Positions 1 to 64,000 of a DNA stretch of 64,000 nucleotides are shown here, piece after piece. The notes beneath the pieces were generated by a model. That model was not told where the DNA came from. It made no database searches and saw only the letters and a program-made list of their open reading frames with translations. Source of the DNA: Bacilli bacterium (lineage in GTDB: Bacteria; Bacillota_I; Bacilli_A; RFN20; CAG-826); the NCBI GenBank assembly GCA_045597865.1, contig JAZLKX010000052.1, positions 43,017 to 107,016 of the forward strand, in the 5' to 3' direction. The translations under genes were made by a program, and so were the position numbers. The stretch's first letter is position 1. The number at the start of each line of letters is the position of its first letter.

Positions 1-542
1 CAAACATTTTGCTTATTAAGCAGATGTACGATGACTTCGTTGATTACGGCTATGACAATTACGAGCTAGAATTGACAAAGATGGGTGGTGATGAAACACC
101 TGATATGTCAGCTCCTGTGTTAATCTCAACATGGCAGTCGCTGCAAAATAAGTCAGCTGACTTCTTTGAAGATTTTGATGCAGTATTCGTTGATGAATGC
201 CTCGCTGGTGATACTTTAATTGAAACAAAAGGAGGAAAAAAACCAATTAAAGATATTAAAGCAGGTGAATTAGTTTTATCATTTAATAATAAAACTAAGG
301 AATTTGAATATAAAGAAGTGCTTGAGACATTTATAAATCACACATCAAGTAAATCAGCTAAAATGATAAAAATAACATTGGAAAATGATGAAACGATTGA
401 AATTACAGAAAATCATCCAGTGTTAACTAAAAATAGAGGTTGGGTTATTGCTGGTGAATTAACTGAAACTGATGAAATTGTTGATGTTAATTTTATAAAT
501 AATACAAAGGATGATTTGAGTGAAGACAAATCAGCTTTATAA
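1..542 (+). CDS. SF2 DExH-box helicase, N-terminal fragment (5' end cut by window) ending in a split-intein N fragment (IntN 198-539)
   Basis: Frame is open from the window edge. Sequence reads ...DAVFVDE, then Cys198 CLAGDTLIET (intein block A) and ITENHPV (TxxH block B). Stop is TAA 540-542. Sequence turns AT-rich from about 230. Confidence 0.8.
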   Translation, partial: NILLIKQMYDDFVDYGYDNYELELTKMGGDETPDMSAPVLISTWQSLQNKSADFFEDFDAVFVDECLAGDTLIETKGGKKPIKDIKAGELVLSFNNKTKEFEYKEVLETFINHTSSKSAKMIKITLENDETIEITENHPVLTKNRGWVIAGELTETDEIVDVNFINNTKDDLSEDKSAL

Positions 543-559
543 ATAAAAAAAATTTTTTT

Positions 560-614
560 GGCGTTTATGATGCTGTTCTTCACTTTAAGCATCATAAACG
601 CCATTTTTTTTTTT
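560..614 (+). terminator. Rho-independent terminator directly after the IntN-encoding fragment
   Basis: Perfect 15-bp inverted repeat ggcgtttatgatgct (560-574) / agcatcataaacgcc (588-602), followed by a T-run at 604-614. Confidence 0.8.
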
Positions 615-626
615 GGAGTGAAGACC

Positions 627-1256
627 ATGAAAAAAGAACAGTTTATTCAAGATTTCTTTAGTATCAGTTTATCTTTAACATTTAATGCTGTTAAGGCATA
701 TAAAATGTTAATAAAATACATTGAGCACGATGTATTTTCAAGATTTCCAGAAATTTATGACGCACTAATAAAAAAATTTTTTTATAGTGATAATTTTTAT
801 TTTAAGAAACTGTATCATAAAATAAATGGATATATTGGCGGGTTCCATCATGAACCTATTAAAGGACACGTACCATGGAATAAAGGTAAAATTGGACGAA
901 TGCCGACTCCATGGAATAAAGGTCTGACTAAAAATACTGATGCACGTTTAAAAAATCTTTCAATAAGTAGGCGTGGTGATAAAAATCCATGTTCATATAA
1001 AAATAAACCTGATAGAACTTTAATGAATGTTAAACAATCTGAAACAATGAAACAAAAAATTCTAAATAATGAATTTACGCCAAAAACATCCAATAGACTC
1101 TGTCATAAAACATTAAAATATAATGGAAAAAATTTTAGATCATCATGGGAAATTATTTTTTATATAATAAATGATGAAAAATATGAATATGAAACAAAAA
1201 GAGTAAAAATACGTGTTAGATGGAAAAACAAAAATTTATATTTCAGATTTTTATGA
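627..1256 (+). CDS. Homing-endonuclease-like protein, N-terminal part (repeated PWNKG nuclease-associated DNA-binding motifs); frame breaks near 1207-1253
   Basis: ATG 627 lies after ggag. Motifs HVPWNKGKIGRMPTPWNKGLTKNTD resemble NUMOD-type repeats of phage HNH/GIY-YIG homing enzymes. AT-rich. Confidence 0.55.
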   Translation: MKKEQFIQDFFSISLSLTFNAVKAYKMLIKYIEHDVFSRFPEIYDALIKKFFYSDNFYFKKLYHKINGYIGGFHHEPIKGHVPWNKGKIGRMPTPWNKGLTKNTDARLKNLSISRRGDKNPCSYKNKPDRTLMNVKQSETMKQKILNNEFTPKTSNRLCHKTLKYNGKNFRSSWEIIFYIINDEKYEYETKRVKIRVRWKNKNLYFRFL

Positions 1257-1479
1257 TAGTGAAACCAACACAATTTTTGAAATTAAACCTGATAGGATGA
1301 TGTATGAAATAAATAAAGCGAAGTATGAACTGATAAAATCCGCATGTATTAAAGAAGGATTTAATTTCATTCATATTGGCGATGAATGGTATGAATATGT
1401 AAAAAATCATAATATGTATTATGATTTTTGTTCAACTAAAATTTCATCAGAAATTATTAAAAAATTTTTTGGACGATAA
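1213..1479 (+). CDS. Homing-endonuclease-like protein, C-terminal part (PD-(D/E)xK / Vsr-like core), +1 frame relative to 627-1256
   Basis: DGKTKIYISDFYDSETNTIFEIKPD fits the Y-x-(P/S)-D-F ... E-x-K restriction-endonuclease-fold pattern. It continues the upstream ORF after a 1-nt frame change. Confidence 0.5.
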   Translation: MLDGKTKIYISDFYDSETNTIFEIKPDRMMYEINKAKYELIKSACIKEGFNFIHIGDEWYEYVKNHNMYYDFCSTKISSEIIKKFFGR

Positions 1480-1482
1480 AAA

Positions 1483-2385
1483 ATGAAAATTAAAAAAATT
1501 GAAATCATTGAAAAACCTGAAGAAGTTTATAATATATCTGTTAAGGATAATGAAAATTATGTTGCTAATGGTATAGTCGTTCATAATTGCCACGGCTCTC
1601 AAGCAAAGAAACTGTTTGGTATCATTGGTCATTGTGTAAATGCAAGAATCAAGATTGGAACAACAGGTACATTACCCACAGATGCAGCAGAACTGTTAAA
1701 AGTGCAGTCTGTGCTTGGTAGCGTTATCTTTGAACTTAAATCAAAGGAACTAATTGACCAAGGTGTTCTCACACAGTTGCAGATAGCAAATGTTATTCTT
1801 AAGTATCCGCTTGAGTTTATCATGGCTAACAAAGGTAGAGCTTATCAGGAAGAGGTAAGATTGGTAGAGGATTATAGCGGGAGAAACAAAGCGCTAGAAT
1901 TCATTCTTCATCATACCCCTAGCGACCATAATATACTAGTGTTAGTCAATCATATCAAACATTTAAATGATATTAAAAAGTGGTGCGAGGAAGCTTTCCC
2001 TGAACGCGAAGTAAATATCATCAGCGGCGCAGTCAAAGGTAAAGAACGCGATGAAATTCGCGTAGGCGTTGAAAATAAAAACGGACTTATTCTGCTTGCA
2101 ACATATCAGACGATGTCAACTGGTGTAAACATACCTAAGTTGCACGATGTCGTGCTATATGCAAACAGTAAATCAAAGATCAAGGTGCTTCAGTCAATAG
2201 GTCGTGGTCTTAGAAGACATGTTACCAAGAATAAGATCGTGCTTTATGATATTGTTGATGACTTATCATATCAGACAAGCAGAGGTCGTGTTGTTGAAAA
2301 CTACTTATTGAAGCATTGGAAAGAACGACTTGAGTATTATAAGGAACAAGAGTTCCCATTCATATCAACCTCAATTAACATATAA
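1483..2385 (+). CDS. Split-intein C fragment (IntC 1483-1587, 35 aa) fused to the helicase C-terminal fragment
   Basis: MKIKKIEIIEKPEEVYNISVKDNENYVANGIVVHN|CHGSQAKK. Helicase motifs TTGT (III) and QSIGRGLRR (VI) are present. The ORF has its own ATG 4 nt after the endonuclease stop. Confidence 0.85.
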   Translation: MKIKKIEIIEKPEEVYNISVKDNENYVANGIVVHNCHGSQAKKLFGIIGHCVNARIKIGTTGTLPTDAAELLKVQSVLGSVIFELKSKELIDQGVLTQLQIANVILKYPLEFIMANKGRAYQEEVRLVEDYSGRNKALEFILHHTPSDHNILVLVNHIKHLNDIKKWCEEAFPEREVNIISGAVKGKERDEIRVGVENKNGLILLATYQTMSTGVNIPKLHDVVLYANSKSKIKVLQSIGRGLRRHVTKNKIVLYDIVDDLSYQTSRGRVVENYLLKHWKERLEYYKEQEFPFISTSINI

Positions 2386-2392
2386 ATAAAGT

Positions 2393-4183
2393 ATGGATCC
2401 TACAGTATTTTTCTATGATTGGAATTATGATCATACCAGCCATTTTTGGCCAGGTCTTATCTATTCTGAAGATAAGCGTCCGTATTGCCGTCCTGATTTA
2501 ACTGACGATGAACGTGAAAACGATGACGACGACGGCGATACACAATTTAATGACGATGATACGCGTGGTAGTACTTATTTGACTGCCAACATACTTGATG
2601 GACAAGGTGCATACCAAAATAGCGATTTACTTACATATGTAAAACTATCATCCGCTTCACAAGGTATTGGATGGTCAGATGCAAATGCAGTATGGTATGA
2701 TACTGTTTTAATGAAAGGTTCCGATACTGAAGTTTATTTTTATGATGTAGAAAACTATATTATATGTGGTATAGATGAATCTGGTGAAGTTTTAGATTTT
2801 ATTAACTGTACATCTAAGAATTTGACTTGGAATGCTACGACAAAAAGATTCCAATTTACGTATAATGGTCGTTCATACGATCTGTATAGTTCTAAGGCAG
2901 TCAATGGTACATACAATAGAGTAAATAACTTAGCAACATTCGCAGCTGATGGCGCTATCGTTTTGTTTATACCACCTTCTGTAGGCAATATCAATACGGT
3001 TGGCGTTAAGTATAAAAAGAAAAGCACTGGTGATGATGTATACGCAATTCGTCATGCTGTTGAAATCGTTGCTATGTACGCTGATGTCATGGAAGTTGAC
3101 CGTTTAAATGTTTATTCAACTACCCCAGAACTATCAGCAAATGGCAAAATTGAAAAAGTACAGTTTCATAAGTCAGCTTGGACGTATAATTCACGTAAGG
3201 TTTGGGTAAAGGATTTACGAAAAACATATCCACCTAATCTTGATGATAAAACTACTGCTGAAGATGTACTTAACAACGCATTGGCCGAGCCAACGAATCC
3301 TTGGAAGACACCTGATGAATTCTACAGCGACTGGAAACCAACTGAAACGATTGTAAAAGGACCGAATGGATTTGTTAAAGCATTTAGCCGTATCTTTGGT
3401 AAGAAGTATAAGACGTATAAGATTAAGGAAACTATGCCTGTTTGGTTCTGGTGTAATACTTTACGTAACTGGTGTACTTTTAAACACACTAAGCATCATA
3501 CTCTTGAGCTATTTTTATGGAATGGTATGAATGGATGGGATCCTGCAACTAAGATAATTTTACCTGTTAAGAAACGCAGAGAGGTTTTAGCAAAATACTT
3601 ATATGATGTAAAGCGATTCATCCGCGGGCCTTTCATTAGTGCACGTATCAACTATAATAACATGTATTATGCATGGCGCTCAATTAAGCTATCTGACGAT
3701 ACTAAGTTCTCACAATATGATGAAGACAGTTTTCAGACTGTTAAGCTTGGTAAAACATATCTAAACAACAAAGGTACAAGAAGATATCCATTCTCCATTG
3801 GTATTCCTCCTATCTTTAGAACTGTTGCGGGCGAAATTTGTTTGCTTTATTATCTGCGTATACCTGGTATGCAGTGGTGGTCTGACTTAATCTATAAAGA
3901 ACATGTTGATTTTATCAACTCAGTTTGCCAAGCTTACTTTGGCAAGGGTGAAGATAAGACCATCAATCAACATTGGAAGAGATATACATTCGTTAAAGAC
4001 ATTTCTGAAGAATATGCCAATGAAGTAATTACTGATGAAAAGTCAACGCTGATTTATAAGCCAGAAATAAATACAATACGTGAAGATAATGAAGTACTTA
4101 ACATTTCATTCACAATACCGCGTCAGTATTTTGAAACGCTGAACGGCACAGATGAATCTTATGTTGAGGAATGGAGTAGATAA
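2393..4183 (+). CDS. Hypothetical protein, possible virion/tail component
   Basis: 596-aa ORF with an acidic N-terminal tract (DDERENDDDDGD). No catalytic motif recognised. It directly abuts the giant fibre-like gene. Confidence 0.6.
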   Translation: MDPTVFFYDWNYDHTSHFWPGLIYSEDKRPYCRPDLTDDERENDDDDGDTQFNDDDTRGSTYLTANILDGQGAYQNSDLLTYVKLSSASQGIGWSDANAVWYDTVLMKGSDTEVYFYDVENYIICGIDESGEVLDFINCTSKNLTWNATTKRFQFTYNGRSYDLYSSKAVNGTYNRVNNLATFAADGAIVLFIPPSVGNINTVGVKYKKKSTGDDVYAIRHAVEIVAMYADVMEVDRLNVYSTTPELSANGKIEKVQFHKSAWTYNSRKVWVKDLRKTYPPNLDDKTTAEDVLNNALAEPTNPWKTPDEFYSDWKPTETIVKGPNGFVKAFSRIFGKKYKTYKIKETMPVWFWCNTLRNWCTFKHTKHHTLELFLWNGMNGWDPATKIILPVKKRREVLAKYLYDVKRFIRGPFISARINYNNMYYAWRSIKLSDDTKFSQYDEDSFQTVKLGKTYLNNKGTRRYPFSIGIPPIFRTVAGEICLLYYLRIPGMQWWSDLIYKEHVDFINSVCQAYFGKGEDKTINQHWKRYTFVKDISEEYANEVITDEKSTLIYKPEINTIREDNEVLNISFTIPRQYFETLNGTDESYVEEWSR

Positions 4184-7100
4184 ATGAGTTCCGTTGTATT
4201 TAATGCGTTTAAACAAAGATTTCTAAATGGTGAAGTTCCTAAAAATGATACATGGACATTTCTACCGGTAAATAAAAAGTTTAATAACACATTCGTTCGT
4301 ACACAGGACGAATTTAAGCTTGAGCAGTTTCGTTCACTTAGCGATTTATTTGACCATAACTTTGATGCAATGAATAATTCATACTTTGAAGGTATTCGCA
4401 CAGACTATGATTGGTATAAACCATTAGATACAAGCGGAACATCTAAACCGATGTTCATCACATCCGGTGTTTTTGATAAAGATGGCAACCAATTATCAGC
4501 AAGTAACTGGGAAGATTTTCAGAAGACCGAATTTTATAAAGATGTTTCAGGCAACCGCGATGTAAATACTTATCTTGCATCAGGTGGTTTTTATTACATC
4601 CTAAAGAAAGATGAACTTCGTTGGTTTGCTGACCGAGTAAATTCAGGCAATAATAGAATCATCGGCGTTTTGGGTGATGGCATTGACGGTGTTATTCATG
4701 GGCAGATTGGTAAATCTGAAGATTACCCATTCCAAGGCGTATTTGATGGCAATGGCCACGCTTTAGAAGATGTCACTGTTATCTGTGATAATGATGATAA
4801 TGGTCTTATTGGTATCTTAGGTTCGGAAGGTACAGTTAAAAACATCAAACTTATTAACAATCAAGGATTTTTAGATGATCCTGATAACGTTTCATTGAAA
4901 TGTGAAAAACTAATTGACATAAATCATATCAAGAAGAATGGCCGAGACGTTAATGCAGGCGTTCTTGTTGGCCGTAACTATGGACATATCGTAAACATCG
5001 ATGCACATGAATTAGGACAGTTCCGTTTTTCAGGTTTCGTACCACAGGTATATTCAGTAACAAACAAATCTGATAACTATAATGATTTTTCTACCATTCG
5101 TTCTAAGTTTGACGAAGGCGAAAATATGTATTACCTAAATTCCTGGTGTATCAATTCACCAGGAAATGTTTGCCCGTATGTTGGCTATTTTGCTGAAGGT
5201 CTTTTTGCACAATCGGCTAGAGGTTATGCGTATTCAACTGATGATGCTACTACAGCTACTATTCATTGCATTGAATCTTATCCAACACTAAAATCAAAAT
5301 ACAATGCTGGTATATGCGATGCAACGTTGGACTTATCATCTGGTATGACGAGATTTGGATTCTTCGTCAAGGCTGCTGCGGATCAAGGCATTTACAAGGA
5401 CGGCGGTGAACATGATGCTGAACGAAAGGCATGTTTAACCGATCCGCTTTATTATCAGTACGCTGATACTGAGTGGGGAACAAACTGTGTACTTTTCTTA
5501 GGTTATACTGGTAAAGATGAACTGGGCAAAGACATTAAATACTTTATTGAGATTAACGGTACTGCTTATGATAAGAAGGCAAAGAAAGGACAACGCCGTT
5601 ATTATTTCCATGCTGGACATTTTAACTATAAGAAAAATTTAACTTATAAAGTTCTAGGAAGCAACTTTAATAGCTGGGGTGAAAACTGGGGCGATGATAG
5701 TGATGACGATAGCCTGTCACGAAAATACTATTATCCTTTAGGTGATGGCGATAAGTACGCTATTAAGTGCGCGTTTGTATTTTCAAATGGCGAGGATGAT
5801 GCTGAAACAAATGATGATGATGGCATTAGCGATGAAGACTTTGAAGTAAATGATAATGATATCCGCGTTTATACTGCTGACGGTATTCCTGCTAAGATTG
5901 TGTCATTTGACTGGACTGCTCTACGATGGACGCCATTGAATAAAGATACATCAAGTTCTGTATGGAATGATATTAAGTATAAATTGCATATTAGAAAAGG
6001 CGTTTATTATTATGGCGGTACTATTATTGACAACTCAGATATATCACAACCAGGTAAACCCAGAACATGGCTATTCTTCTTTGTTGTTAACGAAGAAAAT
6101 CCAACTGTAACAAAAGACAGCAAGGATGACGCTGGTATAGGTTTACATTCAGCCTTGAATTTTGAAGAATATGACACTGAAACACACTGGTGTGGAACGG
6201 CAACGAATAAAGGGCGCTGGGCGTATTATGATGAAGAATTGTCAGTTGAAGATGCGTATAAAAAAGCATGCAACGGCGATTTTGGTATGGCAGTTCCTGA
6301 AGCAATGCGTTCAGCTTTAACTGATGCAGCGTCTGTTAAAATTGCAGATGACGCTTGTGCTGAAAAATCTTATATGTTCCACTGGGAATATGAAAAGAAT
6401 ACTACTGGACCTAATCACTACGCAACAAAAATTCTTGTTGACGATTCTGATAAGTCAGACCTTAGCGCGTATTTATCGCATCGTCAAGAGACATGGAAAG
6501 ACGGTGTACATTTTAATGGTTTGCATAAGTATGATATGCTAGTAAACAGTAATGTGTATGCTGCGGGTACAATGGTATTGACTTTATTGCAAGTTTCTGA
6601 TTTTCAGTATCGTCCATTTGTGCATGCATCTGAAACTGATAATTTAGTTTATGTAAATGAAACAGATCCAACTACATGGAAAAGTAATCCATCTTTATTC
6701 CCAGGTGCACGTTTTGGTGATGTTTCTGGAATTTATGGTTTTGCTCCAACCTTGCAGTATTTTACTGACGCTGCGCGTCGTTATGCAATGAATCCAAATT
6801 ATTACGGATTAGACGTTGATGGTTTCTGGACTACAAACTGTGTTCGCCCAGATCCTGAGAACGATCCTTGGAAAAACCAACATACAGGCCGTGAAAGCTG
6901 GATTTCAACTCTGAACTTTAACTGGAATATCATGCGCCACATGTTTGATACCGAAAATGATTATTATAAGCGCATGGCTGAATATGACCAGGTTAATGAT
7001 CCTGAGCCATACCGTTATGATACACACATTGAAATGCATAACCAATTTATGCCGCCCGAGGTTTATAAAGGTCTTGACTTTACTGATGAAAAGTATTTTA

Positions 7101-9340
7101 AGTCGGACTTGCCACATGCAATTTTAAACAAGCCACTGCGCATGAATAACATGGCTCGTGCTGCATACTACATTTCACCAATCGTTGGTGCCAATTATGG
7201 ACGCATTCAACACGTAGTTGTTAGCTCTGAACGAACTAATGTTGGAAACTTTGTTGGCTTTATTGGTTCTATTGCTGGTAAACAGGAACGTGGCTTTGTT
7301 GACTTCTGCTCAGTATACGCAAAGGATAAGTTTAAATACTTTGAAAATGAACCTGTGAAACCCAATTATGATACTATGGACGAATCTGCTTTCTCAGCTG
7401 CAATGGCTAAGTATGATGATGCTTGCCGTAATTACAACTATCAGGTACGCTATAAAACGACACCTATCATGCCAGCAACAGTTTCAGAAGCAGTTCAGAC
7501 ATTAACAGAAAATCCTGATTTTGATTGGAAAGATTATGAATACTATCCGAAAGGCAGCGATACAAAAATTGATGAAGATGAATACAGTGCAGTATCGTCT
7601 AATCCTATTCTGACGAAGGATTACCTTAATAAGATAGGAGTAATTAGATATATTGATACAGACTCAAAAACTGATTGGATAAATGCTGGATTTAAGGTAT
7701 ATACTAAAAATCCTGACTACATCTATGATAAAGCATTCTTTGACGCATCTGCTCCAATTCGTGCATTTACATCAGCATGGTATGATGACTACAATGTTAC
7801 AGCTGAAAATGTAATGGATGATGTTGTTACTTATAAGCTACGTCCGATCTTTAATGCAGGTGGCTTGTTTGGTAAAGTTGTGCCAACTTATAATATGAAT
7901 ACGCTTGACATAACTGGACTTATGCCAATGTCCGGTACAACATTCCAGAACTGTAACGTACATTACATACTTGATGATGCCGTACCTGAAGCACAAATAA
8001 CTGATGTTACTTTGTTGTCAGCATACTCAAAAGATATTCATGATACATTTGGCGCTATTGCTGGTTTGCTGGAAGTACAGACATCAGAAACATGCCAGTG
8101 GAATAAAAACGTAAATAACTCAATTGTGTTGAATGAAATAAACGTATCTGCCCAATGCAATGCAAATGAACCTGTACTTGCTTTTGGTTTCATGTCGTAT
8201 CAGCCTAATGAGCTGCCTTCTGTAGTTGCTACTGAAGGTTCACCTCGTCAAAAAGCAGGTACACACGCAGGCGAATATACTGAAACTACTTACGCTATTG
8301 ATTTACCTATTGTGATTAACAATAATGTTGGTGGTTCACGCCACCGAATGTCATACGCACCTATTAACCAATCATCAGCAGCGTTCTTTGCATTTTCAGA
8401 TAACAAATATCCTACGTATAATGATGTCATTTCTGGTGAAAGTTCAAAAATGTATATGCAGGATATTGTGGATAATGTTTTCATTACCAATGGCAACGTG
8501 AATGTTAATAACTCAGCAATTACTTACTGCAACCCATCTGCTTTGACAATTTACATGGGTAAACGTGGCCCACTTAGTGTTGACAGTACATTTGGTTCAA
8601 ATACTACATTCATTCCAGCTATGCCAACATTGCCTAATGAAAACGCATCAGCTTATTCAACGATTTCACTTGTAAAGGAACAGCTTGATAACCCGGTAAA
8701 CACAAGAACGTATTGTGTTGCTCATAGTGAACTTGCTGCTGATGTTAATAAGTTCCATAAAACAACTAACTTCTCACCTATCAACATTGACTGTTTAAAG
8801 AATTCTGAGATCTTTAAGAAACAAGACGTTGTAGATATTTACTTTGACTATACATATTCTTCTAAGAGTGCATTTGTGGATGACTGGTCATTCACGCAAG
8901 ATGTAAAGTTCACATCAGCACTTGATGTTGATAAGCATAACAGAGGTATTAAGCCGAATGACAACAACATTAGACTTGGATATGTATTCCGTGATGAACT
9001 GAATTATTCGGGTAATGGTTTCTGGTATAATAATAACTATCTACACTTAGGTAATTCAGTTTCACCTAAGCACATTAGAACCAAACTTGCACCGTCTGGT
9101 GCTCATCTGTATACTTCCGGTGCTGCAGGCTATTACTATAATAATGAAGGTGAACTTGTTTCTGCAAATGATGAGCATTCATTCGGCGGATTCTTGGTAC
9201 TTGACTCTCAAGAACGAACAATAATGTTTATAGATAATACGTCAGGTGCGAAAATTGAGGACGGCGGTTCATATAACCTACAGTGCTCACCTGTTGTTTA
9301 TGACGGCACATCTGGCGGCTTGCTATTAGAGGTTAAGTAA
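4184..9340 (+). CDS. Giant (1718 aa) fibre/adhesin-like structural protein with a beta-helix (GLUG-like) segment
   Basis: Uninterrupted ORF with a TAAATG junction to the upstream gene. Contains FQGVFDGNGHALEDVTVICDNDDNGLIGILGSEGTVKNIKLINN and D/E-rich inserts. Confidence 0.65.
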   Translation: MSSVVFNAFKQRFLNGEVPKNDTWTFLPVNKKFNNTFVRTQDEFKLEQFRSLSDLFDHNFDAMNNSYFEGIRTDYDWYKPLDTSGTSKPMFITSGVFDKDGNQLSASNWEDFQKTEFYKDVSGNRDVNTYLASGGFYYILKKDELRWFADRVNSGNNRIIGVLGDGIDGVIHGQIGKSEDYPFQGVFDGNGHALEDVTVICDNDDNGLIGILGSEGTVKNIKLINNQGFLDDPDNVSLKCEKLIDINHIKKNGRDVNAGVLVGRNYGHIVNIDAHELGQFRFSGFVPQVYSVTNKSDNYNDFSTIRSKFDEGENMYYLNSWCINSPGNVCPYVGYFAEGLFAQSARGYAYSTDDATTATIHCIESYPTLKSKYNAGICDATLDLSSGMTRFGFFVKAAADQGIYKDGGEHDAERKACLTDPLYYQYADTEWGTNCVLFLGYTGKDELGKDIKYFIEINGTAYDKKAKKGQRRYYFHAGHFNYKKNLTYKVLGSNFNSWGENWGDDSDDDSLSRKYYYPLGDGDKYAIKCAFVFSNGEDDAETNDDDGISDEDFEVNDNDIRVYTADGIPAKIVSFDWTALRWTPLNKDTSSSVWNDIKYKLHIRKGVYYYGGTIIDNSDISQPGKPRTWLFFFVVNEENPTVTKDSKDDAGIGLHSALNFEEYDTETHWCGTATNKGRWAYYDEELSVEDAYKKACNGDFGMAVPEAMRSALTDAASVKIADDACAEKSYMFHWEYEKNTTGPNHYATKILVDDSDKSDLSAYLSHRQETWKDGVHFNGLHKYDMLVNSNVYAAGTMVLTLLQVSDFQYRPFVHASETDNLVYVNETDPTTWKSNPSLFPGARFGDVSGIYGFAPTLQYFTDAARRYAMNPNYYGLDVDGFWTTNCVRPDPENDPWKNQHTGRESWISTLNFNWNIMRHMFDTENDYYKRMAEYDQVNDPEPYRYDTHIEMHNQFMPPEVYKGLDFTDEKYFKSDLPHAILNKPLRMNNMARAAYYISPIVGANYGRIQHVVVSSERTNVGNFVGFIGSIAGKQERGFVDFCSVYAKDKFKYFENEPVKPNYDTMDESAFSAAMAKYDDACRNYNYQVRYKTTPIMPATVSEAVQTLTENPDFDWKDYEYYPKGSDTKIDEDEYSAVSSNPILTKDYLNKIGVIRYIDTDSKTDWINAGFKVYTKNPDYIYDKAFFDASAPIRAFTSAWYDDYNVTAENVMDDVVTYKLRPIFNAGGLFGKVVPTYNMNTLDITGLMPMSGTTFQNCNVHYILDDAVPEAQITDVTLLSAYSKDIHDTFGAIAGLLEVQTSETCQWNKNVNNSIVLNEINVSAQCNANEPVLAFGFMSYQPNELPSVVATEGSPRQKAGTHAGEYTETTYAIDLPIVINNNVGGSRHRMSYAPINQSSAAFFAFSDNKYPTYNDVISGESSKMYMQDIVDNVFITNGNVNVNNSAITYCNPSALTIYMGKRGPLSVDSTFGSNTTFIPAMPTLPNENASAYSTISLVKEQLDNPVNTRTYCVAHSELAADVNKFHKTTNFSPINIDCLKNSEIFKKQDVVDIYFDYTYSSKSAFVDDWSFTQDVKFTSALDVDKHNRGIKPNDNNIRLGYVFRDELNYSGNGFWYNNNYLHLGNSVSPKHIRTKLAPSGAHLYTSGAAGYYYNNEGELVSANDEHSFGGFLVLDSQERTIMFIDNTSGAKIEDGGSYNLQCSPVVYDGTSGGLLLEVK

Positions 9341-10266
9341 TGTATTGGTCAGCTGAAAATCCTAAATACGTGTTTCCTGCATATAAGTATGCTTTAGGAA
9401 CAAACGAAATTACAGGGTATAATGAAAATAACATTGCCTTGTCTTTCGTTACACAAGATGTAACTGCAATAACAAATAAAAACTTCTGGACACGTGACTG
9501 TGCATCGCCGTTCCTTCGTTATTCAGCGTTTTGGTTTGTGCCGGATAATGCAATTCAGTTCGCTGACACTTATTTGACAAATGTTACGACAGGATCGGTA
9601 AATAAAGACACTGATACATCATCAACTTATTCATATCAGTACATGACAAATACCGAACCTGAATACTATCTTTTTACGAAGGGTCTTAAAGGTCGTGAAA
9701 GATACATTTCAGCATGTCAGCTGATTAAAGATTTGGACTATGATGTAAATGCGTTTAACGAAGTTGTTTATGTAAAAGGTTCAAAAGGCATTAAAGGAAC
9801 TGTGCCTGGAAGAAAGGCTCAGTATTTGACTCGTGAATACAACTTGTCAGGCATTTATAGCCAGGATCTTTATCGTGAGCTAAACATACCGGAAGACAAT
9901 ATCATTGAAGACTTGGTATTTTATCGTCCAGCAGAATCACTTGAATTTCAGGATCGTGATGATTTGGTTGAAAAACGACTTAAAGACTATGTAAAGATAA
10001 ATAAGATCGTCGCCACAAAAGGAAGCAAAGGCTTCAAAGGCATTAAAGCTAAGAAAGGTATTGTGAACCCAAATAATAATGTTTATTATTCTGGACGAAT
10101 ACTGGAATATGGTGCTCGCGGTTTTATTCTTTCATACACTGATGATAATCATGTTGGCGGCGGAATGATTCCTATGACTTACTATGAATTTCCTAACCCG
10201 ATTTACTCAAACATGGATTACATCAAGATTAACTGGAACACAAACGGTTTCATTGAGGTGAAGTAA
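9340..10266 (+). CDS. Hypothetical structural protein (308 aa)
   Basis: ATG overlaps the upstream stop (TAATG). Duplicated Lys-rich motif KGSKGIKG / KGSKGFKG. The 308-aa plus 258-aa pair has the sizes and order I recall for T4 neck proteins gp13/gp14, but homology is not verifiable by eye. Confidence 0.55.
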   Translation: MYWSAENPKYVFPAYKYALGTNEITGYNENNIALSFVTQDVTAITNKNFWTRDCASPFLRYSAFWFVPDNAIQFADTYLTNVTTGSVNKDTDTSSTYSYQYMTNTEPEYYLFTKGLKGRERYISACQLIKDLDYDVNAFNEVVYVKGSKGIKGTVPGRKAQYLTREYNLSGIYSQDLYRELNIPEDNIIEDLVFYRPAESLEFQDRDDLVEKRLKDYVKINKIVATKGSKGFKGIKAKKGIVNPNNNVYYSGRILEYGARGFILSYTDDNHVGGGMIPMTYYEFPNPIYSNMDYIKINWNTNGFIEVK

Positions 10267-11042
10267 TGGCGATAGACTATAAAAAGTTTCCGTGGCTTTG
10301 CCCGACAACAGGTTATGACTTTAATCAAGGTGAAGAAAGTTCAATAGCCGGAAATATCGTTAAGGATTCTGAATCTGTTACATCGGAAGAAACAACAACT
10401 GATGCGTACGGCAAGTTTGGTTTAAAGCTGCTTTACTATAAAGTATCATTGGACACTCAAAAGGATGAGATTTACGGCGAAGATACTTTGCATATGATTG
10501 AGCGTTCATTTTACTTTAACGGCTATGTTGAACAAATCCCACCTAATGTAAGAACTTATCAACTTGAAGGTATATGGGGTGAAGATGTTATCACAATGTA
10601 TGTTGGAAAGACTGCATTTAAGTATTGGTCAACATACGGCGGCGAAGACAGGAACACGCCGGAAGTATTTGATGACATTGAGCCAAGGATCGGTGATGTA
10701 ATCTATTTTGAAGTCAATGATACCTTTTATGAAATCCGCGATGTAAAGAATTGGTCAGACGCATTTGGTCTTGCACAACACACTTACACAATTACTCTTA
10801 AGGTGTATAAAGATACAAAGATGACCATTGATACTGATAATGAAACTTTGAAAGATATCAATGACCCAATTTATAAAGTCGCTTCAAGCAAGCTTAGGGA
10901 AGCAGAACCTATGCATGACGACTTGTCAATAAATAGGTATCTTGAGGAAATTACAAAAGAAGGCGGCACGGAAGCAATGAACCCGCTTTGGGAAGACAGA
11001 AGTCAAGGCGAAACACGAATTGACCCATTTGACGGCTGGTAA
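10266..11042 (+). CDS. Hypothetical structural protein (258 aa)
   Basis: ATG overlaps the upstream stop. It is the last gene of the structural-looking block and is followed by a 250-nt regulatory gap. Confidence 0.55.
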   Translation: MAIDYKKFPWLCPTTGYDFNQGEESSIAGNIVKDSESVTSEETTTDAYGKFGLKLLYYKVSLDTQKDEIYGEDTLHMIERSFYFNGYVEQIPPNVRTYQLEGIWGEDVITMYVGKTAFKYWSTYGGEDRNTPEVFDDIEPRIGDVIYFEVNDTFYEIRDVKNWSDAFGLAQHTYTITLKVYKDTKMTIDTDNETLKDINDPIYKVASSKLREAEPMHDDLSINRYLEEITKEGGTEAMNPLWEDRSQGETRIDPFDGW

Positions 11043-11055
11043 GAAAAAATTGGCG

Positions 11056-11181
11056 CTTAAATTTCATTAAATCCCCAGACTTTATTACAGTTTTTTCTCT
11101 TATTCTTCTGTGGTTGTGTTGTATAATATAAGCACGGATAATTATTCAAATACCGCGGCAAAACCGCGGTATTACAGTTTT
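11056..11181 (+). repeat. Non-coding module, copy A (boxes CTTAAATTTCATTAAA, TTTATTACAGTTTTTT, CTGTGGTTGTGTTGTA, ACGGATAA, ATTACAGTTTT)
   Basis: The same boxes in the same order recur at 58326-58510. The first three boxes have identical spacing (25 and 27 nt). An 8-bp hairpin lies at 11151-11171. Confidence 0.7.
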
Positions 11182-11225
11182 TTCAAAAAAATTCAGTTTT
11201 TTTCATATTTTTTCCTTCGCTACCA

Positions 11226-11285
11226 TTTACAAGCCGGGAAATAGTTGTTATATTTTACTCGTAAAACAAAACAAACAACAACTGA
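11226..11285 (+). promoter_or_regulatory. Class-I promoter P1 plus conserved leader
   Basis: TTTACAA-N16-TATATTTTACTCGTAAAACAAAACAAACAACAAC. Confidence 0.6.
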
Positions 11286-11296
11286 GGAATTTGTCA

Positions 11297-11506
11297 ATGT
11301 GCCAGGTTTGTGAAATGAGAGGTGACGGCAAGCGTCACATGGAGCTTAAGGTTCAATGGACCCCTCAAAATTCAAATTCCGTTCAGGTCAAGCAACTGCA
11401 AGATATTACTGTTTCAGTTGTTGACTGGACAAAAAGCGAAAACGAATGTACACAAATCGGCAAGATGAAGTATTGCTGGAATTGCGGCAGGAAATTGGAG
11501 GAATAA
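11297..11506 (+). CDS. Small zinc-ribbon protein
   Basis: MCQVC...CWNCG gives two CxxC pairs. First gene after P1. Confidence 0.55.
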   Translation: MCQVCEMRGDGKRHMELKVQWTPQNSNSVQVKQLQDITVSVVDWTKSENECTQIGKMKYCWNCGRKLEE

Positions 11507-11509
11507 GAT

Positions 11510-12067
11510 ATGACTGAAAAGCAGCAGCTTCTCGTTGAAACTGGCCTCGCTGTTATTAGCGATTTTGCTAAGGTGAACAAGATCAAGATGCCTTAGATTG
11601 ACATCATTGATAAGCCAAAGCGTGCCAATTATTGCGGAATGTATCACTGCAATAAGAAGAGCATTGATGTGCTCGTAAAGCGTTGTGCAAATCTTGCAAA
11701 AGTTCCCGGCTTCTCCTGGAGCCACCCGGGCTACTTTGTTGATAGGACACCTTTCGGCGTCATCTGCCATGAATTTGGTCATCATGTTGATAACATGCTT
11801 AATCGTATGAAAGGCATGCCCAAGTACAAAGGCGAAAAGGTTTCAGGTTATGAACCCAATGCGTGTGAACGCTTTGCGGAAAGCATGAAACTCTTCTTGT
11901 CAAACCCTGACTTGCTTAAACAAACTTGCCCTAAGCGATATGAATTCTTGACGAAGAAACTTGGCCTTATTCCTTGCATTGAAGGAACTTGGAGAGAGGT
12001 CTTTGAGAAGAATTGCATGCATGATAAGTATTATGCTGCTGCTGAAAAGCGCATCAAGGAAAGATAA
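11510..12067 (+). CDS. HExxH metallopeptidase-like protein (SprT-like layout) interrupted by an in-frame TAG at 11594-11596
   Basis: ATG 11510 is in frame with ORF 11639-12067, and a single TAG sits between them. HEFGHH zinc motif. The next in-frame ATG (11639) has no convincing RBS. Confidence 0.5.
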
Positions 12068-12130
12068 TCAATTTTGCCTATTGCCAATTTCTGAAAATTA
12101 AATTATATTTGTTTCAAAAGGAAATTTAAT

Positions 12131-13444
12131 ATGAAGACATCTGAACTTTTTGACAAAATCCGTACTACTGCTGGCGCTTCTGCAAAAGCCGCACTGATGC
12201 AGGCAAATATGACGCCTGTTATCACTGAAATCTTCAATGACTGTTATGACAATTCTCATAAGTATTACGTGAAGAAGTTTAACATGCCTACTTCCGCCGG
12301 CAACTTGACTATTGAAAGCAATTATGATGCTTTCCATAACATGCTCAAATTGCTTGCTGACCGCCTGGCAACCGGTAATGACGCAGTTGTTATGGTTGAA
12401 AGCGTTATCGGAAGTTATGTTGCTGAAGATCAGCCGATCCTTGCCGCTATCATGGACCGTAATCTTAAGATCGGTTTGTCAAAGGAAACATTTGGAAAGC
12501 TCGCTGGTGCTTCTATGCCTGCTAAGTTTGAAGTTACCCTTGCAGTCAATCTTGACAATGCAAAGGGAGTTAACCCGATTGATGGAACTTTCTATGCCTC
12601 TCGTAAATGTGATGGGACGAGATGTATTGGCATGTGCCATAAGGAAAATGGCGAAGTGACCATCAAGTTTCTTTCCCGTGGCAACAAGGAATTCACAACA
12701 CTTGATAATGTTAAGCCAGCTTTGACTTGGTATCTTCGTGATCTTCCTGACGGTGATTATGTAACTGACGGTGAACTCTGTAAGGTTGATGAAAACGGAG
12801 ACGAAGACTTCCAGGCTATTATGAAGGAAATTAAGCGAAAGGATTACACTATTGCCGATCCTTGCTATCAGATGTTTGACTTCTGCACTCTTGCTGAATT
12901 TGAAGGCAGGGCAACTTCTGAAAACTTTACCAGCCGTTATGCAGCAATGCAGAACATGATGAAGGGCAACAAGTTCAAGGAAATCAAGTTGCTTAAACAG
13001 GAACTTATCAAATCTCAAGAAGACTTTGACCGTTGGTCCAAGTATGTTGAAGACGGCAACTGGGAAGGCTTCATGCTTCGTAAGGACATCCCGTTTGAAA
13101 CGGGTCGCTCCAAGAATCTCTTGAAGGTAAAGAAGTTTGATGATACCGAGCTTGTTGTTAAACGAGTTGAAGTTGCAGAAATGACAACAGCTGAACCTGG
13201 GAAAGGCAATGTAACTTACACCGGCATCAAGGCTCTTATTGTTGAATATAAGGGTAATGATGTTCATGTGGGTTCCGGCTTGACAAAGGAACAGCGCATT
13301 GCTTGGTACGCAGATCCTAAGAAGATCATCGGAAAGACAATTTGTGTGAAGTACTTTGAGGAAAGCCGCAGCCAAAACGGAACTTATTCCTTGCGCTTCC
13401 CTATCCTCAAGTACGTTTATGAAAACGGCCGCGGAGATCTTTAA
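12131..13444 (+). CDS. ATP-dependent DNA ligase
   Basis: Motif I KCDGTR, motif III DGELC, motif IV EGFMLRK, motif V LLKVKKF. Confidence 0.9.
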   Translation: MKTSELFDKIRTTAGASAKAALMQANMTPVITEIFNDCYDNSHKYYVKKFNMPTSAGNLTIESNYDAFHNMLKLLADRLATGNDAVVMVESVIGSYVAEDQPILAAIMDRNLKIGLSKETFGKLAGASMPAKFEVTLAVNLDNAKGVNPIDGTFYASRKCDGTRCIGMCHKENGEVTIKFLSRGNKEFTTLDNVKPALTWYLRDLPDGDYVTDGELCKVDENGDEDFQAIMKEIKRKDYTIADPCYQMFDFCTLAEFEGRATSENFTSRYAAMQNMMKGNKFKEIKLLKQELIKSQEDFDRWSKYVEDGNWEGFMLRKDIPFETGRSKNLLKVKKFDDTELVVKRVEVAEMTTAEPGKGNVTYTGIKALIVEYKGNDVHVGSGLTKEQRIAWYADPKKIIGKTICVKYFEESRSQNGTYSLRFPILKYVYENGRGDL

Positions 13445-13602
13445 TGAAAGTAAAAAGTAAAGCGTTAAAAGAAGAACGCCTTTTTAACCTCCTTAACGGA
13501 AAACAAATTGGCGAACTTGCTGAAGCATGTCGTAAAAGCAAGACCTTCATAAAGAAGCGTTCATATAAGTGTGTACTTTCCTATATTGATGAATGCTTTT
13601 AA
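13444..13602 (+). CDS. Small hypothetical protein (52 aa)
   Basis: ATG overlaps the ligase stop (TAATG). Below the ORF-track size cutoff. Confidence 0.35.
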   Translation: MKVKSKALKEERLFNLLNGKQIGELAEACRKSKTFIKKRSYKCVLSYIDECF

Positions 13603-13843
13603 CTATGTGGATGTGGGATATTGCGGTTGGACGGTATTCAGATACTGAAGGTGAAAAAATGATAAGGGTCTTGCAAAAGTATAAGCAGATGATAAACATC
13701 TATTTTACGGAGTAAAGATGAAACCTGAAACAAGACGCATGCTTAATGAATGAGGAATAATTTCTTCATATCAGTTTTTATCTCAAAATGTTGTTATATT
13801 TGACTAATAAATAAAACCAACAATATATTGAGAGGTGACTAAT

Positions 13844-14134
13844 ATGTCTGAATACGATTCCGCAAATTTTGATGCTATGAATTCTTCTGAGCTTATCGCT
13901 CACGGTATCCGTAAGATCAAGACCCGAGTAATTGAACGCTTTGAAAAAGCACAGAAGCGTCCTAATCCGCATAAGCTTCCATCTGACAAGCAGATGAAGG
14001 CAGCAAAGGATGTTGCTGAACTTGATGAGCTTTATAAGCAGGTTGTTGCTTATTGGCAGGAAGAAGCTTTTAAGATGGGTTATACCCAGGCTCTCTCCGA
14101 AGTCAATAGCGATATTAAGAAGGCCGGCATTTAA
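13844..14134 (+). CDS. Hypothetical protein
   Basis: ATG lies after gagagg and is preceded by the class-II motif TTATATTTGACTAATAAA. Confidence 0.6.
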   Translation: MSEYDSANFDAMNSSELIAHGIRKIKTRVIERFEKAQKRPNPHKLPSDKQMKAAKDVAELDELYKQVVAYWQEEAFKMGYTQALSEVNSDIKKAGI

Positions 14135-14173
14135 CACAATCTACAAAGATTAAGCAAATTTGCTGTAATAAAT

Positions 14174-14207
14174 CCACCCATTTTAATGAAATTTGGGTGG
14201 TATTTTT
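14174..14207 (+). terminator. Rho-independent terminator
   Basis: ccaccca / tgggtgg 7-bp stem followed by tattttt. Confidence 0.5.
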
Positions 14208-14225
14208 AACTTAAAAGGAAGAAGT

Positions 14226-14447
14226 ATGCGAGATCCTGCTCGTTTGTTACCGCTTTATTCATATCTGGCGAAGATTCACGAAGAACATTTCCCGGATCTT
14301 CGCATTGGACAGTTCCTCAAGAATGTTTCTGAATGGTATGGTGCAGACGTCTTCTATATAGAAGACGACAGACTTTATGAACTCATCCCTCGGTATCTAA
14401 AGTCACTTGAGTTGCATGAAAAGTTTGCACAAGGCGCACGGAAATAA
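14226..14447 (+). CDS. Hypothetical protein (73 aa)
   Basis: ATG 14226 lies after aaggaag, in frame with track ORF 14193. Confidence 0.55.
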   Translation: MRDPARLLPLYSYLAKIHEEHFPDLRIGQFLKNVSEWYGADVFYIEDDRLYELIPRYLKSLELHEKFAQGARK

Positions 14448-14472
14448 AAACATTCATTTTCAAAATTGACTA

Positions 14473-14520
14473 TTTACAGGACGGGTAAATGTTTTTAAAT
14501 TTTACTCGTAAACAAAAATA
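14473..14520 (+). promoter_or_regulatory. Class-I promoter P2 plus leader
   Basis: TTTACAG-N16-TAAATTTTACTCGTAAACAAAAATAA. Confidence 0.65.
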
Positions 14521-14532
14521 AAGGAAACAACT

Positions 14533-15783
14533 ATGGAAATTCTCACAAAAGAGTTCACCGAACATTATCCGCAGATTATCACCCATCGTACTGACACTGA
14601 CTTCTATAAGTACACGATGCAGTATGTGATTTGGCGTATGTGTCCGTCTATCAAGTCGCACTGGAAGTTCAAGGTTCGCTCTGCTCATGCAAAGACTGCA
14701 TGGCTTACTGATGAAATCAATTATCAGCTTGACCGTGTAGCTGAACTGATGCACACCCAGGAAGAACTTGACTTCCTCGGCAACATTCCGTGGTTCACTC
14801 CTGAATTTATTGAACATCTTGAAGATCACCGCCTCAAGCGTAAGTATATCCGCTGCTGGGCGGATCTTGAAAAGGATGAAGTTTGTATTGAAGCAGAAGG
14901 TCCGGAATTGAATGTTCAGTGGTGGGAAATCTATGTTCTTGAAATCGTTCAGGAACTTTGGATGAGCAAGGCACCTCGTGATTATGACTGGGCCGATAAG
15001 GAACTGACGAAGACCATTGAAACTTACAATGCTCTTTATGAAAAGAAGCCTTTCACCCTTGCAGATTTTGGCTGCCGTCGCCGTGACTCTAAGAATTGGC
15101 AAGCACATGTGATTGAACGCTTGATGCGTGAATGCAAGGCTTTCGTTGGAACCTCCAATGTTTACTTCGCAATGAAGTACGGTATCAAGCCGATTGGTAC
15201 TTATGCACATCAGATGGAAGCTCTTACCCAGGGACTTGATGACGTGCCTTTGGCAAAGTCTCAGGAAACTGTTTGGGAATGGTGGACAAAGGTCTATCGC
15301 GGAAACTTGGGTATTGCTTTGTCTGACAACTTTGGCTTCAAGGCATTCCTCCGCAACTTTGACCTTTACTACAAGAAGTTGTTTGACGGTTGCCGTCACG
15401 ACTCTGGTAACCCGTTCACTTGGGGCGACATGCTTATTGACGCCTATAAGGCAGATAAGATTGACCCGCTGACAAAGACAGGTGTCTGGTCCGACGGCCT
15501 TGACCGTAATGATGTGGTTAAGATTGTTGACTACTTCTATGGCCGCATTAAGGTTTCCATTGGCCAGGGCGGCTACTTGATGTCCAGAACTATTCCGCCT
15601 ACTTACGAAGTTCAGCCGCTTAAGATGGTTATGAAGGTGATTGAAGTAAACGGTAAGCCGGTTGTCAAGCTTTCCGATGAACCGGGCAAGACGATGTGCG
15701 AAGATCAGTCCTTCGTTGATTACGCAAAGAAGGTCTATAAGTATGAACCGTTGACCGTAGAACACTACGACCACGAGATTTAA
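14533..15783 (+). CDS. pncB: Nicotinate phosphoribosyltransferase
   Basis: Collinear with E. coli PncB as I recall it: TDFYKYTM, ADFGCRRR, VGTSN, GTYAHQ, GIALSD, RHDSGNP, KLSDEPGKT. Confidence 0.9.
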   Translation: MEILTKEFTEHYPQIITHRTDTDFYKYTMQYVIWRMCPSIKSHWKFKVRSAHAKTAWLTDEINYQLDRVAELMHTQEELDFLGNIPWFTPEFIEHLEDHRLKRKYIRCWADLEKDEVCIEAEGPELNVQWWEIYVLEIVQELWMSKAPRDYDWADKELTKTIETYNALYEKKPFTLADFGCRRRDSKNWQAHVIERLMRECKAFVGTSNVYFAMKYGIKPIGTYAHQMEALTQGLDDVPLAKSQETVWEWWTKVYRGNLGIALSDNFGFKAFLRNFDLYYKKLFDGCRHDSGNPFTWGDMLIDAYKADKIDPLTKTGVWSDGLDRNDVVKIVDYFYGRIKVSIGQGGYLMSRTIPPTYEVQPLKMVMKVIEVNGKPVVKLSDEPGKTMCEDQSFVDYAKKVYKYEPLTVEHYDHEI

Positions 15784-15795
15784 ACTGGAGTCTCT

Positions 15796-16014
15796 ATGAA
15801 ACATTTGAAAGTATTGTGCCTATACTTCTTCATCTGTGCTTTAAATGCAGCGATGAGCGTAGCAACGGTGCCAGCATGGGCAATGCTAATTTTATCAGCG
15901 TTGTTCTACTGTACTATATGGGATCTATGCTCATATATGTTTACTGGCACTATGTGTTGGTATGATTTTGTGAAACAGATTGTCAAAAAGTTAAAACCCA
16001 AGGAGAAACCATGA
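15796..16014 (+). CDS. Small membrane protein
   Basis: Two hydrophobic helices, Cys-rich. Confidence 0.5.
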   Translation: MKHLKVLCLYFFICALNAAMSVATVPAWAMLILSALFYCTIWDLCSYMFTGTMCWYDFVKQIVKKLKPKEKP

Positions 16015-16132
16015 TTGACGAAAACCTTCATCCTAGCTATGCTTTAAAGCGACGGATTAAAGAACATACTGACAAGGATTTGGTTGACTTCTAATCAGTG
16101 GATTAAATCATTTTAAATTTGGGTGGGCACTA

Positions 16133-16190
16133 TTTACAGCCTACCCATTCTTTTTTATATTTTACTCGTAATCAAAAACAATAACTAAAA
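16133..16190 (+). promoter_or_regulatory. Class-I promoter P3 plus leader
   Basis: TTTACAG-N16-TATATTTTACTCGTAATCAAAAACAATAAC. The -35 element sits in the loop of hairpin gggtggg/cctaccc. Confidence 0.7.
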
Positions 16191-16202
16191 GGAAACTTAA
16201 AT

Positions 16203-17435
16203 ATGTACGGTAAACCACTTGCTTATGTTGTTAAGATTGACGAAGTGACCCCTATCGCAGGCGCTGACCGCATTGAACTTGCGAAGGTTATGGACTATAC
16301 AGTCGTTGTTAAGAAGGGAGAATTTCAGCCCGGCGACCGTGCTATGTATGTGGAAGTTGACTCTTTGCTTCCTGATGGATTTACGCCTGAACAGAAGGTT
16401 ACCTATGACGCTATCGTGGACGGCTCTTACTTCAAGGGTGCTCAGGTAAGCGTTGAAGAAGCAGATGAAGCTATGAAGAAGCTTCAGTCCGAGTCCAAGT
16501 ATCCTTACTTTGAGTTCCTTCGTCCGAAGAAATTCAAGATTAAATCAATGAAGCTCGGTAAGTTCGGCGTCATTTCTCAAGGCATTCTGTTTGATCTTAA
16601 GCTGCTTGGCGAACCGACTGATTTGAAGGTTGGAACTGATTTGACGCTTAAGTACAATGTGACTGAAATCGTTCTTGATGAAGAAGAAGCTGGTCTCAAT
16701 GCAGTTGTTGATACATCAAAGGACGGCTGGTTCACAAAGAAACTGATGCGTTATGCTTGGTTCCGTGACTGGCGTAAGCAGCGCGGAACTTACAATAAGT
16801 GGCTTGCTGAATGGCCTTCAAAATCTGACGAAGAAAACGTTCAGAAGATTTTCACTAAGATGAAGGCTAAGTACGGCGATAAAGAATGGGTTGCTACTGA
16901 AAAGCTTGAAGGCCAGAACATCACCATTTACTCTTACGAAACCCGCGGTTTCTTTGGTAAGAAGAAAAAGATCGGCGTATGTTCAAGAACCCGTAGCCTG
17001 TCTCCTGTAGACAACTCTGGTAAGTCTTTCTGGGGTACTGTCAAGCGTATGCACCTTGATGAAAAGATCAAGGCTATCCCAGGTGAATGGTTCTGCCGTG
17101 GTGAACATGTCGGTCCTGGCATTCAGAAAAACATCTACAAGCTTGCTCGTACGGAAGTTTACTTCTTTGACTTCTACCGCAAGGTTGATGGAAAGTTTGT
17201 TAAGTTGAACTTTGAAGAATCAGTACAGTTTGCGAAAACTTATGATCTTCCGTTTGTTCCAGTGCTTGATGAACATTATAAATTACCAGAGACTGCTCAG
17301 GAAATGCTTGCTCAGTCTGATAAAAACACTGTGTTTGGCAATGACTTGAAACACAAACGTGAAGGATTTGTTCTTCGCCTTAAAGATGACTACACCGTTT
17401 CCTTCAAGGTAAAAAATCCGTTCTACACAATTTAA
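16203..17435 (+). CDS. RNA ligase, Rnl5-like (N-terminal OB-like domain plus nucleotidyltransferase domain)
   Basis: The N-terminus VVKIDEVTPIAGADRIELAKVMDYTVVVKKGEFQPGD matches the DraRnl/NgrRnl-type module as I recall it. Motif I is EKLEGQN. Confidence 0.7.
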   Translation: MYGKPLAYVVKIDEVTPIAGADRIELAKVMDYTVVVKKGEFQPGDRAMYVEVDSLLPDGFTPEQKVTYDAIVDGSYFKGAQVSVEEADEAMKKLQSESKYPYFEFLRPKKFKIKSMKLGKFGVISQGILFDLKLLGEPTDLKVGTDLTLKYNVTEIVLDEEEAGLNAVVDTSKDGWFTKKLMRYAWFRDWRKQRGTYNKWLAEWPSKSDEENVQKIFTKMKAKYGDKEWVATEKLEGQNITIYSYETRGFFGKKKKIGVCSRTRSLSPVDNSGKSFWGTVKRMHLDEKIKAIPGEWFCRGEHVGPGIQKNIYKLARTEVYFFDFYRKVDGKFVKLNFEESVQFAKTYDLPFVPVLDEHYKLPETAQEMLAQSDKNTVFGNDLKHKREGFVLRLKDDYTVSFKVKNPFYTI

Positions 17436-17448
17436 GATACGGTAATGT

Positions 17449-17649
17449 ATGACTATTGCTAAAGCTGAAGAAGACTATATCAGGGGAATGATGTATGCAC
17501 GCGAACGGATGGTCCGTGAGTTGTTAGTACACTATGACAGTAATCTTTCACCACATCAGCGTGCAGTATTACGCGACTTTCTTGGTTTAGAAGAAAACAG
17601 TTCACAACAGCCGCGTCTTCCTGATAAAGACGCACCTAATTACATCTAA
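17449..17649 (+). CDS. Hypothetical protein
   Basis: ORF track; tightly packed; no motif recognised. Confidence 0.5.
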   Translation: MTIAKAEEDYIRGMMYARERMVRELLVHYDSNLSPHQRAVLRDFLGLEENSSQQPRLPDKDAPNYI

Positions 17650-17661
17650 GGAGAAACAAAT

Positions 17662-17901
17662 ATGCTTAAGAAGCTAATCCGCAACATGCTTGTGGCCAAA
17701 GCCGAAGTAGAATTTGTGAAAACCGTCATTGATGATGGTAACGAAAATGTTGAGCTAATCAATGAAGCAGACGAAGAATTTGATGCCATGACTGACATCG
17801 CTTATGCTTGGTTCATTGAAGAATTAAAGACCGCTGCCATTACTTTGGGCGTTGCTGTTGTCATCTGTGCAGTTATTGTGGGGGTTGCAGCATGTATATA
17901 A
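17662..17901 (+). CDS. Tail-anchored small membrane protein
   Basis: C-terminal TM segment AAITLGVAVVICAVIVGVAACI. Confidence 0.5.
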   Translation: MLKKLIRNMLVAKAEVEFVKTVIDDGNENVELINEADEEFDAMTDIAYAWFIEELKTAAITLGVAVVICAVIVGVAACI

Positions 17902-18260
17902 TTGAACGCCTAAAGCAAGATTATCCGCAGTTTAGAAAGGAACTTGAACAGTATGATCAGTACCTTTTGAGAACCCACGGCAAAGAGTATAATGCGCATC
18001 GCATCTTTGATGATCAGAAGGAAAACTTCAAATTCGTCCAAGCTGCCTATGATTCGTTAGCCAAGACCGGTAGTCACGGTAAAGAGTTCAATAAACAAAT
18101 GTCAATGTATGAACAAAGTTTGAATGATGACAAAGACTTTTTGGCATACTTCGTTCATCAGTTCTATGACATTGACGGAAGGAACATGACGGTTCCTGAG
18201 CTTAAAGAAATCATTCAGGAAAAGTTCAAGCAGATTGATAAACTTCGTGTTGGAGGCTAA
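17892..18260 (+). CDS. Hypothetical protein
   Basis: ORF track; 10-nt overlap with the upstream gene. Confidence 0.55.
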   Translation: MYIIERLKQDYPQFRKELEQYDQYLLRTHGKEYNAHRIFDDQKENFKFVQAAYDSLAKTGSHGKEFNKQMSMYEQSLNDDKDFLAYFVHQFYDIDGRNMTVPELKEIIQEKFKQIDKLRVGG

Positions 18261-26644: not shown

Positions 26645-27321
26645 TGAAAGATTATGATGTAATTGTTTCACTTACTACTTGGAAAGGCCGCATCAATGAT
26701 GATAAGGTCTATAAGGTTATCTTTAGACTTTTGAAACAGCAGGTAACCAACTTTAAGTACAAAGTTGTGTTAGTTCTTTCAAGAGAAGAATTTGGCGATG
26801 ATTATGTTTTGCCTGAACCACTTGCATTGATGGAACGGTTTGAACCAAACTTTGAAATACTCTGGACAGATAAGAATACAAAGGCACTAAAGAAGCTTGA
26901 CCCAACAATGGCTAAGTATCCTGAGTTGCCTATCATTACAACTGACGATGACATTTTATTAAAGCCAAATGCAATAGACATGATGATGCAGGCTCATGTT
27001 GGCTATCCTGATGCAATACTTGGAACAGTATGCGGTACATATTTTTGTGATATTTGTCGTGTAGGTAATTTAAGATTATTCCCACCACATTCTTTGGCTG
27101 ATTTGCCTGTATCTGATTTTGAAAAATACTTTAATTGTTTGCATGATGATGAATGGAATGGAATCCGTGCTAAAGCAAAAGGCACACGCATGCTGAAGGT
27201 TGCTGATAAACTTATTGAAAATGTTTCATACGGCGACCAAACAGATTCATTCAGAAAGATTTACAGCAAATTTGATTTTAAAGCTGCTTACGATAAGTAT
27301 ATGAAAGAACATAAGGAGTAG
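26644..27321 (+). CDS. Glycosyltransferase-like protein (GT-A type, DDD motif), paralogue of 28936-29568
   Basis: VSLTTWKGRI, VLVLSREEF, EILW, ITTDDDIL; all shared with the minus-strand paralogue. Confidence 0.55.
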   Translation: MKDYDVIVSLTTWKGRINDDKVYKVIFRLLKQQVTNFKYKVVLVLSREEFGDDYVLPEPLALMERFEPNFEILWTDKNTKALKKLDPTMAKYPELPIITTDDDILLKPNAIDMMMQAHVGYPDAILGTVCGTYFCDICRVGNLRLFPPHSLADLPVSDFEKYFNCLHDDEWNGIRAKAKGTRMLKVADKLIENVSYGDQTDSFRKIYSKFDFKAAYDKYMKEHKE

Positions 27322-27328
27322 GTGTACG

Positions 27329-28105
27329 ATGAAAAAGTATTTAACTGAAGTAGTTTTATTAACGAAGAGCTATAATCTTCAGGATTTTAAAGATTGGCTA
27401 CATTGGCATTTAGATATTATTGGTTTTGACCATTGCCATGTATTTGATAATGAAAGTTCAGTAGACATTAAATCGGTGTGTGATGCTTATGGTGAAAAAG
27501 TTAGTTATGAACTGATAAAAGGTTGGCCTAATCAATACGAACTGTATAATAGATATGTTAATAAAGAAAGTAAAGCTTGGTGGGTTTTGCCTATTGATGA
27601 TGATGAATATCTTTGGATGAAAAATTTTGATAACGTAAATAAAATGATTTTGTATTATCAAGATAAATGGAAAGATATGAACAAGTTAAGTATTAGATGG
27701 CAGAACATGTTTCCAAAAGATCCAAAAGCTGACCGCGGAAATAAATCACTTATGGAATTTAATACTGAAAATAATACCAAATGGGCAAATTTTTTTACAG
27801 GCGGAAATTTACCAGTAAAAACATTTGTAAAGACTACAAATGAAGTTATATATGATGAAAAGTCTAGTCAAACTCATAATCCTATAGTAAATAATCAAAT
27901 GTCATATCTATGTAATGGCGCTAGATTAAAAGGAAATTGGTTTAGAAGTGGCCCATATAATGATGCTGACGTAAAACTTTTACATTTTCAGTATAAGTCA
28001 GCTAAAGAATGGGAATGGAAATGCAAAAATAGATTAGCTATTTTTGGAAAAAAGAAATTTGTTTATACGGCTGGCCAGGAAAAAATTATTGAGAGGATGA
28101 AATGA
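27329..28105 (+). CDS. Glycosyltransferase-like protein (GT2/GT92-like), paralogue of 34736-35551
   Basis: LTKSYNLQDFKDWLHWH, DNESSVDI, IDDDEYLW. Very AT-rich. Confidence 0.5.
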   Translation: MKKYLTEVVLLTKSYNLQDFKDWLHWHLDIIGFDHCHVFDNESSVDIKSVCDAYGEKVSYELIKGWPNQYELYNRYVNKESKAWWVLPIDDDEYLWMKNFDNVNKMILYYQDKWKDMNKLSIRWQNMFPKDPKADRGNKSLMEFNTENNTKWANFFTGGNLPVKTFVKTTNEVIYDEKSSQTHNPIVNNQMSYLCNGARLKGNWFRSGPYNDADVKLLHFQYKSAKEWEWKCKNRLAIFGKKKFVYTAGQEKIIERMK

Positions 28106-28947
28106 TATATTTTGTAAATCCACCCAGACATCCAAACATTGGCGATATAGCAATTTTTTATGCTAGTTCATTACTTTTTAATAAACATGAACTTAAATAT
28201 GAAATTATGAATATAGAAAACTATAAAAAATTTACTATTAAACCTGAGGATAAAATAGTAATACTTGGCGGAGGCTGGGTTGGAATATACGATTGTTCTT
28301 TAACTGATTTTTATTATGATATTATAAACAAATATGAAAAGACTAATAAAATAATTATGATGCCGAATTCATTTGCGCCAATAAAGAAATCTTTTAATAA
28401 AATAGTTAATGCTAAAATTACAATCTTTGCACGAGATCCAATATCATATGATAATTATAAAAAGTATTTTAAAAATGCAACTGTTAAATTATGTCCAGAT
28501 ATAGTATATTCGTTACCCAGAATAGATTATGCTCACGAAACAACAAATTGTACCGGCGTGTATGCTAGAAAAGATGTAGAAACGGTTAAAGGAATTGAAA
28601 AAATTAAAGGCGAATATGTATCTAGGTTTTTACAAAAATCAATAAATTATGATAAAAATTTAGATGCTTTATTTAATGTTGTGTATAAACAAATTTTTAC
28701 AATGACTAAATATGATGTAATTGTAACTGATACATTACATATGTCTATTTTTGCATATTTACTTAAAAAACCATGTATCATATTTGACAATAATTATGGC
28801 AAAGTTAATAATACATGGAAACAATATAAACATGCCTGTGTATGTCCTTATGATAATAATTTAGGACAAGACATAAACAAATATAATTTTAATTATGAAG
28901 ATATAGATTTTAATTTTGATGAGTTAGTCGCTGAATTAAAGAAATAA
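28102..28947 (+). CDS. Possible polysaccharide pyruvyl-transferase-like / GT-B-like enzyme
   Basis: N-terminal PNIGDIAIF and ILGGGW are reminiscent of the PS_pyruv_trans family. Weak assignment. Confidence 0.35.
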   Translation: MIYFVNPPRHPNIGDIAIFYASSLLFNKHELKYEIMNIENYKKFTIKPEDKIVILGGGWVGIYDCSLTDFYYDIINKYEKTNKIIMMPNSFAPIKKSFNKIVNAKITIFARDPISYDNYKKYFKNATVKLCPDIVYSLPRIDYAHETTNCTGVYARKDVETVKGIEKIKGEYVSRFLQKSINYDKNLDALFNVVYKQIFTMTKYDVIVTDTLHMSIFAYLLKKPCIIFDNNYGKVNNTWKQYKHACVCPYDNNLGQDINKYNFNYEDIDFNFDELVAELKK

Positions 28948-29568
28948 ATCTTTTAAAATCGGATGTGACTTATAATTATGTAAAGCTCCAACATCAGTAT
29001 GAAATAAATATGGAAATTTGTTTGGATGAACATATAAAATTGATATTTTTTTCTCTTTACACATTTTAAAATAAAAAGCATCATCTGATTTTAAATAGTG
29101 TTTATATTCTTTATAAAATTTTTCTAAAGTTTTATCATCTAAAAAACCAGGTGGATATAATGTACATGGGCCCTGTGTACAGCCATTTTGCTTTTTGTAT
29201 GTTATAACATTTAATTTATTTAAACAGTATTTTTCATACAGTTCTTCAGCATAATTATATGTGTATAAACAGTCGTCATCTGCACTTATGATAGGCACAG
29301 TTTTATACTTATCCATCGTAAACAGAACTTTCTTAAGTGATTTATAGTTCTTATATACCCATAAGATTTCAAAGTACTTACTAAGAAGCATCAAGTCTTT
29401 TGGCAATTCTTCTTCTTTCTTAGGAAATTCTTCTTCACTAAGTACAAGTACGATATGAAAACCCGGACAGTTCTTAATCAAACTATAAATGGTTTTACCT
29501 ACAGTATTGATTCTTGCTTTCCAGCTTGTTAAACTAATGATTGCCTTTTCACCTTGATACTCTTTCAT
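28936..29568 (-). CDS. Glycosyltransferase-like protein, paralogue of 26644-27321
   Basis: ISLTSWKARI, VLVLSEEEF, EILW, ISADDDCL. Convergent with the upstream + strand genes. Confidence 0.55.
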   Translation of the reverse strand: MKEYQGEKAIISLTSWKARINTVGKTIYSLIKNCPGFHIVLVLSEEEFPKKEEELPKDLMLLSKYFEILWVYKNYKSLKKVLFTMDKYKTVPIISADDDCLYTYNYAEELYEKYCLNKLNVITYKKQNGCTQGPCTLYPPGFLDDKTLEKFYKEYKHYLKSDDAFYFKMCKEKKISILYVHPNKFPYLFHTDVGALHNYKSHPILKDLFL

Positions 29569-29577
29569 TTATAGCAC

Positions 29578-30147
29578 CTAAATCTTAATTCCATCCACTT
29601 CAGTCTGATTCTTTGATGCAGCGACTAACTCTTTTAGTCGCTGCTCTTCTTCCGCGAAATAATCAGGCTTCTTGTACTTACCTTTGTTTCGCCATTCGGT
29701 TTTCCATTTCTTCTTGAAACCATAATCAGGATCGTACTTCTTAGTCACATACTTCGCAGGTACGTTGTTTGTAAGATACACACCTTCTTCCGTTGTCGGA
29801 TCTCGATAGATCTCATAACCCTTCGGCACAAGTACGCGGTAGCAGTAGATATGTTCATCGTCTTCATCATGTTCATTTGTGACCATGCTGTAAGCTCTGT
29901 CAATATCGCCGTAATCAAAGATGCAGTAGATTCGGCCATCATATACATCAAAGTCGTTATCCTTCTCACGGCTACGGCAACGAATGCCTTTTTCATCAAG
30001 ATCGCCGATATGACTTAGATGATACAGAATACGGAGCCCCGTCTTTCTGTCAATTTCAAAACTGTCATCATCAACACGTTCATCAGGATGGTATGTATTT
30101 GGCGTCACCCAGATCTCGTCGTCGTCCCCATCTATCTTTTGGTTCAT
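29578..30147 (-). CDS. Hypothetical acidic protein
   Basis: 189-aa ORF. Its first 65 nt overlap the end of 30083-30439 in another frame. Confidence 0.5.
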   Translation of the reverse strand: MNQKIDGDDDEIWVTPNTYHPDERVDDDSFEIDRKTGLRILYHLSHIGDLDEKGIRCRSREKDNDFDVYDGRIYCIFDYGDIDRAYSMVTNEHDEDDEHIYCYRVLVPKGYEIYRDPTTEEGVYLTNNVPAKYVTKKYDPDYGFKKKWKTEWRNKGKYKKPDYFAEEEQRLKELVAASKNQTEVDGIKI

Positions 30148-30439
30148 GTATGCTTACATTGAAACCGCAGGTCTGACAGATCTTCTTAAATTCATCAGCA
30201 GGAATTTTCTCCAGTACATCTTTGCTGAAAATGTAAGTGTCTTCGTATGTGCTGCTTGTTCTTGACAGATATTCATCAAACATGCTGAGATAGTCATAAT
30301 CAGGATCATATGCAGGATCGTCTTTTGACGGCAGAAGCTTCTTACCAATGATCAGCTTCAATTTCTTATCATTTGCCCATACGGATTCAGCTATGTAACC
30401 GTTCTCAGCGAGAATTTTTAAAGATTCAGAAAGATTCAT
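30083..30439 (-). CDS. Hypothetical protein with N-terminal L-x-E-(A/S)-x-x-I-L-x-x-N-G motif
   Basis: MNLSESLKILAENGYIAE; the same motif heads 30725 and 32121. Confidence 0.55.
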   Translation of the reverse strand: MNLSESLKILAENGYIAESVWANDKKLKLIIGKKLLPSKDDPAYDPDYDYLSMFDEYLSRTSSTYEDTYIFSKDVLEKIPADEFKKICQTCGFNVSIHEPKDRWGRRRDLGDAKYIPS

Positions 30440-30440
30440 T

Positions 30441-30539
30441 TTATAGCGCCCATATAATTAAACCAACAATGATACTTGCTGCTAGTATCAACTCAAATTC
30501 AGTGCATTTGTACTTATCATTAGGATCCTGCTCGTGCAT
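30441..30539 (-). CDS. Tail-anchored micro-protein (32 aa)
   Basis: Strong SD gaggagg 6 nt upstream of the ATG. Sequence MHEQDPNDKYKCTEFELILAASIIVGLIIWAL. Confidence 0.4.
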   Translation of the reverse strand: MHEQDPNDKYKCTEFELILAASIIVGLIIWAL

Positions 30540-30724
30540 CTTAATCCTCCTCACGAATAATTTCGCGTAAAATGCCTAGAATCACAAAAGTCCAAACTAT
30601 CACATTCATCTCACTTTATTTATTTGGTATTTTTATAAATAATTTACGAGGATGATTAAGGTTGCTTGGCTAAATAATCACGGCACTTACTTTTGAATAA
30701 ATACATTAAAAGGAGTTTTAACAG

Positions 30725-32044
30725 ATGAAGCTAACAGAAGCATTAGGAATTTTGAAAAAGAACGGCGCCATCATTTCAGAAGCAAATAAGGTTGACGCTG
30801 GTTATGATCATCGTGGTTGGGCTCGTTATGGTTTTAACAGCCCTAACAAGAACCGCGGCTATGTAAAGATGCTGAATTTCCTTTATCATGCTGAAAATGG
30901 TATGAGCAAAAAAGATATTCACAATTGGATGGGTCTAAGTACTGCCCCAGGTAACCATTCTGCAACTTGGACAGAAATGTCTGATGCTGGTTTGGCAAAA
31001 TATGACAAGCATGAACAGGTGTGGAAGATTACTACTAAGGGTAGAAAATATCTTGAAGATAATGATCTTGTCATTGACTTTAAAGAATTGACTGAACCTT
31101 ATGATAAAGCTGGTGGAGCAGGAAAGAGTTCAAAAGAACTTAGGAATGAACTGGTTGATATTGTTGCCAAGGCTGGCGGCTTAACTCGCCGTGAAATATG
31201 CAGTGCAATGGATCTTGACTGGGATGTTTGTAAGAACATTCTCAGTGCCTGTTTGCATGCGGGCGAAATTGAATGGGACGATGATGCAGGCGTATTTAAG
31301 GCAGTTGAAGCAAACGCTGAAAATCTTAAGAAAGAATTCCTTGAAGTATTGAAACGCAAACATACACTTACCTATGAAGAAGCAGCTGAAGAATTGGGCG
31401 TAAGTATCAAGCAGGCCGTTGCTGCAGGTAATGAATGGATTAAAGCCGGCGTTGTTGATTGGAGTCCTAATAACCAGGTATTCTTCATTCCTAAAAACGA
31501 TAAGAAACCAAGCGGTGACGACGACGATATGTATGATGATACGCCAATCGTTAAGCAACGTGATGAATCTTTCTTTGGATTCCTCAAGCAGAACGGCTAC
31601 CGTCTAGTTGAAGATACTGATGATTCTGATGATCTTGAAATTCAAAAAGACGAATATATTCGTAATCGTCGCCGAGCAGATAGATTTGGCCGAGGTAGTC
31701 ATTCAAATTATGATTGGCGTACAAAGGAAGGAAAAGCACGCCGTGATTTAAATGCATTGGACCCTGATGGGTACTGGGCTAGAGACCACTACAACACTAA
31801 AACAGACAGAAATCTTCACAGTAAAATATGGAATGCAAAATTATATAATCTTATCAATGCATTGAAAGATGCTGGCCTAAAAGCTGCACCGCATGATTAT
31901 TATGATGCATGTGTAAAAAAAGGCAAACATACTTGGTACATTTTAGTGGATTCTGAAAATGATAGCATTCTTGTACAAGATGAAGATGATGAAGAATACA
32001 CAACAGTCAATTCTATTGACGAACTAATCAATTTAATTGGCTAA
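30725..32044 (+). CDS. Protein with N-terminal LKxNG motif, three winged-helix-like repeats and an acidic C-terminal region
   Basis: MKLTEALGILKKNGAIISE, with an internal second copy FLKQNGYRLVED. wHTH-like units ...LTRREICSAMDL..., ...LTYEEAAEELGVS... Confidence 0.6.
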   Translation: MKLTEALGILKKNGAIISEANKVDAGYDHRGWARYGFNSPNKNRGYVKMLNFLYHAENGMSKKDIHNWMGLSTAPGNHSATWTEMSDAGLAKYDKHEQVWKITTKGRKYLEDNDLVIDFKELTEPYDKAGGAGKSSKELRNELVDIVAKAGGLTRREICSAMDLDWDVCKNILSACLHAGEIEWDDDAGVFKAVEANAENLKKEFLEVLKRKHTLTYEEAAEELGVSIKQAVAAGNEWIKAGVVDWSPNNQVFFIPKNDKKPSGDDDDMYDDTPIVKQRDESFFGFLKQNGYRLVEDTDDSDDLEIQKDEYIRNRRRADRFGRGSHSNYDWRTKEGKARRDLNALDPDGYWARDHYNTKTDRNLHSKIWNAKLYNLINALKDAGLKAAPHDYYDACVKKGKHTWYILVDSENDSILVQDEDDEEYTTVNSIDELINLIG

Positions 32045-32120
32045 TAAGATAACAATTTTTCATTCAATTCCGCAATCTTTGAATGAAAAAAAATGATTGC
32101 GAAATGGAGATAAAAATAAT

Positions 32121-32579
32121 ATGTTGCTAAGTGAAGCTAAAGAAATCCTAAAGAGGAATGGTTACCGTCTTACTGAAGTTTATGATGCAGTAACTGACAG
32201 AAATAACATTAAGAATTCTCGTCAGTCACGCACAAACGGCTATGTTCCTTATATACTTAAAAGAATTAGATTGGCATTAGCTGAAGAAGGAGTTGAAGCT
32301 GAACTACGTGGTGACCGTACTGGATCCTGGTTAAAAATCGGTCATTTCACTTTGTGGCAGACTACACAAGACTGGGAGTCAGGATATGTGAATCATGTTC
32401 CTAGAAGTGTTGAAAAAGATAACATTGGACCTGAAAGCGGACAACACGCTGATTTTAAATCAGTTGAAACTGAAGTTACTTTAACACTATATTCTGGTAT
32501 GAAACAAGTTGACACTGCTGATTTTGACCCTCGTAATACTCCAAGCATGGTTGAATGGATTCTTGACCACATTGAATAA
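32121..32579 (+). CDS. Hypothetical protein with N-terminal LKxNGY motif
   Basis: MLLSEAKEILKRNGYRLTE. ATG 32121 lies after ggag. Confidence 0.55.
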   Translation: MLLSEAKEILKRNGYRLTEVYDAVTDRNNIKNSRQSRTNGYVPYILKRIRLALAEEGVEAELRGDRTGSWLKIGHFTLWQTTQDWESGYVNHVPRSVEKDNIGPESGQHADFKSVETEVTLTLYSGMKQVDTADFDPRNTPSMVEWILDHIE

Positions 32580-32634
32580 GATTGTTCCAAGGATTCTGAA
32601 ATATAAGTAAATACTTCGGAAAAAATTATTTAAG

Positions 32635-32659
32635 GCCGGCGTCAAAGCGCCGGTTTTTT
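32635..32659 (+). terminator. Rho-independent terminator
   Basis: ccggcg / cgccgg stem plus tttttt, immediately followed by the class-II motif. Confidence 0.65.
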
Positions 32660-32692
32660 ATTATATTTGAATAAAATCAAAAAGGAAGCAAT

Positions 32693-32890
32693 ATGTCACC
32701 ATTACTTTTGGTCATAACACTTTTCATCTATCAGATTCTGGCACAGATCATCGGCGCGGGCGCAGCTAAAAAGGCAGCAACGAACGGCGATAAAGTAAAC
32801 ATGCTACATTTGGCCGGATTTTACTATGCGTGGCAATTTATCTTTCAGCTCATATTCGTGATTGTTTTAAGTCAGCTAGGTGTGATATAA
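32693..32890 (+). CDS. Small membrane protein (2 TM)
   Basis: Hydrophobic 65-aa ORF after aaaggaag. Confidence 0.5.
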   Translation: MSPLLLVITLFIYQILAQIIGAGAAKKAATNGDKVNMLHLAGFYYAWQFIFQLIFVIVLSQLGVI

Positions 32891-32921
32891 ATAACATACC
32901 AAAAATTAAGGAGAAATCAAA

Positions 32922-33422
32922 ATGATTAAGGAATCAAAGAAGTTTACTAAGTATCAGTTGAAGACTGCTTTCGAGTATTTCAATGACTTGTTCAATAAGC
33001 CGGGACAGAATCCTACTTATTCTGCATTCATCTATGCCAACCATGAAATCTTGTTGCCGCATTATCTTGCACTTCAACAGGCTGTGTATGATGAAAACAA
33101 CGATCCTCAGTATCGTGAATTCCAGCACAGAGCTCGTGACATTCAGGTTAAGCACGCTGATGTTGATGAAAACAACAAGAAGAAGTTTACTGAAAATGGT
33201 GAACCTATCGTAACAGTAAACCGCGAAGCAGCTATGAAGGAACTTGGCGCTTTGCAGGAAGAATATAAGGAACTTATTACTCGCATTCAGAATAAGAATC
33301 AGACAAACTCTGCCCTTTATGGTCAGACTGTTGAATTGGAAGTTGTAGTACTTCCGGCAACTCAATTCGTAAACGACGCGCCTCCGTACATTGTTGGTGC
33401 ATTCATCACAGGAGCTATCTAA
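32922..33422 (+). CDS. Hypothetical protein
   Basis: ORF track; SD aaggag upstream. Confidence 0.6.
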   Translation: MIKESKKFTKYQLKTAFEYFNDLFNKPGQNPTYSAFIYANHEILLPHYLALQQAVYDENNDPQYREFQHRARDIQVKHADVDENNKKKFTENGEPIVTVNREAAMKELGALQEEYKELITRIQNKNQTNSALYGQTVELEVVVLPATQFVNDAPPYIVGAFITGAI

Positions 33423-33423
33423 T

Positions 33424-33765
33424 ATGTTCAATGCGCCGATCTCTACTGCAAACCTGCTATCGGCTGAAACTATCAAATTCTATGTGCTAAGACATAGGAA
33501 AACCGGAGCATACTTTACTGGTGCACACAGTGAGCCATCAACTTTGCATGCAATGTATGCTGGAACTATCACCGAATGCGATATTTTTGCTTCCAAAGAT
33601 ACAGCAGAAGCAATGCGGTCAAATGCGCTAAAGAAACTTTCAGACGATGTGATGACAGCAAACGAAGTTTGTATGTATGACTTCATTGCGGAATCTGAAA
33701 TCGTCACAGTTGAAAAAACCGTTACATATCGTGAACCTACAGGTGTAGCTCCACGAGGAGTTTAA
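33424..33765 (+). CDS. Hypothetical protein
   Basis: ATG 33424 lies right after the upstream stop. Confidence 0.55.
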   Translation: MFNAPISTANLLSAETIKFYVLRHRKTGAYFTGAHSEPSTLHAMYAGTITECDIFASKDTAEAMRSNALKKLSDDVMTANEVCMYDFIAESEIVTVEKTVTYREPTGVAPRGV

Positions 33766-33771
33766 TAAAAC

Positions 33772-34302
33772 ATGCCTGATTACAATGTTGAGATTTTACA
33801 ACATCCAACAGAAGATGATTGGCAAACAGTAAAGCTTCTTGCCTTAAACACGATGGGCAAGAGCTATATGAAGGATAAGGAAATGTCTCAGGAATTGAAG
33901 GCTAAATATCTTCGTTCTGAGCATTCACCTATTCGTGCTTTGCAGTTTATCATCAAGATGGAAATTCCGTATTATGTTTCTACACACCTTGTAAGACATA
34001 AGTACGGCGTTGAACATTTTATTCAGTCACAGCGAAATGATCGTCAGGATAAGTATGACCGTGAACAGGCACCACAGGGCGCTTTGGTATCACATATCAT
34101 GCTTGTCAATGCTCAAGCGCTGATGGCTATGTCAAGAAAGCGTCTGTGTGGTAAAGCTGATATTACTACGCAGAAGGTTTGGAGAACTGTTGTCAAAAAG
34201 GTACTTGAAACTAATCCTGAATTTAAGGAAGTTCTCGTTCCTAACTGTGAATACCTACATTCTTGCCCTGAGTTCCAATCTTGTGGGCGTTGGAAAGAAT
34301 AA
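33772..34302 (+). CDS. thyX: FAD-dependent thymidylate synthase-like protein (short ThyX)
   Basis: EHSPIRALQFIIKMEIPYYVSTHLVRHKYGVEHFIQSQRN fits the ThyX signature RH(R/K)-x7-S-x-R. The downstream NAQAL..SRKRLC helix also fits. Confidence 0.65.
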   Translation: MPDYNVEILQHPTEDDWQTVKLLALNTMGKSYMKDKEMSQELKAKYLRSEHSPIRALQFIIKMEIPYYVSTHLVRHKYGVEHFIQSQRNDRQDKYDREQAPQGALVSHIMLVNAQALMAMSRKRLCGKADITTQKVWRTVVKKVLETNPEFKEVLVPNCEYLHSCPEFQSCGRWKE

Positions 34303-34748
34303 TGAAAGATGTTGCTATAAAATGCGATTTTAAGAAGGCAATGAGCGATGCTCATTGCCTTCTTACTAAAAAGGATATGGCTACTTTTCTTAACAAGCAT
34401 CCGTTGCTTCAAAAGAATGGTGACCAAACAACATATTCGTTTAAAGACATTCCAGAAATCGGCCAAGTTATCTCAATAGCAACGACATATATGCATGTTG
34501 CTGAGGGTTATAAAATACGAGATGAACACGGATATTACACCGATGTATATCGTGTAGAACCTGAAATCTTTGCTATAGGCTGGCAGCGATATACATATAA
34601 GCTTATGACTGCTGAATTGGTGGATAACATTATCAAAGCAGTTCATACAGCAGCACTTGAAGCACAAAAACAGCACAGACGGGCTATGGTTGAATGGAAT
34701 AAGTATCTTATTATGCAAGAAGCTGAACAGGATTTATGCTCCACATAA
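34302..34748 (+). CDS. Hypothetical protein
   Basis: ATG overlaps the thyX stop (TAATG). Confidence 0.55.
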   Translation: MKDVAIKCDFKKAMSDAHCLLTKKDMATFLNKHPLLQKNGDQTTYSFKDIPEIGQVISIATTYMHVAEGYKIRDEHGYYTDVYRVEPEIFAIGWQRYTYKLMTAELVDNIIKAVHTAALEAQKQHRRAMVEWNKYLIMQEAEQDLCST

Positions 34749-35551
34749 TTTGTTTGACAAAAAGTTACCGACTTGATGATTTTGAATGCTGGGTAAAGTT
34801 CCATGTTGGTCCTAACACGAAGATACATATCATTGATAATGATTCTTCGGTAAACATTGAACCCATTTGTCAGAAATACGGCTTAGAAAGAATCACACTT
34901 TTTGGCTTTGCTGACCAATGGGGACTTTTTGGTAACATACTAAATGGAAAAACAGAGATAAAGTTTGAAGAGGACGACATTGTGATGTTCTTAGATGACG
35001 ATGAATTCCTTTGGTATGATGGAAATAAGTATTCGTCCTTAGAATGCGCATTAAAAGCCAGTTTTAAACAGACGGGTTGTTTATTATTGCCTGAAATTTT
35101 GATGTCCACGCATCATTTAACGGTCGGTAGAAGCACTGTTTGTCCCGAGGCGTGCTATTATCGCCGAGGCGATTTGTCAAGCCAAGGAAAAGCAGCAGTT
35201 TTATGGGCGTCTTGGCTCAAATACTCCTTTAATCACGGCGATACTGAAATTGGACATGTGCCGTGGATAAACAAGCACCGCTATTCTGATGTACTCGGAT
35301 CGGATGTAAGTAAGACTACTTACGGACTTTGTGATTATGAGGCTCCTTTGAGACTTTATCATTATCATATTAAGTCGGAAACTGATTGGAATATCAAAAT
35401 ACAACGAGGATCTGCCGCGGTATTTGTGAATAAACCCGGAAAAAACGGAAGTTATGACCCGGACATTACCAAAGATAAGAAATTTGGTGGGTATGACATC
35501 CCGGATTTTACTATGAAGCAAGCTTGGGAAAGAATCAAAGGAAATTCTTAG
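34736..35551 (+). CDS. Glycosyltransferase-like protein, paralogue of 27329-28105
   Basis: LTKSYRLDDFECWVKFH, DNDSSVNI, LDDDEFLW. Confidence 0.5.
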   Translation: MLHIICLTKSYRLDDFECWVKFHVGPNTKIHIIDNDSSVNIEPICQKYGLERITLFGFADQWGLFGNILNGKTEIKFEEDDIVMFLDDDEFLWYDGNKYSSLECALKASFKQTGCLLLPEILMSTHHLTVGRSTVCPEACYYRRGDLSSQGKAAVLWASWLKYSFNHGDTEIGHVPWINKHRYSDVLGSDVSKTTYGLCDYEAPLRLYHYHIKSETDWNIKIQRGSAAVFVNKPGKNGSYDPDITKDKKFGGYDIPDFTMKQAWERIKGNS

Positions 35552-35559
35552 CTTGACTA

Positions 35560-35606
35560 TTTACAGTAATAGGAAAAGTTGTTAAATTTTATTCGTAATC
35601 AAAATG
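35560..35606 (+). promoter_or_regulatory. Class-I promoter P6 plus leader
   Basis: TTTACAG-N16-TAAATTTTATTCGTAATCAAAA. Confidence 0.65.
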
Positions 35607-35616
35607 GAGAAACACA

Positions 35617-36090
35617 ATGCCTAACTATTTCACCCCTGCCCTCTATCTGATCCGCGGTGTTGCGGGTTCCGGCAAGACAACTTATGCAAAGAATCATTTG
35701 ATTCCTATCCTGCAGAAAGAAACCGGTATTGTACCGATTCCGCACTTTGAAGCAGATGACTTCTGGATGAGACGACAGCCGGATGGTTCGCTTAAGTATG
35801 TGTTTGAACCTGCTAAACTGGGTTTGGCTCATAAGACCTGCCTTGACAATATGAAGGCTGCATTCAACAGCGCAGATTTTCATACGGTAGTTGTTGTTTC
35901 AAACACTTTCACGACTGAAAAGGAAATGAAGCCTTACATTGAGTTTGCTGAACAGAACGGTATTGAGGTAAACGTCATTCGTATGAATACTTGGTACGGT
36001 TCAATTCACGATGTTCCTGCCGATGTCATTGACAATATGCGTAAGCGCCTGGAAGCAAATCCATATCCTTATGAAACTGTGATTGGATAA
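35617..36090 (+). CDS. P-loop polynucleotide-kinase-like protein
   Basis: LIRGVAGSGKTTYAKN Walker A. Small AAA_33/Pnk-like size (157 aa). First gene of the RNA-repair cassette. Confidence 0.6.
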   Translation: MPNYFTPALYLIRGVAGSGKTTYAKNHLIPILQKETGIVPIPHFEADDFWMRRQPDGSLKYVFEPAKLGLAHKTCLDNMKAAFNSADFHTVVVVSNTFTTEKEMKPYIEFAEQNGIEVNVIRMNTWYGSIHDVPADVIDNMRKRLEANPYPYETVIG

Positions 36091-36150
36091 ATTAAAACAG
36101 GCGAAGCAAAACAACATTTTAGCGCAGCGCATTGCTGCATAAGGATTTTT

Positions 36151-36927
36151 ATGTCAAACCATATTGTGATACCTGACGACAAAGAACTGTATTTTGTTTC
36201 TGACTTCCATTTTTGCCATCATAAGCTCTGCCGAGGCTATGAAGACTCGTTCAACATGCCTCGTAACTTTGAAACGACAGATGAGATGAATGAAGCCATC
36301 GTCAAGTCAATGCAATTAGGTCCTAATGCAGTTGTTGTGTTCTTGGGCGACTTTTGTATGAATGTGCCTGGGTCAGAAATGCGTGATACTTTTTATAAGT
36401 TCATTGACCAGTTCAAAGTTGACAAGATGTTGATGATTTTTGGAAATCATGACCATGTGTTGAAGAAGAAACTATGCGATGACAACATTGAGTTCTATTC
36501 ATACACGGTTATTGAACATCGTGGCAAGACATATTTCTGTCAGCACCGTGACTTTAATGAAAATCCATACTTCCTGAAACACGAAGGTGCGGAATTTCTT
36601 AACGCTATTCCTGAAAACTGTCTATATCTTGTACACGGACATACACATTCACCGATCTTCTTGTCTAAAGTTGATAAATGGACGCAGAACTGCGTTTGCT
36701 TTGATGTTGCCAATCGTCCTATCGCCGCAGACGAACTTGTTCCGTACGATATGGACATTAATGCAGACATTGATTTGGCTCCGGAGCTTACTCAGTACTA
36801 TGAGAATATCGCTGAAGAGTGTGGAACTTCATTGGAACAGCTGATTGATGACAGCATTCATCATGCGATGTCACACAATGAAGTGCTTCAGGAAATCAAC
36901 TATGCACTAAACAACTTAACCAAATAA
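36151..36927 (+). CDS. Calcineurin-type metallophosphoesterase 1
   Basis: Motifs SDFHF, GDF, GNHD, GHTH. Confidence 0.75.
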   Translation: MSNHIVIPDDKELYFVSDFHFCHHKLCRGYEDSFNMPRNFETTDEMNEAIVKSMQLGPNAVVVFLGDFCMNVPGSEMRDTFYKFIDQFKVDKMLMIFGNHDHVLKKKLCDDNIEFYSYTVIEHRGKTYFCQHRDFNENPYFLKHEGAEFLNAIPENCLYLVHGHTHSPIFLSKVDKWTQNCVCFDVANRPIAADELVPYDMDINADIDLAPELTQYYENIAEECGTSLEQLIDDSIHHAMSHNEVLQEINYALNNLTK

Positions 36928-36934
36928 ATAATAC

Positions 36935-37072
36935 ATGAGAAAGCTATACGAAACCCTTTGCCGTCTTATTGACGAAGATCCTATAGTTATCATGCTATAT
37001 GGTCTTGAGGGTCTCGTTGTTTTGACCGGCTTAGGTCTTGTGGCTCTCATCGCCAAAGTAATGTTACTTTAG
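36935..37072 (+). CDS. Micro membrane protein (45 aa)
   Basis: One TM segment; ends in TAG; below the track cutoff. Confidence 0.35.
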   Translation: MRKLYETLCRLIDEDPIVIMLYGLEGLVVLTGLGLVALIAKVMLL

Positions 37073-37080
37073 GAAGTAAT

Positions 37081-37239
37081 ATGTCAATACTGATGGGCAT
37101 CTTATTTATCTTAATAGGTCAGATTATGTGGATGGTAAATGCACCCGTTGCATGCGTCATTCTTGAGACTTTGCTCGGTCTTATGTGCTTGACCTATTCT
37201 ACCATTGAACATTTTTCAAACAAGAAGGATCCAAAATGA
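37081..37239 (+). CDS. Micro membrane protein (52 aa)
   Basis: Two hydrophobic segments; the stop overlaps the next ATG (ATGA). Confidence 0.4.
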   Translation: MSILMGILFILIGQIMWMVNAPVACVILETLLGLMCLTYSTIEHFSNKKDPK

Positions 37240-38099
37240 AAACTGGATATGTACTTTCGGATGTCCATGTAGATTTTCTTTACAGGGGCAATAACCCGGA
37301 ACATACTTATGAAGAATTTGCTGCACTTGCTGACAAATGGCTTGTTGGGTTGAACTTGCCGCCTACATACGCACTTATCGTTGCTGGCGACATCTCAAAC
37401 GACTTTCAGACATTCACTTACTTCTGTCAGTGGATTTCTGGTAAGTATTCAAAGACTTACATTGTGCCTGGAAACCATGATATGGTTGTGAGAGGCTCAA
37501 CGCCGTCTACCTCTAATCAGCAGTTTCAGACTTCCTTTGACAGAATTGAAGCTATGAAGAAGGAATGCGCCAAGTATGATAATGTTGTCCTGCTTGATGG
37601 TGACATTATTGATGGAATCGGCGGAACCATGGGTATGTGCGATTTTGAATATCGCCCAAGCATTACGCTGAACTATCCGTTGTTCTGGAAGATGCATTGG
37701 TTTGATGGCAAGCACTGGAGACTTGATGGCACTGAACCTTTGGAATACTGGAAGCAGCAGCAGGCTAAGATGCACGCCATCATTGATAAGCAGCCAAAGG
37801 TTGTGATGACGCATTTTGCGCCTGTTCAGGTTGGCGTTCCGTTTGAATATCGGAATGATAACTGCTCTTGCTTCTTCTATTTCAACGGTGAGGAATTCTT
37901 GGAAAGAATGCCGAATGATTCCTATTGGATCTGCGGTCATACCCATGATTTCCATGCAGTAGATTATACCTGCAAGAATGGCAATGTTGTGCACATTCTT
38001 TGTAACCCACATGGCTATCCTGGTGAACAGGACTATAATTGGTATGATCCTACCGCAGGTTACAAGAAAGAAAATTTCATCATTCCATTGCCAGAATAG
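37236..38099 (+). CDS. Calcineurin-type metallophosphoesterase 2
   Basis: Motifs SDVHVD, AGDISND, PGNHD, THF, GHTHD. Confidence 0.75.
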   Translation: MKTGYVLSDVHVDFLYRGNNPEHTYEEFAALADKWLVGLNLPPTYALIVAGDISNDFQTFTYFCQWISGKYSKTYIVPGNHDMVVRGSTPSTSNQQFQTSFDRIEAMKKECAKYDNVVLLDGDIIDGIGGTMGMCDFEYRPSITLNYPLFWKMHWFDGKHWRLDGTEPLEYWKQQQAKMHAIIDKQPKVVMTHFAPVQVGVPFEYRNDNCSCFFYFNGEEFLERMPNDSYWICGHTHDFHAVDYTCKNGNVVHILCNPHGYPGEQDYNWYDPTAGYKKENFIIPLPE

Positions 38100-38143
38100 T
38101 TAAAAGTTGTTATTTTAAAAACACAATTCAACAAGGAGATAAC

Positions 38144-38464
38144 ATGAGCCGTTCTCGTAAGAAACCTCTTCCTGGTACAAAAGAAACTTTCCGCGTCGGT
38201 ATTGCATATTGTGATGACTGGACTATGGGTAAGTGGAAGCGCAGATACAACCGTGATATGCGCCGCAAGAATCACCAGCTTGAAAATGTTATCTCCAAAC
38301 TTGATGAAGATTCCATTGAGGACGATGAAAGCGTTTGGATGAATGATCCGAATGATTTGCCGTCCGGTGTCGGTGATTTGTGGCTGTCACCTTGTGATGG
38401 ATATTTGCTGTTTGACGCATCTGTCCGACGGAACGGCAAAACTTATCAGCTTGCTATGAAATAA
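38144..38464 (+). CDS. Hypothetical basic protein
   Basis: ORF track; SD aaggag. Confidence 0.55.
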   Translation: MSRSRKKPLPGTKETFRVGIAYCDDWTMGKWKRRYNRDMRRKNHQLENVISKLDEDSIEDDESVWMNDPNDLPSGVGDLWLSPCDGYLLFDASVRRNGKTYQLAMK

Positions 38465-38466
38465 AT

Positions 38467-38697
38467 ATGGGACCAACTGAACGAACATTAATGATGGCGC
38501 AGTATGCAGGCAATGGCCAGGTATTACTTGACTCTGCAGGCATGCTTTTTGTTTTAGCAGGCTTGTCATTTCTGTGCTGTTTAATTGTTGTGGCAATTTG
38601 CTTATGTGCCGTGAATGAATTTGTGGATTGGTATAACAAAAAGAAACTGAAGAAAGAATTTGAAGAGGAAGAAGATGACATACACACCAAAACTTGA
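38467..38697 (+). CDS. Small membrane protein
   Basis: Central TM segment and an acidic tail. Confidence 0.5.
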   Translation: MGPTERTLMMAQYAGNGQVLLDSAGMLFVLAGLSFLCCLIVVAICLCAVNEFVDWYNKKKLKKEFEEEEDDIHTKT

Positions 38698-39838
38698 AGA
38701 CTATATGAAGGCACTTGAAGAAAACCGTGTCTTTGCTTGTGAAGATGAGCATTACATTGGTTTCAAGTACAATGCGCCTACTGTCATTTTCCATTATTGG
38801 GACGATGTAACCTTGAACGCCCGTGGAATTGTCTTTGACAAAGCTACTGGTGAAATTGTGGCTCGTCCTTTCTATAAGTTCTTTAACTACGAGGAACTTA
38901 TCAACGGTGCCGGTGCAAGAACTGACATTCTTGATAAGATGGAAGCTTGTGGTTTTAAATTTGACCGCACTGAATCCTTCCGCGTAATGGACAAACTTGA
39001 CGGATCTTTAGGAATTATGTTTTACGATAAGTATGCAGGTTCTTGGAGAGTAAAGACAGGCGGAGCTTTTAGCTCAAATCAAGCAGCGTGGGCAAATGAA
39101 TGGGCAAAGAAGAACATTACTTCTGGCCTTGACACTTCGCTTACTTACTGCTATGAAATCATCTATGACGCAGATATTCACCCAATCTCGTATGACTTTG
39201 AGGGCATGGTTCTATTAGGAGCCATTGATACTGCAACAGGTGAGGAAGTATCTTTAGAGCAGCTTCGTCAAATTGCCGTTGAGCAAAAAGTAAGACTTGC
39301 TGACATCATTGAGTTCAAATCATTTGATGAAGCAATCTCTTATGCAAAGAACCTTTCTAAAACAAAGGAAGGTGTTGTGGTGACATTTAAGAACGGTTTC
39401 AAGGTAAAGATCAAGGGTCATGAATTCTTGGCTTTGCAGAAACAGTTCCATGCTATCACAAAAGAAATGATCTGGGAGAACTATGATTGTGAAAACTGGC
39501 TACACCCATACACAGCAGAATTCTTAGCATCTATTCCTGAAGAAATGAAGGAAATGCATGATTATGCTGAAGAGCTTGACAAGAAGATTTCAGAAGCAAC
39601 CTATGTTGCACGAAGCACCGCTTATCGTGTGTACAAAATGATTAAAGATGCAAACTTACAGCGCCGTGATGCGTTTGAGTTGATTACATCTTGCTTTGCG
39701 AAATTCAATCCAAAGCTGGTTGGTCCAGCTATGAAGGTATATTCATTGTTGGAACAGGGTAAGACTGACCGTGACATCAGCTCACCTGAATGTGTATCTT
39801 CTATTGTCAAGTTAGTTCACCGATTATTCAAACCTTAA
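38675..39838 (+). CDS. RNA ligase, T4 Rnl1-like
   Basis: RPFYKFFNYEE, motif I MDKLDGSLG, motif IV EGVVVTF, motif V FKVKIKG. Confidence 0.75.
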   Translation: MTYTPKLEDYMKALEENRVFACEDEHYIGFKYNAPTVIFHYWDDVTLNARGIVFDKATGEIVARPFYKFFNYEELINGAGARTDILDKMEACGFKFDRTESFRVMDKLDGSLGIMFYDKYAGSWRVKTGGAFSSNQAAWANEWAKKNITSGLDTSLTYCYEIIYDADIHPISYDFEGMVLLGAIDTATGEEVSLEQLRQIAVEQKVRLADIIEFKSFDEAISYAKNLSKTKEGVVVTFKNGFKVKIKGHEFLALQKQFHAITKEMIWENYDCENWLHPYTAEFLASIPEEMKEMHDYAEELDKKISEATYVARSTAYRVYKMIKDANLQRRDAFELITSCFAKFNPKLVGPAMKVYSLLEQGKTDRDISSPECVSSIVKLVHRLFKP

Positions 39839-39848
39839 GGAGGAATCA

Positions 39849-40142
39849 ATGGCAAGTCCATTTGGTGACTACTATAAGTTAGTCAGAGCTGCATTTAAGG
39901 AATATGCTGCAGGTCCAGAACCGGGCCTTACTGCATCCTTTAATGAAAACGAAGATACACTCACGCTTCATCTTTCAGTAAAAGATGGCGATGAAGAACT
40001 TCAGTATTTTTACATCTGGGGCAACAACCCGTTGACTCTTATGTATAAAGGTGATACGAAGATCTTTACTGCTTCACATGAACAGATGTTTGACAAAATT
40101 GCATACATCGCACATGATTGGAAACGTACAAAGAAAATCTAA
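39849..40142 (+). CDS. Hypothetical protein
   Basis: ORF track; SD aaggagg. Confidence 0.55.
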   Translation: MASPFGDYYKLVRAAFKEYAAGPEPGLTASFNENEDTLTLHLSVKDGDEELQYFYIWGNNPLTLMYKGDTKIFTASHEQMFDKIAYIAHDWKRTKKI

Positions 40143-40735
40143 TGAAAAGACTAATCGCAATCTTATTGGCGGTATGTACTTTATCTTTTGCCGGCTATGG
40201 TGATTACAGCTATGACAGCGGTATCTCCAACGCTGGCATTATTGCTATTCAAACAGCAAGTGAAGACATACTTGAAACGCAAAAGAACATAACCTTCCCT
40301 GAAGCAAATTACATTGCCCGTTTGGTTTATGATGAAACCTACGCATCACCTTTGGAATTTTCCTATGTGATGGCGATTATCAAAACCGAATCACGATTTA
40401 ATGTAAATGCAAAATCATATTGCGGCGCGATGGGTCTTATGCAGATCATGCCTAAAACATTTGAGGCAGTAGCTAAGAAAAATGGCTTGCCTTATACACG
40501 ACATGATGCGTATGATCCTAAGAAGAACATTCAGATCGGCGTACTGTATTTAGAATCTCTCTATGAAAGGTATGCTCATCTTGATTATGTATCTGCCGGC
40601 TATAATGGCGGGCCGGGTGCTGCGAACAAATATGTGAAGGGAAAGTTTTATCACATGCCTAAGCAAACACAAAATTATGTTATGAAGGTTCGCCAATATC
40701 ATAACGAATACAGAACTCTTATAGGAGACATTTAA
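40142..40735 (+). CDS. Secreted lytic transglycosylase (SLT domain), endolysin candidate
   Basis: Signal/lipobox-like MKRLIAILLAVCTLSFAG. Catalytic region IKTESRFN ... GAMGLMQIMP. Confidence 0.75.
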   Translation: MKRLIAILLAVCTLSFAGYGDYSYDSGISNAGIIAIQTASEDILETQKNITFPEANYIARLVYDETYASPLEFSYVMAIIKTESRFNVNAKSYCGAMGLMQIMPKTFEAVAKKNGLPYTRHDAYDPKKNIQIGVLYLESLYERYAHLDYVSAGYNGGPGAANKYVKGKFYHMPKQTQNYVMKVRQYHNEYRTLIGDI

Positions 40736-40736
40736 A

Positions 40737-41039
40737 ATGATTTATGGATTGATTATCACACTTATGCTTCTTGCTTTACTTGTAACCACATACAAGTGGC
40801 TCACAACACGTGATGAGAAAACATTCTATTCAATTAACCAGGAAGGCGATGCAAACGGTAATACGATTTACAAGCTTTACATCGTAACAGAAAGTGGTGG
40901 CCGTCAGTACATTGGTAAGTTTGATAATGTTGAAACGGCTAAGGCTAAAATTACTGCTTTGAAGGAAAAAGCTGCCAAAGAAGCAGAAGCACTTCTTAAG
41001 TCTACTATTAAGACTGAGGTGTACCGCGAGGATATGTAA
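40737..41039 (+). CDS. N-terminally anchored membrane protein (holin/spanin-type candidate)
   Basis: One TM segment, then a charged coiled region; 1 nt after the SLT gene. Confidence 0.45.
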   Translation: MIYGLIITLMLLALLVTTYKWLTTRDEKTFYSINQEGDANGNTIYKLYIVTESGGRQYIGKFDNVETAKAKITALKEKAAKEAEALLKSTIKTEVYREDM

Positions 41040-41357
41040 ATGACGAAGGCATATTTGAAGGTCAACAAAACATTGCCCGGCAACAAGCAGCTGGAAATTT
41101 CAGAAGTTGCTGGACCTTTGTTTTCCGTTGCCTACCGGCAGGTTCTTGAGAATAGCACATCAGATATCCATTTTGATTATGTTATCTTGAATGTCGGCGG
41201 AACCGATTATGACCTTTCCAAATGTACTTTGGTAGAATTAACTAATGGAAATAATGGAAAAATTGTGTTGCATAACAATTTTGGAAACATATCGTGTGAT
41301 GGCACACAGATTAGTCCTTCCGAACTTGTTAAGAAACTACACGAAGAATGCTTTTAG
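41040..41357 (+). CDS. Hypothetical protein
   Basis: TAAATG junction. Confidence 0.5.
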   Translation: MTKAYLKVNKTLPGNKQLEISEVAGPLFSVAYRQVLENSTSDIHFDYVILNVGGTDYDLSKCTLVELTNGNNGKIVLHNNFGNISCDGTQISPSELVKKLHEECF

Positions 41358-41389
41358 ATTATTCCTGCTGTAAATTGCCTTGATTGGGG

Positions 41390-41450
41390 TTTACAGTAGG
41401 GTTAAAAGTTGTTATATTTTACTCGTAATCAAAAACAACAAACAAAAATA
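41390..41450 (+). promoter_or_regulatory. Class-I promoter P7 plus leader
   Basis: TTTACAG-N16-TATATTTTACTCGTAATCAAAAACAACAAAC. The -35 element lies in the 3' arm of hairpin cctgctgtaaa/tttacagtagg. Confidence 0.7.
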
Positions 41451-41501
41451 AATTACTACTGCAGCGATATTTGCGCTGATGTAACACAACTTGAGGGCAC
41501 T

Positions 41502-42218
41502 ATGGCAAAAGAACTCGACCACGGCTTTGTTTATCTCATCACCAACGGCGATTTTGAAAGGCTCGGAAGTTACAAGATTGGAAAGACTGTTTCAGTTGAA
41601 CAGCGTCTTGCTAACTTTAATTCCTCAACGGAATCTTTGCCGGATTGGCGAGCCATCGCTTACATTGAAACCGACCAGCAGAGTTTGCTTGAAAGCACGC
41701 TGCACTTGATTTTTAAAGAACATCGTCGTTCTTCTCGTCGTGAACTGTTTGACTTTGCTGAAGACCGCGATGATGGATTCTGTCTTGATGAAGTATTGGA
41801 CATCTTTGAACGTCAGGCGGAACTTATTGGCGGAACCTTTACTTTGGCTGAAACGCCAACTGAAAAGGAAACAACCGTTCGTACATGCAACCAGCCGAAG
41901 AATAAGTTTAGCTTTAAGGCACTTGTTGGCCTTCGCGATGGCGATGAACTTATTTGGGATGTTGGCGATGGTGTTCATTCCCAGAAATTTTACGTATCAT
42001 CTGTACACAAGATGGGTAATACTTATCTTGTCACTGATCCGAATGATGTAAACTCAACGGATCCTGCGGTTTACCGATCCCTAAGTTCCATGGGATTATG
42101 GCTCAGTAATGCTTTCCCGGGCTTAGACCGAGAACAGTATTGGGACCGTTCAAACTGGTATTTCGGTGGAAAATCCTTCAAGGATTATTTTGACGAATAC
42201 CTCCAAAACTTAACTTAA
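41502..42218 (+). CDS. T5orf172 / GIY-YIG-superfamily domain protein
   Basis: GFVYLITNGDFERLGSYKIGKT....R...FN pattern. It has its own promoter. Confidence 0.6.
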   Translation: MAKELDHGFVYLITNGDFERLGSYKIGKTVSVEQRLANFNSSTESLPDWRAIAYIETDQQSLLESTLHLIFKEHRRSSRRELFDFAEDRDDGFCLDEVLDIFERQAELIGGTFTLAETPTEKETTVRTCNQPKNKFSFKALVGLRDGDELIWDVGDGVHSQKFYVSSVHKMGNTYLVTDPNDVNSTDPAVYRSLSSMGLWLSNAFPGLDREQYWDRSNWYFGGKSFKDYFDEYLQNLT

Positions 42219-42234
42219 ACAAGGACAATACACA

Positions 42235-43518
42235 ATGTCAAATGGTAAAATCACTGTAGGCGCATTCCTCGCCACTCTTATCACTATCATCGCCATCTTC
42301 ATCTGTGCCAAGTGCATTGATGAAAATGACGCAACCCACATTCTTGTCAAGCAGAGCTGGCCGTCTGGCGAACTCTCTTGCGTGGACCACCCAGGTATGT
42401 TCTGGTCTGGCTTCTCAACAATTTACCGTTATGAACGAGCACGAACCTTCTACTTCAACTCCTCTACGGAAAAGGTAAAGGGTAAGGCTTGGGAAGGCGA
42501 TGATACTGATGAAGACAACGTCAAGGTAACTCTATCAAGAAATGCTAAGGCGGAAATCGCAGGCGTTATTAAATACCAGATTCCAACAAACTGCGATGAA
42601 CTTATCAGACTACATACTGACTGGCATTCAGATGATAAGGTTAAACATGACCTTGTAAGAAATGCTACTGTTGCTGCTGTTAAGAAGACCGCACCTGTAT
42701 TTACTGCTGAAGAAGCAAAGGTTACAAAGATTGCTGAGTTCCGAAGACTTGTTGAAGACCAGCTTGTTGAAGGTGAATACATGACGGTAACTGAAGACCG
42801 CGATGAAAAGGTTACTGATGATGAATACGCTCCTGATGGAAAGTTGATTAAGAAAGGCGAAGTTCAGAAGTATACTGTTACTAAGCTAAAGCTTGATACT
42901 TTGGGTCAGCGCATTATCATTAAGCCGTCTAACTTGACGAAGTACGGAATTAAGATTCTTACTTGCGATGTTCAAGATGTAACCCTTGACCAGAAGACAC
43001 AGGCACAGCTGGATATTATCCGCGACCGTGAAATGAAGCGAGTGGAAAATGCGACAAAGGCAGAAACTGCTAAGCAGGCCGCTATCACTGCGAATGAAGA
43101 AGGTAAGGCAAGGGTAGCCGCTGAAAAGGCTGAACAGGAAGTTGCAAAGATCCGAGCTGTTGTTCAGGCGGAAAAAGAAAAGGAAGTTGCGGAACTTGAA
43201 GCTAAGAAGGAATTTGAAGTTGCCAAATTTGCTGCGCTAACTGCTCAGGAAGAAGCAAAGAAGATTAAAGCACAGGGTGAAGCTGAAGCTGCCGCAAACC
43301 GTGCTAAGGTATTGGCTGGCCTTACACCCCAAGAAAAAGCCGAATGGGAATACAAAACTCGTGTAGGCATTGCGGAAGCTATTGCTAAATCTTCTCAGCC
43401 GATCGTGCCTGAAATCATGATGGTTGGCGGCGATAGCAAGAGTGGCGGAAGTAATACCGCAATGGACGCCGTTGGATTGAACATGCTTATGGACATCACA
43501 CAGAAGATGGCTAAGTAA
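42235..43518 (+). CDS. SPFH (band-7 / flotillin-like) membrane protein
   Basis: N-terminal TM segment, SPFH-sized core, and a long A/E/K-rich coiled coil AEKAEQEVAKIRAVVQAEKEKEVAELEAKKEFEVAKF. Confidence 0.65.
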   Translation: MSNGKITVGAFLATLITIIAIFICAKCIDENDATHILVKQSWPSGELSCVDHPGMFWSGFSTIYRYERARTFYFNSSTEKVKGKAWEGDDTDEDNVKVTLSRNAKAEIAGVIKYQIPTNCDELIRLHTDWHSDDKVKHDLVRNATVAAVKKTAPVFTAEEAKVTKIAEFRRLVEDQLVEGEYMTVTEDRDEKVTDDEYAPDGKLIKKGEVQKYTVTKLKLDTLGQRIIIKPSNLTKYGIKILTCDVQDVTLDQKTQAQLDIIRDREMKRVENATKAETAKQAAITANEEGKARVAAEKAEQEVAKIRAVVQAEKEKEVAELEAKKEFEVAKFAALTAQEEAKKIKAQGEAEAAANRAKVLAGLTPQEKAEWEYKTRVGIAEAIAKSSQPIVPEIMMVGGDSKSGGSNTAMDAVGLNMLMDITQKMAK

Positions 43519-43533
43519 ATCCATTGAAACTAT

Positions 43534-43562
43534 AAGGCGGCTCTTAGGGGTCGCCTTTTTAT
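43534..43562 (+). terminator. Rho-independent terminator
   Basis: aaggcggc / gtcgcctt stem (one G-U pair) plus ttttt. Confidence 0.55.
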
Positions 43563-43717
43563 ACTTTCAAAAAAGGAATCGTAAATAAGCGGTTTCTTTT
43601 CCGGAGGTATGAAAGATGTTTATGCTTTTACCAGTTGTAATGTTTATAACCGTTGTTGCTACTTGTGTTGCGACAAATAACTAGGGAAACGCAATATAAA
43701 ATTAAAGAGGAATGTAA

Positions 43718-43960
43718 ATGACGTTCAAAGACATCGCGTTAAATGAACTTGCTGCAACAATTAAGCGACAGGAAATCATTATTAAGAACTGCACAGATCC
43801 TGAAGAACGGTTTGTTGCATTAAACATCGCGGAAAACCTTAAGTAGATTAAAGCACAACTGGTTGAATATGTAAAGACACCAGCATTCGCACAAGCCGTA
43901 AAAATGTATCAAGATTCTCTCGCGGCTGAAACTGAGGAGGAAACTAAAGATGACAAATAA
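43718..43960 (+). CDS. Small helical protein (80 codons) with an in-frame TAG at 43844-43846
   Basis: ATG lies after agagg. The frame is open on both sides of the TAG and ends at a TAA overlapping the next start by 11 nt. Confidence 0.45.
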
Positions 43961-44645
43961 CTTTGAACAAATCAGATCTCTTTTGAAGTTTGAAAATGAA
44001 GGCGACTGCTATTATGTTCAGTTGCTTCGCAGACAGTCAGATGATCCGCTGATTGATGGTAAGAAAGATCCTAAGTATCATGGAAACATGCATTCACGCA
44101 GTATCAAGGATTACTTTATTCGTTCACTTGAACACTTTGATGATGTTAAGGAAGATATCATCAAGCTTTGTGAAATGTTCAATGTTCGTGCATATATTCG
44201 TTTGAACAAGCGTACATATAAGCGTATTGCTTTGGTAATGCTGAGACATATCGCAGAACAGGCTGCATCTGGTGAAACCTATTCTTCGCCTTTTCATATG
44301 ATTGCATCTGCCGCGGGTACCGCAAACTGTGCAGGCGATGATAAAACATGGATTGTTGATGAAGACGCTGAATATCTGCGTTATGAAGAAAAGATCAAGG
44401 CTATTATTGAACAGTGTGAACCAACTGACCGTCAAAAGGTTATTGCGGTAATTCCTACAAAGTCAGGTCGTCATCTTATTACCAGACCGTTTAATCTTCA
44501 AACGTTTAAGACACTTTGGGAAAAGGATGAAGACTTGCAAACTTTAGAAGTTTTGGACATTCACAAAGATAACCCAACTATCTTGTATGTTCCGGGACCA
44601 GACAAGTGCAAGACATACGAGGAAGTGGTAAATCGTGAGGGATAA
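43950..44645 (+). CDS. Hypothetical protein
   Basis: SD gaggagg; 231 aa; no motif recognised. Confidence 0.6.
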   Translation: MTNNFEQIRSLLKFENEGDCYYVQLLRRQSDDPLIDGKKDPKYHGNMHSRSIKDYFIRSLEHFDDVKEDIIKLCEMFNVRAYIRLNKRTYKRIALVMLRHIAEQAASGETYSSPFHMIASAAGTANCAGDDKTWIVDEDAEYLRYEEKIKAIIEQCEPTDRQKVIAVIPTKSGRHLITRPFNLQTFKTLWEKDEDLQTLEVLDIHKDNPTILYVPGPDKCKTYEEVVNREG

Positions 44646-45254
44646 ATGCTAGAAAAAATTTTTGATGGCATGTTGAGATTTTTGAACGGTCCTGCCACAC
44701 AAGATCAGCCACCTCCGCAAGTGATTGTTGACACAAAGCCAAGAGAGGAAACCTTGGAAACCGATATGCAGCTTCCTCCACCGCCACCTCCGCGTATTCA
44801 GTATGTTGATCCTAGTGAACAGTTTGAAACGTCATGGAAACAGGTACCATCTTTTAGCGGGTATGTCGGATCCGGTTTTAACCCATGGGTATCATCTGTA
44901 TCGGGTTGTACCACGTCAGCGGCAGGTGTGGTACATAGCCCATATATGGAAGCACCGGTCATAGCATGGGCTGCCTTGAATGAAACAAAGGAAACATTAA
45001 GCAAAATCATTGAAGCAATAAATGAAAAAGGAAGAACGGGATTTACGATGCGTTGTGAAAACGATCCGCCTACTTCCATTGACCTGCTGTATAATGATGA
45101 AATGATTGCACAGGTAGTTGGTGATAGGTTTACCATTCCTTCGTTAGCTGGTGATGTAAATGTTTACATGCGTCACATGCCGACCGAAGATATTGCACGT
45201 GTAGCTGATGTTATCATTACGATTTGTGATACACGCGATGAAGAAAGAAAATGA
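44646..45254 (+). CDS. Hypothetical protein with a proline-rich N-terminal region
   Basis: QPPPQ...PPPPPP tract. Confidence 0.55.
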   Translation: MLEKIFDGMLRFLNGPATQDQPPPQVIVDTKPREETLETDMQLPPPPPPRIQYVDPSEQFETSWKQVPSFSGYVGSGFNPWVSSVSGCTTSAAGVVHSPYMEAPVIAWAALNETKETLSKIIEAINEKGRTGFTMRCENDPPTSIDLLYNDEMIAQVVGDRFTIPSLAGDVNVYMRHMPTEDIARVADVIITICDTRDEERK

Positions 45255-45301
45255 AAAGCAAAGCTGGCAAGTAAACTTAAGATTTTATCTGAAGGTTAAT
45301 C

Positions 45302-45787
45302 ATGGGTGTAAATACTGAAATAAGTAAACGAATACACGGATATTTGGCAGGCGTCGTTATGCCTAGACATGTATCTGTATCTGGAACTGTTTCATGTCCT
45401 ATTAGTGATGATTTTCATTTAGACCGCGGTGTAATGCTTGCCTGCATTCATGAAGTAGAACCTGGGTTAGATGTTGCATGGATACAACAGCCGAATAAGT
45501 ACTATCCACAGTGCTTAGAAGAAAAAATAGAAATCAACCAAATTGCTGTTGCTGTTGTTTCGTATGACACACTTTTCATTGACACACAGATACCCGGACA
45601 TTACCAAAGACTTGGCTATGAAATGTCAGACAGATATGAAATAAAACTTCGTGATGCAGAACAGATGAAAAACATAGCAAAGCTGCTTGTTGAGAACTAT
45701 CATCGGTTTCTCGAGATTGAAACGGCAATGGAACAATGGGAAGCTGCTAGAAAGAAGTTCATTTCTCGACTTGACTGTGTGAAATAA
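45302..45787 (+). CDS. Hypothetical protein
   Basis: ORF track. Confidence 0.55.
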   Translation: MGVNTEISKRIHGYLAGVVMPRHVSVSGTVSCPISDDFHLDRGVMLACIHEVEPGLDVAWIQQPNKYYPQCLEEKIEINQIAVAVVSYDTLFIDTQIPGHYQRLGYEMSDRYEIKLRDAEQMKNIAKLLVENYHRFLEIETAMEQWEAARKKFISRLDCVK

Positions 45788-45814
45788 TAAATAATAACAA
45801 AGGAGATTAAACCT

Positions 45815-46228
45815 ATGTTATACAGAATTAGTTTTCATGCTGGCGACGATGGCTTAGTTGCCAATGATGTATTTCAGGCATTAAATGCTGAGAATGAAAT
45901 GGTTCCAAAGGATGACGGCTGGTACCTTTTTACGAATTATGCTTATATTAAAAATGAAGGTGCTTATCTTTACATCAAGTGCAAAGACGAACATTTCGTT
46001 AAGGGAATGGTAGATTGGATCGTTCGTTCATATAAAGAATATGAACCTGAAGCAACCGAATGCGCTGAAACAAATGAAAAGGTTGAGTCAACATACAACC
46101 CAACATCGAGACGTGAAGCATTCCGTGCTATGAGAAAGGGTCACCTTGAACTGCATAAGCTTTCTGAGGCATTTACCGTTTTGAGAAATGCTGGCGCTAA
46201 AATTATCAAGGAAGACAAAGAAAGGTAA
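45815..46228 (+). CDS. Hypothetical protein
   Basis: SD aaggag. Confidence 0.55.
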   Translation: MLYRISFHAGDDGLVANDVFQALNAENEMVPKDDGWYLFTNYAYIKNEGAYLYIKCKDEHFVKGMVDWIVRSYKEYEPEATECAETNEKVESTYNPTSRREAFRAMRKGHLELHKLSEAFTVLRNAGAKIIKEDKER

Positions 46229-46261
46229 GTAATGGATACTGATAGCTAAGAAAATTTTTAA

Positions 46262-46288
46262 GCCGGTACGAAAAGTGCCGGTTTTTTG
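46262..46288 (+). terminator. Rho-independent terminator
   Basis: ccggtac / gtgccgg stem plus tttttt, immediately followed by the class-II motif. Confidence 0.6.
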
Positions 46289-46320
46289 TTATATTTGAAT
46301 AAAGTAAAAAGGAGTACTTA

Positions 46321-46623
46321 ATGACGACAGATCAGTTCGCGCTGTGGAAATTTAAGGCTATAGAAGGTATTCTTGAAAACTTTCAGGCTGCGGATTTTAA
46401 CACAACCCGTTTTATTAAAGGCTTTGAAACATACCTTATTACTTACGATGTAGCGCATTTAACTTGTAAGATTGAAAACATGAGTAAGCTGGACTTTGAT
46501 CCGATCATTGTGCCTTTCAAGGAACTTGTAAATAAACTGAAAGAAATGGGCGTGTATCGTGAACGCCGTACAATGCGCCATTCAAATTCATACATTCCAT
46601 TTACAGGTAGCTTGGAGAATTAA
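46321..46623 (+). CDS. Hypothetical protein
   Basis: SD aaaggag. Confidence 0.55.
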   Translation: MTTDQFALWKFKAIEGILENFQAADFNTTRFIKGFETYLITYDVAHLTCKIENMSKLDFDPIIVPFKELVNKLKEMGVYRERRTMRHSNSYIPFTGSLEN

Positions 46624-47127
46624 ATGACTGAACTTACAGGTTTCGTTTTAATCGCATCAATCATTGGTAACATTGCATTCGGATTTAAATCGCTTTCACA
46701 GGTGATTAAATGTATTCGTAGCCGTTCAGTTTATGGAATTAGCCCGCTTATGCTAATTCTTGACTTCATAGGTAACATCGGCTGTGGATATTCAATTTAC
46801 ATGACGACAGGTTTTACTTTGTGGCCACAGTTCGTAAATTACTTCTGCGCTACATTGTTCCTGATTATCTTATTTGTGCTTTTGGCTACATTTGGAAAGA
46901 AAAAAGAGGTGCTTTGTAAAGAAAGCGAAATGATTGAAATGAAACGAAAGGCTGATATGCATGATAGGCTGCTGAAGATGGATCCTTCATATGCAAAGAA
47001 ATCTGCAGCCGTAATCTTATCAGATGCAAAGATACAATGTGCTACACATAATACCAAGTATACTGTAATTGATGGGCATGTTCGCCCTATTCCAGAAGAT
47101 GATCATATACAACACAATGAGGATTAG
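46624..47127 (+). CDS. PQ-loop / SemiSWEET-like 3-TM membrane protein with a soluble C-terminal extension
   Basis: FKSLSQVIKCIRSRSVYGISPLMLILDFIGNIGCGYSIY resembles a PQ-loop repeat. Confidence 0.45.
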   Translation: MTELTGFVLIASIIGNIAFGFKSLSQVIKCIRSRSVYGISPLMLILDFIGNIGCGYSIYMTTGFTLWPQFVNYFCATLFLIILFVLLATFGKKKEVLCKESEMIEMKRKADMHDRLLKMDPSYAKKSAAVILSDAKIQCATHNTKYTVIDGHVRPIPEDDHIQHNED

Positions 47128-47132
47128 ATAAG

Positions 47133-47315
47133 TTGACAGATCCTGAGCAGATTAACTTAGATTTGCCTATTGACTATTCAGAACCGTATTGTAATTTTGA
47201 TAAAGAAAAATTCTCGGCTGAAAAGACAACCGAGAAAGATCCTAAATTTGAACTTGCTAAAGCGTTAGCTCAAGCAGCGATTACTAAGACAGTTACGATT
47301 ACGAAATCTTTTTAA
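47133..47315 (+). CDS. Small hypothetical protein (TTG start)
   Basis: Track ORF; non-ATG start; its 3' end overlaps the convergent gene. Confidence 0.3.
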   Translation: MTDPEQINLDLPIDYSEPYCNFDKEKFSAEKTTEKDPKFELAKALAQAAITKTVTITKSF

Positions 47316-47772
47316 TTCTGAAACTGAAGAGACAGTTCTTCTTATTGTCTAAGTTATCATCACCCCAGTGTTCAGGACTTGCCGCAAACCATTCAAGTGC
47401 CTTATCAGCAACGCCTGCTTTAAAACGGCTATAACCTGCTTGGCGAACGGCACCGCGGAAGAAGTCATCACATTCTTCACGAGTGAAGGTTCCCTTGATT
47501 CCTCTAGATGAATACAAGCAGTCATGCAACACAGCACCCATGTCGTATGTCAAGTTCTTATCGTCCCACTTAGGAAGGAACCATTGGAATGCTTTAGGCA
47601 CACTAGCCCCATCTGTGCGGAAATCACGCTTGCATAACAAGTCAAGCTGATAGGTGTCTTTGTTCTTAGTATAAGTTGCGGTAATCGTAGCGTCTTTAGT
47701 AAATGTCCAAATCTTTTTCTTTTCAGTTGTTTGAATATCAGTGAACTTTAATTCTTTCAATGATACTGCCAT
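47299..47772 (-). CDS. DUF1353-family protein
   Basis: RTDGASVPKAFQWFLP ... AVLHDCLY signature. SD aaggagg. One of the few minus-strand genes. Confidence 0.65.
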   Translation of the reverse strand: MAVSLKELKFTDIQTTEKKKIWTFTKDATITATYTKNKDTYQLDLLCKRDFRTDGASVPKAFQWFLPKWDDKNLTYDMGAVLHDCLYSSRGIKGTFTREECDDFFRGAVRQAGYSRFKAGVADKALEWFAASPEHWGDDNLDNKKNCLFSFRIKKIS

Positions 47773-47852
47773 AATTTACCTCCTTTATTATTTACAAATT
47801 TTCTTAAAAAATTACCCACATAAATAATCCAGCTAACAAACATGGAGCTTTT

Positions 47853-49100
47853 ATGAACATTCTAATTACCAAGATGATGACCGCACGTTTCACAACCAAT
47901 ACCGATCGTGAGCGTCTTTGCGGTGGGTTCGATGCAATTTCTTACATGATTCAACGTATCGCTGAATCATACCCACAACATACTTTTTACTATATTGGAG
48001 CATCTGATTTGGCAGACAGTCAATTATCTACCCCAGAAAATTTAAAGGACCTCTACACGCCTATAAAGGCGTTTGCGAAAGAGCACGGATATGATCCAAT
48101 CGCACAGGATTTGGCAAACACAAGCAAGCCTTTCTATCAAGCATGTTTAGACTACTGTAAGGAAAATGGCCTAAAATTTGACCTCGCACTTTATCAGTAT
48201 GAACAGACTTTGCCTATCGCCCATTACGCCGACGGATATATTTCAGAACGAACAAAAGGCGTTCTAAAGACATTAGTATCACAAAGACATTCAGCACACG
48301 CATTTGTTCTTGCAAGCGATATGAAAGTTCCTTTGTATTTGATTGTAGATGATCCCCGCCAGATTAACCATATTCCAGCCGATATTACCCCGCCAGTTAA
48401 GATCTTTGCACAATGCAAGGGTACTGACCATACAAGGTATTACGTTGATAAGATTCATAAGGAAGAACACGCTGTACCGATGGAATATGCTGAAATTGAA
48501 AAATTCTACCTATTAAAGAAAGAACGAGTAAACTTTTCAAATCCTGACGAAATTCATCCAACGCCGTTTGAAACCTATAAGAAAGATCTCGGTCTTGTCA
48601 TGACCTTGAACGGCAACTTTGACAGACTCGATTATGTAAGAAAGTGGCTTTTCCCGTATGACGCTGACCTAAAGATTTATGGCCGCTGGGATTCTGGTGA
48701 ATTAGCTAAGAAGGTTGAAAGCCTCGGCCTAACCGACAGATTCATTGTTAAGGGTATGTCAGAGATGGAAGATGTGATGTGGCGCTCAAGATACACACTT
48801 GTTGCTCCACCATCTGCTAAGACCGCAAATTTCGTTACACAGAAGGTTTACTCTATGTTGTATTATGGCATCATGCCTTTCTGGGCAAAGGGTACATACG
48901 ACATTGATAACTTCTATACTGACATTCCTTCGTTCTTTAAGGTTGAAACACCTGATGAATTGTGGAAAAAGATACGATTCTTGGACCGTCACCCTATCTT
49001 CTATCGAGTGATGTTGCGGAAGTGCTATGATGCATTGAAACCTGAATACTTTGAGAACGACTTTGTGCACCGTATCTTTGACTGCATCTTTGAAAAATAA
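47853..49100 (+). CDS. Putative DNA glycosyltransferase, T4 alpha-glucosyltransferase-like (GT-B)
   Basis: 415 aa (T4 AGT is about 400 aa). C-terminal PFWAKGTYD...FFKVETPDELWKKIRFLDRHPIFYRVMLRKCYDAL parallels T4 AGT ...PVFWKSTGE...STFERIKELSSDRALYDREREKAYEFL as I recall it. Confidence 0.45.
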   Translation: MNILITKMMTARFTTNTDRERLCGGFDAISYMIQRIAESYPQHTFYYIGASDLADSQLSTPENLKDLYTPIKAFAKEHGYDPIAQDLANTSKPFYQACLDYCKENGLKFDLALYQYEQTLPIAHYADGYISERTKGVLKTLVSQRHSAHAFVLASDMKVPLYLIVDDPRQINHIPADITPPVKIFAQCKGTDHTRYYVDKIHKEEHAVPMEYAEIEKFYLLKKERVNFSNPDEIHPTPFETYKKDLGLVMTLNGNFDRLDYVRKWLFPYDADLKIYGRWDSGELAKKVESLGLTDRFIVKGMSEMEDVMWRSRYTLVAPPSAKTANFVTQKVYSMLYYGIMPFWAKGTYDIDNFYTDIPSFFKVETPDELWKKIRFLDRHPIFYRVMLRKCYDALKPEYFENDFVHRIFDCIFEK

Positions 49101-49146
49101 TTTCTTACCCTCATAAATATCACAAAACATTTATTATATTTTGAAT

Positions 49147-49647
49147 ATGAAAAAATTAACCTTTGTTTTAGATGTAGATGGCGTGCTTACTGACGGTACA
49201 TTTCTGTACGATGCAAACGGTAAAGCATATAAAAAGTTTGGCCCTGAAGACGCTGATGCTTTAAAGATGTTGGCTCCGTACTGCAATATCGTTTTTGCAT
49301 CCGCTGACACCCGTGGTTTTGAAATCACAAAAAAGCGTGTAAACGATATGGGTTTTGAGGTTCACAACATTAAGGCTCGTGACCGTAAGAATTGGATTAA
49401 AGATAACTTTGGGCTTGAGAATACGATTTACATGGGCGACGGCCTGGTTGATATTCCGTGCCTAGAATCGGTTAAGTATTCTTATGTGCCGGCTAACGGA
49501 TCGGTTGAAGCAAAACGAGCTTGTAATAAAATACTGCAGGAAATGGGCGGTCATGGCGCTGTCGCTGAAGCCGTATATGATATTGCAGAAACATTTTTCA
49601 ACAAGACATATATTGATTTACTAAAGGAGAATGGATATGACGTATAA
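49147..49647 (+). CDS. HAD-IIIA sugar-phosphate phosphatase (KdsC/YrbI family)
   Basis: VLDVDGVLTDG ... YMGDGLVDIP ... GGHGAVAEA. Confidence 0.75.
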   Translation: MKKLTFVLDVDGVLTDGTFLYDANGKAYKKFGPEDADALKMLAPYCNIVFASADTRGFEITKKRVNDMGFEVHNIKARDRKNWIKDNFGLENTIYMGDGLVDIPCLESVKYSYVPANGSVEAKRACNKILQEMGGHGAVAEAVYDIAETFFNKTYIDLLKENGYDV

Positions 49648-50215
49648 CGAATTGAAGGACAAGGTACTTGCTGAGCTTAATCAGTCGCTTAGCTCCATTG
49701 ATGAACGCATCGTTGACCAACTGGCTGAAGAACTGGCTTACAAGCGCCAGGCCGTTATCGTTGGACACGCTGCTGGCCGTATGGGTTATGGTCTTCGTGC
49801 TTTCATTATGAGGCTCATGCATTTGGGCTTTCACGCTTACTGGTACAATGATACTACCATTCCGCACATGTCACCGAACGATATGTTCATTTTCGCATCT
49901 GGCTCTGGTAAGACACGAACTGTTGTAAATCTGGCTGAAATCGCAAAAGAAAAGAGCGGCTGCCGCATTGTTTCTGTAACTGGCGATGTTGAGTCACCGC
50001 TTGCTAAGATTTCTGATTTGGTCATTAAGTTCACTGGCTGTAATAATGGATTGAACTCTGAAAATGATCCTAGTAAGATTAACAGCATTCAGCCGATGAC
50101 GACTTTGAATGAACAGGCGATGTTTATTTTCTTTGATTTGCTTGCTTTGAAGATTATGGAAAAGCTTGGCGAAGACAACAACACTCTTAGCTATCGCCAT
50201 AACAATATAGAATGA
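49631..50215 (+). CDS. Single-SIS-domain sugar-phosphate isomerase (6-phospho-3-hexuloisomerase-like)
   Basis: GRMGYGLRAFIMRLMHLGFHAY, IFASGSGKT, SIQPMTTLNEQAMFIFFD, C-terminal RHNNIE; close to HxlB-type PHI as I recall it. Confidence 0.7.
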   Translation: MDMTYNELKDKVLAELNQSLSSIDERIVDQLAEELAYKRQAVIVGHAAGRMGYGLRAFIMRLMHLGFHAYWYNDTTIPHMSPNDMFIFASGSGKTRTVVNLAEIAKEKSGCRIVSVTGDVESPLAKISDLVIKFTGCNNGLNSENDPSKINSIQPMTTLNEQAMFIFFDLLALKIMEKLGEDNNTLSYRHNNIE

Positions 50216-50231
50216 TTATAAAGGAAAACAG

Positions 50232-50915
50232 ATGAATATCAGTACATCACTTATCTGTATGAACATGTCTCAGGTTGATAAAGACATCAACCGAGTTCTT
50301 ACAGCAGCTAACGGCGACACCAGATTTAACTGGTTTCATGGAGATTTTATGGATGGTCACTTTGTTCCGCGCCTTGGCATTTCGCCTGAACTTATTCGTG
50401 ACATCAAGCAGGAATTTCCGAATGTACAGATTGACAGTCACTTGATGATTGATGATCCGTACACTTATGTTGATGTTATCGCTCCGTATTCTGATTGGGT
50501 CGTTTATCATTATGAAGCGGTCACTGACCCAGTTCGTACACTTCAAAAGATCCGTAAGACATGGCCGAATGTTAAGGTTGGACTTGCGATGAATTTGGCT
50601 ACACCGTTTGATCCGAGCATCATTCAGCTCTTTGACGGCGTTATGTTCATGGGAATCTCTCCAGGCGTTCTTGGAACCAATTCATATCCGCAAATCGTTG
50701 AACAGAAAATTGGCGCTGTTCCAACACATAAACATTACTTTGTTGATGGTTCTGTGAATTTCACAACACTTAAGACATACGGCGACATCAACCCCAATGG
50801 AACACTTGTTTGTGGTTCATCTACGATGTTTAAGATTGATGATCTTACTAAGGGTATGAACCGTGATGATCTTGTCAAGTTCAACGTGAACCGCATTAAG
50901 GAGAAAATTGTATGA
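50232..50915 (+). CDS. Ribulose-phosphate 3-epimerase-family enzyme (pentulose/hexulose-phosphate 3-epimerase)
   Basis: FHGDFMDGHFVPRLG, IDSHLMI, VDGSV, CGSS. Confidence 0.7.
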   Translation: MNISTSLICMNMSQVDKDINRVLTAANGDTRFNWFHGDFMDGHFVPRLGISPELIRDIKQEFPNVQIDSHLMIDDPYTYVDVIAPYSDWVVYHYEAVTDPVRTLQKIRKTWPNVKVGLAMNLATPFDPSIIQLFDGVMFMGISPGVLGTNSYPQIVEQKIGAVPTHKHYFVDGSVNFTTLKTYGDINPNGTLVCGSSTMFKIDDLTKGMNRDDLVKFNVNRIKEKIV

Positions 50916-52570
50916 AGAAAACCGTTGTAATTCCAGCTGCCGGCTTGGGTAGCCGTCTTAATGAATTCACGAAGAATTACAATAAGGCAATGTGTACATT
51001 GGGTCCTAAGCCTGTCATTTCATACATCATTGAGAAATTTGATGTAACCGATGAAATCATTGTGCTTCTTGGCTATAAAGGCGATTTGCTTAAACAAGTC
51101 CTGAAAATCTGTTATCCTGACAGAAATATCAAGTTCGTAACTGTTGATGTTTATGAAGGTCCAGGTTCTGGCTTGGGTTACTCTTTGTCTTGCGCTAAGA
51201 ACCTTTTGCAGAAACCGTTCTTGTTCTGGTCTAATGATAGCATTATTCAAGATGACATCAATGGATTTGACTTTGAACATAACTTTATGGTTTTGTCCAA
51301 ATTTGATAAAGAAAACGCCGATTCATATCGTCATGCAAGAATCGGTAAGCACGAAGTTCAGGCAATTCTTGCTAAAGGTGATTATGATGTAAATGGCATT
51401 AAGACTAAGCCTTACATTGGCATTTCTTACATCAAGGATTACAAACAGTTCTGGAAGGCACAGGAAGACAACTTTGAAATTTTCGTAAATGCAGGCGAAA
51501 GTGCTGGCTTGAATAATCTGAATGACATTCGTTATTACATCACAGACACTTGGCTTGACACAGGCAATAAGGAAAAGCTTATTGCTGCTAAGGAAGAATA
51601 CTCTAAGAAGATGGAAGCAACGATTCTTGAAAAGCCAGACGAAGCAATTTGGTTTTTAGATGACAGAGTCGTGAAATTCCACATTGATCCGAAGTTCATT
51701 GACGGCCGTGTAAAACGTTTCACAACATTTGTAAATCAGGCTATGGAAGATAAAGGTATCACAATTCCTGAACTTTTGAGCCACGATAAGAATGTTTATG
51801 CTTATCGTCTTGCTGATGGCAAGGTAATGTCAAAGGAAGTAAATCCGACTAGTTTCTTGAATTTTATCGTTTCATTCTTTGAAAGCGTTGATGAACGAGA
51901 AGTTCCGTATGAAAAGAAACTTGAAATCTATAATGACTTTTATAAGAACAAAACTTTGCAGCGCATTGAGAAATACTGTAAGGAACACGAAGATCTTGAC
52001 AGCCGATGCGTCATCAATGGATTGGATTGTTACTCGGCAAAAACGATCATTGAAGATATGATTGATTGGGACGCCATTGCGAATAAAGCTATCATCACAG
52101 ATAACTATCACGGTGACTTCCATCTTGAAAATATCTTGGTGAATGAAGTTGACGGCAAAGAACAGTTCGTGATGCTTGACTGGAGACAGAACTTTGGTAA
52201 GACATTTGAAGGCGATATTTACTATGATATTGCTAAAATGTGGCATTCATTGATTGTGAACCATGGGATGGTCAAGGATAATCTTTTCCATTGTGAAGTT
52301 AAGGCAAACGGCGAGATTGAGCTTGACATCCATCGTACATTCATTGATACTGAATGTGAAGATATGTTAAAAGGTTGGCTGAATAATTCCGCGTATGACG
52401 AAATTCATGCACAATTTTTGACTGCATTGATCTTCTTGAACATCGCTGCATGTCATACATATCCGTACTGCAAATTCTTATTCTACTTGGGTAAGTACTT
52501 GATGAATAAATTTATCGTTGCTTATCCGCAATACTTGAAACCTGATGTTTTGAAACTTCAAGAAAATTAA
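50912..52570 (+). CDS. Bifunctional sugar-1-phosphate nucleotidyltransferase / APH-choline-kinase-fold sugar kinase
   Basis: N-terminal VVIPAAGLGSRL. C-terminal HGDFHLENILV ... LDWRQ (Brenner and DxG-equivalent motifs). ATGA overlap with the epimerase gene. Confidence 0.7.
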   Translation: MKKTVVIPAAGLGSRLNEFTKNYNKAMCTLGPKPVISYIIEKFDVTDEIIVLLGYKGDLLKQVLKICYPDRNIKFVTVDVYEGPGSGLGYSLSCAKNLLQKPFLFWSNDSIIQDDINGFDFEHNFMVLSKFDKENADSYRHARIGKHEVQAILAKGDYDVNGIKTKPYIGISYIKDYKQFWKAQEDNFEIFVNAGESAGLNNLNDIRYYITDTWLDTGNKEKLIAAKEEYSKKMEATILEKPDEAIWFLDDRVVKFHIDPKFIDGRVKRFTTFVNQAMEDKGITIPELLSHDKNVYAYRLADGKVMSKEVNPTSFLNFIVSFFESVDEREVPYEKKLEIYNDFYKNKTLQRIEKYCKEHEDLDSRCVINGLDCYSAKTIIEDMIDWDAIANKAIITDNYHGDFHLENILVNEVDGKEQFVMLDWRQNFGKTFEGDIYYDIAKMWHSLIVNHGMVKDNLFHCEVKANGEIELDIHRTFIDTECEDMLKGWLNNSAYDEIHAQFLTALIFLNIAACHTYPYCKFLFYLGKYLMNKFIVAYPQYLKPDVLKLQEN

Positions 52571-52578
52571 AATAATAA

Positions 52579-52608
52579 AAAGCGGCTGAAACATGCCGCT
52601 TTTCTTTA
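52579..52608 (+). terminator. Rho-independent terminator
   Basis: aaagcggc / gccgcttt stem plus T-rich tail. Confidence 0.65.
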
Positions 52609-52620
52609 CTGGAGAAAATT

Positions 52621-52902
52621 ATGACGCTTAGCCATAACCCATGTGCACTAGAAGAATACATTGCCTCAAAGTTCATCGAGATGGGATTGATTACACAGGC
52701 ACAGATTGAAGAAGCAAGATCTGTGAGAAATGACCGCTACCAGCCATATAGCCGATTGAATGAAGTTTTCAGCCGTGGCTATTATGTTGGTTGGAACGAT
52801 GTGTTTGCATTCCGTATGAGTATCCTTGGACTTACAAAAGCATTCACTGAGCCCGGACTTGCCTATTATTCAGATTCCAGATTATGGGCAGCATTTCATT
52901 GA
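52621..52902 (+). CDS. Hypothetical protein (possibly the 5' part of a frameshifted gene)
   Basis: SD ggag; overlaps the next ORF by 77 nt. Confidence 0.45.
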   Translation: MTLSHNPCALEEYIASKFIEMGLITQAQIEEARSVRNDRYQPYSRLNEVFSRGYYVGWNDVFAFRMSILGLTKAFTEPGLAYYSDSRLWAAFH

Positions 52903-53287
52903 TGCGCTTGATCTTGCCAATGTCAATGTGAATTTTATGAGAAGAGGTAACTGCAAAGCATCATCAACATATTTGAAGATTCCTGTCGCAGTTTGCCGTA
53001 AATGGATTAGGCTTAATACTAAGGAAGATGTTGATAAGTGGTTTGAAACTTTGAAAGCAGAACTGCCGTATTATCATGCACAATGCAAAGCACTTTCTGA
53101 AATCAAGAAAAAGATAAAAACTGAAGGTGCAGAGTTCAAAGCCATCATGAAAGAAAATGCTAAAAGCTCTCCTGCGTGGAAGGAGGCAAGACAAAGCTAT
53201 GAAGAAATGATTTTGAAGTTCATGAATAAATTGACTCGCCGTGAAGAAATCATGGCGCAAGATCGGCATTGTGATTTTACGATTTAG
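52826..53287 (+). CDS. Hypothetical protein (no good start of its own; first ATG at 52936)
   Basis: Track ORF starts at TTG inside the previous gene. Confidence 0.4.
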   Translation: MDLQKHSLSPDLPIIQIPDYGQHFIDALDLANVNVNFMRRGNCKASSTYLKIPVAVCRKWIRLNTKEDVDKWFETLKAELPYYHAQCKALSEIKKKIKTEGAEFKAIMKENAKSSPAWKEARQSYEEMILKFMNKLTRREEIMAQDRHCDFTI

Positions 53288-53302
53288 AAAAGTTTCGTTC
53301 AG

Positions 53303-53345
53303 TTGTGAATTTGTGTAAAATGTTTTTATATTTTACATAAAGAAA
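53303..53345 (+). promoter_or_regulatory. Weaker class-I-like promoter P8
   Basis: TTGTGA-N18-TATATTTTACATAAAG; the conserved leader is absent. Confidence 0.4.
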
Positions 53346-53354
53346 GGAGCTATA

Positions 53355-56066
53355 ATGATAAATAAGATTGATGAAAATCCTATTGCTCAACCGCGTGCAT
53401 ATAAGCATGTCTATTATGATAAGTTTACGAAGAACATTTGTGTTCGTTATGTAGGTGATGACGAATTTACAAAAATTCCATATAAGAAAGATTATTGGGT
53501 GCAGGATCCTACAGGCAAGTCAGAATGGAAGGATCAGTTCGGTATACCGATGGTTCGTCGTCAAATGACAGACAGTGATGTTATCAAGAATATGAAGGCG
53601 AATGGTATCATTATTGCTGAATCTGATTTGAAAGAAGAAGCAAAGTGGATGCACGACATTTATGATAAGTTTGAACTTACCGCGAATGTTGATGACTGGC
53701 ATATTGGTTTCTATGATATTGAAGTTGCTGCTGGCAATAGCGGCTTTCCTAAGCCTGAAGAAGCTGCATGGCCGATTAACTTGATTACGGTTTATTCATC
53801 AAAGACAAAGGAATATTATACTTGGTCTATCTATCCTGAAGATATTCATGAAGATGACATTATTCAACATCATCGTGGTTTTCATGATGAAATGGATATG
53901 TTGAAGGATTGGCTAAAATGGTTCAAGAATCAGCACTTTGACATCATTGCGGGTTGGAACTCAATTCTGTTTGACATGCCGTACATCGTGAACCGTATTA
54001 AGCGTCTTCGTGATGAAAGAGGTATTCAAACTGAATATGAATGCGCATTGTCTCCATTGGGCAAGCGTCCTATTCCAAAAGATATTGCTGACAAAAAGCA
54101 GAAAAACGAACTAGGTACATCTTATGACATTCCTGGCTTGTTGCATTTTGACTATATGGAACTTTGGAAGACATTTGCTTCACATCCGCCGATGGCATCA
54201 TATTCACTTAATACCGTTGCTCAATTCGTAACTGGTGAAGGTAAGCTGGAATATGAAGGAACTATCAATACAGTTTGGCAAGATCCAAAGCTAAGACAAC
54301 AGTTTGGTCAGTATAACGTCGTTGACGTAAAGAGTAATGTCAACATTGAAGCAAAGTGTCAGATCATGCCATTGATTATTGGTTATGCGTATGACTGTTT
54401 GGTGACGGTTGATAAGGTCTATAATAAAGTTCCGACCACTGAAGGTTACATGCTTCGTTACATGCATGCTGAAAAGAAGGTTATGCGTGATAGAGCCGAT
54501 CATCATGTTGACTGGTGGAAAAACGAGGAATGCTTTAAGGTAAAGCGAGCTGATGGTTCCATCTATTATCAGAACTGCAACTGGGAAAACAATGAATTTG
54601 ACTTTGATGACTTCGGCGTGAAAGCAGGTTACTGTTATGACTATCCTGGCCGATATGACGACTGTATGAGCTTTGACATTACATCAAGCTATCCTCATCA
54701 TATCATGCAGTTTATGATTTCGCCTGAATGCAAAATTGCTCATCCGAAGAAGGAAGATATTGAAAGCGGTCGTGTTATTGCTTCCGATGTCGCTGAGGTT
54801 GGTTTCTTGAATGATCCAAACGCAATTCTTCCAAATATCGTTAAGAAGGTATTTGATGAAAGAAAACAGTATAAGAAACTGATGAAGGAAGCAAAGAAGA
54901 ACGGCGATATGGCGTTGGCAGCTTTGTATGATAACCGTCAGGGTATTAAGAAGATTATCATTAACTCTATGTATGGTGTCTGTCTGACTGCATCATTCCA
55001 CATGTATGACATTGACTGCGCTCGTTCAATTACTCGCTGTGCTCGTGTTACTCTTCGTGATTGGCTGAAGAAGTATCTTGACCAGTATTATGTATCAACC
55101 GCAATGCTTTCCGATGTTCAGAAACATTGGGGAATTACATTGAAGAATACAACACCGCTCAAGATTAAGAATCGTGAATGCGTCTGTGTGCACGCTGATA
55201 CTGACAGCCTCTATTTCTGTATCAATGAATTGAAACTTCGTCTTCGTGAAGAAGGTATCAAGATTGAAACGGAAGAAGAACATCGCGAGTTTTATGCAAA
55301 GGCTGAAGAAATGTTCCAAGAATTCTTTGTGAAGGTTCTTGAAATCCGAGCTAAGGCAAGTAAGACAGTAAACAAGATTAACTATAACCGTGAAAACGTT
55401 TTTTCTAACATGTTCTGTTTCGCAAAGAAACTTTACATCGGAAATGTAATTGACGCTGAAGGTACTCCGTATCCATTTGAAAAACCGAAACATAAGATCA
55501 TGGGCGTGCCTATTAAGCGTTCTGATATGCCGGAATTCTGTAAGGAAGCTGCTGAAGAACTTGCATTCGCGATTTGTTCTGGACAGGATTATGAAACATC
55601 TGATAAGTTCATTAAGGATGTGTACGCAAAGTTCCAAGAAGCAGGTCCGAATGCCGTTTCTGCCAAGAAGTCAATTTCTGAATACACTAAGTATGTAAAG
55701 GAACCGATTGAAAATTATGTAAAGAACGGACTTCACTTTGATAAGGGACAGGTATTCAATGCAAAGTGTGCTTTAGCTTACAATTATGTTATCGCTAAGC
55801 ATAAGTTGCCGTACATGCCGATTATGAATGGGAACAAGTTTAATTATGTGTATGTCAAGCCAACGAACAGATATAACATTGAAGCAACTGCATTCATTGG
55901 AAACTGGCCGAAGGAATTTGATAGCATCTTTGAAGTTGACTACGAAACGATGTTCAACAAGACATTCATTCCGCTGTTTGAAAATATGTTCCAAGTAGCT
56001 AAATGGATTGGACCGAAGGATCATATCTCACTTGAATCTGGTGGACTTGATAGCTTCTTCTTTTAA
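53355..56066 (+). CDS. Family-B DNA polymerase (T4 gp43-like)
   Basis: ExoI FYDIEV, motif A DITSSYP, motif B KKIIINSMYGV, motif C HADTDSLY. 903 aa. Confidence 0.9.
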   Translation: MINKIDENPIAQPRAYKHVYYDKFTKNICVRYVGDDEFTKIPYKKDYWVQDPTGKSEWKDQFGIPMVRRQMTDSDVIKNMKANGIIIAESDLKEEAKWMHDIYDKFELTANVDDWHIGFYDIEVAAGNSGFPKPEEAAWPINLITVYSSKTKEYYTWSIYPEDIHEDDIIQHHRGFHDEMDMLKDWLKWFKNQHFDIIAGWNSILFDMPYIVNRIKRLRDERGIQTEYECALSPLGKRPIPKDIADKKQKNELGTSYDIPGLLHFDYMELWKTFASHPPMASYSLNTVAQFVTGEGKLEYEGTINTVWQDPKLRQQFGQYNVVDVKSNVNIEAKCQIMPLIIGYAYDCLVTVDKVYNKVPTTEGYMLRYMHAEKKVMRDRADHHVDWWKNEECFKVKRADGSIYYQNCNWENNEFDFDDFGVKAGYCYDYPGRYDDCMSFDITSSYPHHIMQFMISPECKIAHPKKEDIESGRVIASDVAEVGFLNDPNAILPNIVKKVFDERKQYKKLMKEAKKNGDMALAALYDNRQGIKKIIINSMYGVCLTASFHMYDIDCARSITRCARVTLRDWLKKYLDQYYVSTAMLSDVQKHWGITLKNTTPLKIKNRECVCVHADTDSLYFCINELKLRLREEGIKIETEEEHREFYAKAEEMFQEFFVKVLEIRAKASKTVNKINYNRENVFSNMFCFAKKLYIGNVIDAEGTPYPFEKPKHKIMGVPIKRSDMPEFCKEAAEELAFAICSGQDYETSDKFIKDVYAKFQEAGPNAVSAKKSISEYTKYVKEPIENYVKNGLHFDKGQVFNAKCALAYNYVIAKHKLPYMPIMNGNKFNYVYVKPTNRYNIEATAFIGNWPKEFDSIFEVDYETMFNKTFIPLFENMFQVAKWIGPKDHISLESGGLDSFFF

Positions 56067-56078
56067 AGGATAACTAAT

Positions 56079-56864
56079 ATGTACTGGAAACAAAACGTCA
56101 TTTGCGAAATCTACGCTGCAATGCTAGAATACATCAATACACAATGTGAAGCACATGAGATCGGCGCCACATTCGTTGATGTAAAACAGTTTAGACCGCA
56201 ACAGTATCGTGCTTCGCCGTTGGGTGAGCTACAGGCTAAAGTTCATAACTATGATGCACCTGACGAGGATTCTTACGACGTGAAATACTTAGCCGAACTT
56301 GAATATGACCATGGAAGTCCACATTGGCGTTTAACTGACCCTGATGGAAATACATGTGATAATGCTGTTTTGAAAAATCAGCCAAAACTTTTTAACATGG
56401 CCGTTATCCTTGAAGGAGGTGAGCATAAATTCATTTTGGGTTTAGGCCGCATTAGACCCGCTGTTGGCTTGCCTAGCTATTATAGTTATGGTGACCCAGG
56501 TGACCCTGCCATTGCGACTAAACTCAAACTTGACACTTATGAAATCGGCTATGATGTACTGTCTTTTACTGAGGAAGAATATAAGCAGTATGGTATTGTC
56601 TCTATACTTACTCAATTAAAAACGGTCGTTGATAAACAATTCATCAAAGTTGAAAAGTTTAAGGAAATGTATGAAGACTATTTTAAACTTCAAGCTGAGC
56701 AAATTAAACTGATGGAAGAGCAGAAAGAACACCTTCGCCGTAAAGGTGAGGTAATTGCTAAAAAGATGAACATTTGGATTGAGGCAGCTGAACAAGGCGA
56801 TTTAGATGGTATAGATATAACAGAAAATGAAGAAGGAGTTACTTGTGGTAAAATTAATGTATAA
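56079..56864 (+). CDS. Hypothetical protein
   Basis: ORF track. Confidence 0.6.
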   Translation: MYWKQNVICEIYAAMLEYINTQCEAHEIGATFVDVKQFRPQQYRASPLGELQAKVHNYDAPDEDSYDVKYLAELEYDHGSPHWRLTDPDGNTCDNAVLKNQPKLFNMAVILEGGEHKFILGLGRIRPAVGLPSYYSYGDPGDPAIATKLKLDTYEIGYDVLSFTEEEYKQYGIVSILTQLKTVVDKQFIKVEKFKEMYEDYFKLQAEQIKLMEEQKEHLRRKGEVIAKKMNIWIEAAEQGDLDGIDITENEEGVTCGKINV

Positions 56865-57111
56865 CCCAAAGACAAAGGAACTTGATATTGTATGTAATCA
56901 ACTAGGATGCACCCCTGGTGATTCTGAACAGTCTATTTTCTTTAGAAACTATATCTTAAGCAATGTTAGGCGTCGTGTTGAAAACGCAAAGACTGATTGG
57001 GATGTACTTGAAGCATTAACGATACTTGACACAAATAAGTTTAAATCAGAAAAGACCTATGTTGAGAATGGTAAAATGATCATTGAATACTCTATGGTCA
57101 TTGATGAATAA
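56827..57111 (+). CDS. Hypothetical protein (start 56827 or 56857)
   Basis: ORF track; overlaps the upstream gene. Confidence 0.5.
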   Translation: MKKELLVVKLMYNPKTKELDIVCNQLGCTPGDSEQSIFFRNYILSNVRRRVENAKTDWDVLEALTILDTNKFKSEKTYVENGKMIIEYSMVIDE

Positions 57112-57138
57112 ATAATTCACAATTAAAAGGAGAACTAT

Positions 57139-57339
57139 ATGAAGTTCATTATGGAAGGAGCAGCACAGCAGTGCCCAGCCGCAATTGGTATGTTGACAGA
57201 AGATCTTCTGTTGAACCCAACATTGGCAAATGAAAAGCTAAGCAGCTTTAAGTTACAGATTAACCGTGTGGAAACCGTAAATGGTGAAAAGGTCGTGTAC
57301 ATCAAAGAAAGCGCAAACGATAACCTTCTCTTGGGGTAA
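57139..57339 (+). CDS. Hypothetical protein
   Basis: SD aaaggag. Confidence 0.5.
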   Translation: MKFIMEGAAQQCPAAIGMLTEDLLLNPTLANEKLSSFKLQINRVETVNGEKVVYIKESANDNLLLG

Positions 57340-57341
57340 TT

Positions 57342-57785
57342 ATGTCAGAACAGATTAAGAACCTACCCGATTCAGCAAAAGCACATCTTTTTCAGATGAC
57401 CTTTACAGGCATTGGCGATGATGAAATGACTGAGGCTTTGAAGCTTCGTGCTAAGTCCATTGAAACATCGCCTATCACAAAGAACCAGCTTGTACAGTTT
57501 ACTGTGGCATTTGATGAAGCTGAAGATTTTGCTACTTTGCCGTTCTGGTATGAAATGCTAGCTGATGCAGGTACAGTGACTGAAGAAGAGTTTGAAAACC
57601 AGTCATTCACACTTGATGTAAACATCTACAATGACAAAATGGAAAAGGTCATTGGCAAGACTCGTTTTAATAGTGTTAACCCTGTCGTGATTGGACCGCT
57701 TGTACTTAACCAGGAAGGCGATGGCAAGTTGCAGTATAAAGTAACCTTTATGGCTAAGAACTGTGAAGTTCTAAAGGGAGAATAA
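57342..57785 (+). CDS. Hypothetical protein
   Basis: ORF track. Confidence 0.55.
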   Translation: MSEQIKNLPDSAKAHLFQMTFTGIGDDEMTEALKLRAKSIETSPITKNQLVQFTVAFDEAEDFATLPFWYEMLADAGTVTEEEFENQSFTLDVNIYNDKMEKVIGKTRFNSVNPVVIGPLVLNQEGDGKLQYKVTFMAKNCEVLKGE

Positions 57786-57786
57786 C

Positions 57787-58242
57787 ATGGCTGATATTCT
57801 ATTCACAGGTAAGATGACTTCCTTTAACGCAAATGTGCCGGTAAAGGAATCTGCTATCACAAAGTTCACTGTTGTCGTTACGGAAGAAACAAGTGTACGT
57901 ACTTTCCCGGGTCAGTTTAAGCATCCCAAGATGGATGTGTTTGACTCTATCGCAAATAATGATATCTTTGACAAGATCAGTATTCCGTGTAAGGACTATC
58001 TTGTTGAATATGATATGGTTTTTGGCGATACTGCATTCGTAGCCAAACTTGATAATCTTTCCGCAACAATTAAGCACACAAAAGATGGCTCGCCATTTAC
58101 CGTTTATACACTTCGCTTTGTTAAGGAAGTTGAAAAGGACATTGACTGGCAGCTTTCTTGCTATGCTAAATTGAAGGAAGAAAACGAGGAAGGTAAAAAG
58201 GTTGATAAGCTCTTTACTTGCTCAATGACCGAAAAGGAATAG
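57787..58242 (+). CDS. Hypothetical protein
   Basis: ORF track. Confidence 0.55.
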   Translation: MADILFTGKMTSFNANVPVKESAITKFTVVVTEETSVRTFPGQFKHPKMDVFDSIANNDIFDKISIPCKDYLVEYDMVFGDTAFVAKLDNLSATIKHTKDGSPFTVYTLRFVKEVEKDIDWQLSCYAKLKEENEEGKKVDKLFTCSMTEKE

Positions 58243-58278
58243 TATTTTAAGTAAACAGACAATAAATCTGCTTAAAAG

Positions 58279-58304
58279 GAGGGAAACATTAGTTTCCCTC
58301 TTTT
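58279..58304 (+). terminator. Rho-independent terminator
   Basis: gagggaaac atta gtttccctc, a perfect 9-bp stem, plus tttt. Confidence 0.85.
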
Positions 58305-58322
58305 GGACTTTAATATTAGCAA

Positions 58323-58510
58323 CTGCTTAAATTTCATTAAAACAGGCAAATATGAAAAAATATGAAAAAATTGCTGAGGTTGGAAATTTTGATACTTAAA
58401 TTTCATAAATTTAAGCAGTTTTATTACAGTTTTTTATGAAAAACATCTGTGGTTGTGTTGTAATTCATTATTACGGTCAATTATACGGATAACACGAAAA
58501 TTACAGTTTT
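58323..58510 (+). repeat. Non-coding module, copy B (same boxes as 11056-11181, plus a 12-bp inverted repeat and a tandem 10-mer)
   Basis: Boxes at 58326, 58395, 58420, 58447, 58485 and 58500. Inverted repeat ctgcttaaattt 58323-34 / aaatttaagcag 58407-18. tatgaaaaaa x2 at 58351-58370. Confidence 0.7.
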
Positions 58511-58638
58511 ATCACGAAAACATCGGAAATATATACTGCAGGTTTTGACGGATTTTTATTGATGTTCAACGCCTAAAGAGGGTTTACAAATGTTCCTCTT
58601 TTAATTAAATTTTTAACATAAACCAATTGAGGTTAATC

Positions 58639-58821
58639 ATGGCTAAAACAAAAACACGTGAATGTACAGATAAGTTGCTTGAACGCTTGGAAGACGGTAT
58701 TCTTTCTTGGGAAGAAGTTTGTCGTGAATGCCTTGCGGAAATGTCAGAAGACGATGTCGCTGACATGTGCAGCAAATGTGAATATCTGGACGAAGACGGA
58801 TACGGGGAAGATGAAGACTAA
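58639..58821 (+). CDS. Small acidic Cys-rich protein
   Basis: ATG 58639 lies after gagg. CRECL...CSKCE pairs and a DEDGYGEDED tail. Confidence 0.5.
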   Translation: MAKTKTRECTDKLLERLEDGILSWEEVCRECLAEMSEDDVADMCSKCEYLDEDGYGEDED

Positions 58822-59080
58822 AAAACTTTCCTTGCAGGAATATGTGGATTTTGTTTTATCCTATATCCCGGAAATGAACATTGAAACTATTGAACATTGG
58901 TATAGTTTCAATGAATGCCAGAAAACTGAAGATGACGCTTACTGGTATGTCAATATGTGGCGAGCAATAAAACAGGCCGATGCGATTAAGCCGGACTGGT
59001 TTGATATGCAGCCGACTGACCGTGAGCGTTACTTAAATGAACTAGCTGACTGTATGCCGGAGCCAATGAGGATTGCTTAA
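58811..59080 (+). CDS. Hypothetical protein
   Basis: ATG 58811, in frame with track ORF 58658. Confidence 0.5.
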   Translation: MKTKKLSLQEYVDFVLSYIPEMNIETIEHWYSFNECQKTEDDAYWYVNMWRAIKQADAIKPDWFDMQPTDRERYLNELADCMPEPMRIA

Positions 59081-59082
59081 CT

Positions 59083-59316
59083 ATGATTTTTGAACATTCT
59101 TTTAGCAATGGTAACAGAGTTGCTATTGATCTTTCATCAGTAAGATATGTTGGGCTTGAACACAGAGCAGATGATAGTGAAATCACCTTTCACTATAAAG
59201 GATTAGTAAAATCCGACAACAGTGGACTGGTATTTCACAGCAAAGATCATGAAACTCGTTCAAATACGGTATATGAAGAAATCCTTAAAGCTTTTAAAGG
59301 AGAAAACTCAATATGA
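59083..59316 (+). CDS. Hypothetical protein
   Basis: ORF track. Confidence 0.5.
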   Translation: MIFEHSFSNGNRVAIDLSSVRYVGLEHRADDSEITFHYKGLVKSDNSGLVFHSKDHETRSNTVYEEILKAFKGENSI

Positions 59317-59597
59317 CACTTGAAGAACTTCAGAAATACGAAAATGCCAAAAAGGTAACAAATCCATACTTTAAGCATATCTTGCCGCGCTGGCGAGACG
59401 CCGTACTTCACGTATGGAATGATGACTTAAAGATTACATCTCCTTTCCGTCTCGCTGAATATCATCAACTTTTGGAATCTTATGGTCGCATTATTGTTGA
59501 TGACGCTGACTTTAAGGCAGAAATTGAAGCTAAGCGTAATAAGATTACTGCTATCCTGCAGGTACATGGACATTTCATTGATGTTGAGGTTGACTAA
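59313..59597 (+). CDS. Hypothetical protein
   Basis: ATGA overlap. Confidence 0.5.
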   Translation: MTLEELQKYENAKKVTNPYFKHILPRWRDAVLHVWNDDLKITSPFRLAEYHQLLESYGRIIVDDADFKAEIEAKRNKITAILQVHGHFIDVEVD

Positions 59598-59782
59598 TGA
59601 AAGCAAAAGATTTGATTGCCATTCTTGAAAGTGACCCTGAAGCAGAAGTTCTTGTTCAGGTGAAAGTAACTCGTGAAGAAAATGGTTATAAACATGCTGT
59701 CAATGAATGGGTTCCTATTGAAGAAAGGCATGTTATGAAGCCGCCTTTTGGTGGACGCCAAATTTTCCTTGGCGCCTATTAG
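59597..59782 (+). CDS. Hypothetical protein
   Basis: TAATG overlap. Confidence 0.5.
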   Translation: MKAKDLIAILESDPEAEVLVQVKVTREENGYKHAVNEWVPIEERHVMKPPFGGRQIFLGAY

Positions 59783-59790
59783 GAGGAAAC

Positions 59791-60408
59791 ATGCTAAAGC
59801 GACTTGATAAGTTTATTGACTCGGTCAAGGCTTGGCTAAAGTCTGATTCCATTTCAAAGTCAATTAAAGAAGGCCCAAAGGTTGTGAAAGCAAAAGCTGC
59901 TGAAATCAAAAAGACTATGGCTAGCAAAGAACCATCAAAGCCGGCGCCTAAGAAAAAGGCAACGCCCAAGCCTAAGAAGTTAAAATCAAATGATAAGCTC
60001 AGATATGTTGAGTCTAGTTCATGGGGTGTTATGAATATGACACTTGCTGACGCCGGCATGTATGTTTATCCTTTTGACCCAAACATGCCTATTTCCGTTC
60101 CGCAGCTTTTATGGTGTTTAGGAAAACAAAACTGGGCAAGCTGCGGCTTTTTGCTGCAGGTATATAATGACCAAAATGTTGGCTTTCAGTATCAGTGGAT
60201 GTTTGTAGCATCTGACGATAATGAAAAATTGAAAATGCACGATCTGGTCTACATTTATTCAAAAAGCGGTGTAACTAAACTTATCAATTCTGGAAAGACA
60301 CTTGATGCACTTGCTTTAAACATGGAAACCTATGTAAAACAGGTAAGGAGCGAAATTATCAAAAAGGCAATTCTTGCTGATGATAATTTCAACTACTTTG
60401 AAGTTTAA
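59791..60408 (+). CDS. Hypothetical protein with a Lys/Pro-rich linker
   Basis: SD aggagg; KPAPKKKATPKPKK tract. Confidence 0.55.
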   Translation: MLKRLDKFIDSVKAWLKSDSISKSIKEGPKVVKAKAAEIKKTMASKEPSKPAPKKKATPKPKKLKSNDKLRYVESSSWGVMNMTLADAGMYVYPFDPNMPISVPQLLWCLGKQNWASCGFLLQVYNDQNVGFQYQWMFVASDDNEKLKMHDLVYIYSKSGVTKLINSGKTLDALALNMETYVKQVRSEIIKKAILADDNFNYFEV

Positions 60409-60435
60409 CTGACATACACATTTTGGAAAATAAAA

Positions 60436-60464
60436 TCCGCCCCGTGAAAGGGCGGGTTTTTTTT
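60436..60464 (+). terminator. Rho-independent terminator
   Basis: ccgccc / gggcgg stem plus T8. Confidence 0.8.
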
Positions 60465-60560
60465 GTTATATTTTTACCTAATAAATAATGTGCCAACGGT
60501 TTTTGAACCGTGACAAGAAAAAATAAAGACACATTATGCAAGATCTATTAGGAGAAAAAT

Positions 60561-61676
60561 ATGGCAAATAAATTAGTCGCTAAATTCAAGAAAGAAAAAG
60601 CCTTCGCTGACATTTTGGCAGCAGACAACATTGAGGATGAATTCCTCAGTACGAACTGCGCATCAGTTAACTTGCTGTTCAGCGGTAAGCTTGATGGCGG
60701 TATTAAGAAAGGCAAGATGAATACCATCTGTGCTGATTCTGGCTGGGGTAAGTCGCTTATTGGTTTGAATGTTTTGGCAAATGCGTACCGTGCTGGAATG
60801 ACCTGCGTGGTAATTGATACAGAAAACGCATTTAATACACAGCTTGCAGCATCACTCGGCATTGACATTGATGATATCTTGCTTTTCAGGACTTCACGTA
60901 TTCCTGAAATTAAACAGATTTATGCTCGCATCAACCATGGCCTAACTCGTGCAGAATCTCGTGAGATCTTCGTTCTTCTTGATTCTTGGGGTCCTATTGT
61001 TGAAGAACAGGTTATGGAAAAGGCTGAAGAAGCAAGTTCTGCAGTTAACATGAGCGCGGCTAAGTTCAAGAACGAACTTGCTAATATCATTAACGCTTGT
61101 GGAAACACATCTTTCATTGTTAACCATGTGTATGAATCTCTTCAGATGTATGGCGAAAAGTTTGCTATTCCTGGTGGTAAGAGATTGTTCTTCAACTCTG
61201 ACGCTATCGTTCTTGCAAGCTCTGCTGCAAAGGCAAAGGACAAGGAAGGTAATGTTTATGGCAAGGTAATTACCGCTTCCGTTAAGAAAGGACGTGCTGC
61301 TAAGGAATTTTCTAAGACTAAGTTCTTGATTGAACATTCTGGCGGTATTAACCCTTACTTTGGTCTGCTTGAAGATGCAGTTGCTGCAGGCGTTGTGATT
61401 AAGCCAAAGCCAGGTCGCTATACTCGTCCTGAATATGATACTGATGGACGCGAATGGAAGGAAGAAGAATTGTACTGTGCTAAATTCTGGATTCCTCTTT
61501 ACAAGAACGAAGACTTCATCAAGTTCGTTGAAAAGAAATTTGCCTTTGAAGATACTCAGCTTATTTCTTCTGTTGAGAATATCATGGATCTTATGAATCT
61601 TGATGAAAGCCAGTTGAGCGAAAAGACACTTACGGCTGAAGAAGACGATACGCCGTATGATCCTGACGAAGACTAA
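60561..61676 (+). CDS. uvsX: UvsX-type RecA-family recombinase
   Basis: Walker A DSGWGKS. GGINPYFGLLEDAVAAGVVIKPKPGRYTRPE parallels T4 UvsX GGIDPYSGLLDMALELGFVVKPKNGWYAR. AKFWIPLYKNEDF parallels TTFWGPLFKHQPF. Confidence 0.85.
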   Translation: MANKLVAKFKKEKAFADILAADNIEDEFLSTNCASVNLLFSGKLDGGIKKGKMNTICADSGWGKSLIGLNVLANAYRAGMTCVVIDTENAFNTQLAASLGIDIDDILLFRTSRIPEIKQIYARINHGLTRAESREIFVLLDSWGPIVEEQVMEKAEEASSAVNMSAAKFKNELANIINACGNTSFIVNHVYESLQMYGEKFAIPGGKRLFFNSDAIVLASSAAKAKDKEGNVYGKVITASVKKGRAAKEFSKTKFLIEHSGGINPYFGLLEDAVAAGVVIKPKPGRYTRPEYDTDGREWKEEELYCAKFWIPLYKNEDFIKFVEKKFAFEDTQLISSVENIMDLMNLDESQLSEKTLTAEEDDTPYDPDED

Positions 61677-61699
61677 TCTTTATTAGGAAACACGCATTT

Positions 61700-61735
61700 G
61701 AGATGGACGGAAATTTTCTGCCCATCTCTTTTTTC
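61700..61735 (+). terminator. Rho-independent terminator
   Basis: gagatgg / ccatctc outer stem with inner pairs, plus T-run. Confidence 0.65.
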
Positions 61736-61786
61736 TTAAAAACTTTTTTATATTTTGTTTTGAAATTTTTATAAGGAGAACTGATA

Positions 61787-62347
61787 ATGGTAATTATCGT
61801 TGAAGGTCCAGATAGAACGGGAAAAACAACACAAATCGCAAAGATGAAAGAGCATTATGAAGCTCAAGGTAAATCTGTTCAGGTTATTCATTATGAATCC
61901 ATCAAGAAAGATGAGGGTTTTAAGTACAACGCAAAAATCTTGCAGCAGATGAGCCGTGTTCGTTATGATGACATGTTAAATTTGGCAAATACTTTTGCAG
62001 AAGATGACAAGACCGTACTTATCTTTGACCGTGCTCACTTGGGTGAACTTGTATATGCACCGTTGTTTAGAAAATATGGCGGTGAATATGTTTTCAACTT
62101 GGAAGACAAGTATCCAACTTTCCTTGAAAAAACAAAACTGTTTGTTTTCGTTGATGAAGCAAAAAATCTTGTTAAGCGTGATGATGGCAAGAGCTTGGGC
62201 AAGGTGACTAAAAAGACAAAACAGCGTGAAAAGGATTTGTTTGAGGTCGCATTTGAATGCTCAAACATTAAAGACAAGCACTTGATTAACATCAACAAGA
62301 CAAAAGAAGAAAAAGTGTGGGAATTGGTTAAGGAAAAACTTGTATGA
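61787..62347 (+). CDS. Thymidylate-kinase-fold dNMP kinase
   Basis: IIVEGPDRTGKTTQ P-loop, typical of the Tmk family. ATGA overlap with the hydroxymethylase gene. Confidence 0.7.
   Translation: MVIIVEGPDRTGKTTQIAKMKEHYEAQGKSVQVIHYESIKKDEGFKYNAKILQQMSRVRYDDMLNLANTFAEDDKTVLIFDRAHLGELVYAPLFRKYGGEYVFNLEDKYPTFLEKTKLFVFVDEAKNLVKRDDGKSLGKVTKKTKQREKDLFEVAFECSNIKDKHLININKTKEEKVWELVKEKLV

Positions 62348-64000: not shown

Follow-up and report, generated by a model that had tools for sequence, protein, structure and literature searches.

Anatomy of the divided uvsW gene

At the edge of the window, by which we mean the whole 64-kb stretch of DNA analyzed here, a helicase gene is interrupted exactly between the DE and the CH of its motif II, and the interruption holds two intein halves, IntN and IntC, with a nuclease gene between them (Table 1). 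The 5' ~650 nt of the helicase gene, encoding the N-terminal ~231 aa, lie beyond the window edge, and their sequence is known only from relatives. The N-extein reads ...DAVFVDE up to position 197, and its 65 residues in the window differ at one position (M/L) from the 345-aa N-half of the relative L010. The first-pass annotation had described an SF2 helicase, which holds, and a more precise identity, a T4-type UvsW, can now be given. The N-extein part matched phrog_16259 'DNA helicase' (1.4e-39) and aligned with T4 UvsW (PDB 2OCA) from residue 169 on, while the joined exteins matched 2OCA at 7.6e-54 over query residues 4–330, including motifs II, III (TTGT, 1660–1671) and VI (QSIGRGLRR, 2191–2217). 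The position of the UvsW_N domain falls outside the window, and the domain is present where relatives supply the full-length N-half (L010 and a second one, L004), as well as in the intein-less relative P0001. T4 uses its UvsW helicase to unwind R-loops and branched intermediates of recombination.

Table 1. Features of the divided uvsW locus, in window coordinates
Feature	Position	Strand	Remarks
uvsW N-extein, 3' end	1..197	+	65 codons, frame 3; terminal motif II residues VFVDE
IntN, 114 aa	198..539	+	Cys1 codon TGC 198–200; stop TAA 540–542; Pfam PT-HINT and Hint; PDB intein matches
TATAAATA, T4-type late-promoter consensus	538..545	+	overlaps the IntN stop codon; candidate promoter of the nuclease gene
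Hairpin, 16 bp, 13-nt loop	559..614	+	559–574 pairs with 588–603, then T11 at 604–614
Shine-Dalgarno GGAG	615..618	+	8 nt before nuclease ATG 627; flanked by paired segments in the extended fold
Nuclease gene, 5' part, frame 3	627..1209	+	phrog_22417 7.3e-17; phrog_15427 'endonuclease' 2.5e-13
A5 run with +1 frameshift	1205..1209	+	A4 in L010 and L004, where the ORF is intact (283/288 aa)
Nuclease gene, 3' part, frame 1	1210..1479	+	phrog_22417 positions 202–277
IntC, 35 aa, MKIKKIEIIEKPEEVYNISVKDNENYVANGIVVHN	1483..1587	+	own ATG at 1483; Pfam Intein_splicing positions 122–155 of 155
UvsW C-extein	1588..2385	+	opens with Cys+1 (CHGSQAKK...); stop 2383–2385; phrog_9690 4.3e-74; Pfam Helicase_C

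The joined exteins aligned with T4 UvsW without a gap across the junction (MMNDECHLATGK / VFVDECHGSQAKK), and the DNA of P0001, a natural intein-less allele, matched the window on either side of 198–1587. The cut of motif II at DE/CH and the restoration of a DECH box by joining the exteins, both proposed at first pass, were thereby borne out. The insert was also said to be much AT-richer than its surroundings, and its GC content (198–1587) is indeed 25.4%, against 39.1% and 38.3% in the exteins and 39% in the whole window. Megablast of positions 1–2400 against GenBank phages gave no match, and a distant blastn search of the same region and database matched only 137 nt, in Proteus phage PM2; by these sequence comparisons, the locus has no close cultured relative. 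The C-half of the window, looked up by its exact sequence, had no recorded match.

Judged from its sequence, the insert carries the complete set of canonical class-1 intein residues. Block A of IntN is CLAGDTLIETKGG (198–236), in which CLAGDTLIET fits the block and aligns to residue 1–3 of solved inteins. The TxxH of block B is T70-E-N-H73 (ITENHPV, 402–422), and (T/S)xNH is kept in more than 40 homologous N-halves. In IntC, block F is VYNISV (1525–1542) and block G is ...VVHN (1576–1587), within the terminal NGIVVHN (1567–1587), so that ...IVVHN/C (1573–1590) supplies the penultimate His, the terminal Asn and Cys+1 at 1588; HN/C or SN/C was found at the junction of every split C-half retrieved. 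All elements named at first pass were present in the two ORFs, namely Cys198, blocks A and B, TAA 540 and a 114-aa IntN upstream, and ATG 1483, a 35-aa IntC, Cys+1, CHGSQAKK, TTGT and QSIGRGLRR downstream.

Profile searches agreed with this picture. The N-half scored 43.9 bits against PT-HINT (cut-off 27.7) and 41.7 bits against Hint (cut-off 29.7). Intein_splicing scored 30.1 and 31.4 on the separate halves, matching residues 2–35 of the C-half; each score is below the 35.8 cut-off, which is expected because each query is half an intein. Joined IntN and IntC matched solved inteins, including the BIL domain 2LWY (1.7e-12), NrdJ-1 (2.8e-11), DnaX (5.6e-10) and gp41-1 (1.9e-5), with alignments reaching the HN. 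A word-indexed search with the fused halves retrieved only 3 proteins, and an exhaustive search of representative proteins was used in its place; with IntN it retrieved 5247 representative proteins at E<=1e-3, many of them helicase N-halves stopping ~100 aa past DEC. AF2, run on the fused halves without an alignment, gave a model too poor to use (pLDDT 35). The 64-kb window holds no further copies of the intein or the nuclease. An Rfam scan of 1–3000 revealed no group I intron and only two chance-level matches (E > 0.5), and we rejected the presence of such an intron or of any other RNA element in that region.

The spacer and the nuclease gene

Between the IntN stop and the nuclease gene lies an 87-nt non-coding spacer that holds a hairpin, a T-run and a Shine-Dalgarno sequence. 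A perfect 15-bp hairpin with a T-run had been noted at 560–614, and our analysis upheld it: the core is the stem GGCGTTTATGATGCT/AGCATCATAAACGCC (560–574 with 588–602), extended by one flanking U-A pair and followed by 11 T, and the fold has a dG of -33.3 kcal/mol (z = -6.8), equaled by 0 of 200 shuffles. The hairpin is 98–100% conserved in L004 and L010, and an A-run upstream of it (544–552) is able to pair with the T-run. Hairpin and T-run would form either an intrinsic-terminator-like or a translational-control element. A scan for sigma-70 promoters and terminators found promoter-like sites not in excess and missed the hairpin, because its 13-nt loop exceeds the 8-nt limit. Efficient termination at this element would demand a separate promoter for the C-half, for which no candidate was found; the IntC ORF has a weak Shine-Dalgarno sequence only. 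TATAAATA occurs 6 times in the window, always on the + strand, where 4.8 copies would be expected; as the excess is not significant, we dropped enrichment as late-promoter evidence and treat the motif as a lead. In the Aeh1 mobE model, the gene is reportedly expressed from late-promoter transcripts, and its ribosome-binding site is occluded in read-through RNA. By analogy, TATAAATA, the hairpin with its T-run and the Shine-Dalgarno sequence probably limit expression of the nuclease.

The endonuclease-like gene announced between the halves is present with its own Shine-Dalgarno sequence and start, but it is not one ORF in the window. It lies in two overlapping frames, 627–1256 and 1213–1479; frame 3 runs to TGA 1254–1256, and frame 1 ends at TAA 1477–1479, leaving a 3-nt gap to the IntC ATG. 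With one A removed, the window nuclease is 99% identical to the homolog P0121 over 283 aa. The window copy is thus either freshly inactivated or a homopolymer mis-call. Programmed frameshifting at A5 was considered and rejected: five A residues are too few for it, and in relatives the gene is an uninterrupted ORF. A nuclease frame ending at 1256 would abolish any translational coupling into the IntC ORF, and with a broken ORF the window copy may no longer home.

The 5' part contains two NUMOD3-like PWNKG motifs (870–887 and 906–923), RSSWE (1137–1151) and YEYETKR (1182–1202), and the 3' part contains the catalytic D (ISDFYD, 1240–1257) and ExK (FEIKP, 1276–1290); the N-terminal region is poorly conserved. 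Alignment of 40 homologs showed R171, S172, S173, W174, E175, E189, R192, D207 and E218 to be invariant and K220 nearly so, and no His was conserved among them. NUMOD3 (PF07460) is found in many homologs. Pfam Tn7_TnsA-like_N is precomputed on many homologs; the fragment in the window matched it weakly, with 19.3 bits against a cut-off of 26.5. Pfam gave no GIY-YIG, HNH or LAGLIDADG match on either fragment, and a marginal PHROG match to 'HNH endonuclease' (0.0069) spans 32 residues over the NUMOD3 repeat. A profile search gave a weak match only, to the I-TevI DNA-binding domain and T7 endonuclease I (1M0D, E 0.03), the latter aligning YEYE...Y.PDF...E.K. No match of the repaired nuclease to PDB was found by phmmer, even at E<=10. 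A model of an intact homolog was compared with solved structures by Foldseek, and the top match was 3R3P, the catalytic domain of I-Bth0305I (prob 0.99, TMt 0.52), at a weak E of 9.8e-3; no match reached E<=1e-3, TnsA (1F1Z/1T0F) held ranks 4–6 and 1VSR was 42nd. By its motifs and matches, the nuclease has two parts, NUMOD3 modules joined to a canonical PD-(D/E)xK core with an E...D...(D/E)xK motif.

I-Bth0305I belongs to the EDxHD family, whose hallmark is a His of Vsr type acting as general base (Taylor et al. 2011, PMC3239194). The nuclease resembles EDxHD enzymes (PDB 3R3P) in having N-terminal NUMOD-type modules, a C-terminal nuclease predicted to adopt the restriction-endonuclease fold, and a niche inside fractured genes. 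In contrast, it has E...D...ExK with a nearly invariant Lys and no invariant His, NUMOD3 instead of NUMOD2, and sequence searches that pick T7 endonuclease I and TnsA, the match in fold being the weak one given above. We therefore rejected an EDxHD (Vsr-like) identity, as the motif with its His general base is absent. Tentatively, and with slightly less than even confidence, we suggest that the middle gene represents an uncharacterized homing-endonuclease lineage (NUMOD3 plus a D...ExK core of the TnsA/T7-endonuclease-I type) that has co-evolved with a single intein allele at uvsW motif II. The enzyme is a candidate long-target, two-domain PD-(D/E)xK nuclease.

The empty site, divergence and relatives with the same split

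The metagenomic relative L003/P0001 carries an intein-less 496-aa allele that reads ...DFDAVFVDECHGSQAKK..., with exteins ~99.5% identical to those of the window and one residue different in the C-extein; the intein-less site sequence is GTATTCGTTGATGAATGTCACGGCTCTCAAGC. Extein DNA is 98% identical on the N side and 95–97% on the C side, and the precise ends of the alignment, at 197/198 and 1587/1588, mark the empty site. Between the window and L010, the insert is identical at 1379 of 1385 positions (99.6%, IntC 100%), against 97.0% and 96.2% in the exteins, where 34 synonymous and 2 non-synonymous changes were counted. Between the window and L004, the insert is 89% identical (IntN 94%, IntC 93%, spacer 98%) and the exteins 76%, with a dS of 0.18–0.45 for the insert; dS reaches 1.58 for the C-extein and is saturated for the N-extein. 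Synonymous divergence at least 4-fold lower than that of the host gene shows the insert to be clearly the younger of the two. From phage to phage, the exteins have diverged much more than the insert, a pattern typical of homing elements and a signature of horizontal transfer. Omega was 0.009–0.09 in the exteins, 0.23 in IntN, 0.03 in IntC and 0.23 in the nuclease over the longer distance, the last value indicating a gene that was functional until recently.

Salmonella phage S16 (gp114/114.1/115) and Proteus phage PM2 share this three-gene layout (GenBank HQ331142 and MF001355), and at least 34 of the best 150 50%-identity clusters are helicase N-halves terminating ~95–135 aa past DEC. The first-pass annotation had called the fractured-gene layout known mainly from metagenomes; the layout itself is supported, but it is not confined to metagenomes, being found in GenBank (S16 and PM2) and in PHROG 16259 and 9690. 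The three-gene split of uvsW is therefore already in GenBank, unannotated as an intein, in addition to dozens of metagenomic clusters: the S16 and PM2 records are annotated as helicase, hypothetical protein and helicase (uvsW_1, uvsW_2), never as intein. Like the window, both phages split uvsW at DE/CH, with 48% identity in IntN, ~40% in the middle protein and 34–36% in IntC plus C-extein, and they share PHROGs 16259, 22417 and 9690 with it. Unlike the window, their three ORFs overlap, there is no spacer or hairpin, and the N-terminus of the middle protein is Cys-rich. The 3' end of the nuclease gene overlaps the IntC start in L004 as well as in S16 and PM2, whereas the window has its 3-nt gap. 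The host phage is only distantly related to S16 and PM2, its polymerase being 28% identical to the best cultured-phage match (cyanophages).

Other states of the site were also found. Nuclease homologs 38–39% identical to that of the window lie directly after the UvsW IntN in L014–L017, which indicates that the nuclease family travels with this intein allele. IntN is fused in frame with the nuclease in relatives L008, L009 and L011 as well as in P0215, P0313 and P0323, and P0264 and P0236 carry contiguous mini-inteins at the uvsW DE/CH site. In L012 and L013, frameshifts disrupt uvsW at motif II although no intein is present. Mini-intein, IntN–nuclease chain, fractured form, decaying nuclease and empty site appear to make up every stage of the proposed gene-breaking pathway, all kept at one site. 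IntN–nuclease fusions paired with a free-standing IntC would form a novel type of split intein, in which the N fragment bears its own endonuclease.

Proposed mechanism, alternatives and known fractured genes

We consider it very probable that the locus is a fractured uvsW of an uncultured, distantly T4-like large phage, with a ~1.39-kb mobile IntN–nuclease–IntC element between DE and CH of motif II. On the strength of the conserved intein residues, the two UvsW halves are predicted to undergo protein trans-splicing. Two polypeptides would be made, an N-extein–IntN chain of ~345 aa (its last 179 aa in the window) and an IntC–C-extein chain of 300 aa, and IntN and IntC would associate into a HINT fold. 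Splicing would then proceed by an N-S acyl shift at Cys1, trans-thioesterification to Cys+1, cyclization of IntC Asn35 and an S-N shift, giving a 496-aa UvsW with the DECH box restored and the junction peptide ...AVFVDECHGSQAK. Because the insertion lies in an essential catalytic motif, exact excision alone is tolerated. The most likely role of the nuclease is to cut, in co-infected cells, those uvsW alleles that lack the intein, whereupon repair would copy the whole element into them (homing).

Alternatively, the intein halves could be non-splicing and act as a non-covalent dimerization module for a two-chain UvsW. Aeh1 NrdA, which is split by mobE, is said to assemble as separate chains without an intein. 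More generally, T4-like phages have split genes that work without ligation (discussed in PMC2677866; also PMC3045599), and the frameshifted uvsW of L012 and L013 hints that unligated pieces might be tolerated. However, residues needed only for the chemistry (Cys1, TxxH, the penultimate His, the terminal Asn and Cys+1) are kept in more than 40 diverged clusters, the omega of IntC is as low as 0.03, and an unligated 149-residue HINT domain would occupy the ATPase site, the break being inside the DECH motif; dimerization without splicing is accordingly improbable.

Still less probable, at the level of a few chances in a hundred, is an ordinary cis intein with an in-frame endonuclease domain, its stops and frameshifts being homopolymer sequencing or assembly errors. 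The indels between the window and L010 all fall within A or T runs, the in-frame IntN–nuclease fusions would fit, and a one-base change in an A-run of L004 would join the nuclease to IntC. Against this, the 87-nt spacer with its TAA, hairpin, T-run and Shine-Dalgarno sequence is conserved in L004 and L010, which come from independent samples, and a separate IntC ORF was found in every relative examined, including the finished S16 and PM2 genomes. The IntN stop and separate IntC start recur in these independent assemblies and cultured phages, which argues against a mis-sequenced cis intein or an assembly artifact. An equally slight chance attaches to a decaying pseudogene in a phage that no longer requires UvsW after the insertion killed the helicase, a view that the frameshifts in the window nuclease and in uvsW of some relatives might suggest, but that is contradicted by the strong purifying selection on the exteins, by the two intact ORFs and by the conservation of all helicase motifs and intein residues.

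The fractured uvsW can be set beside the fractured genes described by Dassa et al. in 2009 (PMC2677866), which combine split inteins with an endonuclease gene of its own (gp41-1, NrdJ-1, IMPDH-1 and NrdA-2, among others). It shares with them the succession of an extein–IntN gene, an endonuclease gene and an IntC–extein gene, a phage origin, a host enzyme of DNA metabolism and a break at the point where inteins usually carry their endonuclease. In relatives, the endonuclease ORF overlaps the IntC start, as it does there. A hairpin and a TATAAATA motif upstream of fracturing endonuclease genes are described in the same paper (PMC2677866), and those of the window are their candidate counterparts. 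It differs in that the UvsW SF2 helicase and the motif II DE/CH site are not among the eight enzyme types (PMC2677866), and in that the nuclease, frameshifted in the window copy, is neither GIY-YIG nor Vsr-like EDxHD, unlike those of fractured genes reported so far. Our literature search found nothing combining UvsW with a split intein; the papers that mention both UvsW and an intein do not describe this element. The layout is thus known, whereas uvsW as host gene and this type of nuclease are undescribed for it. As nothing is conceptually new, the value of the finding is incremental.

Across relatives, the locus offers a natural population-level picture of the intein/homing-endonuclease life cycle at one site, with empty alleles, fresh invasions with an intact nuclease, broken nucleases, in-frame IntN–nuclease fusions and contiguous mini-inteins. 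The gene-breaking model of Dassa et al. becomes directly testable, and two phages in culture with the same split, S16 (Salmonella) and PM2 (Proteus), bring such a test within practical reach. Motif II of an SF2 helicase (Walker B/DExH) also joins the ATPase catalytic motifs targeted by inteins. The family comprises dozens of split-intein pairs that have diverged and are probably orthogonal to one another; they could be screened for protein ligation, with the short 35-aa IntC and the CH(G/L) C-extein context as relevant traits.

After S16 and PM2, the next-closest cultured relatives of the intein are in the fractured nrdA of Campylobacter phages CPt10, CP20 and IBB_35, whose IntN is 42–46% identical over 98 aa. 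There, too, a truncated host gene ends in IntN and is followed by a 'hypothetical protein', but the host gene is that of ribonucleotide reductase alpha. The IBB_35 intein is annotated 'intein' (PMC3322345).

Organization of the split uvsW locus

ORF reading of window 1-2385 revealed three coding units in a row on the plus strand. The first ~166 codons of the N-half lie outside the window, and its full length of 345 aa is that of the counterpart in L010, a metagenomic contig with an intact nuclease gene. The IntC (C-terminal intein half) start codon lies three bases past the nuclease stop codon. Coordinates in the first-pass annotation all proved right on rechecking. The insert was said to be AT-richer than the exteins, the flanking helicase parts, and 198-1587 indeed has 25.4% GC versus 39.1% and 38.3%, with 39% for the whole window.

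Features of the split uvsW locus and of the intein-less allele
Feature	Position	Strand	Description
N-half ORF	open at window left edge to TAA 540-542	+	N-extein ...STWQSLQNKSADFFEDFDAVFVDE up to nt 197
IntN (N-terminal intein half) part of N-half	198-539	+	CLAGDTLIETKGG...ITENHPV...DEIVDVNFINNTKDDLSEDKSAL
Spacer	87 nt, IntN stop to nuclease start	+	motif, A-run, hairpin, T-run, GGAG
TATAAATA	538-545	+	overlaps IntN stop codon
A-run	544-552	+	in spacer
16-bp hairpin	559-574 paired with 588-603	+	in spacer
T-run, 11 T	604-614	+	3' of hairpin
GGAG	615-618	+	upstream of nuclease ATG 627
Nuclease gene	ATG 627, TAA 1477-1479	+	ORFs 627-1256 (frame 3), 1213-1479 (frame 1)
C-half ORF, 300 aa	ATG 1483 to 2385	+	IntC MKIKKIEIIEKPEEVYNISVKDNENYVANGIVVHN, then CHGSQAKK...TTGT...QSIGRGLRR
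Empty site	L003 3340-3400		...GTATTCGTTGATGAATGTCACGGCTCTC...

The N-half matched phrog_16259 and the C-half phrog_9690, both 'DNA helicase' PHROGs with profiles spanning the intein parts too. Intein HMMs, suggested in the first-pass annotation as a check, hit both halves: Pfam PT-HINT and Hint on the N-half, each above cut-off, and, on the C-half, which also carries Helicase_C, the end of the Intein_splicing profile (its final 34 positions, on residues 2-35). Searched against PDB as a single chain, IntN plus IntC matched 2LWY (1.7e-12), NrdJ-1 (2.8e-11), DnaX (5.6e-10) and gp41-1 (1.9e-5), the alignments running end to end from Cys1 through HN. The joined exteins matched T4 UvsW (PDB 2OCA, 7.6e-54) without a gap at the junction (FGMMMNDECHLATGKS versus FDAVFVDECHGSQAKK), identifying the host protein as UvsW, and the break lies inside helicase motif II. 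T4 UvsW, an SF2 helicase, unwinds branched DNA and R-loops.

A protein search further found a natural uninterrupted UvsW of 496 aa (P0001, encoded on metagenomic contig L003), which reads ...DFDAVFVDECHGSQAKKLFGIIGHC... and differs from the window C-extein by a single residue. L003 DNA is 98% identical to the window over 1-199 and 95% over 1574-2429, and the DNA alignment contains no L003 counterpart of 198-1587, which fixes the insert limits to within the TG common to both Cys codons. The observation of a fractured helicase gene with a split intein was confirmed, and its fractured-gene interpretation is supported. By established intein chemistry, the two polypeptides would associate via IntN and IntC, a thioester formed at Cys1 would be attacked by Cys+1, and cyclisation of IntC Asn35 would accompany extein ligation, restoring DECH. 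The predicted spliced junction, deduced from sequence, is ...AVFVDECHGSQAK in the window and ...MMNDECHLATGK in Salmonella phage S16.

Two further observations concern the intein ends. The end of IntC (ATAGTCGTTCATAATTGC, IVVHNC; 1574-1590) resembles that of the N-extein (GTATTCGTTGATGAATGC, VFVDEC; 184-200), and in blastn the empty-site allele aligned to both; the likeness may be accidental, or it may reflect a short direct repeat able to promote precise loss. The window IntC (1483-1590) matches positions 1-36 of phrog_18112 ('recombinase', 207 positions; 1.8e-4) and the rest of the profile matches the intact UvsX of the window (60561-61676), so that other phages seem to carry intein-split UvsX/RecA whose C-halves make up a PHROG.

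The nuclease gene and mobility of the insert

An endonuclease gene had been placed between the halves, and a nuclease gene is present there, but not as one ORF: the frame changes at ~1205-1213. Both fragments match the same PHROGs at successive profile positions (phrog_22417: 77-199, then 202-277). DNA alignment with L010 and L004, a second relative of the same layout with intact nuclease, revealed an extra A in the run 1205-1209; removing one A gives a 283-aa protein 99% identical to P0121, which is intact in L010. Every other indel separating the window from L010 also falls in a homopolymer, so the frameshift is either a recent inactivating mutation or a base-calling error.

Alignment of 40 homologues showed RSSWE, E189, R192, D207 and E218 to be invariant and K220 nearly so, the canonical PD-(D/E)xK pattern; no conserved histidine was present among them. 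Pfam NUMOD3 and Tn7_TnsA-like_N were found on many homologues, and the window nuclease has two PWNKG repeats. A PDB profile search gave weak matches only (I-TevI DNA-binding domain, 0.018; T7 endonuclease I, 0.031). For an AF2 model of P0121 (pLDDT 79 overall, above 90 across the nuclease domain), the best Foldseek match was the I-Bth0305I catalytic domain (3R3P, E 9.8e-3, TMt 0.52), followed by TnsA. However, the defining feature of the EDxHD family, to which I-Bth0305I belongs, is a His general base of Vsr type (PMC3239194), which the window nuclease lacks; the enzyme is better described as TnsA/T7-endo-I-like PD-(D/E)xK than as EDxHD. Like known fractured-gene endonucleases, it combines NUMOD modules with a predicted restriction-fold nuclease. 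Distant homologues (38-39% identity; P0137, P0143) again directly follow a UvsW N-half with IntN at its end, indicating that this nuclease lineage travels with the intein allele; P0137 contigs occupy 102 blocks of the collection.

The insert is more conserved than its host gene. Between the window and L010, which have the same three-gene arrangement, the insert is 99.6% identical (6 substitutions in 1385 nt) and the exteins 97.0% and 96.2% (36 in 995 nt); against L004, the insert is 89% identical overall (IntN 94%, spacer 98%, IntC 93%, nuclease 86%) and the exteins 76%. Synonymous divergence from L004 (Nei-Gojobori) is 0.18 for IntN, 0.40 for IntC and 0.45 for the nuclease, versus 1.58 for the C-extein and saturation for the N-extein. 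The window exteins are slightly nearer to intein-less L003 than to L010, so presence or absence of the insert does not track the host-gene tree. Together with the AT-richness, this divergence pattern is what a homing element entering diverged alleles by recombination should leave. Omega points to strong selection on the exteins (0.009-0.09) and IntC (0.03) and moderate selection on IntN and the nuclease (0.23), so that over the longer distance the nuclease gene was functional. Following homing-endonuclease biology, the nuclease would cleave the uninterrupted DECH-coding site in a co-infecting phage, a site disrupted in the occupied allele, and repair would copy the whole element into the cut allele.

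Distribution of the element

An exhaustive search with IntN retrieved 5247 representative proteins at E<=1e-3. The best 150 clusters (50% identity) include at least 34 helicase N-halves with Walker A that end 95-135 residues past DEC, about a dozen further clusters of shortened versions, contiguous mini-inteins that occupy this very site (P0264, ...VDECFHGDT...VVHNCHGSKA...; P0236) and in-frame IntN-nuclease fusions (P0215, P0313, P0323, P0287, P0271). On contigs L008, L009 and L011, such a fusion is followed by a separate IntC ORF. The natural intermediates at this single site form an unusually complete series. The family is a good system for the study of gene breaking and a useful place to look for new split inteins.

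The layout had been described as known mainly from metagenomes; metagenomic relatives do exist, but cultured phages, namely S16 and its relatives and Proteus phage PM2, carry the same three-ORF uvsW, annotated only as helicase, hypothetical protein and helicase. Campylobacter phages, in their fractured nrdA, have the next-closest IntN among cultured phages. The locus falls into an established class, that of fractured genes carrying split inteins, whose published list comprises gp41, IMPDH, DnaE, NrdA, NrdJ, ligase and terminase and neither UvsW nor another SF2 helicase (PMC2677866). Our literature search found no paper combining 'UvsW' with 'split intein', and papers with 'UvsW' and 'intein' describe no such element. 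As far as found, the element is therefore in public data yet undescribed. The architecture will not surprise a specialist; modestly new are the host gene and insertion site and the canonical PD-(D/E)xK/NUMOD3 nuclease partner.

Other uvsW alleles are broken differently. In a related phage (L012 4324-5819, and L013), unlike in the window, uvsW is three overlapping ORFs without insert. One frameshift coincides with motif II (...VFVDEVH|RK*, continuing in the +1 frame as ...YIGSKAS), where an extra C is present and DEVH replaces DECH; this form occurs on 11 contigs, its cluster (P0045) comprises 57 sequences, and it could be a homing-site scar or escape mutation, a tolerated two-chain helicase, or recoding. 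On L014 (2001-6933), from a phage abundant in the collection (102 blocks), uvsW is split into three pieces or more: downstream of N-half-IntN, nuclease and IntC-C-extein comes a further break, in the RecA2 domain, and two unrelated genes (274 and 385 aa) precede the last piece (...IVLIATYGIFQQGINIKSLRHL...); the tail of the 267-aa middle piece looks unlike helicase sequence. L016 (998-2974; GCA_029935835.1) carries, besides the split intein at DE|C, a contiguous second intein in Walker A of the N-half (..SATAC...THN|SGKSL..) with faint LAGLIDADG-family Pfam matches, giving one intein per nucleotide-binding motif of one gene.

Putative control of the nuclease gene and genomic context

RNA folding gave the spacer hairpin a dG of -33.3 kcal/mol (z = -6.8), and 0 of 200 shuffles were as stable. 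In read-through RNA, the A-run could pair with the U-run, and CUUUAU (535-540) with GUGAAG (618-623), around the SD; such pairing would restrict nuclease expression, while a transcript begun just past TATAAATA would be free of the 5' pairing strand. We hypothesize late-promoter/RBS-hairpin control of the nuclease gene, an arrangement that mirrors the reported control of Aeh1 mobE and has also been noted in fractured genes (PMC2677866). Alternatively, hairpin and T-run are simply a terminator, and the C-half then needs a separate promoter. TATAAATA may be a late promoter of the window phage: its six copies (494-501, 538-545, 2381-2388, 26288-26295, 30634-30641, 32886-32893) are all on the plus strand, three just upstream of ORF starts (26315, 30725, 32922), with the total count at chance level.

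The window comes from a large, uncultured phage whose replication and repair genes are of T4 type (gp43-like polymerase, UvsX, DNA ligase, RNA ligases) and whose polymerase is only ~28% identical to its best cultured-phage match. Two ORFs on opposite strands, 14470-15804 (minus, 444 aa, no PHROG match) and 14533-15783 (plus, 416 aa), overlap over nearly their whole length, an unusual arrangement at 39% GC. The genes 3' of uvsW (2393-11042; 596, 1718, 308 and 258 aa) gave no Pfam or PHROG match bar a weak head-closure match on the 258-aa product. Their DNA is 68-83% identical to L003 and L010, versus 95-98% for uvsW, and the divergence jumps sharply exactly at the uvsW stop codon.

Follow-up and report, generated by a model that had tools for sequence, protein, structure and literature searches.

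In bacteriophage T4, RNA breaks are repaired by Pnkp (PseT), whose 5'-OH kinase and 3'-end phosphoesterase heal the ends, and by a ligase of the Rnl1 family (gp63), which seals them. T4 also has a second, nick-sealing ligase. The T4 kinase is fused to a DxDxT (HAD) phosphatase (PMC3592404). In the Pnkp-Hen1 system of Clostridium thermocellum, a kinase, a metallophosphoesterase, and a ligase, in this order, serve RNA repair; Pnkp is one trifunctional protein with a lambda-phosphatase-like phosphatase, and its ligase, with insert and C-terminal modules unique to it, depends on Hen1; the latter also adds a methyl group at the junction (PMC3675462). Precedents for separate-gene RNA repair sets are Pnkp1-Rnl-Hen1 of Capnocytophaga gingivalis and the HD-Pnk cluster of Runella slithyformis, which show that the phosphoesterase module beside a PNK kinase can be swapped (HAD, HD, metallophosphoesterase) (PMC4411300, PMC6097658); Pnkp1, homologous to T4 Pnkp and carrying a HAD phosphatase, acts within a heterohexamer that includes Hen1. 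Furthermore, it has been remarked before that calcineurin-like phosphatases take the place of the HAD enzyme in phage repair by PNK plus ligase (PMC7824862).

The stretch of gut phage DNA analysed here (64,000 nucleotides; hereafter, the window) encodes a kinase, two metallophosphoesterases (MPE1 and MPE2), and a T4-type RNA ligase as separate genes, all on the + strand (Table 1). An earlier note, based on the letters alone, had listed these four ORFs with their motif strings and two tiny membrane proteins among them, and all six were found again; the best 19-residue Kyte-Doolittle score of both small ORFs exceeds 2.2. The set follows the same logic as that of T4, with a ligase of the same family and a kinase sharing the fold and the catalytic Asp, but its kinase is a stand-alone protein and its esterase a binuclear metallophosphoesterase rather than a HAD enzyme, a difference from the kinase-fused T4 phosphatase that the earlier note had described correctly (PMC3592404). 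The search of the window gave no T4-type kinase-HAD Pnkp; the lone HAD match (49141-49647) stands by itself. Like T4, the window has a second ligase, an Rnl5-type gene at 16203-17435. In Runella the HD esterase is fused to the kinase, whereas here the metallophosphoesterase is a separate protein, and neither Hen1 nor Tpt1 turned up in the window.

Table 1. Features of the RNA repair locus and its surroundings (positions of the window).
Feature	Coordinates	Strand	Length	Motifs, matches, and basis
Sigma-70-like hexamer pair	35560..35588	+		TTTACA-17-TAAATT with TG; 9/12 matches; in the 65-nt gap 5' of the kinase
Stand-alone P-loop kinase, polynucleotide-kinase type	35617..36090	+	157 aa	GVAGSGKT; AAA_33; phrog_2071/phrog_505
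MPE1, binuclear metallophosphoesterase with C-terminal extension	36151..36927	+	258 aa	DFHF/GDF/GNHD/GHTH; Metallophos; phrog_547
Small hydrophobic ORF	36935..37072	+	45 aa	ORF list and hydropathy
Small hydrophobic ORF	37081..37239	+	52 aa	ORF list and hydropathy
MPE2, metallophosphoesterase of a different family from MPE1	37236..38099	+	287 aa	DVHVD/GDISND/GNHD/GHTHD; phrog_1649
ORF with basic N-terminus	38144..38464	+	106 aa	Conserved in L003 (49%)
Small membrane ORF overlapping the ligase start	38467..38697	+	76 aa	ORF list and hydropathy
Rnl1-family ATP-dependent RNA ligase	38675..39838	+	387 aa (from ATG 38675)	KFFNYEE, KLDGSL, EGVVV, KVKIKG; RNA_lig_T4_1, phrog_562, TIGR02308
phrog_14949 family ORF	43950..44645	+	231 aa	phrog_14949, E 1.6e-33; 4.1 kb downstream

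The genes of the cassette are closely spaced (gaps from -23 to 60 nt) and preceded by Shine-Dalgarno-like sites. Since their order is kept in the related contigs L003 and L002, the arrangement exceeds what chance would give. The hexamer pair upstream of the kinase is a possible promoter, judging from its letters; the "class-I promoter P6" of the earlier note could not be upheld beyond this sigma-70-like match, as the scan retrieved such sites around it no more often than in shuffled sequence, and the flanking 22-mer is unique within the window. As for the small ORFs, the 52-residue one is conserved (30% in L003, 39% in L095), only the N-terminal 20 residues of the 45-residue one are recognisable in L095, and the 76-residue one has weak similarity in L003. 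Family searches with the 106-residue ORF gave no matches; the region 38191-38650 is strain-variable, metagenomic strains carrying divergent sequence of equal length.

The analysis of the kinase points to a predicted 5'-OH polynucleotide kinase, on the grounds of both profiles and a modelled structure. It matches Pfam AAA_33 (E 9e-8), phrog_2071 (4e-30), and phrog_505, "polynucleotide kinase" (1.6e-6). The profile of its family matches T4 Pnk (1LY1) over the full length (E 3e-6) and also retrieves Pnkp1, mammalian PNKP, and, more distantly, the C. thermocellum Pnkp (CthPnkp) kinase (E 1.5e-4). The invariant D47 aligns with the T4 general base, Asp35; equivalents of T4 Arg38 and Arg126 are not conserved across the family. 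The AF2 model (pLDDT 88.7) retrieved, as top Foldseek matches, T4 Pnk, PSTK, the CthPnkp kinase (TM 0.69), and mammalian PNKP, and the nearest viral models in BFVD are annotated as polynucleotide kinases, some of them fused to a metallophosphoesterase or a ligase.

MPE1 (Metallophos, 5e-7; phrog_547, 3e-24) has all five metallophosphoesterase motifs invariant. Its best solved relative is Aquifex aq_1665 (1XM7; E 2e-22), itself uncharacterised, and the CthPnkp phosphatase is matched at the level of motifs only (2.5e-3). It is present in 4/4 related contigs and, being the regular partner of the kinase, is predicted from its family and neighbours to be an end-healing esterase acting on 2',3'-cyclic phosphate or 3'-phosphate. 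No measured activity for any member of the kinase or MPE1 families was found in the literature searched.

The ligase (RNA_lig_T4_1, 1e-16; phrog_562, 8e-46) consists of an adenylyltransferase domain and a C-terminal domain some 120 aa long. The ORF program places its start at TTG 38660; ATG 38675 agrees better with the alignment to the orthologue in L003. Motifs I, III, IV, and V are invariant (K107 of KxDG, E161, E232-G233, K245/K247), which is the full Rnl1 catalytic set, and its profile matches T4 Rnl1 (2C5U) with an E-value of 4e-28. The C-terminal domain could not be aligned in sequence with the tRNA-specificity domain of T4.

The same three families adjoin in phages. Genes annotated as "ATPase", "phosphoesterase", and "RnlA-like RNA ligase" lie co-oriented within a few kb in five unrelated lineages, namely Thalassavirus (Vibrio T5-like Pontus), Vequintavirus (rV5-like Murica), Pakpunavirus (PAK_P1-like YS35), Otagovirus (phiPsa374), and Justusliebigvirus (phi92-like alia), and they belong to the families of the window's kinase, MPE1, and ligase, the phosphoesterase being tied to MPE1 via the L002 orthologue. 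The window's cassette falls in this group, with some differences: their ligases, at about 305 aa against 387 aa here, have no C-terminal domain, their esterases measure about 185 aa against 258 aa, and the gene order is not the same; moreover, the cassette here is interrupted by MPE2 and small membrane ORFs. Among 80 metagenomic phage loci from IMG/VR that carry the kinase, 23 have kinase, MPE1, and ligase on one strand and seven more kinase and MPE1. In the close relatives, kinase and ligase come and go as a pair: the window, L003, and L002 have both, and L095 has lost both.

The ORF at 43950..44645 may encode an accessory partner of kinase and MPE1. Its family (1516 cluster representatives), for which no Pfam or PDB sequence match was found, has members directly adjoining the kinase or the ligase in L011, L032, L036, L081, and L083; in 80 loci anchored on this family, the kinase, MPE1, and Rnl1 occur within 6 kb in 16, 21, and 3 cases, respectively.

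In bacteria, the association is a physical one. At loci from seven genomes, a protein of about 500 aa joins the kinase family (E 1e-12 to 1e-15) to an Rnl1 ligase (E ~1e-60) in one polypeptide, unlike the separate genes of the phage window, and an MPE1-family gene lies directly downstream; a Ro60/TROVE gene is upstream in five of the related loci. This chromosomal, Ro60-linked operon (Cardiobacterium hominis, Moraxella, Neisseria) uses the same kinase, Rnl1, and MPE1 families as the window, and no paper describing it was found in the literature searched. Elsewhere, the window encodes a vWA-containing protein (DUF2828/DUF7788; phrog_850, "RNA-binding protein") that may be related to Ro60/TROVE.

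Because the profile and fold of the kinase resemble those of T4 Pnk and CthPnkp, the Rnl1 motifs are complete, and the families meet in phage neighbourhoods and in the bacterial fusion, we consider it probable that kinase, MPE1, and ligase make up a heal-and-seal RNA repair pathway that is split over three genes and belongs to a type found widely in phages. MPE1 would take off the cyclic or 3'-phosphate, the small PNK-type kinase would phosphorylate the 5'-OH, and the Rnl1-type ligase would seal the resulting 3'-OH/5'-phosphate break at the expense of ATP. Kinase plus MPE1 would then be the functional counterpart of the bifunctional T4 Pnkp, with a metallophosphoesterase replacing the HAD phosphatase. 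Points that speak against this pathway are the 47 of 80 kinase loci with neither partner within 6 kb, the esterases of L095 that persist without a kinase and beside no more than a ligase remnant, the Arg positions of the kinase family and the unaligned ligase C-terminal domain mentioned above, the uncharacterised nearest solved relative of MPE1 and its weak resemblance to PdeM, and a window without tRNA genes. The RNA end-healing and sealing cassette proposed by the earlier note is supported for these three genes; MPE2 probably falls outside it.

The earlier note had seen in the locus a disassembled Pnkp-type pathway with a duplicated esterase. On that reading both esterases would take part in healing, one by opening the 2',3'-cyclic phosphate, the second by removing the monoester so produced. 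In its favour, the order kinase, metallophosphoesterase, ligase is indeed the domain order of bacterial Pnkp, and the capacity of metallophosphoesterases to open cyclic phosphates is known from lambda phosphatase and the CthPnkp phosphatase (PMC3675462); moreover, MPE1 and MPE2 neighbour each other in the window, L003, and L095, MPE2 (Metallophos, 5e-14; phrog_1649, 1e-21) also has intact motifs, and a jumbo phage carries an MPE1-family gene 2.6 kb from an MPE2 homologue. However, the two esterases are not paralogues, sharing superfamily motifs alone, and the AF2 model of MPE2 (pLDDT 87.8) is nearest in fold to Mycobacterium tuberculosis PptH (6UNC; TM 0.66-0.69), not to lambda phosphatase or CthPnkp. 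The L002 cassette retains kinase, MPE1, and ligase without MPE2, an MPE2-like gene occurs in just one of the 80 kinase loci, and no kinase or ligase was found near the MPE2 homologues of L089, L093, L094, phage G, and GAP32. Furthermore, the ligase is of the Rnl1 type, its profile matching no Pnkp ligase domain at E < 0.1, and the window yielded no trifunctional fusion, lambda-phosphatase-like esterase, Pnkp ligase modules, or Hen1 or methyltransferase match of any kind. We regard this reading as unlikely; MPE2 is probably a passenger outside the repair pathway, most likely an accessory gene that, like the small membrane ORFs, is unrelated to it and lies inside the cassette by happenstance.

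Equally doubtful is an accessory counter-defence region in which the kinase and the esterases act on nucleotides or signalling molecules (cyclic nucleotides, NAD-related metabolites), leaving RNA to the ligase only. The P-loop region of the kinase does match nicotinamide riboside kinase, MPE2 has the cyclic-nucleotide phosphodiesterase Lmo2642 as its PDB match at the sequence level, and PRPP-synthetase-like and NAMPT-like genes adjoin the kinase of Pontus, YS35, and phiPsa374. In addition, 47 of the 80 kinase loci have neither MPE1 nor ligase within 6 kb, and L095 has lost the kinase and reduced the ligase to its C-terminal domain while keeping both esterases, so MPE1 has, or has in addition, a ligase-independent role. 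Against this, the full-length profile and fold matches of the kinase are polynucleotide and tRNA kinases rather than nucleoside kinases, NAMPT-like genes are neighbours in only 4 of the 80 loci (MPE1 in 29-30, ligase in 24-25), the NAD genes of the window are 15-20 kb away, and the bacterial fusion ties the families together.

That kinase and MPE1 clean DNA ends (5'-OH, 3'-phosphate) for the phage DNA ligase in replication or repair, with the Rnl1 gene functionally separate, is very improbable: T4 Pnkp and mammalian PNKP act on DNA too, MPE1 weakly resembles PdeM, the phosphoesterase of a bacterial ligase-associated DNA damage response (E 7e-7, below the cut-off), and in Murica, phiPsa374, and alia the trio has an ATP-dependent DNA ligase gene no more than a few kb away, but what the kinase is fused to, and regularly lies beside, is an RNA ligase of the Rnl1 family and not a DNA ligase, the bacterial operon includes the RNA-binding protein Ro60/TROVE, and the DNA ligase of the window (12131-13444) is 22 kb from the cassette.

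Returning to the split repair pathway, the reversal of RloC cleavage suggested by the earlier note does not fit, since RloC excises the wobble nucleotide (PMC2610378), damage that goes beyond simple healing and sealing. Kinase, MPE1, and ligase should together mend cut RNAs such as tRNAs. The split kinase/esterase/Rnl1 set is a recognised, computationally described variant that is widespread in phages, and the cassette of the window is, to judge from gene content, a further member of this kind, the three-gene set being common in other phages and in some bacteria.

The kinase, the metallophosphoesterase MPE1 and the Rnl1-type ligase of the cassette are best read, on sequence grounds, as a split heal-and-seal pathway in which MPE1 would take off a 2',3'-cyclic or 3'-phosphate, the kinase would add a phosphate to the 5'-OH and the ligase would close the break. 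The model for this pathway is the logic of T4 Pnkp and Rnl1 (PMC6097658, PMC3592404), from which the window differs in that the HAD phosphatase of T4 is replaced by a metallophosphoesterase and in that the kinase is unfused, whereas in T4-type Pnkp it is fused to a DxDxT/HAD 3'-phosphatase. No kinase-HAD fusion was found in the window, the sole HAD match (49141-49647) being solitary, with SIS and ribulose-phosphate epimerase genes as its neighbours. The substitution of HAD by a metallophosphoesterase has already been noted computationally by Iyer et al. for a few jumbo phages (PMC7824862).

All the ORFs and motif strings that the earlier note had described were found in the window (Table). The ligase most likely starts, as that note had it, at ATG 38675, the mechanical call being TTG 38660. 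The genes of the cassette are tightly spaced (-23 to 60 nt apart), with Shine-Dalgarno-like sites. The class-I promoter previously placed in front of them was not retained: all that supports it is one pair of sigma-70-like hexamers (35560-35588), from a scan whose site count did not exceed that of shuffled sequence, and the upstream 22-mer, used as a query, did not retrieve a repeated "class-I" promoter. The only convincing terminators are at 32632 and 43534. Metatranscriptome contigs cover the cassette, a coverage that cannot prove transcription. A horse-gut strain carries about 440 additional bases at the kinase-MPE1 gap.

Table. Positions of the features discussed in the text (window coordinates unless a contig or locus is named)
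Feature	Position	Strand	Matches and remarks
Helicase (ResIII / Helicase_C)	9-2385	+	DExH-type motif broken by intein sequences
Two large ORFs	2393-9340	+	596 and 1718 aa
NAMPT-like	14533-15783	+	NAD+ cluster
Second RNA ligase	16203-17435	+	DraRnl/NgrRnl (Rnl5) type; N-terminal OB domain
NMNAT-Nudix	18261-19346	+	NAD+ cluster
Isochorismatase/nicotinamidase-like	19820-20401	+	NAD+ cluster
NAD synthase	20472-21269	+	NAD+ cluster
vWA protein, then AAA/STAND-like ATPase	22666-25450	+	DUF2828/DUF7788/vWA; phrog_850 "RNA-binding protein"
Sugar-related genes	26644-30439 and 49141-50915		
Thy1/ThyX-like short ORF	33772-34302		Immediately upstream of cassette
Kinase	35617-36090	+	AAA_33; phrog_2071; phrog_505 "polynucleotide kinase"
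Kinase-MPE1 gap	36091-36150		In relatives, a homing-endonuclease-like ORF of ~150 aa (phrog_655) is inserted here
MPE1	36151-36927	+	Metallophos; phrog_547
Hydrophobic mini-ORFs	36935 and 37081	+	
MPE2	37236-38099	+	Metallophos; phrog_1649
Two small ORFs	38144 and 38467	+	
Rnl1 ligase	38675-39838	+	RNA_lig_T4_1 / phrog_562
phrog_14949 ORF	43950-44645	+	~200 aa
Thymidylate kinase-like and thymidylate synthase-like genes	61787-63093		Close to window end
Homing-endonuclease-like ORF in kinase-MPE1 gap	L002 6208-6660; L003 10496-10960		Related phage contigs
Ligase piece	L095 5233-5607		Related phage contig; 124-aa ORF
Fusion operon	L249 1706-5654		Cardiobacterium hominis NCTC10426

The alignment of 22 members of the kinase family revealed an invariant P-loop (GxxGxGK[ST], in the window kinase G14-x-x-G17-x-G19-K20-T) and an invariant Asp47, as well as the conserved motifs "SNTFTT" and "HDVP". 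Asp47 aligns with T4 Asp35, the general base, and thus provides the Asp about 25 residues past the P-loop by which PNK-type kinases are recognised. Single-sequence searches of the PDB with the kinase and the ligase returned noise only and family profiles were required; that of the kinase aligned with T4 polynucleotide kinase along the entire protein (E 3e-6), and further matches were Pnkp1 (1e-4), the C. thermocellum Pnkp kinase (1.5e-4) and mammalian PNKP (1.6e-3). Furthermore, in a Foldseek search of the PDB the AlphaFold model (pLDDT 88.7) retrieved T4 Pnk first (TM 0.66-0.68), then phosphoseryl-tRNA kinase (PSTK, 0.75), the CthPnkp kinase (0.69) and mammalian PNKP. Its neighbours in the viral structure library BFVD are annotated as polynucleotide kinases, some of them fused to metallophosphoesterase or ligase domains; the window protein, of 157 aa, has no second domain. 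The family alignment contains no invariant Arg at the positions aligned with Arg38 and Arg126, which bind the substrate phosphate in T4, and the Arg of the "NRHGN" motif of most members is lost in the subclade of the window, which reads "NTWYG" and in which R122 is partly conserved. Because the T4 substrate-phosphate-binding arginines are not conserved, we can only infer the substrate of the kinase.

The top match of the ligase family profile was T4 Rnl1 (2C5U, E 4e-28), followed by weaker ones to the tRNA ligase 9QW7 (5.5e-9), the "ATP dependent DNA ligase" chains 8UCE (4e-6) and the Rnl3-type PAB1020 (1e-3); the same search gave no match to a Pnkp-type ligase domain at E<0.1. The protein also matches Pfam RNA_lig_T4_1 and, with a score below the equivalog cut-off, TIGR02308. 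Motifs I, III, IV and V are present as K107-L-D-G, E161, E232-G233 and K245/K247 (numbered from ATG 38675), all invariant in the family alignment, with K107 at the position of the lysine nucleophile (KxDG, motif I); their aligned counterparts in T4 are K99, E159, E227-G228 and K240/K242. The phrog_562 match extends to residue 360, into a C-terminal domain of about 120 aa, which in the PDB profile search did not align with the T4 tRNA-specificity domain; with a profile built from long members only, the T4 match still fell short of this domain.

T4 carries a second RNA ligase, and so does the phage of the window. This enzyme, supported by PF09414, PHA02142, PDB 5COT (E 5e-25) and TIGR02306, is surrounded by a cluster of NAD+ salvage/synthesis genes (14533-21269, + strand) that looks like a phage NAD+ reconstitution set.

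Both esterases harbor the five metal-/phosphate-binding motifs of metallophosphoesterases (DxH, GD, GNH[DE], H, GHxH), invariant in their respective families: D18/H20, G66-D67, G98-N99-H100, H132 and G163-H164/H166 in MPE1, and D9/H11, G51-D52, G79-N80-H81-D82, H193 and G234-H235/H237 in MPE2. The closest solved structure to MPE1 is the uncharacterised Aquifex aq_1665 (E 2e-22), the CthPnkp phosphatase (4J6O) resembling it at the motif level only (2.5e-3 over about 50 residues), and PdeM, the ligase-associated phosphoesterase, gave a weak, sub-threshold NCBIfam match. For the MPE2 model (pLDDT 87.8) the closest fold is the M. tuberculosis phosphopantetheinyl hydrolase PptH (TM 0.66-0.69), all others scoring below 0.5; neither a Pnkp domain nor a lambda phosphatase was among the 50 best fold matches. 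The idea of a duplicated esterase is rejected, since MPE1 and MPE2 match each other with a BLASTP E of 0.006 and their profiles align over 46 columns only, around motifs II-III. The homologues of MPE2 in other large phages have neither a kinase nor a ligase nearby, and MPE2, like the membrane mini-ORFs, is probably a passenger.

The cassette had been interpreted as a disassembled bacterial Pnkp, of which none of the defining features is present in the window. Bacterial Pnkp-Hen1 comprises one trifunctional protein with a lambda-phosphatase-like module and a distinctive, Hen1-requiring ligase, and performs junction methylation (PMC3675462). Instead of a single polypeptide, the window has three individual genes interspersed with other ORFs; instead of a lambda-phosphatase-like module, its two esterases have aq_1665 and PptH as best matches; and instead of a Hen1-activated ligase with an insert module, its ligase matches T4 Rnl1. 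Moreover, the Pfam search of the 64-kb window (+ strand ORFs of at least 55 aa and long - strand ORFs) did not retrieve Hen1 or any other methyltransferase. The unfused Pnkp1-Rnl-Hen1 system is rejected as a model because it includes a T4-like HAD phosphatase and Hen1 (PMC4411300).

The gene order of the cassette was compared with that in three related phage contigs. L003, whose kinase is 70% identical, has the order kinase, inserted ORF, MPE1, MPE2, small ORFs, inserted ORF and ligase; L002 (ligase 55%) lacks MPE2 and has kinase, homing endonuclease, MPE1, a 120-aa ORF and ligase; L095 (MPE1 62%, MPE2 57%) keeps both esterases and the flanking synteny and lacks the kinase. Of the ligase, L095 retains only an ORF that matches the final 125 ligase residues with 40% identity; either the cassette has decayed there or the C-terminal domain stands on its own. 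In these contigs kinase and ligase are thus kept or lost jointly; MPE1 is in the cassette of every relative, the presence of MPE2 varies independently, and in L095 the esterases persist without kinase or functional ligase.

Homologues of the kinase were found in 614 isolated-phage records. In all five lineages inspected (Thalassavirus, Vequintavirus, Pakpunavirus, Otagovirus and Justusliebigvirus) it adjoins an "RnlA-like RNA ligase" and a "phosphoesterase" of about 185 aa, which belong to the families of the window ligase and MPE1. The co-oriented set of phrog_2071 kinase, phrog_547 phosphoesterase and phrog_562 Rnl1 ligase is thus shared by the window, these five lineages and 23 of 80 kinase-bearing IMG/VR loci, where the trio lies on one strand; the remainder include seven loci with kinase and MPE1, two with kinase and ligase, and 47, i.e., more than half, with the kinase alone within 6 kb. 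An MPE2-like gene occurs in one of the 80. Clustering of the neighbours in the 47 kinase-only loci revealed no recurrent enzyme partner, only small hypothetical proteins. The association of the kinase with its partners is far beyond chance, since matches to either family occur in only about 1% of the records of isolated phages, and it is facultative.

The strongest evidence, at the sequence level, that the kinase family would work on RNA with Rnl1 and an MPE1-type esterase is a gene fusion. Scanning representative bacterial genomes for the MPE1 family yielded 80 loci, and in seven of them (Moraxella bovis, M. caprae, a Neisseria MAG, three Cardiobacteriaceae and Cardiobacterium hominis; L212, L217, L237, L239, L245, L247 and L249) the MPE1-type gene lies directly 3' of an ORF of about 500 aa, whose N-terminus belongs to the phage kinase family (E 1e-12 to 1e-15) and whose C-terminus is an Rnl1-family ligase (E ~1e-60). 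A Ro60/TROVE gene is located just upstream in five of the related bacterial loci; the operon comprises Ro60/TROVE-vWA, the kinase-Rnl1 fusion and the MPE1-family phosphoesterase; no description of it was found in the searchable literature. The window also encodes a vWA protein, possibly Ro60/TROVE-like; direct BLAST against the bacterial Ro60 of L249 gave no significant match, and Rfam retrieved no Y-RNA-like or other known RNA from the window.

Regarding the damage that might be repaired, the trio could plausibly reverse cleavage of the PrrC type. For RloC, also proposed earlier, this is implausible because that enzyme excises the wobble nucleotide (PMC2610378).

Downstream of the cassette lies the phrog_14949 gene, with invariant residues N4, R28, D137, D139, G173 and H175. 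Its family counts 1516 cluster representatives, and in many IMG/VR loci its homologues directly adjoin the kinase and/or the MPE1 family (kinase in 16, MPE1 in 21 and Rnl1 in only three of 80 phrog_14949 loci). A 66-member profile found no PDB sequence match, and the members matched no Pfam family; judged by eye only, the invariant DxD and GxH motifs resemble the catalytic core of primase-polymerases. That the protein is a new RNA-end-processing enzyme partnering the kinase-MPE1 healing pair seems to us rather unlikely. If it were, it could re-add nucleotides lost at the break, allowing repair after base-excising nucleases such as RloC, or it could be an alternative sealing/tailing activity in the many phages in which it occurs with kinase and MPE1 but no Rnl1 ligase.

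The phage to which the window belongs is large and previously uncultured. Almost all genes of the window lie on the + strand, and its products include UvsX, a family-B DNA polymerase and a DNA ligase, besides many accessory enzymes. Near-identical sequence is present in gut, faecal and horse metagenomes; no close relative among isolated phages was retrieved with the cassette (megablast) or the 1718-aa ORF (tblastn), and neither this ORF nor the 596-aa one has a Pfam or PHROG match. The helicase intein is distributed over two ORFs (9-542 and 1483-2385), which carry its N- and C-terminal parts and are separated by further ORFs; it may be split or degenerate. The sugar-related genes (glycosyltransferases, polysaccharide pyruvyl transferase, HAD-family hydrolase, SIS-domain protein and ribulose-phosphate 3-epimerase), part of which (28936-30439) is low in GC (0.30) and carries - strand ORFs, may serve surface-glycan or DNA-sugar modification.

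For the window itself the finding is an annotation and not a new system. Phage tRNA repair is a classic counter-defence, and biochemical studies of it are, to our knowledge, confined to the T4 Pnkp/Rnl1 version. The split version, in which an unfused PNK-type kinase is combined with an Rnl1 ligase and a metallophosphoesterase resembling aq_1665, is common in phages: it occurs in rV5-like, phi92-like, PAK_P1-like and T5-like Vibrio phages as well as in many phages known from metagenomes. In its bacterial counterpart the kinase is fused to the ligase, and Ro60 is adjacent. This, in turn, provides a testable prediction for an abundant and vaguely annotated phage gene pair ("ATPase" and "phosphoesterase"), for which tractable model phages are identified.

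Follow-up and report, generated by a model that had tools for sequence, protein, structure and literature searches.

The jumbo phage studied here most likely carries a DNA hypermodification module by which it produces an activated rare sugar itself and links this sugar to 5-hydroxymethylcytosine (hmC) in its DNA. The module is probably an hmC-based and hexose-based relative of the recently elucidated arabinose system of RB69. Such a sugar on hmC would shield the phage genome against nucleases of restriction and CRISPR systems.

Gene set and phage context

The carrier is an uncultured, T4-distant jumbo phage with a contig of ~266 kb, from which a stretch of 64,000 nucleotides (the window) was analysed. 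The following features are relevant:

47812–47826, + strand: promoter-like motif TTACCCaCATAAATA of putative function; its end lies 26 nt before the start codon of the GT gene
47853–49100, + strand: GT-B glycosyltransferase (GT), 415 aa, predicted from fold and context to be a DNA (hmC) glycosyltransferase
49105–49119, + strand: promoter-like motif again (TTACCCtCATAAATA); this copy ends 27 nt before the start codon of the HAD gene
49147–49647, + strand: KdsC-like C0-type HAD phosphatase (TIGR01670, 1j8d), predicted to remove the terminal phosphate from a sugar bisphosphate
49631–50215, + strand: single-domain SIS sugar-phosphate isomerase of the 6-phospho-3-hexuloisomerase (PHI/HxlB) type, 194 aa (TIGR03127, 1m3s)
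50232–50915, + strand: Rpe/AlsE-family ketose-phosphate 3-epimerase with AlsE-type beta8 phosphate loop, 227 aa (PF00834)
50912–52570, + strand: AfhE-like bifunctional enzyme, sugar-1-P nucleotidyltransferase (N-terminal) and APH-fold sugar kinase (C-terminal), 552 aa (Pfam, hhalign)
52578–52604, + strand: intrinsic terminator hairpin at the operon end (dG -15 kcal/mol, z = -4.3 vs shuffles)
61787–62347, + strand: TMPK-like nucleotide kinase, predicted hm-dCMP kinase (PF02223, E 9e-11)
62344–63093, + strand: dCMP hydroxymethylase of the T4 gp42 type (best PDB match T4 dCMP hydroxymethylase 1b49, E 4e-38)

The preliminary description had proposed the five ORFs from 47853 to 52570 with their domains, overlaps and terminator, and all of these were borne out by the ORF coordinates, domain searches, a junction check and folding. 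All specific enzyme assignments score under the curated equivalog cut-offs. The HAD gene starts with ATG at 49147 (its ORF is listed from a TTG at 49141) and overlaps the SIS gene by 17 nt. A gap of 16 nt with an AGGA-type ribosome-binding site separates SIS and epimerase genes, and the epimerase stop overlaps the start of the nucleotidyltransferase-kinase (NTase-kinase) as ATGA. Likewise, the stop of the TMPK-like kinase overlaps the start of the thymidylate synthase (TS) homolog at 62344. Exact copies of TTACCCnCATAAATA occurred in the 64 kb only in the motifs at 47812 and 49105, both of which precede module genes; the total count of the promoter-like motif in the 64 kb was not above chance. 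The GT-HAD gap of a relative, L012, holds CCCgCATAAATA.

The genes around the module encode DNA polymerase, UvsX and clamp proteins, a setting also seen in RB69 and T4. A PQ-loop membrane protein is encoded directly upstream, and GT-A enzymes as well as a polysaccharide pyruvyl transferase are also encoded in the window.

Predicted sugar activation enzymes

The fusion of an NTP-sugar nucleotidyltransferase with an APH/choline-kinase-fold kinase, as described earlier for 50912, was confirmed by Pfam domains (PF00483/PF12804 N-terminally; PF01636 (APH) at residues 400–446). The enzyme belongs to a family with 389 homologous clusters. It aligned over both domains with the AfhE-type enzymes of DLP1, Thanatos and LC53 (hhalign probability 97.5%, E 6e-12, 487 columns), with the motifs HGDFHLEN and DWRQNFGK placed on HGDPNFSN and DPRGYFGK. 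Judged by these profiles, it is distantly homologous to AfhE along its whole length. As the identity to AfhE-type enzymes is only about 19%, substrate and nucleotide specificity are not transferable. The logic of isomerase, anomeric kinase, terminal phosphatase and nucleotidyltransferase is already known from AfhE/AfhF, for which experimental proof in RB69-type phages is summarised in PMC13326640.

The three other enzymes had been taken for a KdsC-family HAD phosphatase, a single-SIS isomerase closest to 6-phospho-3-hexuloisomerase and an Rpe-family 3-epimerase, and the searches upheld each of these assignments. The HAD protein matched TIGR01670 (KdsC subfamily) with E 1.7e-17, under the cut-off, and the KdsC structure 1j8d with E 9e-17, and it has the DxDG motif. 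It accompanies the NTase-kinase in both phage and cellular loci; in profile comparison, it was unrelated to the AfhF-type HAD (hhalign probability 1.7%). The isomerase reached 142 bits against TIGR03127 (6-phospho-3-hexuloisomerase; E 1.8e-41, cut-off 160). It matched B. subtilis YckF/HxlB (1m3s) with E 5e-29 and B. fragilis arabinose-5-P isomerase (3etn) with E 1e-7, and is about 70 bits nearer to PHI than to arabinose-5-P isomerase. We know of no PHI-family aldose-ketose isomerase for allulose-6-P.

The epimerase matched PF00834 with E 2.9e-26 and 92.5 bits. In profile searches E. coli AlsE (3ct7) was the top match with 104.8 bits compared to 93.5 for the best Rpe, while the AlsE score of 98 bits is far under the AlsE equivalog cut-off of 271 bits. 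The metal and catalytic residues H30, D32, H63 and D173 (AlsE numbering) do not vary. In all 29 of 29 cassette epimerases, the beta8 loop (GSSTMF) is spaced as in AlsE, and the SLxCM motif is a further AlsE-type feature. The loop rule that separates AlsE from Rpe reportedly stems from Chan et al. 2008, and the enzymes concerned are said to be promiscuous. In angustmycin biosynthesis, an AlsE homolog works anabolically (PMC8599513). Given this precedent, the PHI-like isomerase, the top match to AlsE and the AlsE-length loop, these sequence features favour a hexose formed via allulose-6-P over a pentose as the cassette sugar.

There is a smaller chance that the same module decorates hmC with a pentose. 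Rpe would then feed ribulose-5-P (or xylulose-5-P) to the isomerase, which would give arabinose-5-P (or xylose-/lyxose-5-P), and the DNA would contain arabinosyl- or other pentofuranosyl-hmC. The Rpe scores of the epimerase nearly equal its AlsE scores, and the SIS family includes arabinose-5-P isomerases such as 3etn. A pentose is present in Thanatos-type phages (PMC12838424), and the NTase-kinase relatives characterised so far all act on arabinose-5-P and yield UDP-arabinofuranose (PMC13326640). However, the isomerase is clearly nearer to PHI and related to the RB69-type isomerase only at superfamily level (hhalign probability 28%), the AlsE-length loop is found in every cassette epimerase, and the RB69-type arabinose clusters do without Rpe. 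Nearly all hosts already possess Rpe, so that a strictly conserved and translationally coupled copy would be redundant for arabinose.

Glycosyltransferase and recurrence of the module

The 415-aa protein had been described as GT-B-like with a C-terminal likeness to T4 alpha-glucosyltransferase. The fold was supported by a confident AlphaFold model (pLDDT 92.7, pTM 0.90), but not the particular likeness: the top Foldseek matches in the PDB were T4 beta-glucosyltransferase structures (1qkj/1j39, E about 1e-9 to 1e-8), and T4 alpha-GT (1y6f) ranked only 13th. The top viral structural matches were a Myoviridae protein and a 'DNA beta-glucosyltransferase' (TM 0.71–0.75). The sequence had no match in Pfam, PHROG or NCBIfam, and no sequence-level relation to characterised DNA glycosyltransferases, including T4 alpha- and beta-GT, was detected. 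Its 62 homologs are all metagenomic. Based on the model and its gene context, the protein is predicted to be a DNA glycosyltransferase acting on hmC.

Grouping of the module genes was seen in dozens of independent contigs, with protein identities down to 25–40%, and is therefore not a chance juxtaposition. The SIS-epimerase-NTase/kinase-HAD cassette is repeated in many jumbo-phage contigs. In 21 of 30 phage loci, the GT gene was no more than 10 kb from that of the NTase-kinase; the epimerase was present in 19 of the 30, in 17 of these together with SIS. In loci L033–L038, the TS, HAD, SIS, epimerase, NTase-kinase and GT genes are contiguous in that order.

The cassette was also found in bacterial surface-polysaccharide (capsule/O-antigen) loci of Chitinophagia and Pedobacter MAGs, and its product can therefore also serve envelope glycans. 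It is very improbable, though not without a basis in these loci, that the phage makes the NDP-sugar for host envelope glycans or virion glycoproteins and that the GT is not a DNA glycosyltransferase. The GT-A enzymes, the pyruvyl transferase and the PQ-loop protein would suit such a use. Against it, the phage cassettes are coupled to three partners, namely a soluble GT-B with T4 DNA beta-GT as best solved match, a TS of the gp42 type and a nucleotide kinase; not one of these partners was present in the 11 cellular-type loci, and the module lies within a replication gene block. The four-gene cassette appears to be a general, hitherto uncharacterised NDP-sugar pathway of bacterial surface-polysaccharide loci, which phages combined with an hmC synthase and a glycosyltransferase for DNA.

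Proposed supply of the modified base

The dCMP hydroxymethylase expected at 62344 turned out to be a real TS-family gene with the gp42 signature at eight diagnostic positions (W80, Y94, D143, C146, T147, D169, G173 and D177 in E. coli ThyA numbering). At the same sites, 5-hydroxycytosine (5hoC) synthases have A80, F94, E143, N169 and V173. The identity was 36% to gp42 compared to 16–17% to 5hoC synthases. Among TS homologs adjoining this NTase-kinase family, 12 of 12 scorable ones had the gp42 signature and none the 5hoC type. A separate ThyX-like gene is located at 33772, and the TS homolog is thus not required for dTMP. The TMPK-like kinase is related to the TS-adjacent 'nucleotide kinase' of RB69, DLP1, Thanatos and LC53 (hhalign probability 97.8%, E 1e-12). 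As no dCTPase was found in the scanned parts of the window, the replacement of C may be incomplete.

A highly diverged but ordinary arabinosyl-5-hydroxycytosine (Afh) system of the RB69 type would share the NTase-kinase architecture, the TMPK-like kinase and a comparable DNA polymerase/UvsX neighbourhood, but is scarcely credible, as it is contradicted by the TS, which lacks ThyA-D169N and is gp42-like at seven other active-site positions, by the non-orthologous isomerase, phosphatase and GT, and by the extra epimerase.

Proposed pathway

Every computational test that was run agreed with the core reading of a sugar on hmC. The earlier proposal of a phage-made, NDP-activated non-glucose sugar is supported by the AfhE and kinase homologies, the gp42 signature, the GT fold and the co-occurrence; we infer the sugar and its acceptor from such evidence. 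By its signatures, the gp42-type enzyme would convert dCMP to 5-hydroxymethyl-dCMP, which the TMPK-like kinase would phosphorylate for incorporation, so that the DNA would contain hmC. Judged by homology to the characterised AfhE/AfhF route, epimerase and SIS would start from a central ketose phosphate and yield the omega-phosphate of a rare aldose. The C-terminal kinase may phosphorylate C1, the HAD enzyme would strip the terminal phosphate from the bisphosphate and the N-terminal domain would convert the sugar-1-phosphate to the NDP-sugar. Fold and context suggest that the GT transfers the sugar to the hydroxymethyl group of hmC. The likeliest sugar route, and the weakest step, would lead from fructose-6-P to D-allulose-6-P (AlsE-like epimerase), on to D-allose-6-P or D-altrose-6-P (SIS) and via the 1,6-bisphosphate and hexose-1-P to the NDP-hexose.

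Comparison with known systems

The arabinosyl-5-hydroxycytosine pathway of RB69, DLP3, HY126, LC53 and Thanatos (AfhE/AfhF, arabinose-5-P isomerase, Aat glycosyltransferases, 5-hydroxy-dCMP synthase) also leads from a pentose or hexose phosphate to an NDP-sugar with a phage-encoded bifunctional NTase-kinase and a HAD phosphatase. Both systems combine a GT-B transferase with a TS-family enzyme for a modified cytosine, beside DNA polymerase and UvsX, and NTase-kinase and TMPK-like kinase are profile-level homologs. The Afh system differs in its D169N synthase, KdsD/3etn-like isomerase, AfhF-like phosphatase and unrelated GT sequences. New here are the PHI-like isomerase, the KdsC-like phosphatase and the extra AlsE-loop 3-epimerase; owing to the latter, the sugar is probably not arabinose. 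The preliminary description had cited RB69-type phages as attaching arabinose to hmC, an analogy built on an outdated structure, as the modified base of these phages has turned out to be 5-hydroxycytosine (PMC13326640).

The glucosyl-hmC system of T4 has in common the gp42 signature, a GT-B structure nearest to T4 beta-GT and the genomic neighbourhood. T4 draws on the UDP-glucose of its host and lacks genes for sugar synthesis, in contrast to the phage studied here. It also differs in its gp1-like nucleotide kinase and in its glucosyltransferase sequences.

The parallel drawn earlier to ADP/GDP-heptose synthesis (GmhA, HldE or HddA/HddC, GmhB) holds for the chemistry, which is identical in its logic: both pathways have a SIS isomerase, a kinase for the anomeric position, a HAD phosphatase for the terminal phosphate and a nucleotidyltransferase, and HldE likewise unites kinase and nucleotidyltransferase in one protein. 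However, the heptose pathway employs a ribokinase or GHMP kinase instead of an APH-like one, other nucleotidyltransferase folds and a GmhA-like rather than PHI-like SIS, and the 3-epimerase is extra in the window. The likeness is an analogy and not a homology.

With E. coli D-allose catabolism (AlsE, RpiB/AlsI), the module shares the AlsE-type features of its epimerase. There, the partner is RpiB and not a SIS isomerase, and the direction in the window would be anabolic, for which AgmD of angustmycin biosynthesis provides a precedent by converting F6P to allulose-6-P for a rare-sugar product.

Gene organisation and genomic context

The five consecutive open reading frames claimed for the operon in the preliminary description were all found in the ORF listing of the window. 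They form the module considered here together with two further genes:

47853-49100, glycosyltransferase (GT) of 415 aa
49147-49647, HAD phosphatase (TIGR01670, E 1.7e-17; KdsC structure 1j8d, E 9e-17)
49631-50215, SIS isomerase, nearest to 6-phospho-3-hexuloisomerase (PHI/HxlB; TIGR03127)
50232-50915, epimerase of the Rpe family (PF00834, 92.5 bits)
50912-52570, fusion protein of 552 aa (NTase-kinase) with an N-terminal NTP-transferase and a C-terminal APH-type kinase in profile scans
61787, TMPK-like kinase
62344, TS homolog

The gene junctions agree with the description of four overlapping or abutting genes ending at one terminator. Each of the last four genes overlaps its neighbour or lies close to it; ATGA forms the overlap of the epimerase stop and the fusion-protein start, and a terminator hairpin follows at 52578-52604 (dG -15 kcal/mol, z -4.3). 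The module sits between the DNA polymerase (53355) and UvsX (60561). As the source contig measures approx. 266 kb, the phage is regarded as an uncultured jumbo phage. It has no close relative in GenBank, where megablast of the operon against phages gave no match, and its DNA polymerase is approx. 28% identical to T4-like polymerases. A PHROGs search of the operon returned 'unknown function' families only.

No more than two exact copies of the 15-nt motif TTACCCnCATAAATA are present in the 64 kb (47812-47826 and 49105-49119), one approx. 27 nt ahead of the GT start codon and the other at about the same distance from that of the HAD gene. It resembles the T4-late-type promoter TATAAATA. The overall count of the CATAAATA motif is not enriched in the window, and its positions alone are suggestive. 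In L012, a closely related locus with 71% identity, the gap between the GT and HAD genes retains CCCgCATAAATA. Judging by the placement of the motif, transcription of the GT and of the sugar operon may be separate but co-ordinated.

Directly upstream of the GT, a PQ-loop (SemiSWEET-like) membrane protein is encoded at 46624-47127 (+) and a DUF1353 protein at 47299-47772 (-). The order PQ-loop, DUF1353 and GT is retained in L012, and it may be no coincidence that a sugar-transporter-like protein adjoins a sugar pathway. L012 also carries a Phage_endo_I-type endonuclease gene between its SIS and epimerase genes (12506-13135), while the window contains a T5orf172/MUG113 nuclease-like gene at 41409-42218; both are likely to be homing-type mobile elements. 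At 35617-39838, genes for an AAA_33 kinase, two metallophosphoesterases and a T4 Rnl1-type RNA ligase form what looks like an RNA-repair (anti-anticodon-nuclease) module, which L012 likewise carries upstream of its GT. The structural region holds a 1718-aa ORF (4184-9340).

The predicted base

The TS homolog matched PF00303 (E 8e-15). Aligned with E. coli ThyA as position ruler, it contains the catalytic C146 and D177, and its residues W80, Y94, D143, C146, T147, D169, G173 and D177 are all identical to those of T4 gp42. The homologs of RB69, DLP1, Thanatos-2, LC53 and RL38J1 have A80, F94, E143, N169 and V173 instead. Its identity is 36% to gp42 (1b49, E 4e-38) compared to 16-17% to the synthases for 5-hydroxycytosine (5hoC). 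An RB69-type 5-hydroxy-dCMP synthase was ruled out, as Asp and not Asn occupies ThyA position 169. The gp42 signature was present in all twelve scorable TS homologs that adjoin this NTase-kinase family in metagenomic loci. Asp at ThyA position 177 denotes cytosine and not uracil as substrate, which is established for gp42. A short ThyX-like ORF (33772-34302; PF02511, E 3e-6, partial match) implies a dTMP route separate from the gp42-like enzyme, so that the TS homolog would not be needed for dTMP. Because the TS homologs are of gp42 type with D177 and a separate ThyX-like protein is encoded, the predicted base is hydroxymethylcytosine (hmC), in agreement with the preliminary description and unlike RB69.

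The TMPK-like kinase matched the 'nucleotide kinase' next to the RB69-type TS in hhalign (97.8%, E 1e-12). A scan of 30 window ORFs revealed no dCTPase.

Predicted activation of the sugar

The N-terminus of the NTase-kinase matched PF00483 and PF12804 and contains the GxG(T/S)R motif as AAGLGSRL (residues 9-16), while the C-terminal match to PF01636 (residues 400-446) was weak. HGDFHLEN and DWRQNFGK, which provide the HGDxxxxN loop and the metal-binding Asp, are invariant in the family. They align with HGDPNFSN and DPRGYFGK of enzymes of the type of AfhE, the NTase-kinase of RB69-type arabinosylating phages. In BLASTP, the similarity to the RB69, DLP1 and Thanatos proteins was marginal, though collinear, and the relation was therefore tested by profile-profile comparison. 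A family profile built from 27 members matched the AfhE-type proteins of DLP1, Thanatos and LC53 over both domains (hhalign probability 97.5%, E 6e-12, 487 columns). The NTase-kinase and the GT gave no RB69-type match in tblastn against deposited phages.

The HAD protein scored 63.8 bits against the KdsC subfamily TIGR01670, below the cut-off of 106.95. It contains the DVDG motif, and KdsC structures were its top PDB matches.

The probable sugar

The SIS protein reached 142 bits with TIGR03127, its closest family by far, under the equivalog cut-off of 160. In the PDB, B. subtilis YckF/HxlB (1m3s) was matched with E 5e-29, compared to E 1e-7 for the arabinose-5-P isomerase of B. fragilis (3etn). 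The epimerase, in which the catalytic His/Asp set is conserved, also stayed under the cut-offs, with 92.4 bits against Rpe TIGR01163 (212.6) and 97.8 bits against AlsE NF007266 (equivalog, 271). E. coli AlsE was its top match in NCBIfam, in the PDB and, by 11 bits, with a four-sequence profile. PHI interconverts 3-hexulose-6-P and F6P, and AlsE interconverts allulose-6-P and F6P. As both proteins are nearest to hexose-6-phosphate enzymes, a hexose route is favoured.

AlsE reportedly accommodates its longer substrate by a phosphate-binding loop after beta8 that is one residue longer than in Rpe. The spacing from the conserved Gly to the conserved Phe/Tyr/Met in this loop is 5 in AlsE (GTSGLF) and in 29 out of 29 cassette epimerases (e.g. 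GSSTMF), compared to a spacing of 4 for Rpe, both that of E. coli and those of the solved structures displayed. At the N-terminus, the motif SLxCM(D/N) again resembles AlsE and differs from Rpe (SILSAD). A one-residue insertion in the beta7 loop was lost in a larger alignment and was discarded. AgmD, an AlsE homolog, acts anabolically and makes allulose-6-P for a rare-sugar nucleoside (PMC8599513).

In the proposed pathway, F6P would be converted to allulose-6-P and further to an aldohexose-6-P (allose or altrose), which would yield the 1,6-bisphosphate, the 1-phosphate and finally the NDP-hexose. This route, predicted from enzyme similarity, is the weakest part of the argument and stands at roughly an even chance. 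We know of no PHI-family enzyme for the required aldose-ketose step. AlsE/Rpe-type epimerases are promiscuous, and a pentose (arabinose, xylose or lyxose) might be formed instead. We consider this rather unlikely; for making arabinose, an Rpe that is strictly conserved and coupled in translation would be superfluous, and the RB69-type clusters do without one, which again favours a hexose. The context of the NTase-kinase argues for a sugar other than the arabinose-5-P and UDP-arabinose of AfhE. A sugar that is neither a pentose nor a product of the hexose route appears somewhat less likely still.

The glycosyltransferase

The GT had no match in Pfam, PHROG or NCBIfam, and XG4 (24%) was its only match in tblastn against phages. 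Its AlphaFold model (pLDDT 92.7, pTM 0.90) shows a GT-B fold. In Foldseek against the PDB, T4 beta-glucosyltransferase came out on top (1qkj with E 2.4e-9, then 1j39, 1nzd and 1c3j; E 2e-9 to 7e-8, TM 0.5-0.6), followed by GT4 enzymes such as BshA, and T4 alpha-glucosyltransferase (1y6f) was 13th. Thus, the resemblance to T4 alpha-glucosyltransferase proposed earlier was right about the fold class, but the nearest relative is the beta enzyme. In a viral structure library, a Myoviridae protein and a 'DNA beta-glucosyltransferase' were the best matches (TM 0.71-0.75). At the sequence level, Pfam, PHROG, NCBIfam and phage tblastn did not place the GT in the T4 beta-glucosyltransferase family GT63.

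Elsewhere in the window, a low-GC block (~0.30; 27329-28947) contains genes for a GT-A glycosyltransferase and a polysaccharide pyruvyl transferase, and a second GT-A enzyme is encoded at 34736-35551. These could add further decoration to the DNA sugar or serve virion or host glycosylation.

Conservation in phage loci

The NTase-kinase family comprises 389 clusters and the GT family 62, many of them on contigs of 80-650 kb. Thirty phage-type NTase-kinase loci were collected from gene contexts, an IMG/VR scan and tblastn mapping. The GT lay within 10 kb in 21 of them. The epimerase was present in 19, together with the SIS gene in 17; one of the two exceptions is cut by a contig end and the other looks real. 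Loci L033-L038 have the contiguous order TS-HAD-SIS-epimerase-NTase/kinase-GT. A second class (L002, L027-29, L041, L042) contains the HAD, NTase-kinase, GT and TMPK-like kinase genes and neither SIS nor epimerase, and some loci (L030, XG4) combine a gp42-type TS with a HAD of the type of AfhF, the RB69-type phosphatase. The parts are evidently mixed combinatorially, as judged from gene content. The NTase-kinase and a phosphatase would form an invariant 'activation' core, with the choice of sugar left to the upstream enzymes.

L015 (5055-11233) encodes the epimerase, NTase-kinase and GT; SIS and KdsC-like HAD were not detected there, and their position is taken by genes for a GT92-like protein, a TylF-type methyltransferase and a 320-aa protein without family match. 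Its sugar may differ and is possibly methylated. More distant lineages have C5 DNA cytosine methyltransferase genes beside the GT on its flanks despite a gp42-type hydroxymethylase (L013, 3698-4990 and 11194-12468; L002, 11264-12481; NCBI GCA_016648615.1). A paralogue of the GT (459 aa) and a small, separate NTP-transferase are further products encoded in L013. On the 656-kb, megaphage-sized contig of L020 (5049-14298), the cassette lies beside a Mom-like protein, a DUF4422 glycosyltransferase-like protein, a 719-aa SAM-synthetase fusion and a PolIII alpha subunit, which hints at multiple DNA modification systems in this genome.

A bacterial counterpart and the predicted acceptor

A scan of 185,579 species genomes revealed the cassette in the same order, SIS-epimerase-NTase/kinase-HAD, in MAGs of Chitinophagia, Pedobacter, Alphaproteobacteria and several Patescibacteria. 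On an 880 kb Chitinophagia contig it is flanked by Wza-/Wzz-like genes and a Wzx-type flippase, and in Pedobacter it lies among Wzm/Wzt, sugar O-methyltransferases and GT2/GT4 enzymes. Cassette-bearing MAG loci, of capsule or O-antigen type, include L053 (6747-10101), L054 (5977-10090), L050, L051, L055, L058 and L059. A literature search for the bacterial cassette found nothing. Owing to its presence in polysaccharide loci, the cassette appears to be a general, uncharacterised nucleotide-sugar pathway of surface-polysaccharide loci.

These bacterial loci also give some footing to the alternative that the cassette product serves envelope glycans and not DNA. However, a window-type GT, TS or TMPK-like kinase stood beside none of the eleven cellular cassettes (0/11); the coupling to these three genes is strict and found in phages only, which argues for DNA as the acceptor there. 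The phage-specific additions would be the DNA-type GT and the hmC machinery. With DNA as the predicted acceptor, the module is, on comparative grounds, widespread among uncultured jumbo phages and putatively derived from a bacterial polysaccharide pathway. More tentatively, and with somewhat less confidence than in the hexose itself, the cassette may be a widespread, uncharacterised pathway from F6P to an NDP-hexose that bacteria use for surface polysaccharides and that a jumbo/megaphage clade captured for a base not yet seen in nature, e.g. allosyl- or altrosyl-hmC.

Comparison with known systems

Glycosylated cytosines decide on phage survival against restriction enzymes, type IV systems and CRISPR nucleases, and they serve as tools, e.g. 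in hmC mapping. Glucose on hmC is found in T-even phages, various glycans on TET-made hmC, and arabinose and hexoses on 5hoC in RB69, DLP3 and RL38J1. The module predicts a further combination, namely nucleotide-level hmC and a phage-synthesised rare sugar, in many uncultured jumbo phages, and it draws attention to a four-enzyme NDP-sugar pathway, so far unstudied, in the capsule and O-antigen loci of bacteria. Confirmation of this pathway would add a modified base and a DNA glycosyltransferase family that are both new, as well as a short enzymatic way of turning a central sugar phosphate into an NDP-rare-sugar that needs no phosphomutase. Literature searches retrieved no paper on this combination of hmC module parts and nothing on the Rpe and PHI-like variant.

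The arabinose of RB69, DLP3 and relatives sits on 5hoC and not on hmC (Lee et al. 2026, PMC13326640), which corrects the earlier comparison with RB69 as an hmC phage. Their TS homolog is a 5-hydroxy-dCMP synthase with Asn at ThyA position 169 as proposed mark (D169N, PMC13326640). According to that paper, UDP-arabinofuranose is made by an arabinose-5-P isomerase, AfhE and AfhF, and AfhE phosphorylates arabinose-5-P to its 1,5-bisphosphate and also turns arabinose-1-P into UDP-arabinose. The logic of isomerase, anomeric kinase, terminal phosphatase and nucleotidyltransferase in the preliminary description is hence correct, but it is not new, being already known from AfhE and AfhF (summarised in PMC13326640).

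As D169N defines the RB69-type system and the window's TS homolog has Asp at this position, the module falls outside that system. By analogy, it would nevertheless work in a similar way, with two homologous parts, the NTase-kinase and the TMPK-like kinase, and the clusters of RB69, DLP1, Thanatos-2 and LC53 lie between DNA polymerase and UvsX as well. In contrast to the window, RB69-type clusters lack an epimerase. The SIS protein is related to their isomerase at superfamily level only (28%), and profile comparisons revealed no relation of the HAD phosphatase to AfhF (hhalign, 1.7%) or of the GT to the Aat glycosyltransferases. The overall reading of a phage-made sugar transferred to hmC is supported by similarity in sequence and structure. 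Compared to the RB69-type system, the module is probably an hmC-based DNA glycosylation that combines an AfhE-like activation core with a different, presumably hexose-forming tailoring pair.
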